A stretch of 64,000 nt of DNA from IMG/VR virus record IMGVR_UViG_3300023175_000005, positions 192,559-256,558 of that record, one strand, 5' to 3'. Made by a program: the position numbers and the translations under genes. Positions 1-64,000 of this stretch are shown here, one piece after another. The stretch's first letter is position 1. Every line of letters begins with the position of its first letter. The notes under the pieces were generated by a model that was not told the origin of the DNA, did no database searches, and worked only from the letters and a program-made list of their open reading frames with translations.

Positions 1-203
1 TCCGGAAAAGGAATATCATAGATCATTTCTTGTAGTGTAACATCATGTTCATCTTCTAATGTCCAGTACAAGCAATCTATACCGTGCGGGCTAAAGTAAT
101 CATTTAAGATTACTTCATGCCCTAATTCTTCAAATTCTTTTTTAAGTTTTAACTCACAATTACCAATGCCCCCACTTCCGTGAGATATTACAATTGGTAA
201 CAA
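1..203 (-). CDS. alpha/beta-hydrolase (dienelactone hydrolase-like), partial, runs off window start
   Basis: Translated by hand from TTG at 203, next to the upstream stop: LLPIVISHGSGGIG...LGHEVILNDYF; HGSGG motif; frame open to the window edge. Confidence 0.5.
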   Translation of the reverse strand, partial: MLPIVISHGSGGIGNCELKLKKEFEELGHEVILNDYFSPHGIDCLYWTLEDEHDVTLQEMIYDIPFP

Positions 204-2180
204 TTATGCAGCCGTACCATCGTCTAAATTAATCCAAGCACCGTTTTGATAACCTTGGAATCTGTCTACTGATTCGTTGTAAATAACCATGCCGTTGACA
301 GCAGTTAATGCATTTCTATTTGCTGTTGTGTATTGACCAAACTGTATGTAGCCACCTGATGTGATAGTATTTTCTACAGCATCTACTATAATTGTAGAAT
401 CGTCAGCAACTAAACTACCTTTAAACGCCGACGCTGTAACATCACCCTCAAAAATACCTGAACCATTAACATCTAATTCTGCACTAACAGTTGCTTTACC
501 AATACCTACTTTGATTTGATCTGAATCGTTTGTTGTAAACATAACAAACTTTTCGTCAATTGTCAAATCGTTGTTTTTAGCAACACCTATGAATAATGCA
601 TCGTGTCCAGCTGTAATTTTGGAACTATTGATATCCCCGTCAATATCTGATATTGCGCCAAATTTTATTTCGCCTCTGATATCATAAACTCCGTCATCTA
701 GTGCTGCATCTGCTTTATTCTTTTTGAGATCTAATTGCATTCTTCCTTCAAAAGAATTAAATTGAATAACTTGATCACCTGTTGTTTGCGATCTGTTTTC
801 AAATAAAACTGTTAAATCATTTGGCAACCATCTAGTAAAGTGCATTTCTGATAGTTCTACTGATGTTAAACTAACAGATGCTTCGTCGTATAAGTCACCG
901 AATGTATTACCAAATAAATCACCTTGGAAAACTCCTGTCGGTGAACATTCAAAAGCACCTATAAATAAATTTCCTGTAAAAGTTTTATCCGCTGCATTTA
1001 CTATTACTGCTGAATCATCTGCAATAACATTACCTTGCACGTTACCATTAAGTTGATTACTTACACCATCAACAAGTATTGTAGAATCTTCGCCGATTAG
1101 ATTACCTTGTACATCAATGGTATATGTTTGTCCGTCAACAATACCAATAGTAGGAGGAAAATTAAACAATCCGCTTGCATCACCCGTTACTCTATCAAAG
1201 TTACCAGTTGTTGCGTTAACTTCTTCAAACTTTGTTCCTACTCTACCAATTTTACCTGTTCCGCTAACAACAGGGACAACATCTTTGTTGTTTAAAAAGT
1301 TTACACCGTTGACGTTAACAGAGCCACTTGGTGCAGTAATATCTATGTTTTGATCTGGTGATGTAATAACACCACTGCCTGTGTATTCTGTATCTGCTCT
1401 TAATTTTCCTGCAACAGAATCTACCATTACAAAACTACTGTCTGAGAAAATACTACCTGTAACGTCACCATCTAACGGACCAAAAATTTGATCAGCTTCT
1501 ATATTACCGTTGAAGAATGAATTTCCGGTAATTGTTAATCCTAAACCAGCAAACGTTTGATTTGTTGCATCTAACAATAATGTGCTATCATCAGCAACAA
1601 TGTTGATATTATAGTTACCACCACCTACAACACCTTCACCGCCACCTCCGCCAGTACTTGGAAGATTTGTTAAAAGACTACCGTCACCTACAAAAAAGTT
1701 TGCTGTTACTGTTTTAGAGAACGTATCAACCATAATAGTTGAATCATCTGCTACTACATCACCTGTAATACTAATATCATATGTTTGGCCTTCGAGGATG
1801 CCTGTGCCTCCTCCTCCTCCGCCTGTTACTGGTAAGTTTGTAAGTCCGCTACCGTCACCTACAAATGACCCTGCGGTAACAGAACCAGTTGCTGTCATTG
1901 TATTTGCGCTAACATTAGCAGCAGCAGCAACTGATGTAGGACTAATAGTACCACCGATTGTGATATTACCTGTACCTACAATGTCAAAGTTATTAAGATC
2001 TAAATTTTGGCTTAGTACTGCTGGGGAACCACTTACACTACCTGTAACTCTGATACCGCCTAGTGTGCTGCCATCGCCCACGTAAATTTCTTGTGTATCA
2101 GTTGTGTAAACTAGTTCGCCTTCTGCAAACGTAACGCCCAACCTTTCAAGGTTTGTTCCGCGGCGAAGTCTCAATGTCAT
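204..2180 (-). CDS. tail fibre-like virion structural protein
   Basis: N-terminal LRLRRGT...EGELVYTTDT..YVGDG (Mtd-N-like) motif; Gly-rich linkers; about six ADDST(I/L)xVD-type repeats; C-terminal NGMVIYN...FQGY..GAW. Confidence 0.75.
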   Translation of the reverse strand: MTLRLRRGTNLERLGVTFAEGELVYTTDTQEIYVGDGSTLGGIRVTGSVSGSPAVLSQNLDLNNFDIVGTGNITIGGTISPTSVAAAANVSANTMTATGSVTAGSFVGDGSGLTNLPVTGGGGGGTGILEGQTYDISITGDVVADDSTIMVDTFSKTVTANFFVGDGSLLTNLPSTGGGGGEGVVGGGNYNINIVADDSTLLLDATNQTFAGLGLTITGNSFFNGNIEADQIFGPLDGDVTGSIFSDSSFVMVDSVAGKLRADTEYTGSGVITSPDQNIDITAPSGSVNVNGVNFLNNKDVVPVVSGTGKIGRVGTKFEEVNATTGNFDRVTGDASGLFNFPPTIGIVDGQTYTIDVQGNLIGEDSTILVDGVSNQLNGNVQGNVIADDSAVIVNAADKTFTGNLFIGAFECSPTGVFQGDLFGNTFGDLYDEASVSLTSVELSEMHFTRWLPNDLTVLFENRSQTTGDQVIQFNSFEGRMQLDLKKNKADAALDDGVYDIRGEIKFGAISDIDGDINSSKITAGHDALFIGVAKNNDLTIDEKFVMFTTNDSDQIKVGIGKATVSAELDVNGSGIFEGDVTASAFKGSLVADDSTIIVDAVENTITSGGYIQFGQYTTANRNALTAVNGMVIYNESVDRFQGYQNGAWINLDDGTAA

Positions 2181-2188
2181 TTTATGTT

Positions 2189-2234
2189 CTCCTAAGGTGA
2201 TAATAGTATTTGTATGTATTTATCACCTTAGGAG
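2189..2234 (-). promoter_or_regulatory. 15-bp inverted repeat covering the RBS, with an embedded late promoter
   Basis: CTCCTAAGGTGATAA (2189-2203) / TTATCACCTTAGGAG (2220-2234); GATAAATA on the - strand at 2217-2224; SD AGGAG at 2189-2193 lies inside the 3' arm. Confidence 0.8.
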
Positions 2235-2241
2235 GTTTTGT

Positions 2242-2592
2242 TTATCGATTTAGTTTAAGGAATTTATGAACTCTTTTAGCAAGATCGCTTTTTAGTTGTT
2301 TAGTATCTAGCCTAAAATCTACGATATCAATTTGGTCTTCGTATTGCATAAACAAATTATCAAGGGTCTCTTCGATTTGGTCAATAGTTTGTTTTTTCTT
2401 ACTATCGTCAACATCGATGTCCCATTGTGTACCGTTATGAAACTTAATTACAATTCTACTGAGGTATTCAATAGGCAGTACTTCCATTTCAATGGATTCG
2501 AATATGTCATCCCAGTGTGTTTCCGTATCTGCTTCGTAATCAATAAGTTTCTTAGGCACTTGTTGTTGTTTTTTTCTTTTTGGTAGGAACAA
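2242..2592 (-). CDS. hypothetical protein (start may be GTG 2559)
   Basis: ORF in a tightly packed - strand operon. Confidence 0.65.
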   Translation of the reverse strand: MFLPKRKKQQQVPKKLIDYEADTETHWDDIFESIEMEVLPIEYLSRIVIKFHNGTQWDIDVDDSKKKQTIDQIEETLDNLFMQYEDQIDIVDFRLDTKQLKSDLAKRVHKFLKLNR

Positions 2593-3160
2593 GTTCTTCT
2601 GCTTGTTCTCTTAAGGCTTTGGCTTCTTTAAAAAGCCTATCTGCTTGTGATCTATAACTTGCTGCTAGATCTTCATCAGATAATACACTATCTGCTGGCG
2701 CAGAGGTCTGTTGTGCAACAGGTTCTTGTACATAATCATCTGCTGGCGCTGCTTGTGTTTTTGCTTCTTTGAACTCGGGCTTAATAGCAATATCGTCTAA
2801 TGCTACACCTTGTTGTTCAGCAATAATCCTATTAAGTTCATCTAACATAATCGATGTTGATCTGTCAGGAACCATCTCAATTTCATTTGTTGGAAATTTA
2901 TTTAATCTTCCCGTTGAATGAAATGCTGCAAGCATATTTCTGCCATCTGGCAAAGTATCGCGAGCCATTGCTTCTGCAAGTTCGTTTGAGGTTTGACCTG
3001 CTGGTGATTCAACAAGTCTCATTAGTGCATCATGTTCGTCTGATGGTAGTGATTCGGTCATAACAACTAAACAATTTTCAACGTCATTTGGAATTGTTCT
3101 ATATGCTACTACCACAGACTTCTTATTTTTTGCAAGTCTTCCTACGTGTTTAAGTGGCAT
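2552..3160 (-). CDS. hypothetical phage protein
   Basis: 202 aa ORF overlapping its neighbours; C-terminal coiled coil. Confidence 0.75.
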   Translation of the reverse strand: MPLKHVGRLAKNKKSVVVAYRTIPNDVENCLVVMTESLPSDEHDALMRLVESPAGQTSNELAEAMARDTLPDGRNMLAAFHSTGRLNKFPTNEIEMVPDRSTSIMLDELNRIIAEQQGVALDDIAIKPEFKEAKTQAAPADDYVQEPVAQQTSAPADSVLSDEDLAASYRSQADRLFKEAKALREQAEELVPTKKKKTTTSA

Positions 3161-3413
3161 CTTCTTCTACTTCCTTTTCTGGTTTTGGCGCATCTGGATC
3201 AGGTGCGTCTCCTTGTTCAGCCTGTGCTGCTTTTTGCTGTTCTTCAACATTTTTTAAGAACGCTTCTAATTTGTTGTATACTGTACCTACAGCAGCCATC
3301 TCTCCTGGTTTAAATGAACCACGCTCACTAGCGATGTCAATAATACCTTTCATAACTGCTAGATCTTGAATGTTTAGATCCATAGGATTTGGTTGTTGTT
3401 CTTGTTCAGACAT
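3150..3413 (-). CDS. hypothetical protein
   Basis: 87 aa ORF with AGGAG SD. Confidence 0.75.
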   Translation of the reverse strand: MSEQEQQPNPMDLNIQDLAVMKGIIDIASERGSFKPGEMAAVGTVYNKLEAFLKNVEEQQKAAQAEQGDAPDPDAPKPEKEVEEDAT

Positions 3414-3449
3414 ATTCGGAATCTCCTTTATAATGTAATTATTTGATGT

Positions 3450-3731
3450 CTAGTTTCTATATTTTAAAAGTGGACAAGCAAGTGCAAAATAACTTAGTTC
3501 TTTTGATTCTTCAAACGCTATTTTAACTTTACTTGCTAACGGTTGTTCTGCTTCATAAACAACTTCTTTATCGATATAATATCTTCCTTTAAGATTTGTT
3601 TGCACCCATTCTTCTAGTGCCTTTTGAATATTATATTTTTGGGGAATAACCATACATTCCCAATAGGGTGGACAAAAATCCACCCGTCTAATATCAAAAA
3701 CGTTTAAAGGGTTAATTTTGATTTTATCCAT
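3450..3731 (-). CDS. hypothetical protein
   Basis: 93 aa ORF overlapping the upstream gene end. Confidence 0.7.
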   Translation of the reverse strand: MDKIKINPLNVFDIRRVDFCPPYWECMVIPQKYNIQKALEEWVQTNLKGRYYIDKEVVYEAEQPLASKVKIAFEESKELSYFALACPLLKYRN

Positions 3732-5043
3732 TTAATTCTTCGTAATGTGCAGTAAGACCAAATGGTGCTTCTAGTCCTTTATCATGGTGTCCATGGATAA
3801 TAAAAATAGTATCACAGTAATCTGGATCACCCCAGCTACCGAAAGGATAGCCATCTGTAAACATAATAAACTTCTTAGGCGTAATATCGTTTGCTTTCAT
3901 GTAGGTCCAGTTAGCATCAAAGTCAGTGCCACCGCCTCCCATAACTTCGTAGTCGGTGAGACTTTCGCCGCAATCGGCACTAAAATCTTGTTCATTGTAT
4001 ACTTTAGTATCAAAGCACCACAATTTAATATTGTAATCTTTGAATTGGTCCATAATGCCTTGTACTTCGCTTAGAAAAATGTTTGCTTGTTCGTTTCCAA
4101 TGGAGCCTGACATGTCAACACCAATACAAACATCAATAGTTTCTTGAAAGTTCATGCCTGGCAAAATAACACCAGTATGCCAGCCTTTGCGTGAAGGACG
4201 CATAAATGTAAAATCATTTTTTACGGTGCTTTGGATTTGCTGACGGATGATTTCACCCCAGTTCATTTTAGGCTCAGTAAGGTCTTTAATAATTCTTGCA
4301 ATTTCGCCCGGAGTGTTACCAGCGCCTGCGGCATTTGCTGCTGAAATCATGCTCTCTTTGATTTCGTCACGAATTTGTTTCATTTCTTCTTTTGAATATT
4401 TAGGTGCTTTACCCTTACCTTCGCCTTCTTCGTCTCCGTCATCTCCTTCTAAATCAAGGTGTTCGTCTAGCATCTCTCCTAATTGTTTTAGGAATTCTTG
4501 GCCTTGTTTTTCAAACTCTGGAAACAGATCATCGTATACTTCTTCCGAAGTCCACCCTTCGTATTTAAAGTCTTGAAAACAATCAACGATGCTGGGTTTA
4601 ACACCAATACGATCGCGAACAAGTAAATTGTTAACAATATAATCTGCTGAAATATTATAAAGCATAGGATGACGATCATCTCTACGACCTAAGTGATCAA
4701 ATACACAGTGTAGAATTTCGTGTGCAATTACAAACTCAATTTCTTTATTATCCATTGCATTAAAGAATTGAGTGTTAAAATACAAATTACGACCATCTAC
4801 AGCGGCAGTCGGAATCCAGTCGTCAGCAGCAACAATTTTAAGACGTGTTGCCATATTACCAAAAAATGGATGACGGAGTAGCAAACCTACTCGTGCAACA
4901 ATGATACGATCTAATACTTCTTCACGCATCACAGAAAGAGCATCTTCTGTAATATCTAGATCAGGTTGCCAATTTTTAAGTTTACTTGCAGTCTTGTCTG
5001 TAGACATTTGCATTGCAACGTATTGCGGTAAAAAATCTAACAT
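3724..5043 (-). CDS. VWA-like domain/metallopeptidase protein (DUF2201-like), MoxR partner
   Basis: HEILH zincin motif; MIDAS-like DMSGS, GGGT and FTDGY motifs; adjacent to a MoxR ATPase. Confidence 0.85.
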   Translation of the reverse strand: MLDFLPQYVAMQMSTDKTASKLKNWQPDLDITEDALSVMREEVLDRIIVARVGLLLRHPFFGNMATRLKIVAADDWIPTAAVDGRNLYFNTQFFNAMDNKEIEFVIAHEILHCVFDHLGRRDDRHPMLYNISADYIVNNLLVRDRIGVKPSIVDCFQDFKYEGWTSEEVYDDLFPEFEKQGQEFLKQLGEMLDEHLDLEGDDGDEEGEGKGKAPKYSKEEMKQIRDEIKESMISAANAAGAGNTPGEIARIIKDLTEPKMNWGEIIRQQIQSTVKNDFTFMRPSRKGWHTGVILPGMNFQETIDVCIGVDMSGSIGNEQANIFLSEVQGIMDQFKDYNIKLWCFDTKVYNEQDFSADCGESLTDYEVMGGGGTDFDANWTYMKANDITPKKFIMFTDGYPFGSWGDPDYCDTIFIIHGHHDKGLEAPFGLTAHYEELNG

Positions 5044-5073
5044 GTCATTCCTCTTATATCAGTGCCTATATTT

Positions 5074-5101
5074 AATATAACATATTTAAGTTTTTTGTCA
5101 A
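5074..5101 (-). promoter_or_regulatory. sigma70-like early promoter
   Basis: TTGACA-N16-TATATT with TGn extended -10, followed by TATAGGCACTGAT. Confidence 0.65.
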
Positions 5102-5106
5102 CCATT

Positions 5107-5144
5107 AAAAAGAAAAAATGGGCAGAGTATATACCCTGCCCATT
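5107..5144 (-). terminator. rho-independent terminator
   Basis: On the - strand: AATGGGCAGGGT-ATAT-ACTCTGCCCATT stem-loop followed by TTTTCTTTTT, just after the MoxR stop. Confidence 0.8.
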
Positions 5145-5156
5145 CCTGTGGCACAC

Positions 5157-6245
5157 TTACTGTTGTGCTGCCTTAATATACTTTCCATAACGATCATGGA
5201 ACTCATCAAAACACTCAACAGCATCTGGATCGATTGGAAGACTGTATTGAGTAAGAGCAAGTTTGATACCCATAACAACCAATTCCGTATCGAAATTATC
5301 CATTGCAAAACGCAAAAAGTTATTCACCTTAGCATCAAACTTTTTATCATTTTTTGCATCTGCATCTTGAAGTTCGTAACAAAGTGAAACAGTCAAGGAA
5401 TACATGGCACTGATTTCTTTTGTGTTCAACTCTTTTACTTTACCATCTAAGATGTCTGATGGATTTGGCATACTCGATGCAACTTTACGGTGTGCCATAA
5501 ACTTAACAGCAAGTCCTTCGCCAACCGAACCCGCTACAAGATCTGTAATAACTTCTTGATCATCTTCATCGTCAAGCAATTCGCTCACAAACGTCCATGT
5601 TCGTGGTGTTGCAAACGAACGACTTGGACTACGAGGATCAAAGTCAAACAAATCTTTTTTTGCAAACTGAAGATAACCAACTACATCTTTGTGTATCTTG
5701 TTAGCAACAGCCCACTCAAACCAGTCATTGAAATCAACAGCCAGTTCCAAGTGTACAAAACGGTTAGCAAGCGGAGCAGGCATGCGGTAAGTAACACCTT
5801 TGTCTGCTTCGCGGTTACCAGCCGCAATGATTACTACATTGTCAGGTAGTACATATGTACCAACCTTACGGTTAAGAATAAGTTGATATGCAGCCGCTTG
5901 TACAGCAGGTGCCGCTGAGTTCAACTCATCTAAAAACAAATAAATTGTCGAGAATTTTTTAGCAAATTCTTCGCTTGGAAGTTCTACAGGAGGAGCCCAT
6001 TTCATTGTGTTATCATTTGCACTGTAGTAGGGCATACCTTTGATATCTGTAGGTTCCCAAAGTGACAAACGAACGTCAATGAGATATGAATTAGGTGTTG
6101 AAGTTTGAATCTGTTCAACAATTTCGGATTTACCAATACCTGGAGGCCCCCACAGGAAGATTGGACGTTTTTTAGCAATTGCTCGCTGAATTCGTGATTT
6201 AGCCTTGTTAGGGCTTACAGTACGTGTAATTTCTGCAACACTCAT
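5157..6245 (-). CDS. MoxR-type AAA+ ATPase
   Basis: Walker A GPPGIGKS, Walker B LFLDE, AAGNR, LANRF arginine finger. Confidence 0.9.
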   Translation of the reverse strand: MSVAEITRTVSPNKAKSRIQRAIAKKRPIFLWGPPGIGKSEIVEQIQTSTPNSYLIDVRLSLWEPTDIKGMPYYSANDNTMKWAPPVELPSEEFAKKFSTIYLFLDELNSAAPAVQAAAYQLILNRKVGTYVLPDNVVIIAAGNREADKGVTYRMPAPLANRFVHLELAVDFNDWFEWAVANKIHKDVVGYLQFAKKDLFDFDPRSPSRSFATPRTWTFVSELLDDEDDQEVITDLVAGSVGEGLAVKFMAHRKVASSMPNPSDILDGKVKELNTKEISAMYSLTVSLCYELQDADAKNDKKFDAKVNNFLRFAMDNFDTELVVMGIKLALTQYSLPIDPDAVECFDEFHDRYGKYIKAAQQ

Positions 6246-6285
6246 CTGTGTATTCCTTTCAATGTTAATCAGTGCCTATACAACT

Positions 6286-6313
6286 AATATAGCACCAAAC
6301 AAGAAAGTGTCAA
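6286..6313 (-). promoter_or_regulatory. sigma70-like early promoter
   Basis: TTGACA-N16-TATATT (TGC-TATATT), followed by TATAGGCACTGAT. Confidence 0.65.
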
Positions 6314-6729
6314 CCACTATTTTCTATTTTTTTTGATCTTTTTAAAGCTTTTGCTAAACCGTATTTTCTTATATCTCCTGAGAAAAGAGTAAGTTCGACT
6401 GCTTTCTTTTCATTTGTTACGTACACTGCTCTTGATGTAAGGTAATATGGACAATCTATAAAATGATCCAGCCAAATTATAATTTGTGTTGTGATAGGCA
6501 TGTCTAACGGAAAAGGTATCTCATAGTTTGCTAGTTCAATACTTTGTACTACATTCCATCCTTCATCAGTTAAACGTAGTCCGCCTTCGTCTTTTTCTCT
6601 AGTATTTTTCCACCATATAGGCAAATGTATTTTTACATTACTAGAAGAATCTGCTTCTCCTATTTGTTTTAAAAATATCTTTGTATATGCTTCTTTCCAT
6701 TTCATATGGTATTTAATCGTAATCTGCAA
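6310..6729 (-). CDS. hypothetical phage protein
   Basis: ORF in operon; start may be the second Met. Confidence 0.7.
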   Translation of the reverse strand: MQITIKYHMKWKEAYTKIFLKQIGEADSSSNVKIHLPIWWKNTREKDEGGLRLTDEGWNVVQSIELANYEIPFPLDMPITTQIIIWLDHFIDCPYYLTSRAVYVTNEKKAVELTLFSGDIRKYGLAKALKRSKKIENSG

Positions 6730-7624
6730 ATCTATTGTGCAATAAGAATGCTTGATTGTATTCTATTATTTTGCTTATATCAGGCCAAATAGTTTGCCAA
6801 TCTAATTTACAGATATAATCTATAGTTTCTACAATCTTTTGTAGTCTTTTTTCTTGATCTATTTCTTTATCATAATCTTCTGACCAGAAATTATTAAATG
6901 TTTTAAATCCTAATTTATGTAAACTTTTTAAACTATTATTTTTGCCTACAATGACAAAAGGATGTGCAGCAAGAATAGTTTTAAATATTTTTTCTGAATG
7001 AAACATTGCATCTTCATTAAAGAAAGTTTCATTTACAACACTAAACCATGTGTTAAGAAAAATATCTCTATTGAAATTGTTAGCCCAGTTTACATCAAAA
7101 TCTTTTCTATCAACCACAAGGGGACTGTTTTCTAATTCTTCGTGCTCTGGATAACTAACAAGGTTGTTTTTTATAAGGCCTAGTTTTTTTAGTTTAATAA
7201 TTATACTTAATCTGTGCTGTCTATTTTGCCTGTTTAAACAATTAAACAAATGTTTTCTTGTATTGTTGTATTCTTTAATTGGAATAGGAACATGATCAGT
7301 TTTTACACGCTCTGCCCAAACAGGTTGTGCAATTATATTAATAGGTGTTGTAAATTGACTTTGTGCCTTGAACCATCTTTTGTATCTTTTTTGTTCGTAC
7401 AAATTGCTAGTAATTATATAAAGAGGTTTACCTCTAGGTATTTTATTGTGAATATATTTGTAGTGGTTATGTAGAGGAAATGCTTCTGACATTTGATCAA
7501 TTACAAGGCGAGATCTATTCCAATGATCAATTAATTTATCTATCCATTCGTAAGGTCCTTCACTAAGCGTATATCCACCTAATGGTTGTGCAGAAAGAAC
7601 GGTACTATTCTGATACAACTTCAC
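6713..7624 (-). CDS. putative glycosyltransferase-like protein (paralogue of 29817-30683)
   Basis: VVNET..F.SEKIFK.I...HPF...G...L.KLGFKTF...YD motif, reminiscent of the GT10/GT-B donor-binding segment. Confidence 0.5.
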   Translation of the reverse strand: MKLYQNSTVLSAQPLGGYTLSEGPYEWIDKLIDHWNRSRLVIDQMSEAFPLHNHYKYIHNKIPRGKPLYIITSNLYEQKRYKRWFKAQSQFTTPINIIAQPVWAERVKTDHVPIPIKEYNNTRKHLFNCLNRQNRQHRLSIIIKLKKLGLIKNNLVSYPEHEELENSPLVVDRKDFDVNWANNFNRDIFLNTWFSVVNETFFNEDAMFHSEKIFKTILAAHPFVIVGKNNSLKSLHKLGFKTFNNFWSEDYDKEIDQEKRLQKIVETIDYICKLDWQTIWPDISKIIEYNQAFLLHNRFADYD

Positions 7625-7892
7625 CTTGTGTCAACTTTATTACTACAAATTTATCTGTTTTAAATTGTTGATTTAATCTTTTTGCAAGATTATGTGCATG
7701 TCCTGGATTAGAAAAACTTGTTTTCTTATACTTAGGACCTGGATAGTTTGTAATTGAATTACTACTTTTTAAATTAAAAGGCTTGCCGTCGTAGAATACT
7801 GCCCAGATTGCATCTGCATCTAAAATTTGCTCACATTTGTACGTTGCACTATTTGTAAATTCTAACAGTATTGTAGGCTTTGGTCTTGACAT
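7605..7892 (-). CDS. hypothetical phage protein
   Basis: 95 aa ORF downstream of a GATAAATA motif. Confidence 0.75.
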   Translation of the reverse strand: MSRPKPTILLEFTNSATYKCEQILDADAIWAVFYDGKPFNLKSSNSITNYPGPKYKKTSFSNPGHAHNLAKRLNQQFKTDKFVVIKLTQGEVVSE

Positions 7893-7920
7893 ATACGTAT
7901 CCTTTTAAAAACTACGTATA

Positions 7921-7928
7921 TATTTATC
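7921..7928 (-). promoter_or_regulatory. T4-type late promoter (GATAAATA)
   Basis: Intergenic match to the recurrent TAAATA motif, analogous to T4 TATAAATA. Confidence 0.65.
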
Positions 7929-7931
7929 TTT

Positions 7932-8174
7932 TTACCAACCAGTTCCGGCGTCTATATCAACTTTTATTACCTGATCTCCGAGTCCGCCGCTGTTTTCTTT
8001 TACATATTTTTCCATGTCGCCTTGTAATCTAGACATTACAATGCCCATAGTAAAAGCCAAGTTTTTTGCAGTAGTAATATCTAAACGCAAATCCTTGGCT
8101 CTACTATTCTCAGCAGCCTGTACTTGTTTAATAAATTGCTGTATAGGTTGTGTATTAAGAGGTTCTGTTGACAT
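7932..8174 (-). CDS. hypothetical protein
   Basis: 80 aa ORF in operon. Confidence 0.7.
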   Translation of the reverse strand: MSTEPLNTQPIQQFIKQVQAAENSRAKDLRLDITTAKNLAFTMGIVMSRLQGDMEKYVKENSGGLGDQVIKVDIDAGTGW

Positions 8175-8628
8175 TGCTTAACATTAATTTCATTTCTAAT
8201 TCAGTTTTGTATGGACCCATATACTTATTTCGCTCAAGTGTAATTAACTTAGGGCAAAAACTTTTTAACCAGTTTTTGTTAAATTTAATTAGATAGTATC
8301 CTGCACAATATACACTTTTAGATTTTTCACTTTTTGTAAAAAGCGGCAAGTTTCTGCTTATATCAAACATACTGTTATAAGGTTTGTTTTTTGTAGGAAA
8401 GCCGTGTATTTCTCTTGTGTCTTCATCTACATCGGGTGTTGTAATTTTTGCTGTTAAGAAACTTTTGCCAAATTCTTGTTTAATTTGTGTTTCACTATGA
8501 AATGTAACTACGCCTTTTTTTGTATAGATAAATTTATCTTCGTCTTTAGTAAGTGTACCTATACGGATGCCTTCATCCTCAACAATCCAAAATTTATCTT
8601 TTAATACTGGTTTTACATTCATTGTCAT
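8155..8628 (-). CDS. hypothetical phage protein
   Basis: 157 aa ORF; ATGA overlap with the RNase H gene. Confidence 0.75.
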   Translation of the reverse strand: MTMNVKPVLKDKFWIVEDEGIRIGTLTKDEDKFIYTKKGVVTFHSETQIKQEFGKSFLTAKITTPDVDEDTREIHGFPTKNKPYNSMFDISRNLPLFTKSEKSKSVYCAGYYLIKFNKNWLKSFCPKLITLERNKYMGPYKTELEMKLMLSNVNRTS

Positions 8629-9608
8629 TTAATATACCTCGCTTGTAAAGGTTCTGCAAATGTTGCTGCTTGATCTGCTACACGTTGCATATCCCACTTT
8701 GCACAGAATTTCATAAGGCGCATGCCTACTTGTGAAATATTTTTAGATTCTACAGTTTGAATAGTCGTATCAATTTGTTCTCTAATATCATCTGGTTGTG
8801 CTGTAAGATCACACAATGTAACATTGCGGTTGTAATCATCTAGCACACGATGTTCTGCACCTTCATGATCTACCCAACGTTGTAACATCATGTTGTTCCA
8901 GTTGAAGCCTTTTGTGTCTTTGTCAGCAAACGCTTCTAACAAACCTACTTTGTTCTTTGTGCCTTTTTTGCGTACACCTGGATATGCACTAAACACGTTG
9001 TCACTAGTGTCACCACGCATACATTTTTCAAACAACATAAATTCAGGGTCAGGAGCAGCCTTTGCTTCACCCGTTTTCTTATCAACTACCGCATGACCTT
9101 TATCGTCAAAGTAGCCTTTGTATGTAATAGTTGTGTTGCTCACACCGTTGTACTGTTGTACATTATGAGCAATAAGTTGTGCAAAGTCACCGTCTGTTGA
9201 AATAATAATATGTTTGTCGTTGGGATGATTTTGTATCCAGCCTGCAATTAAGTCGTCTGCTTCTAGTACAGAATTGTGTAACACAGTGCAGTTTGTTTTT
9301 GTATCTACAAACTGTTTAAAGTCGTCAAACACTTCAAAAAAGATTTTATCTTCTTCTGCTTCACGTGGACTCATTGCATCTCGGTGTTCTTTGCGATTAC
9401 GTTTGTAAGGCTCATAATAGTCCTTACGCCAACTGCGTCCTTCTAAACAAAACACAACATGATCTGCGTCAAAGTCACGCCATGCTTTCTTTACACTGTT
9501 AAGTGTAATGTGTAGTGCCATACCGACTTTAGTATCGATGTCGCCACGCACAACATGACGAGCACGAAAGAATGTGTTAAGTGTGTCTACTAGTACATAG
9601 GTTGCCAT
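8625..9608 (-). CDS. rnh: T4 RNase H-like 5'-3' exonuclease (FEN/PIN fold)
   Basis: LVD..N, YKRNR, EADDLI, ISTDGDF and GDTSDNV motifs. Confidence 0.88.
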   Translation of the reverse strand: MATYVLVDTLNTFFRARHVVRGDIDTKVGMALHITLNSVKKAWRDFDADHVVFCLEGRSWRKDYYEPYKRNRKEHRDAMSPREAEEDKIFFEVFDDFKQFVDTKTNCTVLHNSVLEADDLIAGWIQNHPNDKHIIISTDGDFAQLIAHNVQQYNGVSNTTITYKGYFDDKGHAVVDKKTGEAKAAPDPEFMLFEKCMRGDTSDNVFSAYPGVRKKGTKNKVGLLEAFADKDTKGFNWNNMMLQRWVDHEGAEHRVLDDYNRNVTLCDLTAQPDDIREQIDTTIQTVESKNISQVGMRLMKFCAKWDMQRVADQAATFAEPLQARYIK

Positions 9609-9832
9609 TAAAAAGCCTCTTCATATCCTTCATTACTAATAGCATTATAATACAATTCTGTGCCTTTGTCAAGATCTGTTTCAATCGTTTGATCAAATTT
9701 ATAATCTTTATAACAATCAATAGTTACACGGTTATGTTTACGACTTACAGCAAATGCCATCGAATCTTTGTTTTTTGTTATAATCATATTCTTTGCAACT
9801 AGTTTAGCCATTGTCAACCTCAAATAAATCAT
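9608..9832 (-). CDS. hypothetical protein
   Basis: Small ORF with TAATG coupling to the RNase H gene. Confidence 0.6.
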   Translation of the reverse strand: MIYLRLTMAKLVAKNMIITKNKDSMAFAVSRKHNRVTIDCYKDYKFDQTIETDLDKGTELYYNAISNEGYEEAF

Positions 9833-10676
9833 TGTCTAGTTCTGCTTTACGTTGTGCTCTTTTGTTTGCCCAGCCTTCACGCATTTTGTTACGCTTTGCA
9901 AGTTCTTCTGGACTAGGATCGATTGGAATAGGATCATCTTTTGGAGTAATTTGATCTAGTGTGGGTAAAAATGCATCATATGCATTTTTGTTTAATTCAA
10001 AGCCGATAAAGTTTCTACCATAACGTAATGCAGTACGTGCAGTTGTAAAGCCGCCACAGAACGGATCCATTACAGTTTCTTCTCTGTTACTACTGTATAA
10101 AACAAATTTTTCAATAAAGTCTTCACTCAATTGATTTTTGTTTTTTATTTGACCTGGCTTGTAATCACGTGGCATATCTTGTACAGTTAATCTATCATGA
10201 TAACTGTCTTTTTGATCTGAGTAATATACGTTTGTATTAAATGTACGTTTTTGTTTACCTCTATTTGGCTTTTGCCAAAACAACACATGATAGTGACTGC
10301 TTACCCATTTCTTTTTAGTGCTTACACCAAATGAATACTTTGCAATTATATGATTAATTTCTTGTAAGTCTGTTGCGTGTAGTGCGTTCAATACATGGTG
10401 TAGGTTAGTATATCCGCTTACAATATAAATGCTACCACCTGGTCGTAAACATCTAGCACACTCTGAAATCCACTCTTTGCTGAATGTATCGTATGTTTCT
10501 AATGGAACTTCTACATAACCTGGAACTACATTGCTTTCATCTCTGTGATAAACAACATCAAGTTTATCTCCTTCGATGCCATAAGGAGGATCAGTGAATA
10601 TCAAATCCACTGATCCATCTGCTATATGTTCACGCATACCAGAAATACAATCCTGGTTGTAAACTTTATAAGTCAT
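9804..10676 (-). CDS. DNA methyltransferase, N6-adenine/N4-cytosine, beta class
   Basis: DPPY motif IV precedes the DPFCGG motif I. Confidence 0.9.
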   Translation of the reverse strand: MTYKVYNQDCISGMREHIADGSVDLIFTDPPYGIEGDKLDVVYHRDESNVVPGYVEVPLETYDTFSKEWISECARCLRPGGSIYIVSGYTNLHHVLNALHATDLQEINHIIAKYSFGVSTKKKWVSSHYHVLFWQKPNRGKQKRTFNTNVYYSDQKDSYHDRLTVQDMPRDYKPGQIKNKNQLSEDFIEKFVLYSSNREETVMDPFCGGFTTARTALRYGRNFIGFELNKNAYDAFLPTLDQITPKDDPIPIDPSPEELAKRNKMREGWANKRAQRKAELDNDLFEVDNG

Positions 10677-11728
10677 TAATAGTCCTTTGTGTCTACTAAT
10701 TTGTCACCTTCTAGTGCATGTCTATCTTTAATCTGCGGAACTGCACCTAGTATTTTCCACGGACGTTCGTCGCCTACTTTGCTTAGTGTCATTCCAATCT
10801 TTTCAAAAATTGACGTAGTTATCATATTATACGACAACTTGTATAAAGATTCAAGTGTTTTTTCGAAGTTTCTTACACCATCTCTTGCTTTTTTAGGATT
10901 GTATGAATTTGTAAACAATATAATTTCAACTGGGTCAAACTTTTTATTACATGCATCTAAAATATGAGAAAATGTTCGTAACGGGTATGTATCGTTATCT
11001 ACACTTACAAGAATTCTGCTTTTATTGTTTATATCAAATCCACTACTTTTACACCAGTCTTCCCAGCCTTTGCGATTTTGTGTTCTAACAAGTCCTAAAT
11101 CTTGTCCTGCTTCATATCCTGAAATAATATTATTGATGATTTTTGTAATGTTTCCGCTCTTGTTATTAAAAAACTTTTCAATATCTACATCGTTATATAA
11201 CCACCATTCGATTTCTTCTGAGATAGGTTTTAATTCTCCCAATCTACAAAGCTCAATTCCTGCTGTCTCAAAGTCTTTTCTAAGTGTAGGAACTGCCGGA
11301 GGGTGCTCGTTAGCAATAAGTCCGTTAGTAACATAGTTACGTTCACTATCGTCTTCGTAATCATATACTGCTACTGGGAGCCATTTTTCTTCGTTGCGTT
11401 TTGCTGCAATTACACGACCTCTACCGTCTCTAAACTTGCCATCTGTGCCATAACATGGCGGTGCATACTTTGTTGAAAAGCCGTGGTAGAAAAAACTAGC
11501 CTGAATACTTTCGATACGCTCCTCTGTATTCTGCTCTTGTCTAATCGACATATTCCAAAGATCTGGATTGGTTTCGTCGACTGTATCTAAATCTAAAAAT
11601 GTAAAATGTTGGAACTCAGCATTTTTTTGCTGACGGATATGTTCAAATCCGTATTCTCTTAAATTAATTGTTCCGTGATTGTTGAATCCTGTCACCGTTG
11701 AGGTGCCTGCGATTTCTGGTGTCGCCAT
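10676..11728 (-). CDS. hypothetical protein with possible ParB/Srx-like domain
   Basis: RDGRGRVIAA resembles ParB DGxHRxxA; TAATG-coupled to the methyltransferase. Confidence 0.5.
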   Translation of the reverse strand: MATPEIAGTSTVTGFNNHGTINLREYGFEHIRQQKNAEFQHFTFLDLDTVDETNPDLWNMSIRQEQNTEERIESIQASFFYHGFSTKYAPPCYGTDGKFRDGRGRVIAAKRNEEKWLPVAVYDYEDDSERNYVTNGLIANEHPPAVPTLRKDFETAGIELCRLGELKPISEEIEWWLYNDVDIEKFFNNKSGNITKIINNIISGYEAGQDLGLVRTQNRKGWEDWCKSSGFDINNKSRILVSVDNDTYPLRTFSHILDACNKKFDPVEIILFTNSYNPKKARDGVRNFEKTLESLYKLSYNMITTSIFEKIGMTLSKVGDERPWKILGAVPQIKDRHALEGDKLVDTKDY

Positions 11729-11799
11729 AGTATATCTCCTTCATTGCTCTATGCGTTTGGGTAAACAGAATTTGCCTAAGCGTTTACTGTCTACATAAC

Positions 11800-11807
11800 T
11801 ATTTATC
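11800..11807 (-). promoter_or_regulatory. late promoter (GATAAATA)
   Basis: Intergenic motif match. Confidence 0.55.
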
Positions 11808-11823
11808 ATTTTGCAATTAACTA

Positions 11824-12381
11824 TCAAATACTTTCGATTAATGCTCTTTGCATTGCACGTTTTTGATCTTTATAAGAAACTTCTACTAGATTATTAGGTT
11901 TAATCTTAGAAAAAACAAATTCTACTGCACTAAATGGAATATGTGCTTCAATGCCATCTGGCACTGCAACTAGATATTGTTTTATGTCTTTACCGCTAAT
12001 AATTGCAATACTATCTTGTTGCCCTAGTAGGTAAAAATCTGCAGGATTTTCAATCTCTACACCTTTGTTCTTACCTAAACTGTTTTTAAGTTTTACTTTG
12101 ATAAATGCTTTTTCTTTGCCTGTTTTTGTAAACAGACCATTTGCCATATATTTAAATTCTAAATCTAAACCTGTTTTAACATCATGATGATCTCTACCAA
12201 TATCGTCTACCCATTGTAGACGTCCTTGTGTATAAACTTCTAGAGATTGTTCAATAATGTCTGCTTTATCAAATCGATCCTTACGATCATTAAGTTGATC
12301 GCCTACACTTGCTATTAGTTTAGCATATCGATTAGATTGTATTACTTCGCTAAGTACTTTCGCATAAGTTTGTGTGTTCAT
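11824..12381 (-). CDS. hypothetical protein, possible PD-(D/E)xK nuclease
   Basis: E...GRD...LEFK pattern; has its own sigma70-like promoter. Confidence 0.4.
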   Translation of the reverse strand: MNTQTYAKVLSEVIQSNRYAKLIASVGDQLNDRKDRFDKADIIEQSLEVYTQGRLQWVDDIGRDHHDVKTGLDLEFKYMANGLFTKTGKEKAFIKVKLKNSLGKNKGVEIENPADFYLLGQQDSIAIISGKDIKQYLVAVPDGIEAHIPFSAVEFVFSKIKPNNLVEVSYKDQKRAMQRALIESI

Positions 12382-12414
12382 TGTTGTGCCTCTATTGCAT
12401 TATTAACTATTAAT

Positions 12415-12443
12415 AATATAACACACAAACACCCAAATGTCAA
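12415..12443 (-). promoter_or_regulatory. sigma70-like promoter
   Basis: TTGACA-N17-TATATT. Confidence 0.65.
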
Positions 12444-13675
12444 TCTTTTAAAAAACCAAATTCAGGATAAAGATCTAAGAATTTTGTTGCTCTTGTACTG
12501 TCAAAATAATCCAACATGTATCTAAAATAATCACGTTGTTTATCTGATAAAGTTTTTTGTGGCTCCGTTTTAATCCAATCTAACCAGTTGTAGTCGTCTA
12601 TTAGGTTTAAAGTTTTTAACTCTGGTAAGAAAGTTTCAATTTTTTTTACAATTTCAATTCTGTAATCAATGGGTGAGTTGGCAAAATGTAATGGCTCTGG
12701 CCAATCTAAAAATGTTGTATTAAAAGGAAACTTATTTTGTTTAATAAAGTCAAGCAAATTTGGCAAATCTTTTAGATTTAGCAATTGTATTGTAGGCTCT
12801 AAGGTAATTTGAAAATTCTCATATTGGTCGCATATTTTTTTAGATCTTAAAATCTTGCTTTCCAATGCAGACCAAGAACTAGGGTATCGAACATATTCTA
12901 AAACTTTTCCAGTAGCATCCAAACTTATTGATAAGTTTACATGCTTAAACTTTGTAAGGTATTTTTCTATCCATGATTCTTTGATAATTGTGCCATTTGA
13001 AATTATGTGTACCTTTATATGACCGCTTTCTTTTCTATTCACTAATTCTTCTATCAAAGATGTAAATCCCTTCATCACAAACGGCTCGCCGCCGACTGCC
13101 ATAATCTCTTGAGTTCTTTTTGCATTTTCAAGTATATGGTCAACAAATCGCTGGTTGAAATTATTAGATGATGTAGAAAGAACTTCTAGGTCTTTACTAT
13201 TGGTATAAGGATTGCTTTTGCCGAATTTATTATATTCTAGCATGTTCTTTGCAATTTGATTGCTCAATGTAGGGTTACACATCACGCACTGCAAGTTACA
13301 TTCGTTGCTCATTCTCAAATCAAAACTCAGAGGACTAGGAACAACTGTATGGGCATTTTTATAATAATAATCGGCTAATGATTTCCATTTATGATTTTCA
13401 TACTGTCGGTTTGAAATGATTCCCTGTTCTTCACTTTCAATACAACTTTTACAGATATTTTTAGGGATGATTCTTTGATTGAATTTGTGTCTTAATTTTT
13501 GTAAAGTCTTGCTGTTCCATACTTCATCGACATCCTTGCCTAGAATATTAATATCGTCTGAATCTAATTGTTTTGCATAACAACAGGCTTTCATATGCCC
13601 TGTTGTTGTCACAAACATTTTAACAAAAGGATGGACACAAAAATTTTTGTATAAATCTTCTATTTCATTCGTCAT
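12440..13675 (-). CDS. radical SAM protein with N-terminal SPASM/twitch-like domain
   Basis: CNLQCVMC and GGEP; N-terminal FCVHPF..ACC..CKSC. Confidence 0.88.
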   Translation of the reverse strand: MTNEIEDLYKNFCVHPFVKMFVTTTGHMKACCYAKQLDSDDINILGKDVDEVWNSKTLQKLRHKFNQRIIPKNICKSCIESEEQGIISNRQYENHKWKSLADYYYKNAHTVVPSPLSFDLRMSNECNLQCVMCNPTLSNQIAKNMLEYNKFGKSNPYTNSKDLEVLSTSSNNFNQRFVDHILENAKRTQEIMAVGGEPFVMKGFTSLIEELVNRKESGHIKVHIISNGTIIKESWIEKYLTKFKHVNLSISLDATGKVLEYVRYPSSWSALESKILRSKKICDQYENFQITLEPTIQLLNLKDLPNLLDFIKQNKFPFNTTFLDWPEPLHFANSPIDYRIEIVKKIETFLPELKTLNLIDDYNWLDWIKTEPQKTLSDKQRDYFRYMLDYFDSTRATKFLDLYPEFGFLKD

Positions 13676-13681
13676 GCACTA

Positions 13682-14071
13682 TTATGATACTTCACTTCTT
13701 CCTTTATCTATAGGTACAACATTAATATAGCCTGCACCTCTGTCTGTATCTAAACCTTCATCTACAAGCATATTGTAAACAATATCTTTAAACCATCTAT
13801 CAACAATTTCTTCTTCAGGATCAACATCTGTTCCATAACCTGCTTCTAAAAGTTGTTTAATAAAATATTCATTCCAATCTAGTTCAAAGAATCCGTTACG
13901 AATATTTTCTTCATTCACTTGCACATCTAAAACACTTACCCATGGCTCTTTTCTTTTTGTTGCATATTCTTTTGGATCTTTCTTTTTTAGAAACTCGAGT
14001 TTTTCTTTTTCAAACTTTGCCTTTTCTTCTTCGGCTTTTTTGTCTCTAACAATTTTATTCCACCATCCCAT
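13682..14071 (-). CDS. hypothetical phage protein
   Basis: 129 aa ORF with GFFELDWN motif. Confidence 0.75.
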   Translation of the reverse strand: MGWWNKIVRDKKAEEEKAKFEKEKLEFLKKKDPKEYATKRKEPWVSVLDVQVNEENIRNGFFELDWNEYFIKQLLEAGYGTDVDPEEEIVDRWFKDIVYNMLVDEGLDTDRGAGYINVVPIDKGRSEVS

Positions 14072-14140
14072 TATAAGTGTTTCCTTAGTTTTTTGTATTG
14101 TTCTTCAGTGACTATCCCACTAGCGTACTTACTAATTTCC

Positions 14141-15034
14141 TTATGTTCCCCAGGCATTTCCGAATAGGCTAATGTGGAGTCTTGGAGTGAACCTCCAGCC
14201 TCGTTCCATACAGAGCTTCGCCACCTCTTGTACCGTGATGTTGTACCCTTCCGAGCGACCGCCAAGCGGCATAAGATAGACAGGGCATTCCACACCCGCT
14301 GAACGATATTCACTAACTGCTCTACTAACTTCATCAACATCATCCATATCAGCAACAACAAATTTAAGATACACAGAACTGCTGTCACAACGAGCGTAAT
14401 CACGCAAGACGTCAGGTTTGATAGCTGAATCCCAAGTTTCTCCGCTGACGGATAACTTAGGAGAACAACTAAATGTCCATTCAATTCTGTCATTGTTGTT
14501 GATGTAATTGAACAAATCATCATGTAAAAATTGTGTAGTGTTTGTTTCAAACGTGACATTTTTTAAATCTTTCATTTTCGGATGTTCAAACAACTCTACG
14601 TAGAGTCGTTGCCATGCAAGTAATGGTTCACCGCCTGTCATAATCAAATGAATATCTTGTCCATTATCTTGTGTCCATTTGCCTTCCGGCAATAAACTAA
14701 TCAAATGATCTACAACTTCGTCTACTTCTGCAAGTTTGTTAAAGTGTTTAAACTCTGGATAGATACTAGCATATGTATCACAACCTGTGTGAATAATAGG
14801 TAAATCTTCAAATTTTTCTGTAGTTTCGTGTACGCCTGCGTCAAGTAGTGCCTTTACTTCTGGATTGTAACGATTGCCTTCTGCGTGTTGTTCCCAACGA
14901 TTCTTGTCTTTTGGTAAGCCAAAATTCATACAACGAAAGTTGCAACCAAATGTACGTAAAAATACGCTAGGTACTCCTACGTATTTACCCTCACCTTGTA
15001 CACTATAAAATGCTTCACTGTAACGTAATTTCAT
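14141..15034 (-). CDS. queE: 7-carboxy-7-deazaguanine synthase (radical SAM)
   Basis: SEAFYSVQGEG, FLRTFGCNFRC...CDT, TGGEP, ETN, SPKL, RLH. Confidence 0.92.
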   Translation of the reverse strand: MKLRYSEAFYSVQGEGKYVGVPSVFLRTFGCNFRCMNFGLPKDKNRWEQHAEGNRYNPEVKALLDAGVHETTEKFEDLPIIHTGCDTYASIYPEFKHFNKLAEVDEVVDHLISLLPEGKWTQDNGQDIHLIMTGGEPLLAWQRLYVELFEHPKMKDLKNVTFETNTTQFLHDDLFNYINNNDRIEWTFSCSPKLSVSGETWDSAIKPDVLRDYARCDSSSVYLKFVVADMDDVDEVSRAVSEYRSAGVECPVYLMPLGGRSEGYNITVQEVAKLCMERGWRFTPRLHISLFGNAWGT

Positions 15035-15653
15035 GTGTCTGTTCCTTTATATAATTTGCAATATTTGTACCAAACTCTTTATGCACTCCGTAACCTGGAT
15101 GACGTTTGTCTTTTGCCAAATCACTATCTTTTCTTCTTCTCATAGTATCAATGTCTTCTACTGCAATAAAATCTATGTTATTCCATTTTTCGTGTTGAAA
15201 GTGCCAAGGTTTTGCATTAGCATGGTAATTGATTATGTTATGCTCGTCTAAGTAAGATTTTGCTACTCTCATGTATAAGTTAGTTGTCCAATTAGAATCA
15301 TAATCTGTATAAAGATTTTTAAAATATGATTTAATTGCTTTATCGCCTTTCATACCCCACATCTTTACTTGTACTGAATTCATTGATATTTCGTCAGTTA
15401 GTATTGCATGTCTGTTATGAAATGTCCATAAACAAATAACTGTGTCACCTTCTTGGTATTCAAATGTCAACAAGTCGTTAAGTATTTCTTTATTTGAATA
15501 ACCACTCATTCCTTTGTTAATGCATTCTAAATTTAACAATTTAGAAACAACAGAAGGCCAAGCAAGTTTGCTCGGCTCTTCATTGTGCGGCCATATATCT
15601 TTTAAATTATCACCGTATGTCAAACTACAACCAAATGCAATTAACCTTGCCAT
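15015..15653 (-). CDS. SGNH/GDSL-like hydrolase or acyltransferase
   Basis: FGCSLTYG block I, N.G.SG.SN block II, DxxHP block V. Confidence 0.65.
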   Translation of the reverse strand: MARLIAFGCSLTYGDNLKDIWPHNEEPSKLAWPSVVSKLLNLECINKGMSGYSNKEILNDLLTFEYQEGDTVICLWTFHNRHAILTDEISMNSVQVKMWGMKGDKAIKSYFKNLYTDYDSNWTTNLYMRVAKSYLDEHNIINYHANAKPWHFQHEKWNNIDFIAVEDIDTMRRRKDSDLAKDKRHPGYGVHKEFGTNIANYIKEQTHEITLQ

Positions 15654-15760
15654 TCTGCTTTTGCCTTGATAAATCTTTCTGCTAGATCGTATTTAAGTTG
15701 CAGATTAAAAATGGTTGTAGTGTTATAAGGTTGTGTAAAAGAATAATTAATTTCAAACAT
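15641..15760 (-). CDS. small hypothetical protein (39 aa)
   Basis: Hand translation MFEINYSF...EWQG; TAATG overlap with the folE stop; fills the gap. Confidence 0.45.
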   Translation of the reverse strand: MFEINYSFTQPYNTTTIFNLQLKYDLAERFIKAKAEWQG

Positions 15761-16443
15761 TAGCAAGCAAATTCCTGTTGTAGTTTGATGTTGTCAAAGA
15801 ACTCTTTCTTAGTTGTAGGATCATCTTTAAAACTACCTCTTAGCACAGTTGTTTGTGTAAGTGAACTATGTGCCATAATTCCGCGATTCTCGCAGCAGCC
15901 GTGTGTTGCTTGAATGTATACACCTAAGTGCTCGGCACCTGTCGCTTTTTGAATCTCACGTGCAATATCATTTGCAAGTTCTTCTTGCAGTGTGCCGCGT
16001 CTTGCACACCACTGTGCAATTCGTGTATATTTAGAAAGACCAATTAATTTTTCAGCAGCAATAATACCAATGTATGCAGTGCCAACAACAGGCTGGTGAT
16101 GATGTGAACACATTGATTTAAGTTCACTGCGTACTACTAGCATACCTTCATAACGGTCTTCCGAATCATTTGGAAATGCTGTTGCATCAGGCTTAGGATC
16201 ATAACGTCCTGCCATAATTTCATTTATATACATTTTTGCTAGACGTCTGCCTGTATCCTTTGAATTAGGATCATTTACAATGTCAATACAAAGACTTTCA
16301 AGAACGCTTTCGAACTTAGGTGTAAGTTCTTCTATAAGGGCTTCTTTGTCACCTTTTTGCATAACATATGATATGTTATCGCCAGCCCAGTAACGTTTAC
16401 CAGCATCTTCTAATCGTTGTTTTAGTTCTAAACTTTTTGTCAT
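15760..16443 (-). CDS. folE: GTP cyclohydrolase I
   Basis: SMCSHH, IGLSK..R, LQE, HGC...RG motifs. Confidence 0.95.
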   Translation of the reverse strand: MTKSLELKQRLEDAGKRYWAGDNISYVMQKGDKEALIEELTPKFESVLESLCIDIVNDPNSKDTGRRLAKMYINEIMAGRYDPKPDATAFPNDSEDRYEGMLVVRSELKSMCSHHHQPVVGTAYIGIIAAEKLIGLSKYTRIAQWCARRGTLQEELANDIAREIQKATGAEHLGVYIQATHGCCENRGIMAHSSLTQTTVLRGSFKDDPTTKKEFFDNIKLQQEFAC

Positions 16444-16449
16444 TTATTT

Positions 16450-16511
16450 CTCCGAGTTATAGACGAGGATGTCTATTAATTTAATATACCATGTATTTAG
16501 GTTTTTGTCAA
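16450..16511 (-). promoter_or_regulatory. folE promoter(s) and 5' leader hairpin
   Basis: TTGACA-N17-TATATT with CTAAATA in the spacer; ATAGAC-ATCCTC-GTCTAT hairpin 5 nt before the GGAG SD. Confidence 0.6.
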
Positions 16512-16759
16512 GATATTTCTTCAATATCTGTTACATCACTAAAAGGAACTACACGTTTGATAAATTGTTTCTCAGCATCTTTAATTTCGTACAGTTCTCT
16601 TTTGCTATCTTGAGATAATAGAACACCTTCTCTTTCTAGTTCGACATATGCATTAACCGGAAGATCTGCCATGCTATACATTCCACCAAGTCTGCCAAAT
16701 TTGTCTACAGGCCATTCTGCTTTATACTTGCATTTATATTCTTTATATTCAGTACTCAC
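16508..16759 (-). CDS. hypothetical protein
   Basis: 83 aa ORF in operon. Confidence 0.65.
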   Translation of the reverse strand: MSTEYKEYKCKYKAEWPVDKFGRLGGMYSMADLPVNAYVELEREGVLLSQDSKRELYEIKDAEKQFIKRVVPFSDVTDIEEIS

Positions 16760-17348
16760 TTACATTCTCCCAAGGATAAACTAACCAAACATCTTCTTCT
16801 GCTTTATTGATTTCGTGTGCGTAATAACGAACTAATCCGCAGTCACTTGCTAAATTTTCAGTTAAAGTTGCGAAACGAACGTTTTGGTCCCAAACTCTGT
16901 TCCATCGATCATGATCGGGTAAACAACCACTAGTCCAGTCTTTTACAATCCAGTTAAATGTTGTACCAGTGTCGTTAATATCGTCTACAATAAGAATATT
17001 ACTTTTGTTTTCAATAGTAATAATATCAACACCTGCACTTGCTTGAATGTCTTGATTATGAGTTTGAATTTTCATATCTTCATATCCAAATGCATCTTCT
17101 GCCATCCAACAGTTGCTTTCGTTTCCGTAACCTTCATTGTCATCACGCAAACTAACCTTTAGTGCTTCGCAACGAATACCAGTCATGTTAGAAATAATAG
17201 TTGCAGGAATGTTACCACCTCGTGTAATACCTACAATGTAATCAGGACGCCAATTATCTTTATACATCTGCATGACAATACTTGCACACATCTTTTCTAC
17301 GTCTTGCCACGAATAATAATGTTTCTTAATCATTCTTTTTCCACTCAT
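16749..17348 (-). CDS. type I phosphoribosyltransferase (xanthine/guanine PRT-like)
   Basis: IVGITRGG, PRPP-binding ILIVDDINDTGTT, C-terminal WLVYPWE typical of Gpt-like enzymes. Confidence 0.88.
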   Translation of the reverse strand: MSGKRMIKKHYYSWQDVEKMCASIVMQMYKDNWRPDYIVGITRGGNIPATIISNMTGIRCEALKVSLRDDNEGYGNESNCWMAEDAFGYEDMKIQTHNQDIQASAGVDIITIENKSNILIVDDINDTGTTFNWIVKDWTSGCLPDHDRWNRVWDQNVRFATLTENLASDCGLVRYYAHEINKAEEDVWLVYPWENVSEY

Positions 17349-17553
17349 CCATTTCAGTTTTTATATCAGTAATTTGTTCGTTTGCAATACCAGCAGCCAT
17401 TGATTGAACTTGTTCTAGTAAGTGCCTACAAGTAGATTCGTCATATTGTTTATAACTAATTTCAGCAAATTCATTACGAATACGATGTGCTTGTATACAC
17501 AAATCTTTCATTGCATTTATACGTCTAATCCATTCTTCAATTGGATGTTGCAT
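17326..17553 (-). CDS. hypothetical protein
   Basis: 75 aa, translationally coupled. Confidence 0.65.
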   Translation of the reverse strand: MQHPIEEWIRRINAMKDLCIQAHRIRNEFAEISYKQYDESTCRHLLEQVQSMAAGIANEQITDIKTEMDEWKKND

Positions 17554-17969
17554 TAAAATGGTACCTCTGCTTCTGGTTCGTGATTACCTTTATAGTCTTG
17601 ATGAACCATTTTGTAAATTGATTCAAAGTTTTTAAAAGCTTTTTCTAAACCGGGATAATGTTGACACATATCTTTAATTTTATTTAATGAAGGCATTGTA
17701 TCTACAAATTCAGTTTGTTCCCAAGTAATATTGTCACTCCAGTGTGTATCATCAATTGTGATGGTTAAATTACCATCACTAATAGTACTGGCATTATTAA
17801 TATTAATGTCTGATATATTAAATGTTAAATCTTCGTCAGAAATAATGTCTATAGTTGCTGTTGTGATATCACTTATACTAGTTGAATATGTGTGGTCTGT
17901 ACTTGTACCAAAAATAATATCATCATCATTACCCATCTGCAATATTCCTGTATAGTTCGGTTCCGTCAA
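17553..17969 (-). CDS. hypothetical protein (Thr/Ile/Asp-rich N-terminus)
   Basis: ORF in operon; C-terminal MC..YPGL.KAF..F motif. Confidence 0.65.
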   Translation of the reverse strand: MTEPNYTGILQMGNDDDIIFGTSTDHTYSTSISDITTATIDIISDEDLTFNISDININNASTISDGNLTITIDDTHWSDNITWEQTEFVDTMPSLNKIKDMCQHYPGLEKAFKNFESIYKMVHQDYKGNHEPEAEVPF

Positions 17970-18987
17970 AAAATTCTTTGTTAAGTTTAGTGCGCTGTTT
18001 TTCTAAACTTATAAGATAGTCATCGTAGTTTTCCATATAGTCAACAATCTTGGCAGCAATGTCTCCTCTATGTTTTCTATATGCACTATAATCTTCAGTC
18101 CATTGACTAGGATATTTAAATTCGGGCAATGCCATTTCTGAATAACTTAATCTATCAGGTACCATAGGAATAGCATCTACTAGAGCGCCTTCGTACCAAC
18201 TGATACCTAGTGTTTCTTGTAAGTTAGCACTAAACACAAGTTTTGCTTCTCCTAACAAGTTGTGATATTCATTTTTAGTAAGCGTTTGCTCTTGACATAC
18301 AACAAATTCATATTCGGGTAGTTGTTGTTTTAAATCATGGAATATATCAACTTGTTTTTCTGGAGCAATACGATGCGGGAAAAGAATTAGATCACGCTTC
18401 TCCATACCTTTGTATTGATCTAAACTGCTACGTAAATATTCCATAGGCCAACCTACACGATGTGTTTTATCTATATCAACTTGATAATCTTCACCTAATG
18501 TATCTGCAAACATTTCAATATGAAAGTCAGTTGCAAAAAAGTTATCATCATAACATTCAAACATTGACATTTCAGCATGTCTTACCCAGGGCTTATCTCC
18601 AATCAACCTGCCAAGAAAGTCATGAGGGTCATAACTACCAGCATGCCAAAGCCCGCCGATGCTAACATCAACGTCCAAGAGTTCTGCCATATAACGTAAC
18701 TGAATAACAGTAGGGTTCCAAGCATCGGTATATAAGAAATAATCTCCATTTTGAATTTGCCCTTTACAAAACATTTCGCCTATGATTTCTAGTTGTTTTG
18801 ATTTGTAAACATTGGTTCCGCCAAAATTGAGAAATGCCCCAGGCGTTGTTGCCTGAGGCGTCTCGCCACCACTGATGACTTTTACATTTTCGTTTGTAGA
18901 TCGTGATAGTTGCTTTGGAAGGTAATCTTTCCATTGCTTAGTGTAGCGTGTATCAACTGCTTCAATATCTACAATATAAATTGTCAT
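17929..18987 (-). CDS. GT-B retaining glycosyltransferase, GT4/GTDC1(QTMAN)-like
   Basis: FPHRIAPEK; Y..LL.EA.LVFS..LQETLGIS.YEG (E-x7-E); P.VPDRLSYSE. Confidence 0.8.
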   Translation of the reverse strand: MTIYIVDIEAVDTRYTKQWKDYLPKQLSRSTNENVKVISGGETPQATTPGAFLNFGGTNVYKSKQLEIIGEMFCKGQIQNGDYFLYTDAWNPTVIQLRYMAELLDVDVSIGGLWHAGSYDPHDFLGRLIGDKPWVRHAEMSMFECYDDNFFATDFHIEMFADTLGEDYQVDIDKTHRVGWPMEYLRSSLDQYKGMEKRDLILFPHRIAPEKQVDIFHDLKQQLPEYEFVVCQEQTLTKNEYHNLLGEAKLVFSANLQETLGISWYEGALVDAIPMVPDRLSYSEMALPEFKYPSQWTEDYSAYRKHRGDIAAKIVDYMENYDDYLISLEKQRTKLNKEFFDGTELYRNIADG

Positions 18988-19199
18988 TAATGTCTCCGAT
19001 TGTTAAAACTTCGACTTGCGTTACGTGACTTAGCACGTAAATAATTTTGATATTTAATATAAGATTGCCAAATAGGCGCATCTTTTTTATACAAATCAGC
19101 CTCGTTAAAGACTTTACCTTCAAAGCGACAATAGTCGCGGAACTTATCCAAATCATTAAACACTTTTGTATAAGCGTCACGATTGAACTTAATAGTCAT
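18987..19199 (-). CDS. hypothetical protein
   Basis: 70 aa; TAATG-coupled to the glycosyltransferase. Confidence 0.7.
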   Translation of the reverse strand: MTIKFNRDAYTKVFNDLDKFRDYCRFEGKVFNEADLYKKDAPIWQSYIKYQNYLRAKSRNASRSFNNRRH

Positions 19200-19217
19200 T
19201 TACCTAATTCCTTTTTA

Positions 19218-19685
19218 CTATGGGTAAACAATTTGACAGCCATTTTCGCCATCTTCGGCGACATCAATAACAACAAAGCGGCCGGGATACTTTGCGTTAA
19301 TCTGTGTGTACAAGTCATCTGCGATCATTTCGCACGACTTGTGATTTAGTTCAATAACCTTGTCGTCATAAAGACTTTCTAGCCAACGCTTGAACTGAAT
19401 AAATTCAATGTCACGATCATTATGTGTAACTTGAATTTGTACCTTAAAATGAAAGATGTGTCTATGAGCCACACCTAAAAAACTTACGTCATCCCAGCCA
19501 CCTGTTGCTAGTGCTGGATCGTCTTTTGCCGCAGGATAAAGATGGATACCTTCTTTACGGAATGTTACCCAAATACTACGTTTTGCATTTTCTAATCTGT
19601 GTGAAATACTCAATTTTTTATCTTCCTGTCGCATTTTCCAAAGCATCCAATCATAATAACGCTTAGGTTCTTTGTCTCTACTCAT
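19218..19685 (-). CDS. QueD-like T-fold protein, DpdL type (predicted CDG decarboxylase family)
   Basis: LGVAHRHIF (LxxxHRHxF) in place of QueD CxxxHGH; SCE and EDGENG motifs; lies in the que/dpdA cluster. Confidence 0.75.
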   Translation of the reverse strand: MSRDKEPKRYYDWMLWKMRQEDKKLSISHRLENAKRSIWVTFRKEGIHLYPAAKDDPALATGGWDDVSFLGVAHRHIFHFKVQIQVTHNDRDIEFIQFKRWLESLYDDKVIELNHKSCEMIADDLYTQINAKYPGRFVVIDVAEDGENGCQIVYP

Positions 19686-20250
19686 TTACTATAGTACCAT
19701 TTTCAATACTTGTCAACTCGATAATTTCATCAGATCCATAATTAGACCAGTCAGTAAATTTTTTCCTATCCATTAAGTCGTGTAAACTATGACACCAAAC
19801 ACCTGGATTAGTTGCCTTAAAATCTTTATCATCAATTTTCAACATAGTGTTATAATTCCATAGTTTGATATATGGAATAGGAACTCTTAGTTGCGGAATA
19901 AAATTTTCGTATTCTGTTAAACCACTTTCTAGAAATGCTTCTGCAAGTGCAATAGGAATATCTAAACTGCAATAATAGTCTTCATTTAGACAATCCTTGA
20001 TCATTGATTCCCACCATTCCCAGTCTTCATCTGTATCAGGATTAAAACTATGATTAGCACCAAAAAACAAATGCTTAATTTTATTCAAATTAGCAATGCC
20101 CTTGATTTCTTCTAAAGGCTGTTTGCCTGTAATAAACAAAGTTTTTAAACCAAATGCAGGTGTACGTTCTACTTCGTTACCAATGAAGTAAACAGCATCA
20201 TCTGCTGAACCTGTAGCATAATCTCTATTCATTAATATTGAGCCTCCCAT
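19678..20250 (-). CDS. hypothetical protein in deazaguanine cluster (probable start 20232)
   Basis: G.EVE.TPA.G..TLF, FFGANHSF and NPGVW motifs; overlaps the start of the QueD-like gene. Confidence 0.75.
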   Translation of the reverse strand: MGGSILMNRDYATGSADDAVYFIGNEVERTPAFGLKTLFITGKQPLEEIKGIANLNKIKHLFFGANHSFNPDTDEDWEWWESMIKDCLNEDYYCSLDIPIALAEAFLESGLTEYENFIPQLRVPIPYIKLWNYNTMLKIDDKDFKATNPGVWCHSLHDLMDRKKFTDWSNYGSDEIIELTSIENGTIVNE

Positions 20251-20600
20251 TCGTTGCCGCCGTTACCATATTGAAGAACTTCTACTTTTTTAACACGATC
20301 ATATCTAAAACTTCTAAAACCGTTTGATTCAATAGCCCATACAACAACATTTTTTTCATGTTTTTGTGTTGTATCTTTCTTTGGGTCTGGAAAGAAAGAC
20401 GGCATAAGAGTACAAGGCATCACTCTTTCAGTGCCGTCTAATTTGTTAAAAGTTACTTCAACTACTTCTTTTTCTAATAGCGCAACTAATTCATCTTTTG
20501 TAGGAATACCCTTTAGGGCTGCTACTGTTTCTTCAACTTTTGCCATTTTTAACCTTATACATCTCGTTCCAAATGTCCCAACGTTTTTTATTGTACTCAT
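20232..20600 (-). CDS. WYL_2/DUF2693-like SH3-fold protein (start may be 20546)
   Basis: VTF.K.DG.ER.M.CTL...FRSFR.D pattern typical of T4-like phages. Confidence 0.7.
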   Translation of the reverse strand: MSTIKNVGTFGTRCIRLKMAKVEETVAALKGIPTKDELVALLEKEVVEVTFNKLDGTERVMPCTLMPSFFPDPKKDTTQKHEKNVVVWAIESNGFRSFRYDRVKKVEVLQYGNGGNEWEAQY

Positions 20601-20686
20601 TTATTTGTTCATTAGTATAATTGTTTTTATGCATACTGTCAATGATTTTTTCAATTTCTTCTAAAGCCATTTCTAATGCTTCTAAT

Positions 20687-20875
20687 CTAAGTTCTTTTTC
20701 CGAGCGCAATGATATTCTCCAGTCTGTGTATTTCGTCTTTATACCAAAGTTTTTTTGTTTTTAATTTCCTAATTGCGTCATCTACAATGTATGATTTTTC
20801 AAGTTCAATAATTTCTTCATCTAGTTTTCTGTGCTTTCTTTTCAGTTCGACTAAATGTTCTTCATGTCCCATCAT
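20687..20875 (-). CDS. DUF465/YdcH-like coiled-coil protein
   Basis: L...H..LD.EI..LE...I..LK..KL..KDEI. Confidence 0.7.
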   Translation of the reverse strand: MMGHEEHLVELKRKHRKLDEEIIELEKSYIVDDAIRKLKTKKLWYKDEIHRLENIIALGKRT

Positions 20876-22332
20876 TACAATTCCTCGAATAGATTGTTAA
20901 ATTGCGTTTGAGCATTTACAATACGCTTGCCTGTATTGCCTCTAGTACCTATAATACTATCCCAGTATCTAGAAAATTCTAAAATGACAGCCTCGGCTTT
21001 TTGTCTGTCATCAGTTTCAAAAATTGCATCAACAACATCTCTAAACGCAATTCTATCAAATTTTTCTTGTATCAACATATTAGGAATAATACCTGCGTCA
21101 TATTGACGGTTTGCTTCTTGTACAGCATTAATGTGCATCCATACATTGTGACCCATCATAATTGCATACGAGAAACTATCCCATGAAGTTTTTCCTTCTT
21201 TACCGATCTTATTTAGATCGCCCGGACCGTATATACAAATTTCTTTTGCTTGTAGTCCTGTTGTTATAGGCGAATCTAAGAAACTAGGATGTTTTCCTTC
21301 TCTAACAAAAGCTTGTCCAAAAGCAGTTGTATCATTTGCAAGTGCTTTGTCGTCGATACTAGGTACCATTCTATATACCCACTTGCTTCTATCTTCTGTT
21401 TCTAGTTCACAGTAAATCTGTCCATTAGCAGTTGCAAGGAAAGGCGAAGCACAATCAAATGTAATAGTAAAGTTTTCGTTATGATATTTGCGCACTGCTC
21501 TTTGAATGTCAGTGAGCAGTGTAGCCCACTCTAGTTTTGAAGTTCCTAAGAAGTGCATGAAATCATGTTTGCCTTTTTCAAGCAATCCGTCAAAACGTAA
21601 CGCAACAACACGTTTAAGTGCTAGGTGTACATCGCACATATTTTGTCCACCCATTGACCATCCGTTGAAATGATCTTCATATTTTTTAGGATCACAGTAG
21701 TCTTTCATTTGATCGTACCAGTCATCTGCGTCTGCATGATTCTCGCCTTGTAGTACGTTCAAAAACTTACAAGCACCTGTACGATGCTTCATCCAGTAGT
21801 CATTATTAATACGTGTTGCTTTAACTGCTTCTTGGTAAGTTGAAATGCCAGTTGCTTTTGCACCTGCAGGCGAACGTGCAACCCATGCCGGAATATCAAG
21901 GATCATACCGTAGTCCATATAAGCATCCATCCAACGCAGTACGCCATCACGTTTCTTTTGTGCCTTTGGACAGTTTGGATCTTTCCAGTCACCTTCCCAA
22001 ACACCCTTACCAATCTGGAAGCCACCTGAGTCGCCAAGTAGCCAAGTGTTTGCTCTGTCTCTGTTACGCACCATATCTTCCTTAGGTGCATGTTTTGTAG
22101 TATCTAAGTCAGCATGTCCTGCTGAGTATAATGTCCACTTATATTGAAACTGTCCTTGATCTTTATTTAGATAGTTAAGACTTTCAACACCATTATTTAA
22201 ATTACTAGGTATTCTAGCAGGGTCGACATAGTTTTCAAAACGCTGTTTGCCTACGTAAGTAGCATAAAAGCCACTCAACGCGGGCAGAAAAACAGCATAG
22301 TCATTTTGTGTTGCAGTTAAATTTGTATTCAT
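20875..22332 (-). CDS. dpdA: DNA 7-deazaguanine transglycosylase (TGT/DpdA family)
   Basis: DSGGFQ, MILDIP, VLQG, HFLG and FDCASP TGT motifs; lies with folE and queE. Confidence 0.85.
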   Translation of the reverse strand: MNTNLTATQNDYAVFLPALSGFYATYVGKQRFENYVDPARIPSNLNNGVESLNYLNKDQGQFQYKWTLYSAGHADLDTTKHAPKEDMVRNRDRANTWLLGDSGGFQIGKGVWEGDWKDPNCPKAQKKRDGVLRWMDAYMDYGMILDIPAWVARSPAGAKATGISTYQEAVKATRINNDYWMKHRTGACKFLNVLQGENHADADDWYDQMKDYCDPKKYEDHFNGWSMGGQNMCDVHLALKRVVALRFDGLLEKGKHDFMHFLGTSKLEWATLLTDIQRAVRKYHNENFTITFDCASPFLATANGQIYCELETEDRSKWVYRMVPSIDDKALANDTTAFGQAFVREGKHPSFLDSPITTGLQAKEICIYGPGDLNKIGKEGKTSWDSFSYAIMMGHNVWMHINAVQEANRQYDAGIIPNMLIQEKFDRIAFRDVVDAIFETDDRQKAEAVILEFSRYWDSIIGTRGNTGKRIVNAQTQFNNLFEEL

Positions 22333-23060
22333 TATTTACTTTGTGCTGGCAGGATATAGTCATACTTGGCCATACCACTGTCTACTGTAATCATCATAGC
22401 ACCTTGATCTGTGATGCTAATTTTCTTATCGCCATCTAGCCCTAAAATAGAAATAGTTTGCGCAACTGGCCATGCCCAAGTATGTTGTAAGTTTCCGCCA
22501 ACATCATGTTGGAATGTAAACTTACCCGCATGTGTATTCAAGTCACCAAAGTAAAAATTAAGATTTCCATCTTCTGTCTTAACTTGGAATACAGGTTCTT
22601 CTGAATGAGCACCGGCCATTAGTTTCATACGTGCAATTGCTGCAACACTTGGTTGAAATTCTACATCCCATGTGCTACCTTTAAATTTTACACTTTTTAG
22701 TTTTTCTTCAATAATCGCTTTGTTCATAAAGCGATAATCATTTTGGAAGTCTCCACCTTCATTTTCAAAATGAATGTGTGTTGGAATAGTTTCACCATTC
22801 CGATCTTCTTGCACTACGTCAATTTTTGCTTTATCTTGATATTCTGGGTTCTTCAAATGATATGCAAGTTTGTTAAGATCTGGCATACCAAATGTACCTA
22901 CAAATTCTGACACTGGCGAATGTGTTGTAGCACTAAGTACAACACTTCTATCTTCCGCCATACTTTCAATACTTGTCTCTTGTTCTGCTACAACTTTTAA
23001 TGTTGTAATAAAGCCGAGACTATGTGTGTGCGACACAACATCTTGTAAGATATCTTTCAT
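22332..23060 (-). CDS. putative DNA polymerase sliding clamp
   Basis: 242 aa, clamp-like size and beta/alpha pattern ending YDYILPA; PolB and clamp loader in the window. Confidence 0.55.
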   Translation of the reverse strand: MKDILQDVVSHTHSLGFITTLKVVAEQETSIESMAEDRSVVLSATTHSPVSEFVGTFGMPDLNKLAYHLKNPEYQDKAKIDVVQEDRNGETIPTHIHFENEGGDFQNDYRFMNKAIIEEKLKSVKFKGSTWDVEFQPSVAAIARMKLMAGAHSEEPVFQVKTEDGNLNFYFGDLNTHAGKFTFQHDVGGNLQHTWAWPVAQTISILGLDGDKKISITDQGAMMITVDSGMAKYDYILPAQSK

Positions 23061-23833
23061 ACTGTTTCTCCATTGTTAAGTTCTATTATATTGCCTAGTG
23101 TGTTGTTTGTCAATAGTTTTTCTATCGAGTATTTAGGTTTAAAGCCTAATGTTTTAATTTTTTCCATATTTGCACAAGTCCATTGTCTTTCATTTGGGGT
23201 ATTTAGACGGATGGGCAAATCTTCTGCAAAGTCACGGACACGAAAAGGATGTCCTGTACCTATATCAATTTCTCCTTTATACTTGCTATTCATGCACAAT
23301 TCTATTGCATCACATACATCTTCAATATGTATAAAATCTCTATAATGATTTGTAACATATTCAAGTTCTCCGTCTAGATACTTTTGCATAAACATTCCTT
23401 TGCGTGGAATATCTGAATACACTGTATGAAATCTCATGCATAGTGTATTTGAATAACATGATGCTGCTTCTTCTACAATATATTTGCTGGCTGCATATGG
23501 ATTTAGATGTGGTTCATATGCTGAACTAGAACTTGCAATCAACATACGTGTATCTGGATAGCGTTCTAAAAGTCTTTTGGTAACTTCTACATTATTTTGC
23601 CAATAGCCTGCAGGATCATTCATTGATTCACGAACACCACTTTTTCCTGCTAGGTGTATAATTAAATCAAATTCTTCTTTCAATTCACAAGTTGTCAGAT
23701 CTTGACTGTTGTTAAGTTTGTCTCTATCCCAACCGTCCTTAAGATCAAACCCTACAACACTATGTTTTTTTGTAAGTCTTTTTAGTAAATGACTTCCAAT
23801 AAAGCCTCTATGGCCTGTTAACATAACTTTCAT
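23057..23833 (-). CDS. NAD-dependent sugar epimerase/dehydratase (extended SDR)
   Basis: TGHRGFIG, HLAG, SSS, YAASK, RDFIH. Confidence 0.92.
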   Translation of the reverse strand: MKVMLTGHRGFIGSHLLKRLTKKHSVVGFDLKDGWDRDKLNNSQDLTTCELKEEFDLIIHLAGKSGVRESMNDPAGYWQNNVEVTKRLLERYPDTRMLIASSSSAYEPHLNPYAASKYIVEEAASCYSNTLCMRFHTVYSDIPRKGMFMQKYLDGELEYVTNHYRDFIHIEDVCDAIELCMNSKYKGEIDIGTGHPFRVRDFAEDLPIRLNTPNERQWTCANMEKIKTLGFKPKYSIEKLLTNNTLGNIIELNNGETV

Positions 23834-24524
23834 TTAAGATCTCCATTGTATCCTTCCAGTCTTTGACATGATAGGATTTACCATTGCCTCTTTTGGCAAT
23901 TGCAGTTGATAATGGTTCGTCATTACCACCAGGTTCTTGTTTATCGCCAAAAAAGATTAGTTTGTCATGGTCGTTAAAATCATTAATAATTTGTGATTTG
24001 TCACAACCTGTAGGATAGATATCAATACCTGTTTCTCCTCCTACTTTTGCTGTAATGTTTTCAAATTCTGTGTTAATTTGATAAGCAATACTTTCACGTT
24101 CTCTACTTTCGAGATCGTGTTTAATATATAATTTACGTTCGCCTAGTGTGCAATTACGCCCTACAATTGAAAAGTTTACACAACCTGGACGTACTTCGAT
24201 ATGGTTTCCTGTGCGTAAAGGAAAATTACTTGCTTGTAGCCATCCATTCATTAAATCCATAAGTTCTTTTGGTGCCGTCCAGTCGTTAGTTTTTACATTT
24301 ACACCGTGACTCCAAACATCATTACCAGAACAATTATAAACAACTTTTGCTGTGTTAAACAAAACATTTCCAATTTGTTCAACTGTTTTATCTTTGTCAC
24401 TACCGGTAATCAGATAAACATCGTTAGTTGTTACAAAATCAAAAAAGAATTTGTTAAACTCAGGATCAATAGTTTGTCTACTAGGAGTTAGTGTTCCGTC
24501 GACATCAAAAATAAACTTATTCAT
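23808..24524 (-). CDS. phosphomannomutase, HAD-IIB (eukaryote-type PMM family)
   Basis: FDVDGTLT..R, TGSD, IE.R...NFS..GR, GG..G.DI.P.G.DK, FFGDK..PGGND. Confidence 0.85.
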   Translation of the reverse strand: MNKFIFDVDGTLTPSRQTIDPEFNKFFFDFVTTNDVYLITGSDKDKTVEQIGNVLFNTAKVVYNCSGNDVWSHGVNVKTNDWTAPKELMDLMNGWLQASNFPLRTGNHIEVRPGCVNFSIVGRNCTLGERKLYIKHDLESRERESIAYQINTEFENITAKVGGETGIDIYPTGCDKSQIINDFNDHDKLIFFGDKQEPGGNDEPLSTAIAKRGNGKSYHVKDWKDTMEILNESYVNRP

Positions 24525-24678
24525 TTATGCATACCGCCTTTTCTCCTTCTGTAAACAATGCTTCAAGAACTGCTGCATTTATACTGCATTGCTGCTGTGT
24601 ATTATACTCGTTAAATTTTGTAACTTTATATTCATCAATATCTACAAGTGAACTAATTATCAATAGTGTCCACATCAT
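24517..24678 (-). CDS. small hypothetical protein (53 aa)
   Basis: Hand translation MMWTLLIISS...AVCINE; GAGG SD; overlaps the PMM start. Confidence 0.55.
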   Translation of the reverse strand: MMWTLLIISSLVDIDEYKVTKFNEYNTQQQCSINAAVLEALFTEGEKAVCINE

Positions 24679-24808
24679 CTTTTTCCTCTCTTATTATAAA
24701 GTGTACTTTTACAATACCTTTCTTTTCTTTTTTGATATAAAATTCTAACCCATTCTCTATAAAAATTTTTCTAAGTTCATTAAGTGTTGGATCGGTATCT
24801 CGTATCAT
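24653..24808 (-). CDS. small hypothetical protein (51 aa)
   Basis: Hand translation MIRDTDPTLNELRK...; fills the gap. Confidence 0.5.
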   Translation of the reverse strand: MIRDTDPTLNELRKIFIENGLEFYIKKEKKGIVKVHFIIREEKDDVDTIDN

Positions 24809-24820
24809 CCTTGTTGCGCC

Positions 24821-25249
24821 TTATGCATTTGATTCCCTTTCGCATACTCGTTTTCTTAAATCGCTGCTTGAGAAGCGGTGATCTCTTTTGTTGAAATGTA
24901 GCTGGATACCCCGCTTCTTGCAAATATCCTTGCCAGTAAAATCCTTTTCACGATACTCTTCACCTAGTATTCTAACATCAATATGATACATTGTCAAGAT
25001 ATCTTCTAGGTCCTGTTCAGTTGCATAAGGAATTATTTCATCTACATAACTCACTCCTTTGAGTTGTGTATAACGTTCCACTATAGTTTGTACAGGTGGA
25101 TTCTTCTCTGGCCTATCTACACTGGGATCCATTTGCAATCCGCATATAAGATAGTCACATTGTTCTTTTGCTTCACGTAGCATTTGTACATGTCCTGCAT
25201 GTAACAAATCAAATGTTGAACAAGTAAATCCTACTTTCATTCGTACCAA
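24821..25249 (-). CDS. cytidylyltransferase (TagD/glycerol-3-phosphate CTase-like)
   Basis: TFDLLHAGH; R.H.FSSS.LR. Confidence 0.9.
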   Translation of the reverse strand: MVRMKVGFTCSTFDLLHAGHVQMLREAKEQCDYLICGLQMDPSVDRPEKNPPVQTIVERYTQLKGVSYVDEIIPYATEQDLEDILTMYHIDVRILGEEYREKDFTGKDICKKRGIQLHFNKRDHRFSSSDLRKRVCERESNA

Positions 25250-25506
25250 TGCCTCCTTTTTCTATTAAAACCCATTTCTTCATCATACTTTTTTATTGCA
25301 TGATTTATTATTGTCCATTTTACCCAACTTTCCCAACAGTGATCATTATTTCTAAATATTATATTAATAATATACACTAGATTTATTTTATTGTCACGTT
25401 TTCTTTGCCAGTTCCTTGCACTAAATGTTTGGTTAATTCTGCCTCCAAGTATAACATTTATAAAAATACTAAATGCTATAGAAAGTCTTTTAAGATACTT
25501 CTTCAT
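25237..25506 (-). CDS. hypothetical protein
   Basis: N.ILGG..NQTFSAR...HC motif. Confidence 0.65.
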   Translation of the reverse strand: MKKYLKRLSIAFSIFINVILGGRINQTFSARNWQRKRDNKINLVYIINIIFRNNDHCWESWVKWTIINHAIKKYDEEMGFNRKRRHWYE

Positions 25507-25741
25507 TGCTCCCTAAAAGTTTATCGTCATTATTTGCTAACATGTTATCTTTAATATCATAAATCTGTTCATGTTTAATCATAGTTATTATAGTATTAGT
25601 TAGGTCGACTTCTCTACGCAAGTATCCAATCTTAGTTTGTAATTTTTGTAGTTCTTCCAAATAATACTCTAATTCTTTTTCTTTGCGTAACTTTTGTTCT
25701 ATAAAGTCTGTGATAAGAATAAGTTTTTGTTCTTCACTCAT
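25490..25741 (-). CDS. hypothetical coiled-coil protein
   Basis: 83 aa ORF in operon. Confidence 0.7.
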   Translation of the reverse strand: MSEEQKLILITDFIEQKLRKEKELEYYLEELQKLQTKIGYLRREVDLTNTIITMIKHEQIYDIKDNMLANNDDKLLGSNEEVS

Positions 25742-26030
25742 TTAATAAAGTACTCCATTTTTTTAATTTTTCACGTTTTTTGTTGGAACGTTCAGCAACT
25801 TCAACATGAGTAACAATTCCATGATCAATCATAAGTTCGATCATACACTGCACATCGCCAATTTCTTCCATCAATTTAACACGCTGATCTTCTTCAATTA
25901 ATTTAGTTGTAGCGTATTTCCGCATAATCTTACTACAACGTTGTGTAAGTTCTCCACATTCTTCCATAGTAATTGTCATTAGTTGTTGTAATTTGTTAAT
26001 AGGACTTTCCATATTATACTCCAAATTCAA
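25734..26030 (-). CDS. MazG-like NTP pyrophosphohydrolase
   Basis: EECGEL...EEIGDV. Confidence 0.75.
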   Translation of the reverse strand: MNLEYNMESPINKLQQLMTITMEECGELTQRCSKIMRKYATTKLIEEDQRVKLMEEIGDVQCMIELMIDHGIVTHVEVAERSNKKREKLKKWSTLLNE

Positions 26031-28710
26031 ATAGACTGTTAAATGTAGTGTGCTGTTTTGTATCTTCTAGTGGATAGTTTAGCACACCGATTAAATTGTC
26101 TAGTTTGTTGTCAATAATAGTTTCTGCCATTGCTGCATCATCAAATGGCAAGTCTTTAAACCATTCTGGGATACGCAATTCGTCTGTTGGATACGCAACA
26201 CTTGTATAACCTAGCGGATTCTGTTTTAATTTGCATACGATAACCTTCATACCATCTACAATTTCCTGCGAATACTTGTCGCCATTCATACGTTTAAGTG
26301 TATTCCAATTAATACTTGCTCTCACATGTCCGGGCATGTTTGCTTTGCCTTGCTTTTCTTCAAGACGCTGATAGTGTCCGATCTTGTTTGCACGTTTAGG
26401 AGCACCCTTTTCCCATCCTGGACGTTCTGAAAATTCTTTTCTAAATTCAGTAATACGATCAAGAATTTCTTTTTGAGTTTTTTCTTGAAGTACCATCATA
26501 AGAATTTCTTTCAAAAAATCTTGCATGTATACCGGAGTATCTGATCTACGCAAATCTAAGCCCATTGCTTTTACTTTGCCCGGCTTGCCATCTGTGTCGC
26601 TTCTAAAGCCTTCTACGTCATACACAAGTGCTGCGTAACGCTTCTTAGTAATATATAAGCCAGACTCTGCAACAATTTCTCTACCTGCTGCAATAACGTC
26701 TGAGCGGCTCTTAGGGCAATGGAATGCTTGCATCATAAAATCTGGAAACGTTGCATTTGCTGCTTCGCACACTTGATCATACAGTGTAATTACATTGTCT
26801 TTGCTCCAAGGAATATTACCCGCATCAATTTCTTTACGTAGTGTTGGATATGCACTAAAGTAACAAGAGTCAGTATCACCATATATCATTGCTTCGCCGA
26901 CATGATCATATTCACCTGTAATTACTTTGTTTACTTCTGCACTCATGTGCTTAACAATAGTACGACCAGTAAGGGTAGTTGATTGGCCAATACGTTTATC
27001 AAAGAATCTACAACCTGGATTCAAAATAGCACCGTACAAACTATTCAAGTTAATTTTTTTAACAAGTTGTCGTTTATCCCAGTATTCAATTTCTGCTTCG
27101 TTTTCTGCTTCTTTTGCTTTCTTAAGCATCTTTTGCATATCTTTGCGTTCTGCATACCAACGCTTTAGGATACCAGGAATAACGCCTTCAAACTCTGTAG
27201 TAAAAATAGTACCGTTTGAACTTAGCATCCAAGGCATGTTTGAATCAAAAACAAGTTTATGTATTTCAGCAGCACTTAATACATCTGAACGACCATCTTC
27301 CCAATCAACTGTTAGTGCAACATCTTTACGTTGATCCATGACTGCTTCATATTCTTCTGTACTAAAGCGACCTTCCCAACTACCTGCAAATGACTTTTTC
27401 TTTAGCCCCATATCTTCAGTAACACGAGCTTCACTTATTTCTGGACGTATTTGCCCTATGATAGTTTCTGGAGCCATGTTCAATGCACGAATCACACTTG
27501 GATACAGACTGTTTAAGTCCATTGAGCCAATCCATTTGTGTACACCTTTTTTAGGAAACGCAACATACGCACCTGCTGCCTGTGTGTTTTCGTCATCACG
27601 TTTTGGACGATTAGGAACACGTAGATCTCTGTTGTGTGCTTCGTTAATAATGCCTTGTTCTGTAACAGCAACCGCACCCATAGTTGTTTGCAGTAGCACA
27701 GTGTTTTCGTGTGCAACTGTGTTGCTTAGATCGATAAAACGTAATTTCTTATCTAGTTTGTCAAGTAGTGCAACGTCTTGTCTATTATATTCGATAAATG
27801 TTTCAAAGTCTTGATTATACAATTGATCAAGTGTACCTTCATAAACAGTTTTGTTTTCGCCTACTTCAATTTCACCAATTGCATCTAGTCGATAAGTGTG
27901 TCTTTCTTCATATGTGTACTTGCGATACAGTTCAAGACTGTCTAAATGCACACGACCTACAAAGTCATATGTTTCTGACGTTTTACCAAATTTTTCATAT
28001 TCACGCTTCTTGGGCATTTGCCCCCAAAGACAAAAGCGTCTGCAATCGTCATTACTTAATACACGTTTGATTCTATTTACAGTATAAGGAACATCATAGC
28101 CTTCTGAGTTCCAACCACTTTGTACATCTGCATCTTCAAGTAAATCCAAAAAAGTTAGCAACATCTGACGTTCGCCGTCACCGTCTTTGTCGTTAGTGAA
28201 AAGTATTACTTCGTCTCCCCAACGTTCTTTACACATAGCAACAGCATCTTCATGCTTCATACCTTTAGGCGGAACAGCAAGTGTAATTAGCGCACTGTCT
28301 AGCCACTGTAAACATACAGTGATAGCAGTGATCGGCATAAACGGATCTTCTACCGGAGCAAAGCCTCGCTCTGGATCAAAGTCAGTCTCAATATCCCAAA
28401 ATGCAATGTTTAGTTTAGGTGCGTCTTGGTTAAGATAGTTTTCACTGAGACATTGGAAGATTGGATTAATGTCGCTTTCAAACAAGTTCTTGCCTTTGTT
28501 AATAGCAACTTCTTTTCGAAAGTCTTTTGTGTTTTTACACACAATACGTGTAAGAGGATCTCCATAAACACTTTTGTATTTGCCTCTTTGATCTTCATAA
28601 TAAAATGTATATTTTGCTTGATATTCGTGGAAATGTCGCTTTCCATCTTTGCGTTCTACAACACGAATGATATCTTGATCACGGTCAAAGAATGCATCTA
28701 CATAACTCAT
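26014..28710 (-). CDS. family B DNA polymerase (gp43-like)
   Basis: Exonuclease motifs DIETD, WNSEGYD, YNRQD; polymerase motifs DLNSLYPS, K..LNSLYG, YGDTDS, KKRY. Confidence 0.97.
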   Translation of the reverse strand: MSYVDAFFDRDQDIIRVVERKDGKRHFHEYQAKYTFYYEDQRGKYKSVYGDPLTRIVCKNTKDFRKEVAINKGKNLFESDINPIFQCLSENYLNQDAPKLNIAFWDIETDFDPERGFAPVEDPFMPITAITVCLQWLDSALITLAVPPKGMKHEDAVAMCKERWGDEVILFTNDKDGDGERQMLLTFLDLLEDADVQSGWNSEGYDVPYTVNRIKRVLSNDDCRRFCLWGQMPKKREYEKFGKTSETYDFVGRVHLDSLELYRKYTYEERHTYRLDAIGEIEVGENKTVYEGTLDQLYNQDFETFIEYNRQDVALLDKLDKKLRFIDLSNTVAHENTVLLQTTMGAVAVTEQGIINEAHNRDLRVPNRPKRDDENTQAAGAYVAFPKKGVHKWIGSMDLNSLYPSVIRALNMAPETIIGQIRPEISEARVTEDMGLKKKSFAGSWEGRFSTEEYEAVMDQRKDVALTVDWEDGRSDVLSAAEIHKLVFDSNMPWMLSSNGTIFTTEFEGVIPGILKRWYAERKDMQKMLKKAKEAENEAEIEYWDKRQLVKKINLNSLYGAILNPGCRFFDKRIGQSTTLTGRTIVKHMSAEVNKVITGEYDHVGEAMIYGDTDSCYFSAYPTLRKEIDAGNIPWSKDNVITLYDQVCEAANATFPDFMMQAFHCPKSRSDVIAAGREIVAESGLYITKKRYAALVYDVEGFRSDTDGKPGKVKAMGLDLRRSDTPVYMQDFLKEILMMVLQEKTQKEILDRITEFRKEFSERPGWEKGAPKRANKIGHYQRLEEKQGKANMPGHVRASINWNTLKRMNGDKYSQEIVDGMKVIVCKLKQNPLGYTSVAYPTDELRIPEWFKDLPFDDAAMAETIIDNKLDNLIGVLNYPLEDTKQHTTFNSLFEFGV

Positions 28711-28714
28711 TTAT

Positions 28715-28766
28715 TCTCCTTCGTTGTTTCTGGCCAACGGACCTTCTACATGCTCGTAATGTGAGC
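28715..28766 (-). promoter_or_regulatory. putative translational operator of the polymerase gene
   Basis: CGTTG-GCCAGAAA-CAACG (5-bp stem, 8-nt loop) directly 5' of AAGGAG; second hairpin GCTC-N7-GAGC upstream. Confidence 0.55.
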
Positions 28767-28782
28767 GACTCATTATTATATA

Positions 28783-29064
28783 TTACAGCAAGAATAATTG
28801 CACCATTGCTATTGAGTTCATTACAACGAACCATGCACATAATACTATTGCAAATGCTGCTTTACGAATTACAGTGCTAATAACTCCAAGTATACTTCCG
28901 ATTAAATACATCGGAATAAAAATCTCTGTTGCTGGATCTAACACTGTAAATGTAAGTACAGCACTTGCAGAAATTAAAATTAATGTTTCTGCCATTTCGC
29001 AATAAAATGCTAGTGGAGAAAGTCTATAACTTTCTTTACAGAAATCAATTATAGATTTAATCAT
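28783..29064 (-). CDS. small membrane protein
   Basis: Three hydrophobic helices. Confidence 0.7.
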   Translation of the reverse strand: MIKSIIDFCKESYRLSPLAFYCEMAETLILISASAVLTFTVLDPATEIFIPMYLIGSILGVISTVIRKAAFAIVLCAWFVVMNSIAMVQLFLL

Positions 29065-29321
29065 TTATCTTTACCAACAGTAACAACAAGTGTTTCGAGA
29101 TCTTCAAACTCGTCTTGGTGTTTATCCCAATCTCCTTTTTGTGCAACTTTAATTGCCTTGTTGATTAAACTTGGCTTAATGTTAAGTTCTTCTGCTACTG
29201 CTTTTACTGTGTCTTTTAAACCTGCTTGTAAGTCTTCAATTTCTTGAAGCACAGTCACACCTTCATTAACTAGGCGTTCTAGTTTTTGCTTTTCTTCAGA
29301 ACCATATACTCGATCACTCAT
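29061..29321 (-). CDS. T4 DsbA-like double-stranded DNA-binding protein
   Basis: Size and helical pattern (L..LV.EG...L.EI......KD....VAEEL.IKP..INK.I). Confidence 0.55.
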   Translation of the reverse strand: MSDRVYGSEEKQKLERLVNEGVTVLQEIEDLQAGLKDTVKAVAEELNIKPSLINKAIKVAQKGDWDKHQDEFEDLETLVVTVGKDK

Positions 29322-29341
29322 AAGACTTCTCCTTTATTTGT

Positions 29342-29369
29342 ATTATACAGTTTATAAGGAAAAAGTCAA
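29342..29369 (-). promoter_or_regulatory. sigma70-like promoter
   Basis: TTGACT-N16-TATAAT with TG upstream of the -10. Confidence 0.6.
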
Positions 29370-29376
29370 GAGGTAA

Positions 29377-29595
29377 TTACCACTTTAATGATGTTCTTTT
29401 TTTGTAATCTTGTTGAGCACGGATGGCATTTATACATCGAAGGATTCTATTTTTCTTTTCACCAGGACGATGATAGTTATTTTTTTGTTCCCAAGTTTTG
29501 TCTCTTTCGAGTTCTTTGGCAAATTGCTCGCCTAATAGTTTTTCTAAATACGTCAAGTCGTCGTTACTAAGTTCTTGTATCTTCTTTGAAACCAT
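29377..29595 (-). CDS. hypothetical protein
   Basis: C-terminal part of track ORF 29377-29775, starting at MVSKK to avoid a long overlap. Confidence 0.6.
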   Translation of the reverse strand: MVSKKIQELSNDDLTYLEKLLGEQFAKELERDKTWEQKNNYHRPGEKKNRILRCINAIRAQQDYKKRTSLKW

Positions 29596-29785
29596 TTTGT
29601 CTGTCTTTCCATGCTTGTTCAAACTGTTCACTGTAGTCATACAAAGGAGCGCCATCGGCACCATCATACCAAAGGCGTTTGAAATAACCTTCAGCACTTT
29701 GTACAACTGTTTCAGGGGATGCGTCAAGATGACCCTTGACCATGTAAAATAATCTGTATTCTTCTTTGAGATCATTTCTTAACAT
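29567..29785 (-). CDS. hypothetical protein
   Basis: 72 aa; ATG 4 nt after GTAAATA. Confidence 0.7.
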   Translation of the reverse strand: MLRNDLKEEYRLFYMVKGHLDASPETVVQSAEGYFKRLWYDGADGAPLYDYSEQFEQAWKDRQNGFKEDTRT

Positions 29786-29816
29786 ACTGTATTTACATAT
29801 TTGTTACAATAGAGCG

Positions 29817-30683
29817 CTAACATAGTATTTTATTCAATCTGTTTTGTTGTATATGTTTAATTTCATTTTCCGGCATTCTAGCAATGACATCCAAATAAAA
29901 TTGCGGAACAAGTGATTTATTTTTAATAATGTTATATACTAAATTTTTATTGTAGTCAATCTCTTTTTGATCAATTTCTTTAGGAAAATTTTCAATACTT
30001 TCTATAAAAAGATCAACCCTGTTGTCAACATCTTCGTCATATCTATAATCTACTCCAGTGTATGGTTTGAATCCTAGAGATTGTAAAAATTTATTGAATC
30101 CTGGTGCAGCAAATGTAATGAAAGGTTTGCTACAAAGTAAAGGTCTAACGGTCTTTTCTGTAATAAAAATTCTCTCTACAGATGTTTCTAATACAACATC
30201 AAATCTTGATCTTAAATATTGCATAGGTAAACTATATTGCTTATCGATATCTGTCCATCCTTTATGAAAAGTTAGAAATGCATTATTATGCAAATTTTTA
30301 CTTTTTATTTTGTCTATAATTTCGATTCTATGTGGCCTTGCTATATTATTCATGCAAGCAAAATTATATTTTATTGGTTGTTTAGAAATTCTATCTACCA
30401 ATCGATAGGCTGTGTAATTAAACCAATATGTTGGCCAATAGTATATATTCATATTTTTTATAGGATATAATTTTGTATAATCGTACCCAGGTGCAGATCC
30501 TAATACAATATATACTTCTATGTTATTATCATTAATTATTTGGCAACAGTTTTTATATTCTAACCAACATTGATCCTCATGTTGGGCAAATATTACAATA
30601 TGCTTTGGCAACTTTTTATTGTTAAGTAGGTATACAATCCTATCAATATCAAAGTCGTGCCAAACATCAAAAAACCATGTCAA
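29817..30683 (-). CDS. putative glycosyltransferase-like protein (paralogue of 6713-7624)
   Basis: N...RPHR; VVLETS...FITEKT.RPL...KPF...L.SLGFK.Y...YD. Confidence 0.5.
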   Translation of the reverse strand: MTWFFDVWHDFDIDRIVYLLNNKKLPKHIVIFAQHEDQCWLEYKNCCQIINDNNIEVYIVLGSAPGYDYTKLYPIKNMNIYYWPTYWFNYTAYRLVDRISKQPIKYNFACMNNIARPHRIEIIDKIKSKNLHNNAFLTFHKGWTDIDKQYSLPMQYLRSRFDVVLETSVERIFITEKTVRPLLCSKPFITFAAPGFNKFLQSLGFKPYTGVDYRYDEDVDNRVDLFIESIENFPKEIDQKEIDYNKNLVYNIIKNKSLVPQFYLDVIARMPENEIKHIQQNRLNKILC

Positions 30684-31836
30684 TACAAGTACCTCTGAAT
30701 TTATCTAAATGTTTTTGGTAACTCATGCCTTGTTCAAAGTGTTTTATATTACGTTCTCGAGTAACTGCCGGTAAGCTTCTTTTAAGATCTTTATACACAT
30801 CGCATAAGTCTATATAAATTTGTTTATGATCATCAGGTGCATGACACGGTGCAAATTCTTTAGGACTGTTCACAGGATAAACTTCCCATCTTTCAAAATT
30901 ATTTGACATAATCCATTCACCTAGTGATTCCATATGTTTTACGTTAATCCAACTTACAGTTGTACAGACATCACTTGTACCAATTTGTTGTGCTTTTGCA
31001 ATGTTTTTTATAATTTTATCCCAATTGCTAGGATACCTAATATATTCATTTATTTCTTTATAACCGTCAATGCTAAAATGCCACTCCACATCAAATTTTT
31101 CTAAAATTGAAAGTAGTTTAGTGGGTAAATTGTTTCCGTTTGTAGTTATACGTAAACTAGGTTTGCTATCATATACTAAAAGATATTCGCAAAACTTTTG
31201 AAGGTAATTGTTTACAGTTGGTTCTCCACCTGTGAAACGTATTTCATCTCTATCGTGTAAAAATTCAGCAAGTTTTTGTAAATTGTTTTCGTCTTCATAC
31301 CATACATCAAACGAATACTTGTGTCTTTGTATTAGTTTATGTTGTATACCTTGGCTATCTAGTTTTGTAAGTTCTGCATCTATAAGACTGCTGTTCACAG
31401 GACCGCACATTGAACACGAAAGATTACATTTGTTTCCAAATTTTATTTCAGCGTCTTTACGATTGTTTCTATACTTTCTTTCGCTTTGCAATCGTAAACT
31501 TTCAAAGCCGTAAGATTCTTCTTCTTTACAATCTCTACATCCTTCGGGAAATATTCCATTATCAAGATCTTTCTTAACACTTGCTAAAAAGTCACTGTCT
31601 TTGTATTTTTCAATATCTGAAACTTTTACAAGATCTTTTCTGTCGCGGTCGTCCCAATTACAGCAAGGGCGTAAATTACCCAAAGTATCCATGCTGATGT
31701 GATTATCTAGCCATTTACACTTCTTCGGAGAGTTCGAAGAGTTTGTCAATTTCTCTGACTTTTCCACAGGATTTTCCGCACTGGACCCAGCATTGACTGA
31801 TTGATTTTGATTGCCAACTGTCTGAATAAACTGCAA
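30667..31836 (-). CDS. radical SAM protein with N-terminal SPASM/twitch-like domain (probable TTG start near 31750)
   Basis: CNLSCSMC and GGEP; C.W...RPCC...CRDC. Confidence 0.85.
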   Translation of the reverse strand: MQFIQTVGNQNQSVNAGSSAENPVEKSEKLTNSSNSPKKCKWLDNHISMDTLGNLRPCCNWDDRDRKDLVKVSDIEKYKDSDFLASVKKDLDNGIFPEGCRDCKEEESYGFESLRLQSERKYRNNRKDAEIKFGNKCNLSCSMCGPVNSSLIDAELTKLDSQGIQHKLIQRHKYSFDVWYEDENNLQKLAEFLHDRDEIRFTGGEPTVNNYLQKFCEYLLVYDSKPSLRITTNGNNLPTKLLSILEKFDVEWHFSIDGYKEINEYIRYPSNWDKIIKNIAKAQQIGTSDVCTTVSWINVKHMESLGEWIMSNNFERWEVYPVNSPKEFAPCHAPDDHKQIYIDLCDVYKDLKRSLPAVTRERNIKHFEQGMSYQKHLDKFRGTCIDMVF

Positions 31837-32836
31837 GTACGCCTCCGTCTATAATTTGATCAAGTCTATGATGATGTAAATTGTTAGCATCACCTAGTGC
31901 TTTTTGTAGTGTTTGCATTTCTCTTGCTTCAGGAACATATCTAGGACCTTGCATTTTATTTCCTATAAAGCAACAAGGATGAACTCTTCCCAATGCATCT
32001 ATATATAGTTCAACCATTGGTTCTTCATGGTATGGATATGGCAAAGTTCTAAAACTATTACAGGCAATAACGCCTTCTTCTTTAACAGGTTCTGGCAAAT
32101 CTGCTTCCCAACCTAATGGAGCAGGTGTATAATGGTCATGTCCGTAATCAGTAGCATGTTCTAACACATATTCTAAGTTATAGTCTTTGTCGTATGCAGG
32201 CATACCTGTTCCATCTACACCAAATGGATTTTTTAACACAAAATTGATACCATTTTCTTCTGCAATTTTTCTACTGAGTTCAACTTGATGTTTGTTGTGT
32301 TTAAATTGTAAAAAGTCCCAATCAGTATGCGCACCTGTATATGCATAGGCAATCATGTTATTCCATGCTTTATCCCAAATAACATTTCTTCTGTATATAT
32401 GGTTAGTATCTTCTAAGCCGTCTATACTAAATGTAATTTTACGCATTGGTTTTGGATCTAAACCATTTGTTGTTTCTATAAACAGTTCTCCTATTGCACG
32501 GAAATGATCCGGAGTACGCAAACCACCATTTGTGTTAATTTGTATAGTTGCTATACTGTTAGAGCATATATAATCTAATATATCATATATGTCATTACAG
32601 GCCAATGGATCTCCATGTGTTCCGCAAAATATCCAACTTTTAGATTTTTGTACAAGATCTAGTGGAAACCATCTTTTAAACAAATCAATTGTAATATCAG
32701 TCTGCACAACTTCCGGATCGACATTAGTGCTATTACGTAAGAATCTTGGACAGCCTGGACACGCTGCGTTACAACGTGTACTTAATTCTACGTGGAAAGC
32801 ATTTAAATCGTTATAATTCCATGCATTATACTTCAT
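31715..32836 (-). CDS. radical SAM protein with C-terminal SPASM/twitch-like domain
   Basis: CNAACPGC, GDP, NTNGG, FSIDG; C-terminal C...PCC...C..QC. Confidence 0.88.
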   Translation of the reverse strand: MKYNAWNYNDLNAFHVELSTRCNAACPGCPRFLRNSTNVDPEVVQTDITIDLFKRWFPLDLVQKSKSWIFCGTHGDPLACNDIYDILDYICSNSIATIQINTNGGLRTPDHFRAIGELFIETTNGLDPKPMRKITFSIDGLEDTNHIYRRNVIWDKAWNNMIAYAYTGAHTDWDFLQFKHNKHQVELSRKIAEENGINFVLKNPFGVDGTGMPAYDKDYNLEYVLEHATDYGHDHYTPAPLGWEADLPEPVKEEGVIACNSFRTLPYPYHEEPMVELYIDALGRVHPCCFIGNKMQGPRYVPEAREMQTLQKALGDANNLHHHRLDQIIDGGVLAVYSDSWQSKSISQCWVQCGKSCGKVREIDKLFELSEEV

Positions 32837-32840
32837 ATAG

Positions 32841-32848
32841 TATTTATC
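32841..32848 (-). promoter_or_regulatory. late promoter (GATAAATA), 4 nt before ATG
   Basis: GATAAATA-CTAT-ATG. Confidence 0.65.
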
Positions 32849-32862
32849 ATAAAGTGCGTATA

Positions 32863-33297
32863 TTATGAAAACGCTAAATGACTATCTAAAGTAATGTGTT
32901 CAAAGCCTTGTAGTTCTTGTTTATAGGAATACAAATCTCCCAGTATCAAATAATTTAATCCTTGATCTCGAAAATAAGCACATTCGCTACGCAAGGATCT
33001 GTATCCTAATTTTAATTTTGGTGTTTTATAATTCCATGCAAATTGATCGGCATGTGCTGTGCTCTTACTAGGATAAACCATATAGCAACTCCATGCTGCT
33101 AGTTCATCATTATCGTAATAACCAAAAACTGTACTCCTATCCCAGTCTTCTTTGAATATAGGATAAATTGTATCAAATTTTTTATATATTATATATTGTT
33201 TGTAAATTTGTTCACATTCTGCAAAGTGTGAACTGTCTAGTAGTTTAAAATCAATTGTTTTGTATTTTGTATTTTGTAAATCTATTCTACTTGTCAT
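32863..33297 (-). CDS. ATE_C-like (aminoacyl-tRNA-protein transferase C-terminal/GNAT-like) protein
   Basis: GYYD..EL.A.S ... FAWNY..PKL.LG..SL..EC.Y....G..YL.LG matches the ATE/Bpt C-domain pattern. Confidence 0.6.
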   Translation of the reverse strand: MTSRIDLQNTKYKTIDFKLLDSSHFAECEQIYKQYIIYKKFDTIYPIFKEDWDRSTVFGYYDNDELAAWSCYMVYPSKSTAHADQFAWNYKTPKLKLGYRSLRSECAYFRDQGLNYLILGDLYSYKQELQGFEHITLDSHLAFS

Positions 33298-33809
33298 TCA
33301 CCCACAACTTCGTTATAATAACCTTGGTCCCAATTCACGTAATAGTTTTGTTTACGTAAAGACTTTCGTGCAAGTTCAAGTTTATCTTTTTGCTGCAAGA
33401 AACTTACAGCGTATTTACCGTTATTAAGAACTGTATTTTGTACCTGTTCTTTTTCATTTGGATGATCTTCTAAAGCAATAAATCCTCTATTGTGTAGGAA
33501 TTGGTCGTTTGCATGACCAACTGCACGTGATAGTTCTTCTGATGAAATTAAAGTAGGGTCACAACCTAATATAACAACTTCTGTATTTTTAGGCCAATGA
33601 TAAGAAAAATTTTCAAGTTCTGCTATAAAATAAGAACTCATACTTATATTATAAATATCTTTTAATTCTACACACTTAATCTTGTCTTCTAGCATTGCTT
33701 GTTTAGCAAACGGACAAGGAGGAAGGTTATTAAATGTTTTAGAAGGTATGCTGAGAAAAGTTTCTATCCAGTTTTGTATATGTTGTTCAAACATAACATT
33801 ACTTTGCAC
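33294..33809 (-). CDS. hypothetical protein (DUF1415-like CPFA motif)
   Basis: W.E.F...N.PPCPFA; DHP; ATGA-coupled to the ATE-like gene. Confidence 0.55.
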   Translation of the reverse strand: MQSNVMFEQHIQNWIETFLSIPSKTFNNLPPCPFAKQAMLEDKIKCVELKDIYNISMSSYFIAELENFSYHWPKNTEVVILGCDPTLISSEELSRAVGHANDQFLHNRGFIALEDHPNEKEQVQNTVLNNGKYAVSFLQQKDKLELARKSLRKQNYYVNWDQGYYNEVVGE

Positions 33810-33984
33810 CTTTAGTCATTGACTTTTTGCGGATAGTGGCATAGTAAACATTTTCCCAATCTTTACCATACTGTTTTTTCATATTCTTTTTCATATCACC
33901 GTCGTCATACTTTTTCTTAAGTTTTGTTTCCTTAGACTTTTCAGCCCCGGTCATTTTACGTTCAGTGAATTCGTGAATACGCAT
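33799..33984 (-). CDS. small basic protein, putative internal head protein
   Basis: MRIHEFTE N-terminus; Lys-rich. Confidence 0.6.
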   Translation of the reverse strand: MRIHEFTERKMTGAEKSKETKLKKKYDDGDMKKNMKKQYGKDWENVYYATIRKKSMTKGAK

Positions 33985-33986
33985 TA

Positions 33987-34883
33987 TTAATCACATTTAC
34001 ATGAGCCTGGTTCACCGCGTGGTACGCCTGCTACTTTACGACAACCTTTCCAGCATTTATCATAAATTTTACTGTTGCCGTGACGCTTACCTTCTGGCAG
34101 ATTTGCTAGTTCTTTTTTCTCTTGAGCAGTAAGCATTGTCTTGCCACATTCGTTACAAGTTTGTTCTTTCATTTTTTCAGCAAGCGTTGTTTTATAATCA
34201 GCTTTTGCTGCTTCGTCCATATTGCCTTTGAATGTTTTCTTTGACTCTCCCATCATATCATAATCTAGTGTATGATATACTGAGCCCATATAGTCTGCTG
34301 CTTTTGTGATTTTGCTTTGCATCCAACCTTCGATGCCCTCTGCCTCTGAAACACCTTTTAGCATTTCGTGTAGTTTAATTGCATACTTTGCAATTTTATA
34401 AAGTTCTGCACGAGCCATTTGTACTTCGTGATCACGTTCTGCAACACCTGCCATATCAGCCAAACCTTCTGTAACTGCATTGCAATTACAGTGTTTGCAT
34501 GTTGGAGGACATGTGCAGTCTTCTGCTTTTACGTCTGAACCGCAGCATTTATCTGAACAATGTGTATCTTTTGCTTCAATCATGCCTTCGCTAGTACCAC
34601 CTTTAGCAAGAGCAACTAATTCTTTAAAACGATCTACAGTAAACTCACCTTGATCACGCATTGTTGTATATTCACTCATCGCATCTAGCAACTCTCTTGC
34701 GGTTGATACTTGCTGATTAGCAATTAGTGATCCCATATGATCTAATTGATTAAAATCAACATCATTCATAGGTGCGTTCTTGACGTTTTGAATACGTCTG
34801 CGAATCATTGGAAGCAGTGTCTTTGTCATTTGAGCGAACTGCATCTGTGCTTTGTTTTTTGCTGCTTTATTCATTGTAGGCAT
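33987..34883 (-). CDS. putative internal head (poly)protein with Cys-rich module
   Basis: Modules separated by hydrophobic-x-E sites; HCSDKCCG..CTCPPTCKHCNC; KCWKGC..PGSC. Confidence 0.65.
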   Translation of the reverse strand: MPTMNKAAKNKAQMQFAQMTKTLLPMIRRRIQNVKNAPMNDVDFNQLDHMGSLIANQQVSTARELLDAMSEYTTMRDQGEFTVDRFKELVALAKGGTSEGMIEAKDTHCSDKCCGSDVKAEDCTCPPTCKHCNCNAVTEGLADMAGVAERDHEVQMARAELYKIAKYAIKLHEMLKGVSEAEGIEGWMQSKITKAADYMGSVYHTLDYDMMGESKKTFKGNMDEAAKADYKTTLAEKMKEQTCNECGKTMLTAQEKKELANLPEGKRHGNSKIYDKCWKGCRKVAGVPRGEPGSCKCD

Positions 34884-34910
34884 CGGTGGCTCCGTTTTCT
34901 CTTGTTGTAG

Positions 34911-34918
34911 TATTTATC
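34911..34918 (-). promoter_or_regulatory. late promoter (GATAAATA)
   Basis: Motif overlapping the upstream stop codon. Confidence 0.65.
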
Positions 34919-35102
34919 GTTTCAGCAGTGATCCGCCAAATAATGATACACCTTTCATATCCAATGCATTATCAGTTGGCTTTTGTTTTTTAGGTTTTCT
35001 TTTAGATTTTGCAACAGTTGGATTTACCACTGTTGATACACTTGATGTTCCCATTCCTGTTGCAACTTCATTTACTATAACATCTTTTATCTTCATTGTC
35101 AA
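34914..35102 (-). CDS. small basic protein, putative internal head protein
   Basis: MKIKDVIVNE N-terminus. Confidence 0.65.
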   Translation of the reverse strand: MTMKIKDVIVNEVATGMGTSSVSTVVNPTVAKSKRKPKKQKPTDNALDMKGVSLFGGSLLKR

Positions 35103-35368
35103 GTCCCTCCTACTAACTTTCCTCTTAAAGGATGTTTTGTTGTAGGACCTTTACCCGGCTTTGATTTCTTAGGCATTGGATCTTTGCCTTTAGCATGATC
35201 AGCATGTTTATATTCTTCATATGCCTTGCCTTTATGCTTTTCTTTCCGAGGTAGTACTTTCTTTTTATCTTTGTGAGCACCTGCTGCACCACTTTTGCGA
35301 ATATCCTGCATAGTTTTACTGCTAGGATCTCTCTGTTTCACTGCTTCTAAAATATCTTGCATCTTCAT
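35099..35368 (-). CDS. small Lys-rich protein, putative internal head protein
   Basis: MKMQDILEA N-terminus. Confidence 0.7.
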   Translation of the reverse strand: MKMQDILEAVKQRDPSSKTMQDIRKSGAAGAHKDKKKVLPRKEKHKGKAYEEYKHADHAKGKDPMPKKSKPGKGPTTKHPLRGKLVGGT

Positions 35369-35553
35369 TTGGCTCTCCTGAGGTCTGTAATGCCTGCGTT
35401 TTTACCGTATTGAGCATAAATGATGTTACGTGCTTCTCTGTTATTTCTTGCGCTAACTTGGACAGGTATCCATTGTGTGTATGTACGCTGGCGCACTCGG
35501 ACATTTGCTATCCAAACAGAAAATTGACTCTTTTTGACTTCTCTTATTAGCAT
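35365..35553 (-). CDS. hypothetical protein
   Basis: MLIREV N-terminus; ATG 4 nt after GATAAATA (35558-35565). Confidence 0.65.
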   Translation of the reverse strand: MLIREVKKSQFSVWIANVRVRQRTYTQWIPVQVSARNNREARNIIYAQYGKNAGITDLRRAK

Positions 35554-35560
35554 AATGTAT

Positions 35561-36394
35561 TTATCTTAAACCTTTTAAGTTCTTCACAGTTCTTTCAAAC
35601 TTGTGATCTTTGTGTTTAAAGCCGATGCCGCCTGCTTCAGACCATTTGTTAATGTTAACACCATAATCGTCGATTAGAATATTTGCAGAACCGTCTGAGT
35701 TCGTAGCATACTGTGCTTTGTCGTGTGTTAAAAATATTCTTCTAGGTGGAAAAAATGACAAATTTTTCTTGATCCATTCCTTTTTATGTGGAATACTTTT
35801 AGGATCATCAGCAAGCGGACTGCTTAATATATTATAACTGCCTTTGACACGCTTGATTAACATTAACAAAGGCTTTGCATTTTTTGTAAGAGGTAAATTT
35901 AACCAAAAATCATCTACTGTTTTAATTTTATTAATTGCATTAGCAGGATCTTCGATATCAGTCCAGTGTTTTTTGTTCATTAATTTAGCCCAATCGCCAA
36001 AAAAGTCAGCAAGTACACCGTCCATGTCTACGTAAATTTCAGTATTAGGACCTATATTTTCTAGTTCTTCTACTAGTTCATTGTTATATGCAAGCCATGC
36101 GATTTCACTTCCGTGTCCTTTTGGCCATGAATGTTCTTCCGGTAGGCTATGCCCGCCCTCCATCAGTGCAAGTTCATATGCACTATAGGTTTTTTCTGCT
36201 AGTCCTAAATTAAAAAGTACGTTAGTAGATTTACCTTTTACTTTAGTTGATAGTGTAGGTGGACGTCCGTTTTTATCTACAGTATTACCAAATTTTGCTG
36301 CTTGCTTTGGTATTTCGTCTACGTCTACATCAGGAGTAGTGTTAACTCCTTTTACAATACGTCCATCTTCTTTTAAAAATTCAAATAGTTTCAT
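35561..36394 (-). CDS. protein with C-terminal 5'(3')-deoxyribonucleotidase (NT5C/HAD) domain
   Basis: IYVDMDGVLADF, ILSSP, K..W, LIDD; MKLFEFLKE N-terminus. Confidence 0.8.
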   Translation of the reverse strand: MKLFEFLKEDGRIVKGVNTTPDVDVDEIPKQAAKFGNTVDKNGRPPTLSTKVKGKSTNVLFNLGLAEKTYSAYELALMEGGHSLPEEHSWPKGHGSEIAWLAYNNELVEELENIGPNTEIYVDMDGVLADFFGDWAKLMNKKHWTDIEDPANAINKIKTVDDFWLNLPLTKNAKPLLMLIKRVKGSYNILSSPLADDPKSIPHKKEWIKKNLSFFPPRRIFLTHDKAQYATNSDGSANILIDDYGVNINKWSEAGGIGFKHKDHKFERTVKNLKGLR

Positions 36395-36501
36395 TCACAA
36401 TTACACTTCGTACATACATCGTTTACACAGTCTTTACAATCGGGTTGATAGCAATGGCATTTATGCCCACAACTTTTGCAAGTTCTTCTTTCGCCCTTCA
36501 T
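36391..36501 (-). CDS. 36-aa Cys-rich metallothionein-like peptide
   Basis: Hand translation MKGERRTCKSCGHKCHCYQPDCKDCVNDVCTKCNCE (9 Cys); ATGA overlaps at both ends. Confidence 0.65.
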   Translation of the reverse strand: MKGERRTCKSCGHKCHCYQPDCKDCVNDVCTKCNCE

Positions 36502-36710
36502 TTCTTTCTCCCTCTAAATTGCACGGGACCTGTCATATAAGGTTTTGAAAACCATAGTTTAAACCAATCTTCGTCTCCTGGCTTAAGACCCATTTCGCGT
36601 TCTTTCTTTTTTAGAGCAGCCGCAGTTTTATCTGGACTTTCTATTTTATATTCTGTATAGCCTTGGAATTCATTAATTCCTGCCAGCTTCTTTAGATCTT
36701 CTATGTTCAT
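36498..36710 (-). CDS. hypothetical protein, putative internal head protein
   Basis: LKKLAGINE N-terminal motif. Confidence 0.7.
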   Translation of the reverse strand: MNIEDLKKLAGINEFQGYTEYKIESPDKTAAALKKKEREMGLKPGDEDWFKLWFSKPYMTGPVQFRGRKK

Positions 36711-36903
36711 CCCAGTATTTGTTTCTTTCGTTTGTGCTTGTTCTGTTTTCTTCGTGTTGTTTATATTTGGCTATATAGTGTGCCCATTCTATGTCATCGA
36801 TACTCATATCTTCGTGTTCTCTCCACGTTTTGCTATACCCATCTGGGTATTCTTCTGCCCAGTCTATTTTTTCTTTTTGCCCGACTTCATGTTTGCGCAC
36901 CAA
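36673..36903 (-). CDS. hypothetical protein
   Basis: 76 aa ORF bridging its neighbours. Confidence 0.45.
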   Translation of the reverse strand: MVRKHEVGQKEKIDWAEEYPDGYSKTWREHEDMSIDDIEWAHYIAKYKQHEENRTSTNERNKYWDEHRRSKEAGRN

Positions 36904-38948
36904 TGATACATCCTCGCTTTTTCACCACTACTATTTTTAGCCCTCTTGCGTAGTGCTGTAACACTACCATTACAACTAGCACCTGAACGCTTTACACGCC
37001 CTGGTCTGCTTTTGCCTTTTACTTTACCATCAGCAAAGTTTTCATTCATTCCAAGTTGATCAACCATTATTTCTAACGCTGAATCTACATCATTTAAACC
37101 ATTTTCTTCTTTTGTTTTCTCATACCAACTTCTTACAAAGTTTGATGCTGCGTGTCCATAAGTATCTGGCGCCATCATCATTTGATAAAGAACTTGATCA
37201 GGTGCTTCTCGTTGAGACCTAACAAATTTTCTAAGACTATCTAAGTCTGTACTTTCATTATATGCTATATTTGTTGCTGCTTTTGCTTTTGCACCGTGTG
37301 GATGTTTAGGATTTATACCCACAGGTTCGCCATTTATAAGTTGTGAAATATCTACACTCTTGCCTAGTCTATCTAGCAGTTGATGTAATTTGTCAGTGGG
37401 ATCGTAATTACCGCTTTCATAACCACTTTTACCACGCACTTCGGTACGTTTACCTGTAGCAGTATCTACAATGTGTAGTATCATTAGATCGCCGTCACGT
37501 TCTAATGTTAGTTTGTAACCTTCAGTAATTTTTTTTTTGGGTTTTGTCTTTTTTGGCTTTTCGTCTGAACTATGACCAAAATACTTGTGAACTAATTTGT
37601 CTAGTTTTCTATGGAATTCATCTTCTTCATCCGGAGAAGCATCTTCAGATATGTCAATTGATTCGTCGGCCATCTTTTTAACAAGTTCGTCACCTTTTTT
37701 CGTAAAGAATTTTTGTAGGGCAACACCTCCTAAGATCAATATTACTGCCATCATAATACTAAACTTGTTTGCAACAAGGAATTTAACCATTTCAGCACCA
37801 AGTATACTTTCAACCCAGTCCCATCCTTTTTTAGCATAATATGCCGCTGTGCCGCCTATTGCTATTTTGCCGCCATGCCGTCTAATTGCCCATTTGACTA
37901 CAGGAACTGCGCCTCTCCTTGCAGCCCATCCTAAAACCCAACCTGCTGCTTTTGCACCTGCCCATAATACTGCTGGTGCAATTTCATTAACTTGTTGTTC
38001 ATTGACATTATCTGCCATTCTGATACTGTGTTTTATGCCAATATTGTTAAAAAGTTTACTTGCATTTTGCACACTTGTTAGTGCTCTTTTCATTCTATCT
38101 TGATATTTAGGATTGTTATCAAACTTTGAAATAAATTTCTTTGCTTCATCAGGTTTAACATATATAAGTTTGCCACTCCATGCAGCACCTTTCCTATAAA
38201 AACTTAAAAAATGTTCTTTACCGTCTGCGCGATCTGCAATCCAACTTAGTACTTTAATTTTATTAGGATCTTGGCTTTTTATACTTGTATTATCGTTACC
38301 TAAACCAAATAATTCTTTAACACTTTCTTCTGCTGGTGCTTCAGTATCTCCTAATGCTTGATTAAGTAGTTTTACAGCAACAGGAGCACCATTACCGTAC
38401 ATAAGTTTTGCGGCTTTTAATTTATCTTCGTCTGACATTTCAGGCCATGTTGCTCTAAGTTCACTAGCACTCTTAATTTGTATACCTGAAAAACCAAAAT
38501 CTATAGTAGGACCATAGGCCATATAGCCCATTTCATCACTAGTTCTAAGATTTTTTCCTTTGTATGACCTTAAATAACCAGGCTCACCATTCTTCTTTGT
38601 TTGATCTGGCAACGGTTGTTCGCCTTTGTCTTTTAGACTTCGTACAAATACTATTGCTGCATCGTCTCCTAACATGTCTTTATAACTGTTTAAGTTAAAA
38701 GGTGACTTGACTTGTATAAAACGCTCTGCAGGAACTCCTGCCATACTAGCAAGTTTCTTTTTTACATCGAAAGGAAATGGTCTAGTTTTAGTGTCTGCTG
38801 TTGCAGCAACATATACATTTTCACTGCCAAATGTTTTTGTTGCCCAATCATATAAACTTTTGTGACCAGGATGAAAAGGATGAAATCCTCCAGGCATAAT
38901 TGCAACAATTCGTCTTGCCTGTGCTTCAAATAGGTCACGGACGAACAT
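36864..38948 (-). CDS. multi-module protein with N-terminal HxGH nucleotidyltransferase-like domain, putative internal head protein
   Basis: Start re-set to MFVRDLFEA (TAATG overlap); GGFHPFHPGH and SASELR motifs; membrane-like segment. Confidence 0.75.
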   Translation of the reverse strand: MFVRDLFEAQARRIVAIMPGGFHPFHPGHKSLYDWATKTFGSENVYVAATADTKTRPFPFDVKKKLASMAGVPAERFIQVKSPFNLNSYKDMLGDDAAIVFVRSLKDKGEQPLPDQTKKNGEPGYLRSYKGKNLRTSDEMGYMAYGPTIDFGFSGIQIKSASELRATWPEMSDEDKLKAAKLMYGNGAPVAVKLLNQALGDTEAPAEESVKELFGLGNDNTSIKSQDPNKIKVLSWIADRADGKEHFLSFYRKGAAWSGKLIYVKPDEAKKFISKFDNNPKYQDRMKRALTSVQNASKLFNNIGIKHSIRMADNVNEQQVNEIAPAVLWAGAKAAGWVLGWAARRGAVPVVKWAIRRHGGKIAIGGTAAYYAKKGWDWVESILGAEMVKFLVANKFSIMMAVILILGGVALQKFFTKKGDELVKKMADESIDISEDASPDEEDEFHRKLDKLVHKYFGHSSDEKPKKTKPKKKITEGYKLTLERDGDLMILHIVDTATGKRTEVRGKSGYESGNYDPTDKLHQLLDRLGKSVDISQLINGEPVGINPKHPHGAKAKAATNIAYNESTDLDSLRKFVRSQREAPDQVLYQMMMAPDTYGHAASNFVRSWYEKTKEENGLNDVDSALEIMVDQLGMNENFADGKVKGKSRPGRVKRSGASCNGSVTALRKRAKNSSGEKARMYHWCANMKSGKKKK

Positions 38949-39301
38949 TAGTACTCTCCGTTGCGGAAGTTTTCTATTTCGCCTCTTAGTATTTGATCGA
39001 TTACCATCATCTTTTCTTCTCTTGTACACATCTCTTCGGGCATTTTTTTGATTTTAAATTTATTAACATATTCTTTTATAGCACATTCGACAGTAGGAAG
39101 TAAAGACTTTTTATCGTATCTTTTGCCTTTTTTTACAACTTCTTGTACATCACACATTTTTGGATATAACTGGCGTCTATAAAATTCAGGATCATTCTTC
39201 ATATACACCACTAAATCGTCAACAACGTTAAACGGAAGTTTATCTCCCGTTTTTGTATCCATGTCTTGGCTAAGATCGTGAAACTCGTTGATTTTTACCA
39301 T
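38948..39301 (-). CDS. hypothetical phage protein
   Basis: MVKINEF start; DDL..YM.ND.EFYR motif. Confidence 0.7.
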   Translation of the reverse strand: MVKINEFHDLSQDMDTKTGDKLPFNVVDDLVVYMKNDPEFYRRQLYPKMCDVQEVVKKGKRYDKKSLLPTVECAIKEYVNKFKIKKMPEEMCTREEKMMVIDQILRGEIENFRNGEY

Positions 39302-40053
39302 TTGCGGCAACTCCAGTAACGTGCTTTTGTTCTTGGTCCTGGATTATCACAGTTATGTCTAGCACGGAATGAACGTCTACGTGCTGGGTTAGACTTTTTG
39401 ATCTTCATGTTTGGATCACCAAAGTTAACTTTCTTAATATTTTTAGTCTTTGGATCTCTTACATATACTTTGAACTTTTTAACATCGCCGCGCATAGGTT
39501 TGCCAAGTTTAACTTTGCGTCCTTGATATTCAGCTTCGTCCATTGATTTTCTATCACGTCTTAATTCTAAATATTTTGTTCCACTAGTTGCTACCATACC
39601 CATTGCTTTTGCATCGTTTTGTGCTTGCATTTTATTTGTTATTGGATAGCTTTTTTTAACTTCTAGTGTTCCTGGATCATAGACAATATACATATTTCTA
39701 TATTTTTCAAACTCTGATCTTTCTTCTAAACCTTCATCTTCATCTTCGTTGAACCACATGACACCGTAGTTTTCAAAAAACTCGTCGCCGTCATATGTTT
39801 CTTCAATATCTGAAATTTCTTCGTTAGCAGATATTTCAATATCAAAGTCGTCATAACCTTGTTCAAACATATAATTTGCTAGGTGCTCTGCATATCCATC
39901 TGCTTCTTCTTCTGATAATTCCCTAGATAGAGGAATTTCAAAAACTGTTGCACCCTGTTCTGATTCAAAAATGTCGTTGCCTGGAAAAATTGACTCATCT
40001 AACTTTTCAGCAATATCAGTTTTTTCCATGACTACTCGGATAAAATGTTCCAT
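39295..40053 (-). CDS. acidic/basic bipartite protein, putative internal head protein
   Basis: Very acidic N-terminal half; basic C-terminal module EAEYQGRKV...SFRARHNC...YWSC. Confidence 0.75.
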   Translation of the reverse strand: MEHFIRVVMEKTDIAEKLDESIFPGNDIFESEQGATVFEIPLSRELSEEEADGYAEHLANYMFEQGYDDFDIEISANEEISDIEETYDGDEFFENYGVMWFNEDEDEGLEERSEFEKYRNMYIVYDPGTLEVKKSYPITNKMQAQNDAKAMGMVATSGTKYLELRRDRKSMDEAEYQGRKVKLGKPMRGDVKKFKVYVRDPKTKNIKKVNFGDPNMKIKKSNPARRRSFRARHNCDNPGPRTKARYWSCRKW

Positions 40054-40080
40054 GATCGATCCTTTGTAAATTTACTAATA

Positions 40081-40779
40081 CTATTTATCTAGATCGTGTT
40101 TGTAAATTAGTTTATCGATCCTTGAAATATTACCACCTGCAAGTAGTTCAAACAATGTAAGTGCTTTGTCGTTCTTAATATAAACGTATTGCCCTTTTAT
40201 CCAGTTTTTGTTTTTTATTTTTTGTAACAGTTTAGTGCCGCATTTGCATAAATTAGGATTTTTTACAATCCAATTAGCCATTTCAGGATTAACATTCTTG
40301 CCACCAAATGTAACTTTATAATCAAACTCTGTTTCTTTGTTAACAATAATTACATTTTTATTATTTTGCAAATATTCTATCATATCAGGACTCGGCTTCC
40401 AAACTTTAATGTAGTCTGCTGATAAAGTATTGGCTAATTTGTCTATCAAACTCTCGTTGTTTGAATAAATGTTTAAGAAACTTTGCTCTATTCTAACAGT
40501 ATAGTCTGTTTCATGCATTAGATTGGTAATGATTCTTTCGACATCTAATATCTCATTAGTATCAATAGAAATATGTGAGTGACCAAATCTTGCGTTTACT
40601 TGAAATGTTTTACTTCCAGGAAAAATTCTTGCTTTAAATGAATTAAGTTCTCGTCTTGCGTACTGAAAGTTTTTCCCGTGCTGTATTTCAGTACGCAATA
40701 TATGTGCTATATAAAGTCTTGTTTCTAATTTATATAGATATTTGTTATAATGTAGTTTTGTAGTCTCAGCTTGTTGCAA
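40081..40779 (-). CDS. hypothetical phage protein
   Basis: 232 aa; overlaps the end of clpA. Confidence 0.7.
   Translation of the reverse strand: MQQAETTKLHYNKYLYKLETRLYIAHILRTEIQHGKNFQYARRELNSFKARIFPGSKTFQVNARFGHSHISIDTNEILDVERIITNLMHETDYTVRIEQSFLNIYSNNESLIDKLANTLSADYIKVWKPSPDMIEYLQNNKNVIIVNKETEFDYKVTFGGKNVNPEMANWIVKNPNLCKCGTKLLQKIKNKNWIKGQYVYIKNDKALTLFELLAGGNISRIDKLIYKHDLDK
40082..40089 (-). promoter_or_regulatory. late promoter (GATAAATA)
   Basis: Motif at the head of the internal-protein cluster. Confidence 0.6.
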
Positions 40780-43015
40780 TTACAGTACTCTCAACATTTA
40801 AGACGATGTCTTTGCCTTTTGCGTTGATTGATAGTTTACCACCGTCTTTCAAATCACCAAACAATAGCATTCTTGACAAAGGACGTTTAATATCTTTGTC
40901 AATAACACGCTGTAATGGTCTTGCACCCATTTTACGATCAAAGCCTTTGTCTACTAACAAATCTAATGCTTCGTCTGTAACAGAAACTTCTACGTTTTTA
41001 TCCGCAACTTGATCTTTAAGTTCTTTTAAGAACTTGCCAACAATTTTTAACATCACAGGCTTACCAAGTTTAGCAAACGTAATAACGCCATCTAGCCTAT
41101 TTCTAAACTCTGGTGCAAAGAATTTTTTCAATTCGCCATCTTCGTAGTCAGAACCGTCTGATTCTTCACCAAATCCGATAGCATTTTTCTCTGCTTCTCT
41201 TGCACCAAGATTTGTTGTTAGGATTAGGATACTGTTACGTGCATCTGCTTCCTTACCGTTGCTGCCAGTGATCATACCGTTGTCCATAAGTTGCAATAAA
41301 ACATTACTTACATCTGGGTGTGCTTTTTCAATTTCATCTAGCAACAACACACAGTTGGGATTTTCTTGCAGTTTGATAATCAACTGTCCTGCATCGTCTT
41401 CAAATCCTACATAACCTGGAGGTGCACCGATAAACTTTGCAACACTATGCTTCTCTTGATATTCACTCATATCAAATCGTACAAGTTGTACACCTAAATG
41501 ATGTGCAAGTTGTTTTGCTGTTTCTGTTTTACCTGTACCTGTCGGACCCATAAACACAAATGATCCAATCGGTTTATCTTCTGGTTTAAGTCCTGCTTGC
41601 GAAACAAGTATTTTATCAACAATACCTTCGATTGCTTCGTCTTGACCGTAAACACTACCTTTCATATTAGTTTCTAAATTAGCAAGATTTTCTGTCTCAC
41701 GTTCTGCAACTTGCTCTTTTGGTATTTTAACCATTTTTGCAAGTTCAAATTGAATACTTTCTTCTGTGACAATTTTATTTTCTGTCTGATTATTGACCTT
41801 GAACCTACTACATGCAACATCAATAACATCAATTGCTTTGTCAGGTAGTTTTTTATCTGCTTGATATTTGATTGTAAGTTTTACTGCTGCTTCAATTGCT
41901 TCATCTGTAATTTCTACAGTATGAAATTCTTCATAATATTTCTTAATACCATGTAAAATATCTTTTGTAATTTCTGCACTCGGCTCGTCAACAGTTACAC
42001 GCTGGAATCTTCTCATAAGCGCACGATCTGATTCGAAGTACTTGCGGTACTCTTCCCAAGTAGTTGAAGCAACAACTTTGATATTACCTTTAGACAATGC
42101 AGGTTTTAACATATTTGCTAAATCATTTGCACTATTACTTCCACCTGCGCCAGCGCCACTAATCATGTGTGCTTCGTCAATAAACATAATAGTTTTGCCT
42201 TTTTTCTGTAGTGCAGATAACACAAGTTTAAAGCGTTCTTCAAAGTCGCCGCGGTATTTTGAACCTGCAAGCATACTGCCGATATCAAGTGCATAAACAT
42301 TGTATTCTTTTAAAAACTCTGGAACATCGTTGTTTACAATTTTCCATGCTAAACCTTCAGCAATAGCAGTTTTACCCACACCTGGATCGCCGACCATAAG
42401 CACATTTGATTTTGTGCGGCGTCCTAGTGCAAGTGCTAGTGATTCTATTTCGTCTTCCCGTCCGATAACAGGATCTATACGACCTTTTTTAACATCGGCA
42501 TTGAGATCGTCAGTAAATGCTTTTAATGCTTTGTTAGCAATACCAGCATTTTCCATGTCTTCGTCTGCTACTATATCTAATTCAAGTTCTGCACTCATAT
42601 ATTGGATAAACTTATCTTTCTGAATGCCTGCTTGTTGACATGCAAAGAACGCATAACTTCTTTTTTCGCTTAATGTACTAATAAAAACATCAGTAATTTC
42701 GATTTGATTGCGTCCTTGAAATAATACTTGTGCAAAAGCTCGATTTAAAACCCGCTCAACAGTGCCTGTCTTAACAGGTTTATATTTTTTTGCTTCTGTT
42801 TTAATTTCGTTTAATTTTGTTTTGAGATAATTTTCTACATTCTTTTTCAATAGGTCTACATCTGTATCAAACCCTTTTAATGCTGTAGAAAATTGTTCTT
42901 CACACAGCATTGCAAACAGAAGATGTTCAAGAGTAACATATTCATGCTGTAATTTCTTTGCGTCTTTAACTGCCTTATCAAATACTACTTGTAATGCTTG
43001 GCTAGGTTCTACCAT
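40766..43015 (-). CDS. clpA: ATP-dependent Clp protease ATP-binding subunit, ClpA-like
   Basis: Clp N domain (HEYVTLEHLL); two AAA modules (GDPGVGKT, GPTGTGKT); KYRG and GYVG pore loops; IGF ClpP-docking loop; no ClpB middle domain. Confidence 0.92.
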   Translation of the reverse strand: MVEPSQALQVVFDKAVKDAKKLQHEYVTLEHLLFAMLCEEQFSTALKGFDTDVDLLKKNVENYLKTKLNEIKTEAKKYKPVKTGTVERVLNRAFAQVLFQGRNQIEITDVFISTLSEKRSYAFFACQQAGIQKDKFIQYMSAELELDIVADEDMENAGIANKALKAFTDDLNADVKKGRIDPVIGREDEIESLALALGRRTKSNVLMVGDPGVGKTAIAEGLAWKIVNNDVPEFLKEYNVYALDIGSMLAGSKYRGDFEERFKLVLSALQKKGKTIMFIDEAHMISGAGAGGSNSANDLANMLKPALSKGNIKVVASTTWEEYRKYFESDRALMRRFQRVTVDEPSAEITKDILHGIKKYYEEFHTVEITDEAIEAAVKLTIKYQADKKLPDKAIDVIDVACSRFKVNNQTENKIVTEESIQFELAKMVKIPKEQVAERETENLANLETNMKGSVYGQDEAIEGIVDKILVSQAGLKPEDKPIGSFVFMGPTGTGKTETAKQLAHHLGVQLVRFDMSEYQEKHSVAKFIGAPPGYVGFEDDAGQLIIKLQENPNCVLLLDEIEKAHPDVSNVLLQLMDNGMITGSNGKEADARNSILILTTNLGAREAEKNAIGFGEESDGSDYEDGELKKFFAPEFRNRLDGVITFAKLGKPVMLKIVGKFLKELKDQVADKNVEVSVTDEALDLLVDKGFDRKMGARPLQRVIDKDIKRPLSRMLLFGDLKDGGKLSINAKGKDIVLNVESTVIATS

Positions 43016-43526
43016 TTTTGTTCCTTTTTGCTTGCTTTTTTAAACCCATGTTAAGTTTTAGTCTGCTAACTCTATTAATGAATTGTATTCCTTGTAAGTG
43101 ATCATATTCGTGTAAAAATATTCTACTGTCAATATCATTAAATTTTGTCTCTACATGTATAACATCTTTATAGTCATTTGTCAACGTATCAAATTCAACA
43201 ACACAACTAATTGGACGTCTTACTTTAAGTGTCAACCCCGGATGGCTTAAACACCCTTCAATTCCTTCTTCTAATTCTTTACTAATACCTTTAATGTGCG
43301 GATTTATTACAACGATTGTATCGCCGTATTTTTTATTTAACAAACATTTCATAACAAATATCTGCCCATTTATTCCCACTTGATTTGCTGATAATCCTAA
43401 CCCTCCTTCCTTTTGCATTAATTCAATCATTTCAAATGCAAGAGGTCTTGGATTGTCTGTAGCCAAATCAAACTTTGGAACAGGATTTTCTAGTCTTGTA
43501 TCAGGCGCTACGATTAATTGCATCAT
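43002..43526 (-). CDS. def: peptide deformylase
   Basis: [18 protein letters not shown]. Confidence 0.95.
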
Positions 43527-44331
43527 TTATTAATTTTACCTTTTCTAGCATATTAGGATCTTTTATTTTTGGTGTAATACCTTTCAACTTTACATATAAA
43601 TTTCCTGTACGTCCTGTATTAAGTTCTGGCAAACCTTTTCCAGATATACTTAATATAGTACCTGGGTTTGTTCCTGCAGGGATATTCAATCTAACCATGC
43701 CTCCTTCTAGAGTTGGAATGTTTTTAGTTGTACCTGCTATAAATTCCAATAAATTGACCTTTTCTTCAATATGTAAGTGTGCATTATCCCTTCTAAACCT
43801 AGGATGTTTAACAATGGCTATTTGCATAATCAAGTCACCTCTAGGTAAACTATGTGCAGAGTGATCTCCTAATCCTCTGTATCTCATTAATTGACCATCC
43901 ATTACACCAGGAGCAATTCTAATACTTGCACTTGTTTCTACACCATTCAACATATTATAAGTTGCAAGAAAATCTTTACCTCGTAAAACATCTTCTAGTG
44001 TGAGACTTACCCGCAACCTAATATCTTTGTTTCTGACTGCACGATGTTGTTGTGCAAAACCTTGTCCAAACATACTGCCAAAAATATCATTAAAATTACC
44101 GAAGTTATCAGTAAACGCATTACCTTGAAAATTATTATTAGTTGCAGGATTGTCATACAACGATCTTTTTTCAGGATCTTTTAACGTATCATATGCTTCG
44201 TTAATTTGAGCGAACTTTTTGCCATCACCACCCTTGTCAGGATGGTGTTGCATTGCAAGTTTTCTATATGCTTTCTTTAATTCGTCTGACGTGGCGTCTT
44301 TGTTTACACCCAGTACGCTGTAATAGTCCAT
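43501..44331 (-). CDS. DnaJ-family co-chaperone (class B, no zinc finger)
   Basis: J domain with HPD; G/F-rich linker; DnaJ C-terminal domain. Confidence 0.92.
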
Positions 44332-44354
44332 ACTATTACTTATTTACTACTTTG

Positions 44355-44750
44355 TTATTTTTTGCTAGTTCCGGTGTATAGTCCAAACCATGCTGCGCCA
44401 GCACCTACAATTACGGAAATTAGTGCAGACTGATTCATGCTAGGATCAGGTAGTTCCATATACCATAAAACTGTTTTGTAAAGCAAAAAGATATAAACTG
44501 TTAGGAATGCTCTTGGAAAAATCCTCCATGCATCTACTGCTTTTGCTAAATGTATAAGTTTAGCATAAGGATTTGGTCCTAGATCTTTTACAGTTGTATC
44601 AACTTCCAAATCAAGTTTTACTTTCTTTGTTGCTCCTTCAGAACTTGCTGGAACTGCTACTGTAGAATCATATGTAGGCATTTCAGTCATTTGTTCTGCT
44701 TTTGCTTTAGGTGCTGCTGGTTTTAAATCTTCTGGTTTTTTACGCGGCAT
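44355..44750 (-). CDS. two-TM membrane protein (holin candidate)
   Basis: D.WRIFPR followed by two TM helices; at the end of the lysis operon. Confidence 0.5.
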   Translation of the reverse strand: MPRKKPEDLKPAAPKAKAEQMTEMPTYDSTVAVPASSEGATKKVKLDLEVDTTVKDLGPNPYAKLIHLAKAVDAWRIFPRAFLTVYIFLLYKTVLWYMELPDPSMNQSALISVIVGAGAAWFGLYTGTSKK

Positions 44751-45483
44751 TCTTAAGCCCTCCTTTTAAGTAATCAAACATTTGTTCCGCTATACGTTTA
44801 TGTCCTTGAGGACTAGGGTGCGGATCTTGTTTTCCTATTATATCATAACTCATCGTTGGCATGATGTCTATGTCTTTATATAATTCTCGGTATTCTGGTG
44901 GATATTGTTTTGGTACAGATCCGAACTGCATCCACCAATAAGTTTTAACATTAAAACTTTTAAATATCCTATCTAATGATAAAACATGGCTGATACTTTC
45001 GTACATTCCTTGCACTTCGGTAAATGATCTTGTTCTGGCTTCGTGTATTGTTTTATTTGATGGAGGTAACGACTTATGAAAATCGTTACCCCATACGTTT
45101 ACCCTAACCCATTTTTTATCATCGTGTGTATAAGTATAATCTTTTCTTTTCCAAAAACGTCCATCTTCAAACGGTACTTTAGTTTCTACATATTCATCCT
45201 TGCCTGTGTAATATTCCATCCTGAATGCTTCTGTAGTCTGTAAAACTGCAATTGTATTATCTAAGATTACTTGAGGTGTATTGACTAACCAGTCTATACT
45301 TGTCCTTACCATCCTTTGATTACTACCACAACCTTTAGCATGTTGAATCGGAGTTCTGTCTAACAATTGTGCTAGATAGTAAGGCCAAACTAGTTTTTCT
45401 CTATCGGCTTCTTTGTATCCGTGGTCTTCGTTAATACCGCCTCCCCATGTAAAACTACATCCGTTAGTGTAAAGATATTTCAA
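44740..45483 (-). CDS. SGNH/GDSL-like protein
   Basis: NGCSFTWG, A.G.GSN, D.HP. Confidence 0.65.
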   Translation of the reverse strand: MKYLYTNGCSFTWGGGINEDHGYKEADREKLVWPYYLAQLLDRTPIQHAKGCGSNQRMVRTSIDWLVNTPQVILDNTIAVLQTTEAFRMEYYTGKDEYVETKVPFEDGRFWKRKDYTYTHDDKKWVRVNVWGNDFHKSLPPSNKTIHEARTRSFTEVQGMYESISHVLSLDRIFKSFNVKTYWWMQFGSVPKQYPPEYRELYKDIDIMPTMSYDIIGKQDPHPSPQGHKRIAEQMFDYLKGGLKNAA

Positions 45484-46229
45484 TCCATGTTTCCTATGTG
45501 TTTAATATATTCAGTCATTGAATGATCGCCAAAGTTGTCAATTTTGCCCTGTTTGAGTCCCATCCACATACCGCGCCAACGATCTTTAGTACGTTGCCAA
45601 GGTGTTAATGGACGAAACTTGCCATATGCGTTTATGTAATGTTCTGTACCGTGATGTTTGTAAGCCATAACTGCTAATGGAACTCTTGTTACAATATCGT
45701 TATTATTAACAAATCTATGATGCTCTACACATAAACTTTTACAATAACCTTTCCAACCCACACGTGGAGAACCGAATGTGTAAAGTTCTTCTACTGGATT
45801 AATGCCTTCGTACAAATGGCATCTGCTTGCCATAATAGTTGCCATTGCTGCACCTAAACTATGTCCACAGAACCATAATTTTTTCTTTTCATTTGCTTTG
45901 CGATCAATATCTTCTAGTACCATTGGCCAAAGTTCGTCAACTTCTGCTTTAAAGCCTCTGTGTACTCTTGATACTGTTTCTGCCATTACAGGCATTGCTT
46001 TTAAATCTGCCTTAATATCATTAAATTCGCTCGGCTGTGTTCCCCGGCAAGCAATAACTAAATCTTCTTTATTCATGAAGCGCCAAGCTTGTGCGCCATC
46101 TTTATTATAAAACTCTGTTGTTGTAAAGCCTAGTTTTTTGGCTTCTTTCGTTGCATCATCTAAATATGCTATACTTGCTAAACGTGCAAAAAGGAGACTG
46201 CGCTCCTTAAAATTCATTTCACTTATCAT
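45480..46229 (-). CDS. class 3 lipase
   Basis: ACRGT, VHRGF, GHSLG, TFGSPRVG, NNDIV.RVP, DHSM..Y. Confidence 0.92.
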   Translation of the reverse strand: MISEMNFKERSLLFARLASIAYLDDATKEAKKLGFTTTEFYNKDGAQAWRFMNKEDLVIACRGTQPSEFNDIKADLKAMPVMAETVSRVHRGFKAEVDELWPMVLEDIDRKANEKKKLWFCGHSLGAAMATIMASRCHLYEGINPVEELYTFGSPRVGWKGYCKSLCVEHHRFVNNNDIVTRVPLAVMAYKHHGTEHYINAYGKFRPLTPWQRTKDRWRGMWMGLKQGKIDNFGDHSMTEYIKHIGNMD

Positions 46230-46515
46230 TTTTGCCCTCCAAATCTGCTAAACGTTTTTCAATGCTATCAATTTTTGCAGTTATTTTTGGATATTTTTTA
46301 CGCCAAGCATCTTCCGGTTGTTCTAACCAAGTAAGGCCCCACCGTTCTACCAGATAATCTATTGCTCTATCTACTTGAGCATATCCCCATAACCCTATAC
46401 GAGTTGTGCTTATGTATGCAACAAAAATTGCACCAAAAACTGACCCTGCTAGTGCTGTGTATATCCACAGCCTATCACTGGCCATCCTTTCTATCATTTC
46501 CCACATCGTTAACAC
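46219..46515 (-). CDS. small membrane protein
   Basis: One N-terminal TM helix and a coiled-coil tail; inside the lysis cassette. Confidence 0.65.
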   Translation of the reverse strand: MLTMWEMIERMASDRLWIYTALAGSVFGAIFVAYISTTRIGLWGYAQVDRAIDYLVERWGLTWLEQPEDAWRKKYPKITAKIDSIEKRLADLEGKNDK

Positions 46516-47050
46516 CCTCTATTAACTGTGTGTATTTATACCTACGTATACCTAAAGCATGTTTAGGATTGTATAAATCATATCTAACTTCGTTTTTTTG
46601 ATTTCCGCCTAGTATTACCCAATACGTTTGTCCGTTTACTGTCTGTGTTTCAGTGTAAAAACCTACATGTCCTTGCCAACCTCTATCGCCTCTAGGAAAT
46701 ATTACAACGTCACCACGTTGAATATTTTCAGGTTCTACTGGATCGCCCCAAGTTAAAAAACTTCGTGCCATTAGAGGAACATCACTTACGCTTTCGCTGC
46801 CAGGTATACCGTCTAGTTCAAGTACAGCATTTACAAATGCCGCACACCATTCTGTACGAACAGGATCAACACCTACAAATTCTTTGATTTGTTTCCTATC
46901 TTGACGTTCTTCTAAACCTATGAAAGGCTGTGCTGATACTACTGGATCCGGTTGAGATGCATTACATCCTGCTAAGACGCTCGTAAAACTAATCGTCCAC
47001 AATAACTGCTTTATCAAGTGCCTGTTCTGCCTCTTTATAATAACCTTCAT
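46475..47050 (-). CDS. NlpC/P60-CHAP (TIGR02594-like) peptidoglycan peptidase, lipoprotein
   Basis: WCAAFVN, GHVGF, LGGNQ; LAGC lipobox. Confidence 0.85.
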   Translation of the reverse strand: MKVIIKRQNRHLIKQLLWTISFTSVLAGCNASQPDPVVSAQPFIGLEERQDRKQIKEFVGVDPVRTEWCAAFVNAVLELDGIPGSESVSDVPLMARSFLTWGDPVEPENIQRGDVVIFPRGDRGWQGHVGFYTETQTVNGQTYWVILGGNQKNEVRYDLYNPKHALGIRRYKYTQLIEGVNDVGNDRKDGQ

Positions 47051-47405
47051 AGGCTGCTATAATTGCTTGTTGTTGTTGAACCAACGCCCGTATATCTGAG
47101 AAGTTCAATCCTAGGTTACCGTAGCCTTCGCCCGTAAGTGCATACAGAGCAAATGCTTTGCCTTCGCTGTTTAGTTTGGCAATTACTGCGTCTACATTAT
47201 TTTCATTGAGGACAATCCATTCAACATTCCGCATATTGAGTTCGTCAACAGGAGGAAGTTCCAGTGTTGGTTTTTCAACTGGTGATGTGGTTATTTCAAT
47301 CTGCTGTGGTTTCGTTGAGCAGGCCGCGAGACTTATAAGTATCGTAAAGCCAAGGACACTCTTTGTTAAAAGCGATGCCATTTTCAGCGTTCCTTTCTTT
47401 GTCAT
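46989..47405 (-). CDS. o-spanin (Rz1-like lipoprotein)
   Basis: LAAC lipobox; Pro-rich; overlaps the 3' end of the i-spanin in another frame. Confidence 0.7.
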   Translation of the reverse strand: MTKKGTLKMASLLTKSVLGFTILISLAACSTKPQQIEITTSPVEKPTLELPPVDELNMRNVEWIVLNENNVDAVIAKLNSEGKAFALYALTGEGYGNLGLNFSDIRALVQQQQAIIAAYEGYYKEAEQALDKAVIVDD

Positions 47406-47784
47406 TCAATTCTGCCCCCGAAAGCAATTCAAAACATCTGCCAGCATTTACAGTTCCTCTATTTACAGCACGTTCAATACTTTCAGCATTTGCTATTGCT
47501 GCTGCTGTTAAATCAATTTCCTGTAATTTGTCTGCTAGTCTTTGGTTTTGTCTACGTATAGCAGTGTATGCTTCGTTTAAACTAGCAAGTTCACTAGATG
47601 CTTTTTCATAGTCTTGTTCTAGTGAACTTATAGTTTGTTCATTTAATTCAACTGCGGTGTTAAGTTTAGCATTGTTTTCTTGTAGGATAGCCATACGTTC
47701 TTGTGTATCGTTATAATACCAATAACCTATACCGCCTGCTCCTAAGAGCAACATGAACATAACAATAGCTAATTTAGCACCCAT
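47296..47784 (-). CDS. i-spanin (Rz-like)
   Basis: N-terminal TM helix and long coiled coil, directly after the endolysin. Confidence 0.72.
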   Translation of the reverse strand: MGAKLAIVMFMLLLGAGGIGYWYYNDTQERMAILQENNAKLNTAVELNEQTISSLEQDYEKASSELASLNEAYTAIRRQNQRLADKLQEIDLTAAAIANAESIERAVNRGTVNAGRCFELLSGAELNDKERNAENGIAFNKECPWLYDTYKSRGLLNETTAD

Positions 47785-47789
47785 ACCAC

Positions 47790-48647
47790 CTACCCTAGTA
47801 ATTTTCCCAATGTTTTGGGTCCTACTATGCCATCAGCAACAAGTCCATTTGCACTTTGCCATTTTTTTATAATGCGCTCTGTACCAGGACCAAAAATACC
47901 GTCTGCTGGAGAAATATCAAGTTTTTCTTGTACTTCTGCAACTAGTGGTCCTCTGCTGCCTTTACGTATAGTTTGATTTAGATTTAATTCTTTTTCTTCA
48001 GGCTCTTCAAAATCACCACCTAACACATCCATTGCATGTAGATAATGTTTTTTACGATCGTCTAAACCAATTGTACCACCGTTGATACGTTTTGTAGCGC
48101 CTACTACATCCATATCGTCACAATATTTGTTAATGTTGTTTGTATCCCAAAACCAGCAAGCACTATCTAATGCACCTTTTTTAGTGCGTACATAGTCGAC
48201 TGCTTCTTCTGGTGACATGTCTACTTCTTTACCAAATTTTGTGTAGTTGTAACGTCCAGTAAGCTGAAGTATGCCGCCTCCGCGAAAACGCCAACCATCA
48301 CCGCTTTCTGGACTTCCGTTATCCATACGATTTGCATAAATGACGTTAGCAATCTTTTCAGGCTGTCTATGATAATCATTTGCATCTCTTCCTGCTCTTT
48401 TAAAATACTTTGGGAAAATTGTGTTTAATGCTTTTGCACTATAATTTAAGTTTTCGCTTAACACTCTAAAGCCGCCACTTTCGTGTCCACATTGAGCAAC
48501 AAACATTGCTACACGTTCAATAGTGTCTACTTCCCATAAAGGAAGAATTTCACACATTGCTTCGTACCATTCTTCCCAGTCATCTCGGTGGATCAGTTCT
48601 TCTGCCATCCACGGTTCAAAATCAAATTTAAAATTTTCAGCGCCCAT
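47790..48647 (-). CDS. endolysin, GH19 family with C-terminal peptidoglycan-binding domain
   Basis: AQCGHES, ENLNYS, FRGGG.LQLTG..NY, TKRINGG; DGIFGPGT and DGIVGPKT PG_binding_1 repeats. Confidence 0.92.
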   Translation of the reverse strand: MGAENFKFDFEPWMAEELIHRDDWEEWYEAMCEILPLWEVDTIERVAMFVAQCGHESGGFRVLSENLNYSAKALNTIFPKYFKRAGRDANDYHRQPEKIANVIYANRMDNGSPESGDGWRFRGGGILQLTGRYNYTKFGKEVDMSPEEAVDYVRTKKGALDSACWFWDTNNINKYCDDMDVVGATKRINGGTIGLDDRKKHYLHAMDVLGGDFEEPEEKELNLNQTIRKGSRGPLVAEVQEKLDISPADGIFGPGTERIIKKWQSANGLVADGIVGPKTLGKLLG

Positions 48648-48793
48648 TACTTTTCCTTATTTGGCTGGCAATCATTGCAGCGACAACAATCACAGACTTT
48701 TATAGCGTAAATTCTATTATCGTAATCTTTTTCATCACGATAGAGGGGAGTGTTACAATGTGCAGTATGTCCACAATTTTGACAATAGGTCAT
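48647..48793 (-). CDS. 48-aa Cys-rich zinc-binding peptide
   Basis: Hand translation MTYCQNCGHTAHC...VCDCCRCNDC...; TAATG overlaps at both ends. Confidence 0.65.
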   Translation of the reverse strand: MTYCQNCGHTAHCNTPLYRDEKDYDNRIYAIKVCDCCRCNDCQPNKEK

Positions 48794-49509
48794 TATAATC
48801 TTTCTACTACTAGTGTATGTCCCTCGTTTTCAAAAGTTAAAGTTTTAGATCCATATTTCATAATATTATAATCACCGATATATTTTGTTAAAAACAAAAT
48901 TTCTGCATAATCATTCATATTTACTTTTTCGTTAATACTTTCTTGTATTTGCTGACTTGGACCAAAGTCTTTGATAGCAAAACCTATTGGATCTGCATAT
49001 GCTTTTTTGAGAATTAGATCTTCGTATTCATCTAAGTCACATTCTTCTAAATAACTTTTGTTAAAAAAGTTTTTAAAATTATTCATATTTGCTTCATTAA
49101 CAGTTGCTTCGTATGCTTCATTATCTGCTGGAATAGTTGCTGCCAAACTTTCTAGTGTTGCAGGCTCGCTTTGAAATCCTTTGTAGTATCTATATCTAAA
49201 ATTTGTTCCTGTAAGTTTGCCTACACCATCTAGCATCTCAACAATCTGTTCAGGTACATCTGAGTTTCTTTCCATCTCTACATATACTCTGTACATTCCG
49301 TCGCTTTGCTCGCCTGCTGTAACATCTGCATCTAATACAAAGCCGTAACCTTTTTCAATAAAATTAACTAAGTCTTCACCGATTGCTTTTTCATTTACTG
49401 AAAAACTTACTACAACGATCTCCGAATCACTGCCCATTTTACTTTTGTAAGCATCTACTTCAAATACTGGATAAATCATATCTTTTAAATCATTTGCTTC
49501 TAATGTCAT
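48793..49509 (-). CDS. hypothetical phage protein
   Basis: 238 aa; D.YKSKMG motif. Confidence 0.75.
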   Translation of the reverse strand: MTLEANDLKDMIYPVFEVDAYKSKMGSDSEIVVVSFSVNEKAIGEDLVNFIEKGYGFVLDADVTAGEQSDGMYRVYVEMERNSDVPEQIVEMLDGVGKLTGTNFRYRYYKGFQSEPATLESLAATIPADNEAYEATVNEANMNNFKNFFNKSYLEECDLDEYEDLILKKAYADPIGFAIKDFGPSQQIQESINEKVNMNDYAEILFLTKYIGDYNIMKYGSKTLTFENEGHTLVVERL

Positions 49510-50039
49510 ACTTCTGTATCCAATGTCTCATCTGGCGCAGGTGCTGCGGCTTGTTGTACTTGTGCTTGTTGTTGCTGTAATTGTTCATCTGGTTGTGCTT
49601 CTGGTTCTAAATTTTCAGCACTTGCAGCATAAAAATCCATTAACATTTTTTTAGGTACTGCAATCTCTACAACCCAAATAGGGTTTCTATCTAATTTACC
49701 AAATTTTGTGCCAGGACGTAAATCTTCTTTCTTTGTAACTTTGCGTGGTTTTAGCAAAGACATTTTTTGATAGTTAACTTTGCAATCATAATCAAGAAGT
49801 CTCTTTGCACCCATTGGATCTGGCATTGTTTCTCTTGGCCACATAAACTTTGCAGTCACCCAATGCCTGTCAATATTAGGTCCTTCAGCAAGTTCACCGT
49901 CGCTCCAATTTTTGTAAACATATAGATCTAGTTCGTCTATAATACGCTCAAAGTCTTTTAGCACATTGAATGCTGTGTTACTTTCGTACATGTTTTCAAT
50001 GTTCTTAATTACATCAATTTCATCTAGGATATTGGCCAT
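49506..50039 (-). CDS. hypothetical phage protein
   Basis: 177 aa; downstream of CTAAATA at 50065-50071. Confidence 0.75.
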   Translation of the reverse strand: MANILDEIDVIKNIENMYESNTAFNVLKDFERIIDELDLYVYKNWSDGELAEGPNIDRHWVTAKFMWPRETMPDPMGAKRLLDYDCKVNYQKMSLLKPRKVTKKEDLRPGTKFGKLDRNPIWVVEIAVPKKMLMDFYAASAENLEPEAQPDEQLQQQQAQVQQAAAPAPDETLDTEV

Positions 50040-50064
50040 TAAAAAAATCCTTTTTTGTTAATAG

Positions 50065-50136
50065 TATTTAGTCGATTTCGATTGTCAAAAGGTTAAATAC
50101 TGTTGCAGGGAATGCTTCCTGCGTTGGAACATTCCC
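50065..50136. promoter_or_regulatory. divergent TAAATA promoters and phoH leader hairpin
   Basis: CTAAATA on - (50065-50071); TTAAATA on + (50093-50099); GGGAATG-C-TTCC/GGAA-CATTCCC hairpin at 50108-50136. Confidence 0.55.
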
Positions 50137-50159
50137 ATTATCCATACAAGGAGGACTAC

Positions 50160-50882
50160 ATGGGTGCTAAAAGGGCCAAACGGCACAACATTTCAAACGG
50201 CAATAATATTGTAAAACTTAATTCATTCCTTCCAAAAAAACAAAAAACAGTAAATATTCTACCTAGAAATTACAATCAAGAAAATTACGTTATCAAACTA
50301 CTTGACTCTGATAAGAGTATTGTATTTGGTATTGGACCTGCAGGTACAGGTAAAACTCTACTTGCTTGTCAAGTAGCAGTTAAGAAATTTCTTGAAGGAG
50401 AAGTAGAAAAAATTATTGTTACTCGTCCAGCAGTAAGTGCAGATGAAGATATTGGATTCTTACCAGGTACACTAGAACAAAAAATGGCACCTTGGACAAG
50501 ACCTATTTTTGATGTATTTAGAGACTATTTTTATGCTAACGAGATCGAAGGCATGATTGCAGAAGGTGTGATTGAAATTTCTCCATTAGCATATATGCGT
50601 GGTAGAACTTTCAAGGACAGTTTCATCATTGCTGATGAAATGCAAAACGCAACCCCAAACCAGATGAAAATGCTACTAACAAGAATTGGTACTGGTAGCA
50701 AAATGGTGGTAACTGGAGATCTTAATCAAGCAGATAGGTTAAAAGAAAATGGATTAATTGAATTTACTAAATTACTATCCAAGCATAACAGTCATAGGAT
50801 AGACATTGTAAATTTTGTCAGCAAGGACATCGAACGGCATCAAGCGGTAAAAGAAGTTTTACAAGTATACGGCGAAGTCTAA
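50160..50882 (+). CDS. phoH: PhoH-family ATPase
   Basis: GPAGTGKT, TRPAV, GFLPG, YMRGRT, DEMQN, TGD..Q.D; start re-set to the ATG after GGAGG. Confidence 0.95.
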   Translation: MGAKRAKRHNISNGNNIVKLNSFLPKKQKTVNILPRNYNQENYVIKLLDSDKSIVFGIGPAGTGKTLLACQVAVKKFLEGEVEKIIVTRPAVSADEDIGFLPGTLEQKMAPWTRPIFDVFRDYFYANEIEGMIAEGVIEISPLAYMRGRTFKDSFIIADEMQNATPNQMKMLLTRIGTGSKMVVTGDLNQADRLKENGLIEFTKLLSKHNSHRIDIVNFVSKDIERHQAVKEVLQVYGEV

Positions 50883-50896
50883 ACATTCAGTAAGGG

Positions 50897-51169
50897 CTAT
50901 TGAGCCCTTACACTTTTAAATACAGGTGCTCCTAAGGGGTGCTGGTACTTATTTTCGTCTTGTTTTAACAAGTACATTAGATACTCATTTTCAGTATAAA
51001 TGAGTTTCCAACTTTTCTCTTTGATTGGCGGTCGACCCATTGCGTCATAATAAATTTCACCAACGTGATACTTTTTAAACCATATACGTTTTTTACTCCA
51101 ACTACTGCGTACAGGCCACCATGCGTAGTATTCATTCCACTCTATGTCTACTTCAATTGTTGCTGGCAT
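50897..51169 (-). CDS. hypothetical protein
   Basis: YAWWPV...K.IW.K.Y motif. Confidence 0.65.
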   Translation of the reverse strand: MPATIEVDIEWNEYYAWWPVRSSWSKKRIWFKKYHVGEIYYDAMGRPPIKEKSWKLIYTENEYLMYLLKQDENKYQHPLGAPVFKSVRAQ

Positions 51170-52032
51170 TATATTATTTCACCCGCCCTTTGTCCTTTCG
51201 GCCCAATTATTTCATTTTGATGCCAATGTAAATTTTGATTTATTTTTCCTGGATCTATATCCATATACTTTTTTACCAGTCCTATGGTTTTATCATGCAC
51301 GCCTTTTACATATTCTTTTGTGGTTTCTTTCATTTGGTAGTCAAAAGTTTCTGTTAAAAATTTATAATGCTCACCAGGCAAAGGGTGAGTATCCCAAAAT
51401 AAATCATGAATATGTTTTTTATTCCAATTCACTTTCCAAGTAAGATTATCTCTCCACAATGTATCGTAAAAACTTTTTCTCATCTCTTGTAATGCTGGTT
51501 TATAAAATCTAAGAAATTTATTATCGACTTTAAGTCTTTGGTCCATTCCAAGATGTGCTGTTTCATGCTGTTGATCAAACCATCTAGACAAATCTAACAT
51601 TTGCAAAAAATGTACATTTGTTTTTAACTTTAACATTTCATGAACAGGTTGAATATATGCCATGTCACGTAGTAATAAATCTGTTTGATCAATTTTCTTC
51701 AAATATTTGCGACTGTAATTTTCGTTGTTAAAAATATTACCATTTAAATGCCACCTATCTTCTGTTGAATCATATCTATCTATTCTTGCAACATTAGTCC
51801 AACACACTATTACTAAATCATTTTTTGTAAATTTATGTTTTACATCGGCCATACCAACTCTAGTGGCAATAAATCTATTGCCAGCTCCGGATGCAGCATA
51901 ATTATAAAAAGGAACTTGTAGGTCTAGGGCAAGAATATTTGCCCAAGTCATCCAGCAGTATTCTGTGAAACTACAACCAAATACAAAAAGTCTTTCTGGT
52001 TTATTTTTGTATAACTTAATTCTCTTCGCCAT
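51169..52032 (-). CDS. SGNH/GDSL-like protein
   Basis: FGCSFT, NYA.SGAGN, DTHP. Confidence 0.65.
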   Translation of the reverse strand: MAKRIKLYKNKPERLFVFGCSFTEYCWMTWANILALDLQVPFYNYAASGAGNRFIATRVGMADVKHKFTKNDLVIVCWTNVARIDRYDSTEDRWHLNGNIFNNENYSRKYLKKIDQTDLLLRDMAYIQPVHEMLKLKTNVHFLQMLDLSRWFDQQHETAHLGMDQRLKVDNKFLRFYKPALQEMRKSFYDTLWRDNLTWKVNWNKKHIHDLFWDTHPLPGEHYKFLTETFDYQMKETTKEYVKGVHDKTIGLVKKYMDIDPGKINQNLHWHQNEIIGPKGQRAGEII

Positions 52033-52711
52033 ATGTTACTGCTAGTGGAAAAATTTCTGCTATAACTTTTGCACATTCATGTGCAATATCCATGTGTTCT
52101 TTTTGTGTACCATTTGCACCACGTAATTCAATGTAGTGTACCCAACTACGTAAAGTACCGTTCATATATAAACGTGTTTTGGTAAGTCCTTCTGGCAACA
52201 CTTTGCGAGCAACTTCTTTAGCAATACCTTGTTTAATTGCCCAGTCATATGCTTTACCTGCTGTAAAACAAACATCTTGCTGTAGTTCTTCCCATTTTGT
52301 AACAAGTTCAGCAGCACCTTCTTGCCCTAGATCGATTTCAATAGAGTTTTGCCTATTTTTATGATCCTGTAAACGGGCTTCACTTGTAATAAAAATCTCG
52401 CCCATTTCACCCGGCTCGGCATAACGTTGTGAGAACTCTTGGAATGCAAAACTACGATGACGCACAATTTGATGTGCAATATCACGTGTAGTATCAATCT
52501 CCATACACACGTTTACCATTTCGAGCGGGCTCCAGTGTGCATGTTTAATAAGATATTTTACAAGTTTTTCACTTGTTTCTGAATTCATTTGATTAGCAGG
52601 ATTTGAAACCCTTGCACAAAATGCTACAAGATCTAATAAATCATTGTCAGCAATGCCTTCGTTTACAAATTCTTCTGTTGGTTTAGTGTAACTTACTAAG
52701 CGAACGGCCAT
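52016..52711 (-). CDS. thyX: flavin-dependent thymidylate synthase
   Basis: HWSPLE, RHRSF.FQEFSQRY, KEVAR.VLP, TQKEH. Confidence 0.95.
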   Translation of the reverse strand: MAVRLVSYTKPTEEFVNEGIADNDLLDLVAFCARVSNPANQMNSETSEKLVKYLIKHAHWSPLEMVNVCMEIDTTRDIAHQIVRHRSFAFQEFSQRYAEPGEMGEIFITSEARLQDHKNRQNSIEIDLGQEGAAELVTKWEELQQDVCFTAGKAYDWAIKQGIAKEVARKVLPEGLTKTRLYMNGTLRSWVHYIELRGANGTQKEHMDIAHECAKVIAEIFPLAVTYGEEN

Positions 52712-52881
52712 CCCGTTATTTCTCCTTTTAAATTAGAAAGTCTTTGACTCAAGAAACTTATTGTTGTGTTAATGTGTCCTGTGTCATGGGGTTGTAGTAA
52801 TGTTTTGTAATATTCTATTTCTTCTTCTAGTACGTTTATACGTACAATATCATTTATCAGTTTTTTATTTTTAGTCACCAC
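52696..52881 (-). CDS. hypothetical protein
   Basis: 61 aa; overlaps its neighbours. Confidence 0.6.
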
Positions 52882-53212
52882 GGCCGGGCTCCTCTGAAAA
52901 ATATTGCATTTTATTTTCTACGCCTTCCCATTCCTTTGCATCTGATGGAACATCTTCTGGACGCATTTCTGTAATATTTGGCCACACTTCACTCCATTTT
53001 CTATTGAAGTCTACCCACTGTTCTGTGCCCTCTACTGTGTCTGGTAAAATTGCATCAGCAGGACACTCTGGTTCGCATACACCACAGTCAATGCATTCAT
53101 CAGGGTGAATAACCAACATGTTCTCACCTTCATAAAAACAATCCACAGGACACACTTCTACACAATCCATGTGTTTACACCTAATACAGGCGTCATTTAC
53201 AATATAAGTCAT
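52871..53212 (-). CDS. fdxA: 7Fe ferredoxin (FdxA type)
   Basis: [46 protein letters not shown], ending PGRGD. Confidence 0.93.
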
Positions 53213-54123
53213 AATGATCCTAATCTGATTAATGTTGCTGCAAGGTTAATTTCTGGATCAACAACTAGCGTATGATCTACTAAACCTTGCTTAATAATTA
53301 GCACTGCTTTGTCTTGTTGTTCCTCATCTCCGAACAATTCTATATTGTCATAAAGCCAACGATAGATTTCTTCCATTTCTTCTGCTCGCACAGTACCACA
53401 TAATAATTTACGTGCATCTTGAATCTTACCTGCTTTGAACAGTTCTACCATATCCAGTTTCCAGTCTGCTTCACCTGAGTCACCTTCTGTTGGTGAAACA
53501 AGTTTACCGTCTACACTATTCATTTGCACCATGTTGATACATTTGCGCAAGTCTGGATATGTTGCTTTTACATATGTATCAAGTGTATCCAAGTCTGGAG
53601 TTACGCCTTCAGTAATTAGAATTTGGGCAACTCTTGCTGTAAACTCAGTTTGATCAATTTTTGCAATATGAAAACCTTGACATCTACTATGTATTGCTGG
53701 AATGATCCTATTTGGATAATTACAAGTAAGAATAAAACGTGCAGTTGTATGATATTCTTCCATAACGCCACGTAATGCTGCTTGTGCGTTTGGCGACAAG
53801 TAATCAGCCTCATCTAGTAACACAACCTTGAAGTCACCAAATGGAATCATTTGCACAAACGCAACAATCTTGTCTCGCACATCATCTACTGAGTTTGTGC
53901 GACTTGCGTTGATTTCTAATATGTCTAATGGATTTACATCAAGTTCATTAAAAAGTAATTTAGCAAGAGTAGTTTTACCAATGCCAGCATTGCCACTAAA
54001 AAGCAAATGCGGAATAGTTTTATCTTTGATCCATGTTTTAACTTGGTTTCTTTGTGCGTCATCTCTAAATACATAACCGTCCACTGTGTTTGGACGATAC
54101 TTCTCTACCCATAGTTCTTTCAT
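53209..54123 (-). CDS. clamp loader subunit (RFC small subunit/gp44-like)
   Basis: [24 protein letters not shown]; start set at MKELW. Confidence 0.93.
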
Positions 54124-54368
54124 TCTTCTTCCTGTTCCCAATAGCGACTATACTTACTTGCTACATCTAACATACTATCTGGATATCCATTTTCTGTCAA
54201 GTATTTTCTAAATTCCATATCATTGCCTATACACTTTTTCGGAATAGGTTTAGGAAAGCCGTAGCGCCAACCGCTAGGTGGATCAAACATTATAACTTTC
54301 ATTTTGTTAACCATCCTGCGTCTTCCAATCCAGGTATCAACCATTCTTTTACAAGATGTTCGTAACAT
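54120..54368 (-). CDS. hypothetical protein (probable start near 54303)
   Basis: DPPSGWRYGFPK motif. Confidence 0.6.
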   Translation of the reverse strand: MLRTSCKRMVDTWIGRRRMVNKMKVIMFDPPSGWRYGFPKPIPKKCIGNDMEFRKYLTENGYPDSMLDVASKYSRYWEQEEE

Positions 54369-55093
54369 TCATCAGACAAATGGTCGCCATCACTTAAAGC
54401 TTTATTACCATATTCTCTTATGTAATATTCTTGTGCTCCTTGTGGAATATCTAAATAATGTGCAGATTCCATTCCTCCTAAACTTTCTTTAAGAGATGTA
54501 TCTTTCAGCCTTCTGTACTCCCAAAGCAAAACATTAATATCTAACTGCTCTGCTAGTTCTAATGTCCAATATATTTTTTCTAGTGTCCAAAAGTTCCAAC
54601 TATGCATGTCTTCCATAACTTTGAATTTAACATAAGGCATTAGCCAATCTTTTTTAATACCAGGTATAGTTATATCCCAAACAGGATCTGTTTCTGATGG
54701 ATCTCTATAACATGCAATGCTTTTTGTAATTTTCCTTAGTTCATGAGGATCGGTTGCAATCTTGTATAGATCTTCTGTATCTAAACAATCATATTTCAAC
54801 AAGTCATCATAAACGTCTTCATTATCTGGCATTCTTGATATAATTTGACTACGGTCACTACACATTTCAAGCACAACTGTATCAATACCAAGTTTGGCTG
54901 CTCGTATAATCGATTTGTGATATTCTTCGCTGCCTCTTCCTGGTATAGCAAAGTTATGCACTTCTACATCTGCATGTTTTTCAAACCATTTATCGATAGG
55001 CTGACAATGCTCTCCAACATTGTCTAGTAACGGATTTGTAATTTTATGACTTCCGCTACTATAACTGCTACCAATGATTCCTAATCTTAACAT
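54299..55093 (-). CDS. SGNH-like protein
   Basis: IGSSYS.G, NFA.PG.G, DGDHL. Confidence 0.55.
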   Translation of the reverse strand: MLRLGIIGSSYSSGSHKITNPLLDNVGEHCQPIDKWFEKHADVEVHNFAIPGRGSEEYHKSIIRAAKLGIDTVVLEMCSDRSQIISRMPDNEDVYDDLLKYDCLDTEDLYKIATDPHELRKITKSIACYRDPSETDPVWDITIPGIKKDWLMPYVKFKVMEDMHSWNFWTLEKIYWTLELAEQLDINVLLWEYRRLKDTSLKESLGGMESAHYLDIPQGAQEYYIREYGNKALSDGDHLSDECYEHLVKEWLIPGLEDAGWLTK

Positions 55094-55608
55094 AGTCCAA
55101 GTTCCTTGTATGCCATTTGCACACCTTTTGCTTGAAAATATGCATCTGCAAGTGCATTGTGTAAATCACTTTGCATTGCTTTGCGTGGATCTACTTTACA
55201 ACAAGCAAACAATGTTCTGCTGTCACGCACTTGCCAAAATTGCCATGGAATAGGCTTGCCACGCTGTCGTAACATATCTTCAATAATAGTAATGTCAAAG
55301 CCATAACCATGACCCCAAAGCACATCAACACCTACCATCCATTTGGGCAAACTGTCTAAGAATACGTCAACATGTTCACGCCCTTCTGCACCGAACGCTT
55401 CTTCTTGTACTTTAGGATCTTGTTGTCCCCACCATGCGATTGTATCATCGCTTACTGCACGATCTTGCGTATCTAAATCTAGTTTATAGTAAAACTCTCC
55501 ATAAGGTTCGCTATTGCTTTTTGGATCGAACTTTACACCCCCGACTGTAAGGACTGCTGCTTGAGGTGTAGTGTGCAGTGTTTCTAAGTCGATCATTGCA
55601 TGGATCAT
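55087..55608 (-). CDS. DEDDh 3'-5' exonuclease (DexA/ExoVIII-like)
   Basis: MIDLET, FD, RDSRT, HNALADA. Confidence 0.88.
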   Translation of the reverse strand: MIHAMIDLETLHTTPQAAVLTVGGVKFDPKSNSEPYGEFYYKLDLDTQDRAVSDDTIAWWGQQDPKVQEEAFGAEGREHVDVFLDSLPKWMVGVDVLWGHGYGFDITIIEDMLRQRGKPIPWQFWQVRDSRTLFACCKVDPRKAMQSDLHNALADAYFQAKGVQMAYKELGLC

Positions 55609-55609
55609 T

Positions 55610-56200
55610 TTATTCCTCGCTGTTAGTAATAAGATTATAAATTTGCTGCCAGTTTTCAACCACAGTCACATCTGCTTCGACAAAGTCTAGATTATAGTCG
55701 TGTTGTATCAAAATAGGCTTGTGGCCTGCATAAAGTCCTGCCATTGCATTTTCAGGCTTATCTTCAATCCACCAATGACTATGTTCATAGGCTTTTAAAT
55801 ACTCATCTTTGTCTGCACCAGTTGCTATACATTGCACTCTACGCATTGCGCCTCTGCCAAACCAATGTTCTAAGTTCATTTCTCGTAATCGTGCAGCATA
55901 AGGATCATCTGACAAACTAGTGATACATTCAAAATGCCAACCTTCTGATACTAGTTTATGTACCCAATCTACAGCATCACGCAAAGGATTTAAATATCCA
56001 ATCCATGCACTGTTATTAAAAATTCCTACTAGATGATCAGCAGTGTGTTGTTCAATACCATATTTGATTGACATTTTATATTGGGCTGGTGCTGCAATTT
56101 CATATCCTCGTGCAGACATCCAACGTTCAAATGCTTCTTCCCAATTAAGAAAAACACCATCAACATCTGCTAGGATCTTGCGATCCTTGTTATAATTCAT
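55610..56200 (-). CDS. HAD-family nucleotidase-like protein (T4 gp30.2/NT5C-like)
   Basis: DVDGV..W, ITS, WIEDK..N. Confidence 0.75.
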   Translation of the reverse strand: MNYNKDRKILADVDGVFLNWEEAFERWMSARGYEIAAPAQYKMSIKYGIEQHTADHLVGIFNNSAWIGYLNPLRDAVDWVHKLVSEGWHFECITSLSDDPYAARLREMNLEHWFGRGAMRRVQCIATGADKDEYLKAYEHSHWWIEDKPENAMAGLYAGHKPILIQHDYNLDFVEADVTVVENWQQIYNLITNSEE

Positions 56201-56262
56201 AGTTGAACCTCGTTGTTAATTATGCTTAAACATAACACAAAACGTACACGATGTCAAGTAAA

Positions 56263-56946
56263 TTATTCTCTATTACCTAATAGTGCTAATAAGAATTGGA
56301 ACAAGTTCACAAAGTCAAGATATAAACTCAATGCCATTTGGACACCATATTTGTCTGCAACTTCCATATTAGGAGCAGAAAGAAATAAATTTTTTGCTGT
56401 TTGCGTATCCCATGCTGTCATACCGACAAAAATTAGTACACCGATAATACTAATTGCAAATGCAAATGCTGAACTTGCTAGAAAGATGTTTACAATACTA
56501 GCAATAATAATGCCAATTAATCCTACAATAAGAAAACTACCCATTGCGGTTAGATCACGTTTAGTTGTATATCCATATAAACTTGCTGCTGCAAATGTTG
56601 CACTTGTAATAAAAAATACCTGTGCAATACTTGTCATTGTATATACAACAAATATTGTACTCATACTAATTCCCATTACTGCTGTAAATGCGTAATAGAA
56701 TCTTGTGATGCCTTGTAGTGTCCAATTGCCGCCTGCAAAACTATAATATAAAATCATACCTAGCGGCGCAAACATAACCACAAGACCTAATAATCCAGTT
56801 GGAATAAATCCTGTTGTGTAACATAGATATGCAACAAATCCACTTACTGCTAATCCTAGAGCAGTGTGATTGTACATATTAATCATAAATTTACGCAAGC
56901 CTTCATCATAAGCTCGACTTGCAACATTAGCAGTTCTTGCTACCAT
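56263..56946 (-). CDS. Bax inhibitor-1/YccA family membrane protein
   Basis: Seven TM helices; YGYTTKRDL, TAWDTQ, ALSLYLDFVNLF. Confidence 0.93.
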   Translation of the reverse strand: MVARTANVASRAYDEGLRKFMINMYNHTALGLAVSGFVAYLCYTTGFIPTGLLGLVVMFAPLGMILYYSFAGGNWTLQGITRFYYAFTAVMGISMSTIFVVYTMTSIAQVFFITSATFAAASLYGYTTKRDLTAMGSFLIVGLIGIIIASIVNIFLASSAFAFAISIIGVLIFVGMTAWDTQTAKNLFLSAPNMEVADKYGVQMALSLYLDFVNLFQFLLALLGNRE

Positions 56947-56947
56947 A

Positions 56948-57307
56948 TTAGTCTCCTATAAACTGTGCAAGTTCTGGAGCCTTCCAACCTTCTGGCTTCA
57001 GTACCTTGCCATCTTCACGTTTACGAACTTTGCCAGTGTCTGGATCGATCTTAGCAAAGTTTGTATCCATTACTTCTTTCCAAGCACCTTCTCCGTCCCA
57101 ACCTGCGGCACGGATAGCACCCATAGTAACAACTAGAATATCAACTAGTGCGTCAAGTTGTTCTACCTTATCGTTGTCTATAATGGCTTCTTCCAGTTCG
57201 TCTGTTTCTTCTCGAATTAGATCAAGATACATTTTGTAGTTTGCTTCATTAGGCTCTTGATCACACGCTGAGCCAAAGCGTTCAATATCTGCGAATGGGT
57301 TTGTCAT
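56948..57307 (-). CDS. MazG-like/PRA-PH NTP pyrophosphohydrolase
   Basis: EE..EL, DALVD, EV..TN.AK, REDGKVLKP. Confidence 0.82.
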   Translation of the reverse strand: MTNPFADIERFGSACDQEPNEANYKMYLDLIREETDELEEAIIDNDKVEQLDALVDILVVTMGAIRAAGWDGEGAWKEVMDTNFAKIDPDTGKVRKREDGKVLKPEGWKAPELAQFIGD

Positions 57308-57714
57308 TATGCCCCCACAAAATTTGATGGGTCTATAGTTGTTGATTCGCCATTCGCATATTCGTCACCAATGTAAACATCATTTGGCTTTTCATTACTA
57401 TACCCTATAATACATTCTTGATCAATCATTCTTAGTTCTATTGCGCCATTGCCATCATCAACATTAAATGCTCTTGTCCAACGACCATGTTCAATTAAAA
57501 TCCAGTCACCTACTTGGTAATCATCTTTGTTGTCTGGACCTTTTGCATGTACTTTACCCCAGCGAGGATAAATGCCTCTAGTATTTCCATCATCATTAGT
57601 AATAATTAATCCACTTTTTGTTTTTTGTTCACCAAAATACATATCAGTGACAAGAACTCTATCTTTAATAGGAGTTAAAGTTCCTTTAAAAACTTTTCCA
57701 AAATTTACAGCCAT
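57307..57714 (-). CDS. GroES-like co-chaperonin
   Basis: LTPIKDRVLV...EQKTKSGLII; V.A.GP; VGD.I. Confidence 0.82.
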   Translation of the reverse strand: MAVNFGKVFKGTLTPIKDRVLVTDMYFGEQKTKSGLIITNDDGNTRGIYPRWGKVHAKGPDNKDDYQVGDWILIEHGRWTRAFNVDDGNGAIELRMIDQECIIGYSNEKPNDVYIGDEYANGESTTIDPSNFVGA

Positions 57715-58097
57715 TATTCACCTTTTCTAATAAAATTGCCGTCTTCGTCTTCAATCCATTCGTCTAATGTTTGTGTTTTTGATTTTTTTGTTTCAACAGG
57801 CTTTTCAGGCACTGGTTCATTATCAAACTCATCAAACATTTCTTCTTCTAACTCAGTGATAGGTTTTGGTCTAACAACGGTTTCTTCTACAACACCTTTT
57901 GTGTTATAATATTCTTTAAGAACTTGTTCACGCTTGCGAACAATTTTACCACCTGGTCCTAGTTCATCTCCTCGTGCATTAACTCTTGCATTGCCTACAG
58001 CAGGAGTTAATTCATTTCTACTGATCAGAAGATCAAGATCGATATTTTTACCTTGGGCTGTTTTATAAATTTTACGCCCTGATTGTTGTCTTGCCAT
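57714..58097 (-). CDS. hypothetical phage protein
   Basis: AVGN..VNARGDELG.GG motif; downstream of GATAAGTA (58122-58129). Confidence 0.75.
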   Translation of the reverse strand: MARQQSGRKIYKTAQGKNIDLDLLISRNELTPAVGNARVNARGDELGPGGKIVRKREQVLKEYYNTKGVVEETVVRPKPITELEEEMFDEFDNEPVPEKPVETKKSKTQTLDEWIEDEDGNFIRKGE

Positions 58098-58124
58098 ATT
58101 ATTGATCTCCTTAATATGTACTAC

Positions 58125-58655
58125 TTATCTCAAGAACTCTCTCCAATCCAGGCCATACTGGATTGAATCTATACGATGCACACCTATCAAATACAGCACA
58201 TAACTTGCTACACTTGATCCACGTCCTACACCCCATACAATGTCATTCTCACGCATAAAGTCTACAAGATAAATCATATAGCGTAGTAGATCGTGCATAC
58301 CACGTTTTTTAAATTCGTCTAGTTCTTCCCAAATACGATCTTGTACGTGTTGCGGGCAAGGTGTTTCTGCTTTACCTAGAACATATTCATATACGCTAAT
58401 CGCTTTATATTCTTCAGGCATAAACCATTCGCTTTGACATACTCCGTCAAAAGTCTTTTGATCTACATCTAATGGAATATACTTTTGCAATGGATCCATA
58501 CCTTGTTCTTCCATTGCAGTATTAAACTTGTCTATTTCGTCTGTAGGTGTACATAATACCACATGCACTTTATCCGCATGACCTGAATAGATCATATCGA
58601 TTAAATCGCGATTTGTAAATCGAGGTATACCTAGGTCGTCTGTTCTCATAAGCAT
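58125..58655 (-). CDS. truncated DNA polymerase III alpha (DnaE)-like protein
   Basis: R...EL...; GVGRGSSVAS.VLYLIGV..ID...Y.L...EFL; ends before the PDxD motif. Confidence 0.75.
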   Translation of the reverse strand: MLMRTDDLGIPRFTNRDLIDMIYSGHADKVHVVLCTPTDEIDKFNTAMEEQGMDPLQKYIPLDVDQKTFDGVCQSEWFMPEEYKAISVYEYVLGKAETPCPQHVQDRIWEELDEFKKRGMHDLLRYMIYLVDFMRENDIVWGVGRGSSVASYVLYLIGVHRIDSIQYGLDWREFLR

Positions 58656-58664
58656 AAATGTATT

Positions 58665-58895
58665 TTACGATACATTGATAAGATTGTCAAGATCTGAATT
58701 AGTGTCTTCTTGTTCTTTTTTCTGTTGCTTACGTCTTTCTTCTATTTCTACTTTGTAAGAATCAATAAGCAAAATCATTTGGTGACGTACATTTTCATCC
58801 TGCGTCATGAAATACATAGAATTAAGTTTTAGAACTTTTTGTTCTAATTCATTCATTGTAAATTCTGATAAATCGCCTAGATTAGGATGTATCAA
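58665..58895 (-). CDS. hypothetical protein
   Basis: 76 aa, coupled to the upstream gene. Confidence 0.7.
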   Translation of the reverse strand: MIHPNLGDLSEFTMNELEQKVLKLNSMYFMTQDENVRHQMILLIDSYKVEIEERRKQQKKEQEDTNSDLDNLINVS

Positions 58896-59473
58896 CTGTA
58901 AGTACCTACATGTGTTAGATAATATGTAACACCATCTGTTGTAAAAACATCTACAATCATTGTTTGTGTATTAGTAACTTCTAGTGCTGTAGATGTCCAT
59001 GCAGCATTTCCGTCTGTCTTTAGTGTTTGACCTAATCCTGCATTAAATGTAAATGTTGTGTTAGAAGTATTTGCTGTACTTATTACTACTCTTGCACTGC
59101 CTGCGTTTGTAGTAGGGAAATTTGTTAAAGTTATACCAATCGCACCTGCACTTGCATTACCTGAAACATTATATACTGCACCGTCACTCCAGTCAACTGC
59201 TGCTGATTCACCACCGTTCATATTTACGTTAGTGTTATTGTTATCAAGTGTATTTGCTACAAGATTTGCATTTGAAATTTTGTTTTCACCAAAGTCATTA
59301 TCTACATTTAATTTTGCAGTTCCAGTTTTCAATGAATTTAATTCAGTATTAGCAACTGATAATCCTGTTTTAACCACACTAAAGTTATCACGAAAGCCTT
59401 GGCTATCGTTATCTTGTCCTGCGACTGGAAAGTCTGCATCAATTGTTGTATAAACTATTACTTCATCTGCCAT
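58892..59473 (-). CDS. virion structural protein
   Basis: ID..FPVAGQDNDSQGFRDNF N-terminal motif; Thr/Asn-rich beta structure; late promoter at 59493-59500. Confidence 0.65.
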   Translation of the reverse strand: MADEVIVYTTIDADFPVAGQDNDSQGFRDNFSVVKTGLSVANTELNSLKTGTAKLNVDNDFGENKISNANLVANTLDNNNTNVNMNGGESAAVDWSDGAVYNVSGNASAGAIGITLTNFPTTNAGSARVVISTANTSNTTFTFNAGLGQTLKTDGNAAWTSTALEVTNTQTMIVDVFTTDGVTYYLTHVGTYS

Positions 59474-59495
59474 TGTTATTTCCTTTACATACTAT

Positions 59496-62400
59496 TTATG
59501 CAATGTTGTGTTTGTAATCTCCGAATAAGATAAATGTTTCTTGACTTGACCCTGTTACAGCATCGGCAATATATCTATCTATGTCATATTCAATTTGATC
59601 AAAATCAAATTCTGTTGTCTTTATATGGTTTTCTACGTTTTGTAGTATTCTAGTAGACTCACCCGGAAGTGTATATGCCAAAGGCACACAAAGCACATAT
59701 CCTAGTTCTGCTAGGCTTGTTCCTTGTGCTGTACGCATCCATAACGGTAAAAAGTCTAGGGATGTTGAACCTAGTTCAGAAATTTTATCTCTCATATTAT
59801 CAATATTAGAAATATAAAATCTACTGTGCCCACTTTGACTGATTTGTATTGCGTCTGTATCAGCAGTTACAGTTTGTCCATTTGGCCTAAATCTAAATGG
59901 TTCGTCTAATCTTCCAGTGCTATCCTGTGCCGATTCTAATTTAATACTGTCTACAGTAATTTTACTGCCGTTGTTTATTGTGTTAAACACTTGTCTTGTT
60001 TTGCCTGCGGCAGGTAATGCTTTATCAACAAGTTCTACGTATACTACTTCATATACTATATCGTTAGTCCCTGGAACTTTGGCTACTGCATTTTTAACAT
60101 TTCCGAAGTAATATTTTCTTCTAGTATGATTTTTTGCAACAGCAATATAAAAATCATCTATTGATTGAGTTTGAATACCTGCGTATGCTAGAGATCTAAG
60201 TTGGCGAGGTACACCAAAGTTTGTATCACTTTGTCTGTAAAGTTTAGTTGGTTCAAATACTTTTGTATTACCTATAAATTCATTCCAAATAGATCTTTGT
60301 GTAGATTTCAAGAAAGGTTGGAAATATAAGTTACTGTAGAATAATTGATCTACATCATCTATACTAAGTGTAAATGTTCTAGATGTTGCACTAAAGCCAA
60401 ATCTATCTCTTGCTAGTATTTCGAATGTATAATTTCTATCGTTTGTAGTTGTACCACCGTCGAAAGTTGTTGTTCCGCTGTCAAAGAATGTCAATCCCTT
60501 GCGCTCAGGTGTTCCAAAAATTGGTACTTCACCAATTATATTACCGTCATTCTTTAATGCTAGTCCGGGAGGTAATGATCCGCTGATTAGATTGTATTTT
60601 AACAGTGCATCTGGAATGGATGTTTCTGCTTCTACTTTAAGTGTACTAATTCTATTTGCTTTTAGTGTACCTAGGTCTGCCGGTGTTTTCCAAGTAATTG
60701 TACTTTCAACATCTCCTAGTATACTAACTGTAAAAGTTTTTGCCTTTTCTAATGTTTCGTTGTCGGCACTGTTGAATGTCTTACTAAAACTATCTTTGAC
60801 AACGGCTGCAAATGTTATGTGTCTACCTTCTGATAGTGTATTTTTTAAATTGCTGTCTAGTTGTACTCTTTGATATTGTGCGATTTGTGTAGCAGTAACA
60901 GTATCGCTATCTGTGGTATGAAACAAACTTTCTATAAAGTTTTTGTTTCTTGATTCAGCAGTACTAGGAATAATTAACTTTACTTTAGTAATACCGTATC
61001 CACTTACTTCTGTTTGTATTGTAGCAGGTGCATTTGTTCTACTAAAATATGCCTCTAGTCCTTGTTCAATATCACTACTTCCGTCTATAGTGCCTGTAAC
61101 ATCTGTAACTAATTGCATAGCAGAAGTGCTATCGCTTGTGTCTACATCCCATTCTATATAGTCTACAACATCATTTATTACATGACTTGCATCTGTAAAG
61201 TTAATTGTTTTGTTTTTATAGAATGCTGTATCATTTGAAGAAAGTTGATTAATCCATAGATAGTTTTTTCCACCTGTTGACGTACTTCTTAACACAATTG
61301 GATTAACAGTTCTTAATGATAATAATGCACTTTCAAATGTAATTTCGTCATAGTCTTTATTTGTTCCATCAACACTTTCTATTTTATATGAGCGTCCATT
61401 AAGTTGTATAGTTTGACCTACTAGACTGTTTAGGTCTTCTATACCATCAGCAGTACCTGTCGGAAGTTTACCTACTCTTAGTGTTCTACCTCCAATTAAT
61501 GTATCTTGAGAAACAGTTGCAAAAACTGTAACTACATCAATGTCTGTGGTAAAACGTATAGCATTAACAGTAAATTTATATTCTTTTGTAACAGCAGGTT
61601 GATATGGTACAACACCTGCAATTTCACCTGTAGTTTCATCTAGTGCCATGCCTGGCGGTAACTCGCTATCACTACCGTCGTCGTTTACACCTTCTAGTGC
61701 ATATCTTACAAAACCTTCTACGAAATTTTGCTCTAGGATTTCTAGATAAAATGTTTGATAGTTTTGTGCTCTACGTCTACCTAAGTCTGCTGGTGTTAAC
61801 CAAACAGGAATTCTTCTAAATGTTGCATCTGCGGTAAACACACCATCTGCTGCTTGCATTAGTGTGTTGTCTGCTCTAACATAATCATCACCTACAACAT
61901 AAATTATAAATCTACGTCTTACACTAGTAACATTATCTGCTACTGTAACAAAAAATTCGTAATAACGATTAAGTTTTCTAGGAGTTCTTACAGGACTACT
62001 GTAATCATATGTTGTGATATCGTAAAAATAACTATCCCAACCGTTGTCTGCTCTTACATTAAAATCAAATGGATACTTAGAAAAGTTTGTAGTGTCATAT
62101 CCGTCATCTACAACGTTGACATCTAATGCTAGTAAAGGATCAACTACTCCTTGCAATTTACCACCTGTTGTAAGTTTAATCCCCGGAGGCAGTTCTCCGT
62201 CTCCGTCAGCAATATAATATTCTAATATTTCACCTGCTGGTAAGTCTGTATCAGTTGCTTCTAGTTGATAATCAATAATGCTGCTATCTAGTATAAACAA
62301 TACATTGTTTGGACCTACACCTAGTCTACCTTCGGGTGTAACCCAATTAGGATTATCAGGTCCTATAACTGTTAAAGAAAATGTTCTATCTCTTTTGCCA

Positions 62401-62636
62401 AAACTGTTTGTTGCTCTAATAACAAATCTACTTTGTGTGTCTCTTGCTACTTCAAATGGTGTTCCAACAATATTATTACCTTCTAGTCGCAAGCCACCTG
62501 GAAGACTTCCGCTAATAACTTCTGTTGTCAAATCTGTAGATGTGGTTATCGGAAGAGAAATTAAAACAGTTTCTCTTTCATTTATTGTACCTAAGTTATA
62601 ATTTGTTTCTACATTCCATACCGGCAGTAAAGACAT
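59496..62636 (-). CDS. large virion protein with Ig-like (He_PIG-type) repeats, baseplate/tail candidate
   Basis: Four (G/S).LP.G..L...G.I.G repeats; 1046 aa. Confidence 0.7.
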   Translation of the reverse strand: MSLLPVWNVETNYNLGTINERETVLISLPITTSTDLTTEVISGSLPGGLRLEGNNIVGTPFEVARDTQSRFVIRATNSFGKRDRTFSLTVIGPDNPNWVTPEGRLGVGPNNVLFILDSSIIDYQLEATDTDLPAGEILEYYIADGDGELPPGIKLTTGGKLQGVVDPLLALDVNVVDDGYDTTNFSKYPFDFNVRADNGWDSYFYDITTYDYSSPVRTPRKLNRYYEFFVTVADNVTSVRRRFIIYVVGDDYVRADNTLMQAADGVFTADATFRRIPVWLTPADLGRRRAQNYQTFYLEILEQNFVEGFVRYALEGVNDDGSDSELPPGMALDETTGEIAGVVPYQPAVTKEYKFTVNAIRFTTDIDVVTVFATVSQDTLIGGRTLRVGKLPTGTADGIEDLNSLVGQTIQLNGRSYKIESVDGTNKDYDEITFESALLSLRTVNPIVLRSTSTGGKNYLWINQLSSNDTAFYKNKTINFTDASHVINDVVDYIEWDVDTSDSTSAMQLVTDVTGTIDGSSDIEQGLEAYFSRTNAPATIQTEVSGYGITKVKLIIPSTAESRNKNFIESLFHTTDSDTVTATQIAQYQRVQLDSNLKNTLSEGRHITFAAVVKDSFSKTFNSADNETLEKAKTFTVSILGDVESTITWKTPADLGTLKANRISTLKVEAETSIPDALLKYNLISGSLPPGLALKNDGNIIGEVPIFGTPERKGLTFFDSGTTTFDGGTTTNDRNYTFEILARDRFGFSATSRTFTLSIDDVDQLFYSNLYFQPFLKSTQRSIWNEFIGNTKVFEPTKLYRQSDTNFGVPRQLRSLAYAGIQTQSIDDFYIAVAKNHTRRKYYFGNVKNAVAKVPGTNDIVYEVVYVELVDKALPAAGKTRQVFNTINNGSKITVDSIKLESAQDSTGRLDEPFRFRPNGQTVTADTDAIQISQSGHSRFYISNIDNMRDKISELGSTSLDFLPLWMRTAQGTSLAELGYVLCVPLAYTLPGESTRILQNVENHIKTTEFDFDQIEYDIDRYIADAVTGSSQETFILFGDYKHNIA

Positions 62637-62645
62637 TCATTCTTC

Positions 62646-63362
62646 CTATATATTCCCAAGATCCATTGTAGCATCTAAAGGATTTAAGAAAGTTCCAAGA
62701 TCAATTGGAGAACTATACATTACCCAATCAAGTTGGCTAGTAAGGACTTGCTGAATGCCGCCCATATCAAATCCCTCAATGTATCTACCTAGTGCATCGT
62801 AATATTCTACAGTATCAACACCTGTGATGTTTGTTGGTACAAGATTAGTTGTAGTTACCTTATTTCCTAAAATACTATTAGCACTAAAATTATTTACTGC
62901 GGTAATATCGTTACTACGAGCATCTAAACTTGCTTCTAATGCCGGTGTAGGATCTCTTGATAACCCGGCATTAAATGTAATTGTTTTTGTGTTTTCATCA
63001 CCTGTGATTTCCACACCTTGACCGTCAAAAAAGTTGAGGTTAATATCTGTACCACCAATAACTGTTCCTTGAGGTGTTGTAATAGTAAAGTTAGCTGATG
63101 CAACAGTGTTTGTAATAACAACAGTATTGTCCAAAGTTGTTAAACTAATGCCTGTGCCTCCTGCTAGTGTTCTAAAATATAAAACATTATCAGCAGTTTC
63201 TTTATATACGCTGCCTGAGGCAGCACCTACGTTAGCACCACTTTGTTCTGCTATGCTTTCTAGTGTTTGGAAGTTTTGATTTACTTTGATAAATGCTTCA
63301 CGTAGATCGTCACCCTGTCCATCGTTTGCTGCGTTACCAATGTTAATTTGTGCTAGTGCCAT
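62646..63362 (-). CDS. baseplate/tail-fibre-like structural protein
   Basis: INIG..ANDG.GD.LR.AF.K.N.NF motif of T4 gp9/gp10-type N-termini. Confidence 0.72.
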   Translation of the reverse strand: MALAQINIGNAANDGQGDDLREAFIKVNQNFQTLESIAEQSGANVGAASGSVYKETADNVLYFRTLAGGTGISLTTLDNTVVITNTVASANFTITTPQGTVIGGTDINLNFFDGQGVEITGDENTKTITFNAGLSRDPTPALEASLDARSNDITAVNNFSANSILGNKVTTTNLVPTNITGVDTVEYYDALGRYIEGFDMGGIQQVLTSQLDWVMYSSPIDLGTFLNPLDATMDLGNI

Positions 63363-63385
63363 TTCCTAAATCCTGTCCTTTTTAA

Positions 63386-63393
63386 TATTTATC
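63386..63393 (-). promoter_or_regulatory. late promoter (GATAAATA)
   Basis: Intergenic motif before structural genes. Confidence 0.65.
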
Positions 63394-64000
63394 TTATCCG
63401 CGTCTGCGTGTCCTTACACGAGGATACATCAATCCCGTTGTAGGGCGATTGTTTACATCCTTATTGTACGTGTTAAACGCCATATTACCTGATGTTTGCC
63501 TGTGATTTTTCCACAGCACAATCCTGTCAATGTCAGAACCATCAAGGCTGACCTTTGTGTCGGTATTCACCAATACAGCATTTTGTTTTGGTGCTGAACT
63601 CTTGTAAGGATGATCTGAAGGTAGACTGCCTGTTAGAGCCCACTTGTGAGCAAGGTATCCTTCAATGCGTTCTACGTGGCTTACATCTGTGCTGCCTGTT
63701 CCGGGCAGTCCAGCAAACGTCAAAAACTCTGCCATTTGACCACTCATGTGTTCGTTGGCTCTGTTGCGGAAGAATCGCAAATCCATATTGGTGTTTAGGG
63801 CATTGTCGTAGTCATTCACAGGAGTAAAAGCATTGGTTCCATTTACCCTTACAGCAATCTGGTTGCCTGTTTTGTTGAATATGGCACACACTATGACCCA
63901 AGCGCCCTGTCCTATGCCTGAGTCGAAGTCCTGTTTGTTTCCTATGGTTGATGAAATCCTGTTGCTAACCAATCCATCTAGGTCCAACTCACCGTCGAAC
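63394..64000 (-). CDS. C-terminal part of a virion protein with LamG/ConA-like domain (5' end outside window)
   Basis: Frame open to the window edge; G..AE....G...IEGYLAHKW.L...LP.DHPYK motif. Confidence 0.65.
   Translation of the reverse strand, partial: FDGELDLDGLVSNRISSTIGNKQDFDSGIGQGAWVIVCAIFNKTGNQIAVRVNGTNAFTPVNDYDNALNTNMDLRFFRNRANEHMSGQMAEFLTFAGLPGTGSTDVSHVERIEGYLAHKWALTGSLPSDHPYKSSAPKQNAVLVNTDTKVSLDGSDIDRIVLWKNHRQTSGNMAFNTYNKDVNNRPTTGLMYPRVRTRRRG

Follow-up and report, generated by a model that had tools for sequence, protein, structure and literature searches.

The 64,000-nucleotide stretch analysed here (the window; positions 192,559–256,558 of IMG/VR virus record IMGVR_UViG_3300023175_000005) derives from a marine jumbo phage and carries the known gene set for replacing guanine in DNA with 7-deazaguanine, together with a predicted glycosyltransferase (GT). 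The genes lie on the minus strand, are tightly packed and often overlap at their start and stop codons (Table 1). The gene arrangement described in an earlier sequence-only reading was confirmed, with all of its named open reading frames (ORFs) present at the stated coordinates, although three of its assignments required correction. Profile searches of the window found no queC-like gene and no canonical queD.

Table 1. Features of the 7-deazaguanine cluster and its flanks. L numbers denote loci of the comparative set.
Position (strand)	Feature	Length (aa)	Supporting observations
14141–15034 (−)	QueE-like radical SAM enzyme (CDG synthase)		PHROG 2076 (QueE-like), 1e-49; five NCBIfam QueE models match partially, all below their cut-offs; 31% identical to the annotated QueE of PA5oct
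15015–15653 (−)	orf212, function unknown, lineage-specific		No significant hit in Pfam, PHROGs or NCBIfam; found in only 5 loci, the closest relatives
15760–16443 (−)	FolE, GTP cyclohydrolase I		Pfam GTP_cyclohydroI, 1e-39; NCBIfam FolE, 2e-41
16749–17348 (−)	Purine phosphoribosyltransferase (PRTase); may salvage guanine released by DpdA or ribosylate a deazapurine base	199	Pfam Pribosyltran, 3e-9; best NCBIfam match xanthine PRTase, 1e-10; conserved in the marine lineage, PA5oct (gp321) and L087
17929–18987 (−)	Retaining GT4-type GT-B glycosyltransferase (predicted), the proposed tailoring enzyme	352	See text
18987–19199 (−)	orf70, small conserved ORF		Stop overlaps the GT start; conserved in 85 loci
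19218–19685 (−)	DpdL, QueD paralogue; proposed CDG decarboxylase	155	LxxxHRHxF motif; see text
19678–20250 (−)	orf190, conserved protein of unknown function between DpdA and DpdL		Present in 79 loci of the marine lineage and in ACP17; no hit in Pfam, PHROGs or NCBIfam; model pLDDT 85.5, best PDB fold match only E 0.06, TM ≤0.36
20232–20600 (−)	WYL_2 domain protein, inserted only in the closest relatives	122	Pfam WYL_2, 4e-11; present only in L007–L009 and L050
20875–22332 (−)	DpdA-like DNA guanine transglycosylase, remote TGT/DpdA superfamily member	485	See text
22332–23060 (−)	Sliding-clamp homologue; separates the sugar genes from dpdA and is not part of the pathway	242	PHROG 12062; 32–35% identical to PA5oct gp314 and to the Phosso protein annotated as a sliding clamp
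23057–23833 (−)	SDR epimerase/dehydratase, possible sugar-nucleotide tailoring enzyme	258	Pfam Epimerase, 1e-24; NCBIfam GalE, 2e-17, and heptose epimerase, 6e-12; in nearly all marine relatives
23808–24524 (−)	PMM-type HAD-IIB phosphomutase, variably present	238	Pfam PMM, 2e-25; absent from L010–L016 and L073–L086, among others
24821–25249 (−)	Small RfaE-domain-II/TagD-like nucleotidyltransferase, variably present	142	Pfam CTP_transf_like, 2.5e-15; NCBIfam rfaE_dom_II (heptose-1-P adenylyltransferase), 5e-21, and TagD, 1e-16; absent from L073–L086

The 485-residue DpdA-like protein returned no hit in Pfam, PHROGs or NCBIfam, but carries the DSGGFQ and FDCxxP (FDCASP) motifs. Comparison by hhalign gave 97.8% (E 7e-13) to the DpdA family of ACP17, BUDD and BCSR5, and a 50-sequence profile gave 82.7% (E 1e-5) to E. 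coli Tgt, aligning the QG, LG and FD(C/S)xxP segments. Both catalytic Asp residues, D101 and D293, are invariant in the family, which comprises 1346 clusters at 50% identity.

The protein with the LxxxHRHxF motif, which the sequence-only reading had described as QueD-like and as a possible source of a new product, is not a new enzyme but DpdL, described in 2023 as the proposed CDG decarboxylase of dDG phages (PMC10516641). It is 36% identical to phiST DpdL, with conserved HRH, H..DR..E, SCE and EDGEN segments, and tblastn finds DpdL in PA5oct, ACP17, Phosso, BUDD, BCSR5 and phiST. The baseline product expected without the GT is therefore dDG. Two further assignments were revised: an SGNH-like identity for orf212 has no support, and the supposed cytidylyltransferase scores best as RfaE domain II and then as TagD, rather than resembling a GDP-mannose enzyme.

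The GT was modelled with a pLDDT of 92.2 and has a predicted GT-B fold. Its best Foldseek matches in the PDB are BshA, glycogen synthase, GlgM, MshA and PglA (TM 0.6–0.7), which are retaining GT4/GT5 enzymes. The window protein itself hits no Pfam GT model, but five of seven family members hit Glycos_transf_1. The R/K and E-x7-E motifs are intact, and residues R206, E210, K211, E258, G261 and E266 are invariant across phage and bacterial orthologues, indicating a real and, as inferred from sequence and model, probably active glycosyltransferase. The resemblance to GTDC1/QTMAN, the tRNA-queuosine mannosyltransferase, proposed in the sequence-only reading comes down to the generic GT4 motifs (HRxxPEK and E-x7-E): no family member hits DUF3524 even at E ≤ 10, and the top 50 PDB fold matches are BshA, glycogen synthase, MshA, PglA, TarM and the like, so that no specific link to GTDC1/QTMAN was found.

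The main new result is comparative. The order DpdA-orf190-DpdL-orf70-GT-PRT-FolE-QueE recurs in all 80 IMG/VR loci of the marine lineage that reach far enough, and adjacency of the GT to DpdA and/or DpdL recurs in at least six other lineages, an arrangement far beyond chance. In PA5oct, gp316 (DpdA), gp317 (GT) and gp318 (DpdL) are consecutive; ACP17 has an orf190-like gene, DpdA, GT, DpdL and QueE; Phosso has DpdL followed by the GT; and the linkage is also found in BUDD, BCSR5 and loci L087–L090. In bacterial genomes of Methylobacterium, Pseudooctadecabacter, Sulfitobacter and Pelagibacterium, the GT sits beside DpdA and a YhhQ/Vut_1-like membrane protein even where DpdL, QueE and FolE are absent, and two natural GT4-DpdA fusion proteins exist. 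Co-occurrence of the GT with dpdA and the HRH enzyme in related phages, which had been set beforehand as a condition that could have refuted the proposal, thus comes out strongly in its favour. The association is not universal, as the DpdA subfamily also occurs without a nearby GT (loci L109 and L110), and a divergent GT relative in PhiXhv-12 sits in a sugar cluster with no dpd genes. As a contrast case in favour of the proposal, phiST, with measured 100% plain dDG, has DpdA3 and DpdL but no GT.

Genes for sugar handling accompany the GT in several of these settings. A PIG-L-like deacetylase lies next to it in BCSR5, BUDD and L087, and in PhiXhv-12, mirroring the BshA/BshB and MshA/MshB pairs; in the BUDD/BCSR5 branch this points to GlcNAc. 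In this window the sugar-handling neighbours are the SDR, the phosphomutase and the nucleotidyltransferase. Mannose donated by GDP-mannose, with the phosphomannomutase feeding its synthesis, as suggested in the sequence-only reading, is only weakly supported: there is no ManC-type enzyme, the nucleotidyltransferase is RfaE-II/TagD-like, and the phosphomutase and nucleotidyltransferase are missing from whole sublineages that keep the GT, so their link to it is only positional.

The interpretation offered by the sequence-only reading is thus partly supported: the cluster is a 7-deazaguanine DNA-modification cluster with a GT, but neither mannose nor a GTDC1-type enzyme is favoured. On present evidence, the best explanation is a DpdA3/DpdL-type cluster with one extra tailoring enzyme, giving a glycosylated 7-deazaguanine in DNA (probability about 0.5). 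In this view, FolE and QueE would make CDG from GTP, with QueD probably supplied by the host or encoded elsewhere in the 256-kb genome; DpdL would convert CDG into 7-deazaguanine; the DpdA-like transglycosylase would exchange this base for guanine in phage DNA after replication, the PRTase recycling the released guanine; and the GT would then move a sugar from a nucleotide sugar onto the inserted base. The result would be a bulky glycosylated base that blocks restriction enzymes. Whereas the gene identities, the modelled GT fold and its motifs, and the conserved linkage rest on the analysis itself, the product of every step, the order of the steps, the acceptor atom and the sugar are inferred, and there is no chemical evidence for a sugar on any of these DNAs.

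7-Deazaguanine has no hydroxyl, and retaining GT4 enzymes usually make O-glycosides. The most plausible linkage is an N-glycoside on a base nitrogen, by analogy with huimycin biosynthesis, in which the GT4-type enzyme HuiG uses UDP-GlcNAc to glycosylate a nitrogen of a 7-deazapurine base (bioRxiv 10.64898/2026.04.15.718813); this would remove the need for a hydroxyl, although HuiG acts on a free base and not on DNA. The sugar probably differs between lineages, the BUDD/BCSR5 branch likely using GlcNAc that is then deacetylated, and the marine lineage a hexose or heptose that would be either made or tailored by the SDR (with the phosphomutase and nucleotidyltransferase where present) or supplied by the host. 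Literature searches found no sugar-bearing 7-deazaguanine in DNA, in agreement with the sequence-only reading, and no paper describing such a system. Two published observations fit the proposal: PA5oct DNA resists G-site restriction enzymes and is attacked by nucleases that sense hypermodified G, the structure of the modification being unsolved (PMC12191111), and dpdA plus dpdL of ACP17 gave no dDG in E. coli, leading the authors to suggest that other enzymes may be needed (PMC10516641).

Of the alternatives, all of which appear unlikely, the least so is that the GT acts before insertion, on the free 7-deazaguanine base or on its nucleotide made by the PRTase, with DpdA inserting the glycosylated base or the glycoside remaining a soluble metabolite that never enters DNA. 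The activity of HuiG on a free base, the small-molecule substrates of BshA and MshA, the conserved PRTase and the pairing of the bacterial GT with a YhhQ-like base transporter are consistent with this. However, the DpdA family keeps the invariant Asp residues that in TGT enzymes bind and activate an unsubstituted base, a sugar on the base would be hard to fit into such a pocket, and a soluble metabolite would not explain fusion to a DNA transglycosylase. It is also doubtful that the DNA carries plain dDG or dCDG while the GT glycosylates a virion protein, a host envelope component or a host protein. dDG is the only chemistry known for a DpdA3 and DpdL set, many phages carry GT4 enzymes for other purposes, and the PhiXhv-12 relative lacks dpd genes; but adjacency to DpdA/DpdL holds across at least seven independent phage and bacterial contexts, fusions exist, and in the marine lineage the GT is translationally coupled inside the cluster. 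About equally doubtful is a role as an accessory partner that binds a nucleotide or DNA and enables base exchange without adding a sugar to the final product, filling the role that the DpdB ATPase plays for bacterial DpdA. Bacterial DpdA needs DpdB (cf. PMC10164549). The tighter coupling of the GT to DpdA than to DpdL, the fusions and the inactivity of the ACP17 pair in E. coli would suit such a role, whereas the invariant catalytic residues, the adjacent deacetylase and sugar-nucleotide genes, and the activity of phiST DpdA3 without any GT speak against it.

Modification of host or phage tRNA in the manner of glycosylated queuosine, which is made by a GT4 enzyme, as the GTDC1 analogy suggests, appears very unlikely, even though the TGT superfamily includes tRNA enzymes. 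PA5oct, with the orthologous gene set, has restriction-resistant DNA containing modified G, phages of the related DpdA3 type show up to 100% replacement in DNA, no tRNA genes are found in the window, the GT family gives no DUF3524 signal, and the bacterial versions sit with DNA methylase and Mrr-type nuclease genes. Equally remote is glycosylation of another modified base, such as 5-hydroxymethyl-pyrimidine in T-even and SP-15-type phages, with the position beside dpdA being incidental. Phage DNA glycosyltransferases with a GT-B fold are well known, and a Bacillus phage SP-15 GT appears among the distant fold matches, but no thymidylate-synthase-like hydroxymethylase was seen among the 40 largest ORFs of the window that were scanned, and the linkage to DpdA persists in bacterial islands that have no such genes.

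The genes of the putative 7-deazaguanine modification cluster lie on the minus strand as a tightly packed, co-directional block in which many start and stop codons overlap. The gene cluster described by the sequence-only reading is present, whereas its interpretation, a glycosylated and possibly mannosylated 7-deazaguanine in the phage DNA, is only partly supported. At the GT locus the window matches the 256.5-kb IMG/VR contig IMGVR_UViG_3300023175_000005 (locus L007), with a 100% identical glycosyltransferase and the same gene order. A megablast search of the region against GenBank phages found nothing, and relatives are visible only at the protein level. FolE, the phosphoribosyltransferase (PRTase), the SDR protein, the PMM-type HAD protein and the small nucleotidyltransferase have clear Pfam matches. 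QueE matches the PHROG QueE-like family (1e-49) over its full length, and five NCBIfam QueE models match, all below their curated cut-offs. A 162-aa ORF overlapping the 3′ part of queE in another frame was treated as probably spurious, because the QueE profile covers the full 297 aa. The proteins read as DpdA, a glycosyltransferase (GT) and a QueD-like protein gave no family hit, and single-sequence searches with them against PDB sequences gave only noise; they were assigned by other routes.

Coordinates of the cluster proteins and of other features in the window and in related loci.
Locus	Coordinates	Strand	Feature
Window	14141-25249	-	Whole gene cluster
Window	14141-15034	-	QueE-like protein (297 aa)
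Window	14071-14559		Probably spurious ORF (162 aa)
Window	17929-18987	-	GT4-type glycosyltransferase, predicted (352 aa)
Window	19218-19685	-	DpdL (155 aa)
Window	20875-22332	-	Remote DpdA-like protein (485 aa)
Window	24821-25249	-	Small nucleotidyltransferase
Window	204-2180		Protein with N-terminal Mtd_N domain (658 aa)
Window	3724-5043		DUF2201 putative metallopeptidase with VWA-like domain
Window	5157-6245		Neighbouring ORF (362 aa)
Window	9804-10676		N6/N4 DNA methyltransferase
Window	12440-13675; 30667-31836; 31715-32836		Three further radical SAM proteins
Window	26014-28710		DNA polymerase (898 aa)
Window	35561-36394		NT5C-like deoxyribonucleotide 5′-nucleotidase domain
Window	40766-43015 and 43501-44331		ClpB-type chaperone and DnaJ
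L001 (PA5oct)	989-6215		Split DNA polymerase
L001 (PA5oct)	10147-10524		DpdL
L004, L005, L087, L006 (BUDD/BCSR5-like phages and PhiXhv-12)	6876-7523, 6812-7519, 7001-7606, 7189-7797		PIG-L-like deacetylases with an HVDDE motif
L102, L100, L108, L099, L097 (bacterial loci)	7404-12321 (L102), 5345-10258 (L108), 5593-9071 (L099), 6086-9038 (L097)		Modules of YhhQ/Vut_1-like membrane protein, GT and DpdA
L106 and L107 (fusion loci)	3175-5772 and 6040-8574		GT4-DpdA fusion proteins (865 and 844 aa)

The 155-aa protein carries LxxxHRHxF in place of the CxxxHGH motif of QueD, which is exactly the published signature of DpdL (PMC10516641). It is 36% identical to DpdL of Cellulophaga phage phiST, shares all of its conserved blocks, and was aligned with the proteins of phiST, ACP17 and other phages. 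It is therefore a member of a known family of QueD-like paralogues, with a predicted T-fold, and not a new enzyme. As expected for DpdL, it co-occurs with DpdA, FolE and QueE and without QueC, although a canonical QueD, also listed by the authors of that study, was not found in the window. CDG decarboxylation by DpdL is a proposed activity: dpdA plus dpdL of phiST or ACP17 yielded no dDG in E. coli, and the authors suggested that other enzymes may be needed (PMC10516641). In PA5oct, DpdL has HFH instead of HRH, showing that the arginine is not essential to the family.

The 485-aa protein was identified as a remote DpdA from motifs and profile comparisons. It has no Pfam, PHROG or NCBIfam hit, and among its relatives only the DpdA of BCSR5 reaches the curated TGT model PF01702, at E = 0.041. 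Profile searches of the PDB with three DpdA alignments gave at best weak TGT hits, three of five weak PDB hits being TGTs. Comparison by hhalign, by contrast, aligned its family with the ACP17/BUDD/BCSR5 DpdA family at 97.8% probability (E = 7e-13). An exhaustive profile search found 1346 clusters of relatives, and a 50-sequence profile built from them aligned with E. coli Tgt at 82.7% probability (E = 1e-5), covering the QG, LG and FD(C/S)xxP segments. The two predicted catalytic aspartates, D101 in the DSGGFQ motif and D293 in the FD(C/S)xxP motif, are invariant in 50 diverse family members, and the FDCASPF segment of the window protein aligns with FDCVMPT of Tgt.

The 352-aa protein is predicted to be a retaining GT4-type glycosyltransferase. 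Its structure model is confident (pLDDT 92.2) and shows a two-Rossmann GT-B fold, with 136 PDB matches at E ≤ 1e-3, led by GT4/GT5 enzymes. The best matches are BshA, glycogen synthase, GlgM, MshA, PglA, TarM and SdgB, all of which are retaining GT-B enzymes. The arginine and lysine predicted to bind the donor phosphates (R206 and K211) and the glutamates of the E-x7-E motif (E258 and E266) are invariant in 19 phage and bacterial orthologues. The window protein has no hit to the Pfam family model even at E ≤ 10, while five of seven family members hit Glycos_transf_1 (PF00534; best 6.8e-12). Searching 5.8 billion proteins with the GT returned only near-identical marine proteins, an alignment of seven GT sequences was too divergent for a pattern scan, and the PhiXhv-12 GT found nothing in IMG/VR.

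The sequence-only reading had likened this protein to GTDC1/QTMAN, the tRNA-queuosine mannosyltransferase, but the segments concerned are the HRxxPEK-like and E-x7-E motifs shared with GT4 enzymes in general. GTDC1/QTMAN likewise has a GT4-type C-terminal domain and acts on a 7-deazaguanine derivative in a nucleic acid. However, none of the seven family members matches its N-terminal DUF3524 domain at E ≤ 10, within the limits of HMMER filters that may hide very weak matches, and no QTMAN entry appears among the top 50 PDB fold matches, in a PDB copy that may not contain a QTMAN structure. Its acceptor is the cyclopentenediol hydroxyl of queuosine, which this pathway, in which QueC, QueF, QueA and QueG were not seen, cannot make. 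A specific GTDC1 relationship was therefore rejected.

The GT travels with DpdA in a wide range of genomes. In all 80 IMG/VR loci of the marine lineage, the order DpdA, orf62, orf190, DpdL, orf70, GT, (orf138), PRT, FolE and QueE is kept wherever the contig reaches far enough. DpdA, GT and DpdL are consecutive in the PA5oct family; ACP17 has the order FolE, orf190-like, DpdA, GT, DpdL and QueE; and in Phosso DpdL is followed by the GT. In BUDD, BCSR5 and four IMG/VR relatives the GT lies next to DpdA, with DpdL, QueE and FolE nearby. Two other sampled DpdA loci have no GT, and neither does phiST, the one relative with measured plain dDG, at 100%. The coupling is thus strong but not universal, as expected for an optional tailoring step.

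The GT also lies beside a DpdA of this subfamily in the bacterial genomes of Methylobacterium, Pseudooctadecabacter (P. jejudonensis), Sulfitobacter and Pelagibacterium, where it is preceded by a polytopic membrane protein of the Vut_1/YhhQ family, the family of the known queuosine-precursor importer. In several of these cases DpdL, QueE and FolE are absent. A conserved 530–585-aa protein with no Pfam hit usually follows, sometimes with a second GT4, and recombinases, a C5 DNA methylase or VapE-like genes lie nearby. A search started from DpdA instead of the GT recovered the same module (locus L108) and two proteins, P0133 and P0136, in which a GT4 domain is fused to the DpdA domain. The fusions have the GT4 domain at the N terminus and the DpdA domain at the C terminus, and each is followed by the 530-aa conserved protein; in L106 the fusion lies next to an Mrr_cat nuclease, an integrase and CBASS genes. 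These modules may represent a new Dpd-like modification or defence system.

The sequence-only reading proposed GDP-mannose as the donor, with the PMM-type protein supplying it, which is not well supported. The nucleotidyltransferase resembles RfaE domain II (heptose-1-phosphate adenylyltransferase) and TagD, and not ManC, although even its best score, 75 bits to RfaE domain II, is below the curated cut-off of 181.5, with TagD at 61 bits. No ManC-type gene or other gene for GDP-mannose synthesis was seen. PMM and the nucleotidyltransferase are absent from whole sublineages that keep the GT, whereas the SDR gene is nearly always present, and a clamp gene separates these three genes from dpdA. 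In the BUDD/BCSR5/L087 branch (L087 being an IMG/VR relative) and in PhiXhv-12, a PIG-L-like deacetylase lies next to the GT; in PhiXhv-12 a GlmS and a GFO/IDH/MocA oxidoreductase are also present, and no dpd genes are. GT4 plus PIG-L is the pairing that makes GlcN conjugates in bacillithiol and mycothiol synthesis, suggesting a GlcNAc-then-deacetylate chemistry in those branches. GDP-mannose was rejected as the specific donor, and we infer that the sugar varies by lineage.

7-Deazaguanine has no hydroxyl group to serve as acceptor. A useful precedent is huimycin biosynthesis, in which the GT4-type enzyme HuiG (KALB_4073) transfers GlcNAc from UDP-GlcNAc to a nitrogen of a 7-deazapurine base, that nitrogen being the 2-amino group. 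HuiG works on a free base in actinomycete secondary metabolism, in clusters that lack dpdA, and its known similarity to the phage GT is at the level of the GT4 class. An N-glycoside would work for any 7-deazaguanine, which fits the finding that the GT follows DpdA even where DpdL is missing. The invariant, predicted base-binding aspartates of DpdA argue, by inference only, that the base goes in unglycosylated and is decorated afterwards. That DNA is the target is suggested by PA5oct, whose DNA has a modified G and is attacked by nucleases that sense hypermodified G (PMC12191111).

The genomic case is strong, resting on gene identities, the predicted GT fold and motifs, and conserved linkage, whereas the chemistry is unproven, and the activity of DpdA, DpdL and the GT, the acceptor atom and the sugar are inferred. 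What differs from the described DpdA/DpdL systems is an added, conserved GT. Searches of PMC and bioRxiv, which do not cover subscription-only papers, found no report of a glycosylated 7-deazaguanine in DNA or of a GT–DpdA association. The evidence does not exclude a widespread, so far undescribed class of DNA hypermodification, in which 7-deazaguanine inserted by a divergent DpdA is glycosylated by a dedicated GT4 enzyme, probably as an N-glycoside and with a lineage-specific sugar (hexose or heptose, GlcNAc or GlcN). We put the probability of this reading at roughly 0.45. In this view it would be used by abundant marine jumbo phages, the therapy-relevant Pseudomonas phage PA5oct and several plant-pathogen phages, and bacteria would use it as the modification arm of a new Dpd-like self/non-self system made of a YhhQ-like importer, GT, DpdA and the conserved 530–585-aa protein, sometimes as a GT–DpdA fusion next to an Mrr-type nuclease.

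If a sugar is attached, it would be the first glycosylated purine analogue found in natural DNA and would add a new chemistry to the phage–host arms race. It would identify the modified G of PA5oct-like phages, which are used in phage-therapy research, and could explain why dpdA plus dpdL alone could not be reconstituted in E. coli. The gene set is very common in marine viromes, with more than 590 hits in IMG/VR and at least 8000 close protein relatives of the GT, and such DNA may therefore be under-represented or misread in sequencing surveys. A DNA deazaguanine glycosyltransferase would also be a useful enzyme for site-specific labelling of DNA.

Among described systems, the DpdA3/DpdL system of phiST (Cui, Hutinet et al., NAR 2023, PMC10516641) likewise clusters FolE, QueE, a DpdL with the LxxxHRHxF motif and a remote DpdA near the DNA polymerase, with no QueC, QueF or Gat-QueC, and the expected core base is 7-deazaguanine. 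phiST lacks the GT, orf190 and PRTase, and has QueD, MazG and a small ATPase instead; its DpdA3 is 259 aa long, compared with 485 aa here, and the two DpdA types are linked only by profile comparison through the ACP17 family. The window is syntenic with gp316–gp322 and flanking genes of the Pseudomonas jumbo phage PA5oct (Wroclawvirus), in the order DNA polymerase, clamp, DpdA (36% identity), GT (44%), DpdL (54–60%), PRT-like, QueE and RNase H. PA5oct lacks orf190, orf70, PMM and the nucleotidyltransferase, and its polymerase, a single ORF in the window, is split by a Hef-like homing endonuclease gene; as far as we could find, the chemical structure of its modified G is unpublished.

In the bacterial Dpd system (PMC10164549), DpdA/DpdB/DpdC insert preQ0 and make dADG. 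There too a TGT-superfamily transglycosylase inserts a 7-deazaguanine into DNA, and the bacterial relatives found here also sit in mobile or defence islands. Here, however, no DpdB or DpdC is present, the partner is a GT4 glycosyltransferase, joined in the bacterial versions by the conserved 530–585-aa protein, and Pfam TGT/DpdA models do not detect the DpdA subfamily. BshA/BshB and MshA/MshB, which pair a GT4 GlcNAc transferase with a PIG-L deacetylase, include the best structural matches of the GT, and the same pairing occurs in the BUDD/BCSR5/L087 and PhiXhv-12 clusters. Their acceptors are malate or inositol phosphate in thiol biosynthesis; there is no cysteine ligase here, and the window has no PIG-L gene. 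The T4 α- and β-glucosyltransferases and other phage DNA sugar transferases share the concept of a GT-B enzyme decorating an already non-canonical base to defeat restriction, but belong to different families (GT72, GT63), use a 5-hydroxymethylcytosine hydroxyl as acceptor and are not among the close fold matches.

orf190, conserved in the marine lineage and in ACP17, gave no family hit, no PDB profile hit and no credible fold match. A 177-aa Phosso ‘glycosylase’ was considered as its equivalent, but BLAST and Pfam gave nothing and the idea was dropped. A PAPS-reductase-like protein of BUDD, considered as a QueC analogue, has no counterpart in the window. The PRTase recurs in PA5oct and in L087; we suggest that it salvages the guanine released by DpdA, or alternatively that it ribosylates a deazapurine base, as in the tubercidin and toyocamycin pathways. 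orf212, which the sequence-only reading called SGNH-like, and the WYL_2 gene occur only in the nearest relatives. The same is true of one of the three radical SAM proteins found besides QueE, a twitch-domain/SPASM type just downstream of the cluster (NCBIfam N_Twi_rSAM, 2e-82), and of an N6/N4 DNA methyltransferase near the cluster (Pfam N6_N4_Mtase, 7e-29), with which the phage may carry a second DNA modification.

Elsewhere in the window, the NT5C-like nucleotidase domain may help to reshape the nucleotide pool. A full-length ClpB-type double AAA+ chaperone and a DnaJ with both J and C-terminal domains form an unusual chaperone pair for a phage. The Mtd_N (major tropism determinant) domain hints at a receptor-binding protein of the kind diversified by retroelements. 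The DUF2201 putative metallopeptidase with a VWA-like domain (Pfam 2e-37 and 1e-14) is of a type often paired with a MoxR-type ATPase, and the neighbouring 362-aa ORF is homologous to an ATPase of PA5oct.

What the first reader, a model, noticed from the sequence alone, without database searches (positions are those of the whole stretch)
19218..19685. HRH-type QueD paralogue with no canonical QueD or QueC nearby
Seen: LGVAHRHIF replaces the CxxxHGH of QueD, so that catalytic Cys is missing, but an SCE motif remains. As I recall, LxxxHRHxF marks DpdL, a predicted and not biochemically proven CDG decarboxylase giving dDG. It is the only QueD-like T-fold protein in the cluster. It either does the QueD step itself or acts after QueE with host QueD supplying CPH4. 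Its product defines the substrate for DpdA and the GT.
Basis: partly seen in the sequence, partly recalled or inferred. Interest (0 to 1): 0.6.

Follow-up and report, generated by a model that had tools for sequence, protein, structure and literature searches.

The report
DpdL gene; QueD lies off-contig
This gene is a clear member of the already described phage DpdL family (a QueD-like protein predicted, not proven, to make 7-deazaguanine for DNA modification), and the missing ordinary QueD is best explained by the assembly stopping about 15 kb short of it.

Summary
The ORF at 19218-19685 (minus strand, 155 aa) is real and carries LGVAHRHIF and SCE. It is a DpdL: 51% identical to ACP17 DpdL and 33% to phiST DpdL, the founding members. 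It has the published LxxxHRHxF signature, and a confident model (pLDDT 94) matches PTPS/QueD T-fold structures. It lacks QueD's catalytic Cys and Asp-His dyad but keeps the HxH metal site and the substrate-anchoring Glu motifs.

The reading that it must do the QueD step, or rely on host QueD, is not supported. The window is the last 64 kb of a 256.5 kb viral contig that is about 72% complete. The contig ends at a hypervariable cassette where many assemblies break. Strains 96-99.8% identical to the window's end carry a canonical QueD 9-15 kb beyond that point. So do all three more distant relatives whose contigs reach far enough. At least 11 of 12 complete DpdL-bearing phage genomes have one too, often 50-220 kb from DpdL.

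No standard QueC was found, although a divergent QueC-like PP-loop gene lies about 25 kb away. The locus also encodes FolE, QueE, a TGT-fold DpdA-like protein that Pfam misses (20875-22332), a probable GT4-like transferase and a purine phosphoribosyltransferase. This is a new member of a known, biochemically unproven family.

The parts
19218..19685 (-). DpdL: QueD-like T-fold protein of 155 aa with LxxxHRHxF (70-78), SCE (117-119), EDGENG (144-149) and an N-terminal helix (about residues 10-33)
19678..20250 (-). 190-aa ORF of unknown function whose end overlaps the DpdL start by 8 nt; homologue of ACP17 gp122 and conserved in the related viral contigs
   Evidence: no Pfam, NCBIfam or PHROG match
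18987..19199 (-). small 70-aa ORF between DpdL and the GT-like gene, conserved in relatives at 44-62% identity
17929..18987 (-). probable GT4-like (GT-B) glycosyltransferase of 352 aa; orthologue of ACP17 gp124, PA5oct gp167 and the Phosso 'glycosyltransferase'; conserved near DpdL in six of twelve phages
   Evidence: invariant E258-x7-E266; the window protein itself has no Pfam hit, and its profile finds no PDB sequence
20875..22332 (-). DpdA-like transglycosylase of 485 aa with a TGT fold; invariant GDSGGFQ (100-106) and FDCASP (292-297); orthologue of PA5oct gp168
   Evidence: Pfam TGT gives no hit
16749..17348 (-). purine (xanthine/guanine-type) phosphoribosyltransferase of 199 aa
   Evidence: a homologue sits in the FolE/QueD/QueE/DpdL cluster of Synechococcus phage BUCT-ZZ01
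15760..16443 (-). FolE, GTP cyclohydrolase I
   Evidence: (PF01227 E 1e-39)
14141..15034 (-). QueE-like radical SAM protein (CDG synthase family)
   Evidence: (phrog_2076 E 1e-49)
63397..64000 (-). 3' part of the first gene of a hypervariable cassette. Related strains lose similarity to the window exactly at 63396/63397, and many assemblies end here. The phage's canonical QueD lies beyond it, outside the record.

Best explanation
The ORF is a bona fide member of the phage DpdL family. It has a QueD-derived T-fold, keeps the metal-binding His residues (H48, H74, H76) and the Glu motifs that anchor a 2-amino-4-oxo-pyrimidine ring, and has lost QueD's catalytic Cys (now Leu70) and Asp-His dyad. 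It belongs to a phage-encoded 7-deazaguanine DNA-modification pathway. In that pathway FolE (15760-16443) makes H2NTP from GTP. A canonical phage QueD, encoded roughly 9-15 kb beyond the end of this contig, makes CPH4. QueE (14141-15034) makes CDG. DpdL most likely acts on CDG; the published prediction is metal-assisted decarboxylation to 7-deazaguanine. The TGT-fold DpdA-like protein (20875-22332) would then exchange the base into DNA. Shown here: family membership, fold, motif pattern, pathway context, and the presence of QueD in near-identical strains and in all informative relatives. Inferred: the decarboxylase chemistry, the order of steps, and that this exact strain carries QueD in its unassembled part.
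For: Membership: 51% identity to ACP17 DpdL and 33% to phiST DpdL. The motif LxxxHRHxF is conserved across 45 diverse homologues, as published. Fold: pLDDT 94, with top Foldseek hits P. horikoshii PTPS 2dj6 and E. coli QueD 4ntk (E 4e-5, probability 1.0, target TM about 0.70). Catalytic pattern: Leu70 aligns with the QueD Cys, the FDH dyad is not conserved, and the HxH and Glu motifs are kept. Context: FolE and QueE are in the window and the 485-aa ORF has a TGT fold. In 12 complete DpdL-bearing phages FolE is 12/12, QueE 12/12, QueD 11/12 above cut-off, and QueC 0/12 in the cluster. QueD beyond the contig end: the window is colinear with three relatives up to its last gene, and their QueD lies 13-32 kb further on. 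Only these 3 of 28 relatives reach more than 50 kb upstream of DpdL, and all 3 have QueD; the other 25 reach 33 kb or less and have none. Contig L121 (96% identical to window 59236-63396, with the identical 238-aa protein) has a PF01242 gene 9.2 kb upstream. Contig L120 (99.84% identical over window 52646-63397) overlaps L137 at 99.47%, and L137 carries a 166-aa PTPS with CNTIHGY. Five further contigs with a related cassette have QueD 6-8 kb upstream.
Against: No contig bridges the window's own variant of the cassette to a QueD. The two same-strain contigs (L122 at 99.98%, and L143) stop at the same place, so QueD in this exact strain is inferred. The QueD alleles in L121 and L137 are only 41% identical, so the region is mosaic and gene loss in some strains cannot be excluded. 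DpdL's decarboxylase activity has never been shown, and the one reported heterologous test was negative. Phages of this type also carry a GT-like gene next to DpdL that dDG-containing phiST lacks, so the final product here may not be plain dDG. The Pfam PTPS model does not detect the protein, and sequence-profile links to QueD are marginal (E 0.1; hhalign 49%).
Confidence: 0.6

Rival explanations
1. DpdL is part of the deazaguanine pathway but is not a simple CDG decarboxylase. It may perform different metal-dependent chemistry on CDG, CPH4 or a pterin, giving a base that is then inserted and further decorated by the adjacent GT-like enzyme. Alternatively it may be a non-catalytic T-fold partner of QueD, QueE or DpdA.
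For: The activity is unproven and the published heterologous test was negative. A GT4-like gene lies next to or near DpdL in the window, Phosso, PA5oct, ACP17, BUDD, BCSR5 and BUCT-ZZ01, but not in phiST, where dDG was measured. Sugar-nucleotide genes lie close by at 23057-25249. Nearly invariant R75, C118, D145 and E147 have no assigned role. Fusions to a Vut_1/YhhQ-type domain and to a PAPS-reductase-type domain exist.
Against: phiST, which carries DpdL plus FolE, QueD, QueE and DpdA3 and has no QueC, contains dDG with complete replacement of G, and decarboxylation of CDG is the one step left without an enzyme. The metal site and ring-anchoring residues are conserved as expected for an enzyme.
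Confidence: 0.28
2. The phage truly lacks QueD, and host QueD supplies CPH4 between phage FolE and phage QueE.
For: No PF01242 match and no phage-QueD-like frame anywhere in the 256.5 kb held. The QueD region is mosaic between strains.
Against: The record is about 72% complete and ends at an assembly breakpoint. Strains 96-99.8% identical at the flank, plus every relative whose contig reaches the site, have QueD. At least 11 of 12 complete DpdL phages encode their own QueD.
Confidence: 0.07
3. The HRH-type protein itself performs the QueD step (H2NTP to CPH4) and replaces the canonical QueD.
For: It has the QueD fold with the HxH metal site, and it is the only such protein in the record.
Against: Leu replaces the catalytic Cys that QueD needs for activity (as stated in PMC10516641), and the Asp-His dyad is also lost. 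DpdL coexists with a canonical QueD in at least 11 of 12 complete phages and in this phage's near-identical strains, which argues against redundancy.
Confidence: 0.03

Closest known systems
DpdL (Cellulophaga phage phiST CGPG_00067; Acidovorax phage ACP17 gp125), predicted 7-carboxy-7-deazaguanine decarboxylase, Hutinet et al. 2023 NAR (PMC10516641)
   Same: Same signature LxxxHRHxF, the same conserved His and Glu residues, QueD-like T-fold, 33-51% identity, and the same gene company (FolE, QueE, a QueD elsewhere, a DpdA-type protein, no standard QueC).
   Different: It carries an N-terminal extension of about 35 residues predicted as a helix, which is absent from phiST DpdL. It is paired with a different, larger TGT-fold protein (485 aa, PA5oct gp168 type) in place of DpdA3. 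It is also accompanied by a GT4-like protein and a phosphoribosyltransferase. It comes from an abundant, apparently marine group of phages with genomes of roughly 350 kb.
QueD / PTPS-III, 6-carboxy-5,6,7,8-tetrahydropterin synthase (PF01242; E. coli QueD, PDB 4ntk)
   Same: T-fold, HxH metal ligands, the (S/G/T)-(C/S)-E substrate-anchor motif and the C-terminal Glu.
   Different: There is no Pfam match. Catalytic Cys is replaced by Leu, the Asp-His dyad is lost, Arg is inserted between the two His, and an EDxENG motif is present.
Pseudomonas phage PA5oct gp166-gp168 and Sinorhizobium phage Phosso gp222-224 modules (all annotated hypothetical or 'glycosyltransferase')
   Same: Orthologous DpdL (54-67% identity), adjacent GT-like gene (44-49%) and, in PA5oct, the orthologous 485-aa TGT-fold gene (36%). 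QueD lies far away in the same genome: 55 kb in PA5oct and 220 kb in Phosso.
   Different: Different hosts and genome backbones. No DNA-modification chemistry for these phages came up in the papers searched.

Membership tests
DpdL | Signature motif LxxxHRHxF in place of QueD's CxxxHGH | tested here: met
   L70-G-V-A-H74-R75-H76-I-F78; these positions are invariant or >=90% conserved in 45 homologues; the motif definition was read in PMC10516641
DpdL | Significant sequence similarity to the founding members (phiST CGPG_00067, ACP17 gp125) | tested here: met
   tblastn 33% identity, E 4e-15, and 51% identity, E 8e-37; phrog_17812 E 2.7e-34
DpdL | QueD-like T-fold | tested here: met
   AF2 pLDDT 94; Foldseek top hits are PTPS/QueD, probability 1.0, target TM about 0.70
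DpdL | Genome also encodes FolE, QueE and a DpdA-type transglycosylase | tested here: met
   FolE; QueE; TGT-fold 485-aa ORF with both Asp motifs
DpdL | Genome also encodes a canonical QueD | tested here: inconclusive
   Absent from the 256.5 kb held. Present just beyond the contig end in strains 96-99.8% identical at the flank and in 3 of 3 relatives that reach the site. The exact strain is not bridged.
DpdL | No QueC in the genome | tested here: inconclusive
   There is no standard QueC. A divergent PP-loop ORF at record 185,973-186,716 scores 22.2 bits against a cut-off of 22 over QueC's C-terminal part, has no NCBIfam QueC hit, and is absent from the other DpdL phages. The record is incomplete.
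DpdL | CDG decarboxylase activity giving 7-deazaguanine | not testable with these tools
   This is only predicted in the literature, and the reported heterologous test was negative
QueD (PF01242, CPH4 synthase) | Match to the family model above its curated cut-off | tested here: not met
   No PF01242 hit even at E 1; no NCBIfam QueD hit
QueD (PF01242, CPH4 synthase) | Catalytic Cys of CxxxHG[HY] and the Asp-His dyad | tested here: not met
   Leu70 aligns with the Cys; the FDH of phage QueDs aligns with non-conserved residues
QueD (PF01242, CPH4 synthase) | HxH metal ligands and Glu substrate anchor on a T-fold | tested here: met
DpdA / TGT superfamily (for the 485-aa neighbour at 20875-22332) | TGT TIM-barrel fold with the DSGGxQ and xDC/xD catalytic Asp motifs | tested here: met
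   The top 50 Foldseek hits are all Z. mobilis TGT, E about 4e-8; GDSGGFQ and FDCASP are invariant in 21 orthologues; an atlas neighbour cluster carries PF01702. That these two motifs are TGT's catalytic Asp motifs rests on my knowledge of the TGT literature.
DpdA / TGT superfamily (for the 485-aa neighbour at 20875-22332) | Match to Pfam TGT, or to a named DpdA subfamily (DpdA1-4) | tested here: not met
   No PF01702 hit. No similarity to phiST DpdA3 by BLAST or iterated HMM. hhalign to the DpdA3 group and to the BUDD/ACP17 gp123 group gives low probability, though the motifs align.

The most novel reading that the evidence does not exclude
In this abundant group of roughly 350 kb phages, and in PA5oct-like and Phosso-like phages, DpdL works with a previously unclassified DpdA subfamily, an adjacent GT4-like transferase, a purine phosphoribosyltransferase and nearby sugar-nucleotide genes. 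Together they would make a 7-deazaguanine derivative that is not plain dDG, for example a further decorated (possibly glycosylated) base. In that case DpdL's chemistry would be something other than simple decarboxylation.
Probability: 0.15. Interest if true: 0.7.

Novelty: new member of a known kind. Interest (0 to 1): 0.3.

Why it matters
DpdL is the one enzyme still missing proof in the route to 7-deazaguanine DNA, a modification that replaces every G and blocks many restriction enzymes. A phage in which DpdL stood alone without QueD would have hinted that DpdL can make CPH4 or has a broader role. This work shows that the hint is an assembly artefact, so the published picture (QueD plus DpdL, no QueC) stands.

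Three results are useful beyond that. The family is very large: 2025 clusters at 50% identity. In large phages its QueD partner is often tens to hundreds of kb away, so searches limited to the neighbourhood will miss it. DpdL also comes in at least two kinds of module: with DpdA3, or with a larger TGT-fold protein plus a GT-like gene. The second kind, which includes PA5oct, has no DNA chemistry in the papers searched here.

Tried and rejected
- **Pfam and NCBIfam on DpdL:** no PTPS/QueD hit.
- **DpdL profile against PDB sequences:** only a marginal PTPS hit, 2dj6 at E 0.099.
- **Local hhalign of the DpdL alignment against a small phage-QueD alignment:** 49% probability, C-terminal half only. 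The link to QueD therefore rests on the fold search and on the published HHpred result.
- **Megablast of the locus against annotated phages:** no match.
- **A possible orthologous QueD site inside the record:** G020's QueD neighbours match record 21.5-22.9 kb. They turned out to be a KdsA/KdsB sugar cassette, which is not a positional marker, and there is no QueD beside them.
- **Bridging the window's own cassette variant to QueD:** the same-strain contigs L122, L143 and L149 all start or stop at the breakpoint. I ran no further search on this.
- **Profiles of the GT-like protein and of the 485-aa protein against PDB sequences:** nothing.
- **Searching the QueC-like PP-loop protein in 12 DpdL phages:** no homologue, so I rejected it as part of the DpdL module.
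- **Supplementary tables of PMC10516641:** not held, so I could not look up which ACP17 gene the authors call dpdA.
- **Literature after 2023:** no biochemical follow-up on DpdL in the library.

Full report
**What is at the coordinates.** An ATG-to-stop ORF of 155 aa lies on the minus strand at exactly 19218-19685. Pfam and NCBIfam give no PTPS/QueD match. PHROGs gives phrog_17812, function unknown, at E 2.7e-34.

Hutinet et al. 2023 (PMC10516641) named phiST CGPG_00067 'DpdL'. They describe the change of QueD's CxxxHGH to LxxxHRHxF and propose alkaline, metal-assisted decarboxylation of CDG to 7-deazaguanine. They also report that expressing dpdL and dpdA of phiST and ACP17 in E. coli gave no dDG. 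The window protein is 51% identical to ACP17 gp125 (E 8e-37) and 33% identical to phiST CGPG_00067 (E 4e-15).

**Family and fold.**
- The family is large. The exhaustive search found 2025 representative clusters at E<=0.001.
- In a 45-sequence alignment H76, F78, S117 and E119 are invariant. H48, L70, H74, R75, R91, E94, F95, C118, E144, D145, E147 and G149 are at least 90% conserved.
- The AlphaFold model is confident (pLDDT 94). It shows an N-terminal helix at about residues 10-33, followed by a beta-beta-alpha-alpha-beta-beta T-fold.
- All top Foldseek hits are PTPS/QueD structures: 2dj6, 4ntk, 3qn9 and 2oba, with E down to 4e-5, probability 1.0 and target TM about 0.70.
- A joint alignment with phage QueDs places Leu70 on the catalytic Cys and H74/H76 on HG[HY]. 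E94-F95 falls on the QueD D-F, SCE on the GCE of phage QueDs, and E144 on the C-terminal Glu. The QueD F-D-H dyad has no conserved counterpart.
- So DpdL keeps the metal site and the ring-anchoring residues and loses the Cys-Asp-His machinery. The SCE motif is the shared substrate anchor, not a leftover catalytic Cys.

**The surroundings.** The window is phage DNA: family B polymerase, exonuclease, many radical SAM genes. It is the last 64 kb of a 256,558-bp IMG/VR viral contig estimated at 72% complete. The genes around DpdL, all on the minus strand, are:

| Coordinates | Gene | Evidence |
|---|---|---|
| 14141-15034 | QueE-like radical SAM | phrog_2076 E 1e-49, |
| 15760-16443 | FolE | PF01227 E 1e-39, |
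| 16749-17348 | xanthine/guanine-type phosphoribosyltransferase | |
| 17929-18987 | 352-aa GT-like protein | |
| 19218-19685 | DpdL | see above |
| 19678-20250 | 190-aa ORF homologous to ACP17 gp122 | |
| 20232-20600 | WYL_2 protein | |
| 20875-22332 | 485-aa DpdA-like protein | |
| 22332-23060 | probable sliding clamp | |
| 23057-25249 | sugar-nucleotide genes | |
| 26014-28710 | family B DNA polymerase | |

- **The 485-aa protein** has no Pfam hit, but its model (pLDDT 83) matches tRNA-guanine transglycosylase in all 50 top Foldseek hits (E about 4e-8). Its orthologues keep GDSGGFQ and FDCASP invariant. From my knowledge of the TGT literature, these correspond to the two catalytic Asp motifs of TGT. 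An atlas neighbour cluster carries PF01702. It is the DpdA-type enzyme of this locus, and its orthologue is PA5oct gp168.
- **The 352-aa protein** is orthologous to ACP17 gp124, PA5oct gp167 and Phosso's annotated glycosyltransferase. Those orthologues give weak GT4 hits (E 1e-3 to 3e-4). The family has an invariant E258-x7-E266. A GT-B transferase is likely but not established.

**The central question: is QueD really missing?**
- Inside the record it is. PF01242 finds nothing. phiST and ACP17 QueD find nothing. A profile of eleven phage QueDs, run without filters over all six frames, has the DpdL ORF itself as its best hit at E 0.11.
- Three independent lines show this is an effect of the contig end.
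- **Line 1, complete phages.** In 12 complete phage genomes that carry DpdL, QueD is above Pfam's cut-off in 11. The twelfth, D479, scores below it but has the same CQNIAHGH motif as Ahp1. QueD is often far from DpdL: about 55 kb in PA5oct, 220 kb in Phosso and 100 kb in BUDD. FolE and QueE are 12/12.
- **Line 2, related viral contigs.** I tested 28 related IMG/VR contigs (DpdL 62-91% identical), all fragments of genomes of roughly 350 kb. Only three extend more than 50 kb upstream of DpdL. All three have QueD there, 53-66 kb from DpdL. The other 25 reach 33 kb or less and have none. Protein-level synteny is colinear from window 16.7 kb to 63.4 kb in all three. Their QueD lies 13, 18 and 32 kb beyond the point that corresponds to the window's end. 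The window's record has only 44 kb on that side.
- **Line 3, near-identical strains.** Other assemblies encode the identical 238-aa protein of window 62646-63362. L122 is the same virus (99.98% identity up to base 64000) but adds only 432 nt. L120 is 99.84% identical over window 52646-63397. L121 and L123 are 96-98.8% identical.
- All of these lose similarity to the window at 63396/63397. A cassette of giant, unrelated ORFs (1920-2125 aa, one with a T4 gp9/10-like domain) begins there, and many assemblies end there.
- On the far side of that cassette, L121 has a 158-aa PF01242 gene 9.2 kb from the 238-aa gene. L137 overlaps the L120 contig at 99.47% over 3.6 kb and has a 166-aa PTPS with CNTIHGY.
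- Five more contigs with a related cassette gene show QueD 6-8 kb upstream.
- No part of L137 matches the held record, so the region really is absent from the record.
- I could not bridge the window's own cassette variant. QueD in this exact strain is therefore inferred, though strongly.

**QueC.**
- No standard QueC is present.
- A 247-aa ORF at record 185,973-186,716, about 6 kb before the window start, has a PP-loop (SGGPDS) and a C-terminal Cys cluster. It scores 22.2 bits against PF06508 (cut-off 22) and has no NCBIfam QueC hit. Its atlas neighbours are viral QueC-domain clusters.
- It sits between two radical SAM genes and has no homologue in the 12 DpdL phages. Ten of those 12 have no QueC-like match at all.
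- I treat it as unrelated to the DpdL module, but it is a caveat to 'no QueC'.

**Most likely mechanism.**
- Shown: the phage encodes FolE, QueE, DpdL and a TGT-fold transglycosylase. Its population encodes QueD.
- Inferred: GTP is converted to H2NTP (FolE), then CPH4 (QueD), then CDG (QueE). DpdL then acts on CDG, and the DpdA-like enzyme inserts the product into DNA.
- Decarboxylation to 7-deazaguanine is the best available assignment. In phiST the same gene set without QueC yields dDG replacing all G, and DpdL keeps a metal site and purine/pterin anchor while lacking QueD's own catalytic residues. It remains unproven.
- The conserved Arg75 between the two His is a candidate ligand for the 7-carboxylate (inference).
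- The phosphoribosyltransferase could recycle guanine released by base exchange into GMP, and hence GTP for FolE. It could also make a deazapurine nucleotide. Both ideas are speculation.
- DpdL comes with three different kinds of TGT-like partner. One is DpdA3 (phiST, MA9V-3, D479, Ahp1, RHph_I1_18). One is the BUDD/BUCT-ZZ01/ACP17 gp123 group. The third is the window/PA5oct group.
- The GT-like gene accompanies DpdL in Phosso, PA5oct, ACP17, BUDD, BCSR5 and BUCT-ZZ01, none of which has the DpdA3-type partner. That leaves room for a different end product in these phages.

**Verdict.** The interesting part of the interpretation, a DpdL standing in for QueD or depending on host QueD, is not supported. 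This is a new member of a known, still biochemically unproven family, in a well conserved but split pathway. Interest is modest. The residual novelty lies in the unclassified DpdA-like partner and the GT-like neighbour, not in the QueD question.

Noticed in passing
window 20875-22332 (-): A 485-aa protein with no Pfam, NCBIfam or PHROG hit has a confident TGT fold and invariant GDSGGFQ and FDCASP motifs. It looks like a DpdA subfamily distinct from DpdA3 and from the BUDD/ACP17 gp123 group. Its orthologue in PA5oct (gp168) is annotated hypothetical.
   Followed up: yes
window 17929-18987 (-): A 352-aa probable GT4-like transferase (invariant E-x7-E) lies next to or near DpdL in this clade and in Phosso, PA5oct, ACP17, BUDD, BCSR5 and BUCT-ZZ01. 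It is absent from phiST-type DpdL modules. Its substrate is unknown.
   Followed up: partly
window 16749-17348 (-): A xanthine/guanine-type phosphoribosyltransferase sits inside the deazaguanine cluster, and a homologue sits in the same cluster of Synechococcus phage BUCT-ZZ01. It might salvage guanine released by base exchange, or it might make a deazapurine nucleotide.
   Followed up: partly
record G000:C1:185973-186716 (L001:970-1713), about 6 kb before the window start: A divergent QueC-like PP-loop protein of 247 aa (SGGPDS plus a C-terminal Cys cluster; PF06508 22.2 bits against a cut-off of 22) lies between two radical SAM genes. It has no homologue in the other DpdL phages.
   Followed up: partly
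window 63397-64000 and beyond (L120, L121, L122, L134): A hypervariable cassette of giant ORFs (1920-2125 aa, one with a T4 gp9/10-like domain; probably baseplate or fibre genes) starts exactly at window 63396/63397. Strains 96-99.98% identical on one side carry unrelated genes here, and many independent assemblies break at this point.
   Followed up: yes
L121:322-798 and L137:3047-3547: The canonical QueD genes of two strains whose flanks are 96-99.8% identical to the window are only 41% identical to each other. Each sits next to a GT-A-like gene and UvdE. QueD therefore lies in a mosaic region.
   Followed up: partly
window 12440-13675, 30667-31836, 31715-32836; L001:45-950 and 1682-2617: There are many paralogous radical SAM genes, several of the twitch-domain type (NF033640, up to 278 bits), with no assigned role.
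   Followed up: no
window 23057-25249 (-); record 21486-22926: Sugar-nucleotide genes (an epimerase/dehydratase, a phosphomannomutase-like protein, a small cytidylyltransferase-like protein) lie next to the DNA-modification cluster. A KdsA/KdsB pair lies near the start of the record.
   Followed up: partly
proteins P0199 and P0202 (metagenomic DpdL homologues): DpdL occurs fused to a Vut_1/YhhQ-type domain (the family of the preQ0/preQ1 transporter, from my own knowledge) and to a PAPS-reductase-type PP-loop domain. BUDD also has a PAPS-reductase-family gene in its cluster.
   Followed up: no
window 19581-19685 (residues 1-35 of DpdL): An N-terminal extension predicted as a long helix is conserved in the marine relatives and in PA5oct. 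A 25-residue stretch of it matches a separate small region in Methylophilales phage Melnitz at 68% identity. PA5oct's annotated CDS starts downstream of the region that aligns.
   Followed up: no
window 19678-20250 (-): A 190-aa ORF overlaps the DpdL start by 8 nt. It is homologous to ACP17 gp122, is conserved in relatives at 46-58% identity, and has no family match. It could be another pathway component.
   Followed up: partly
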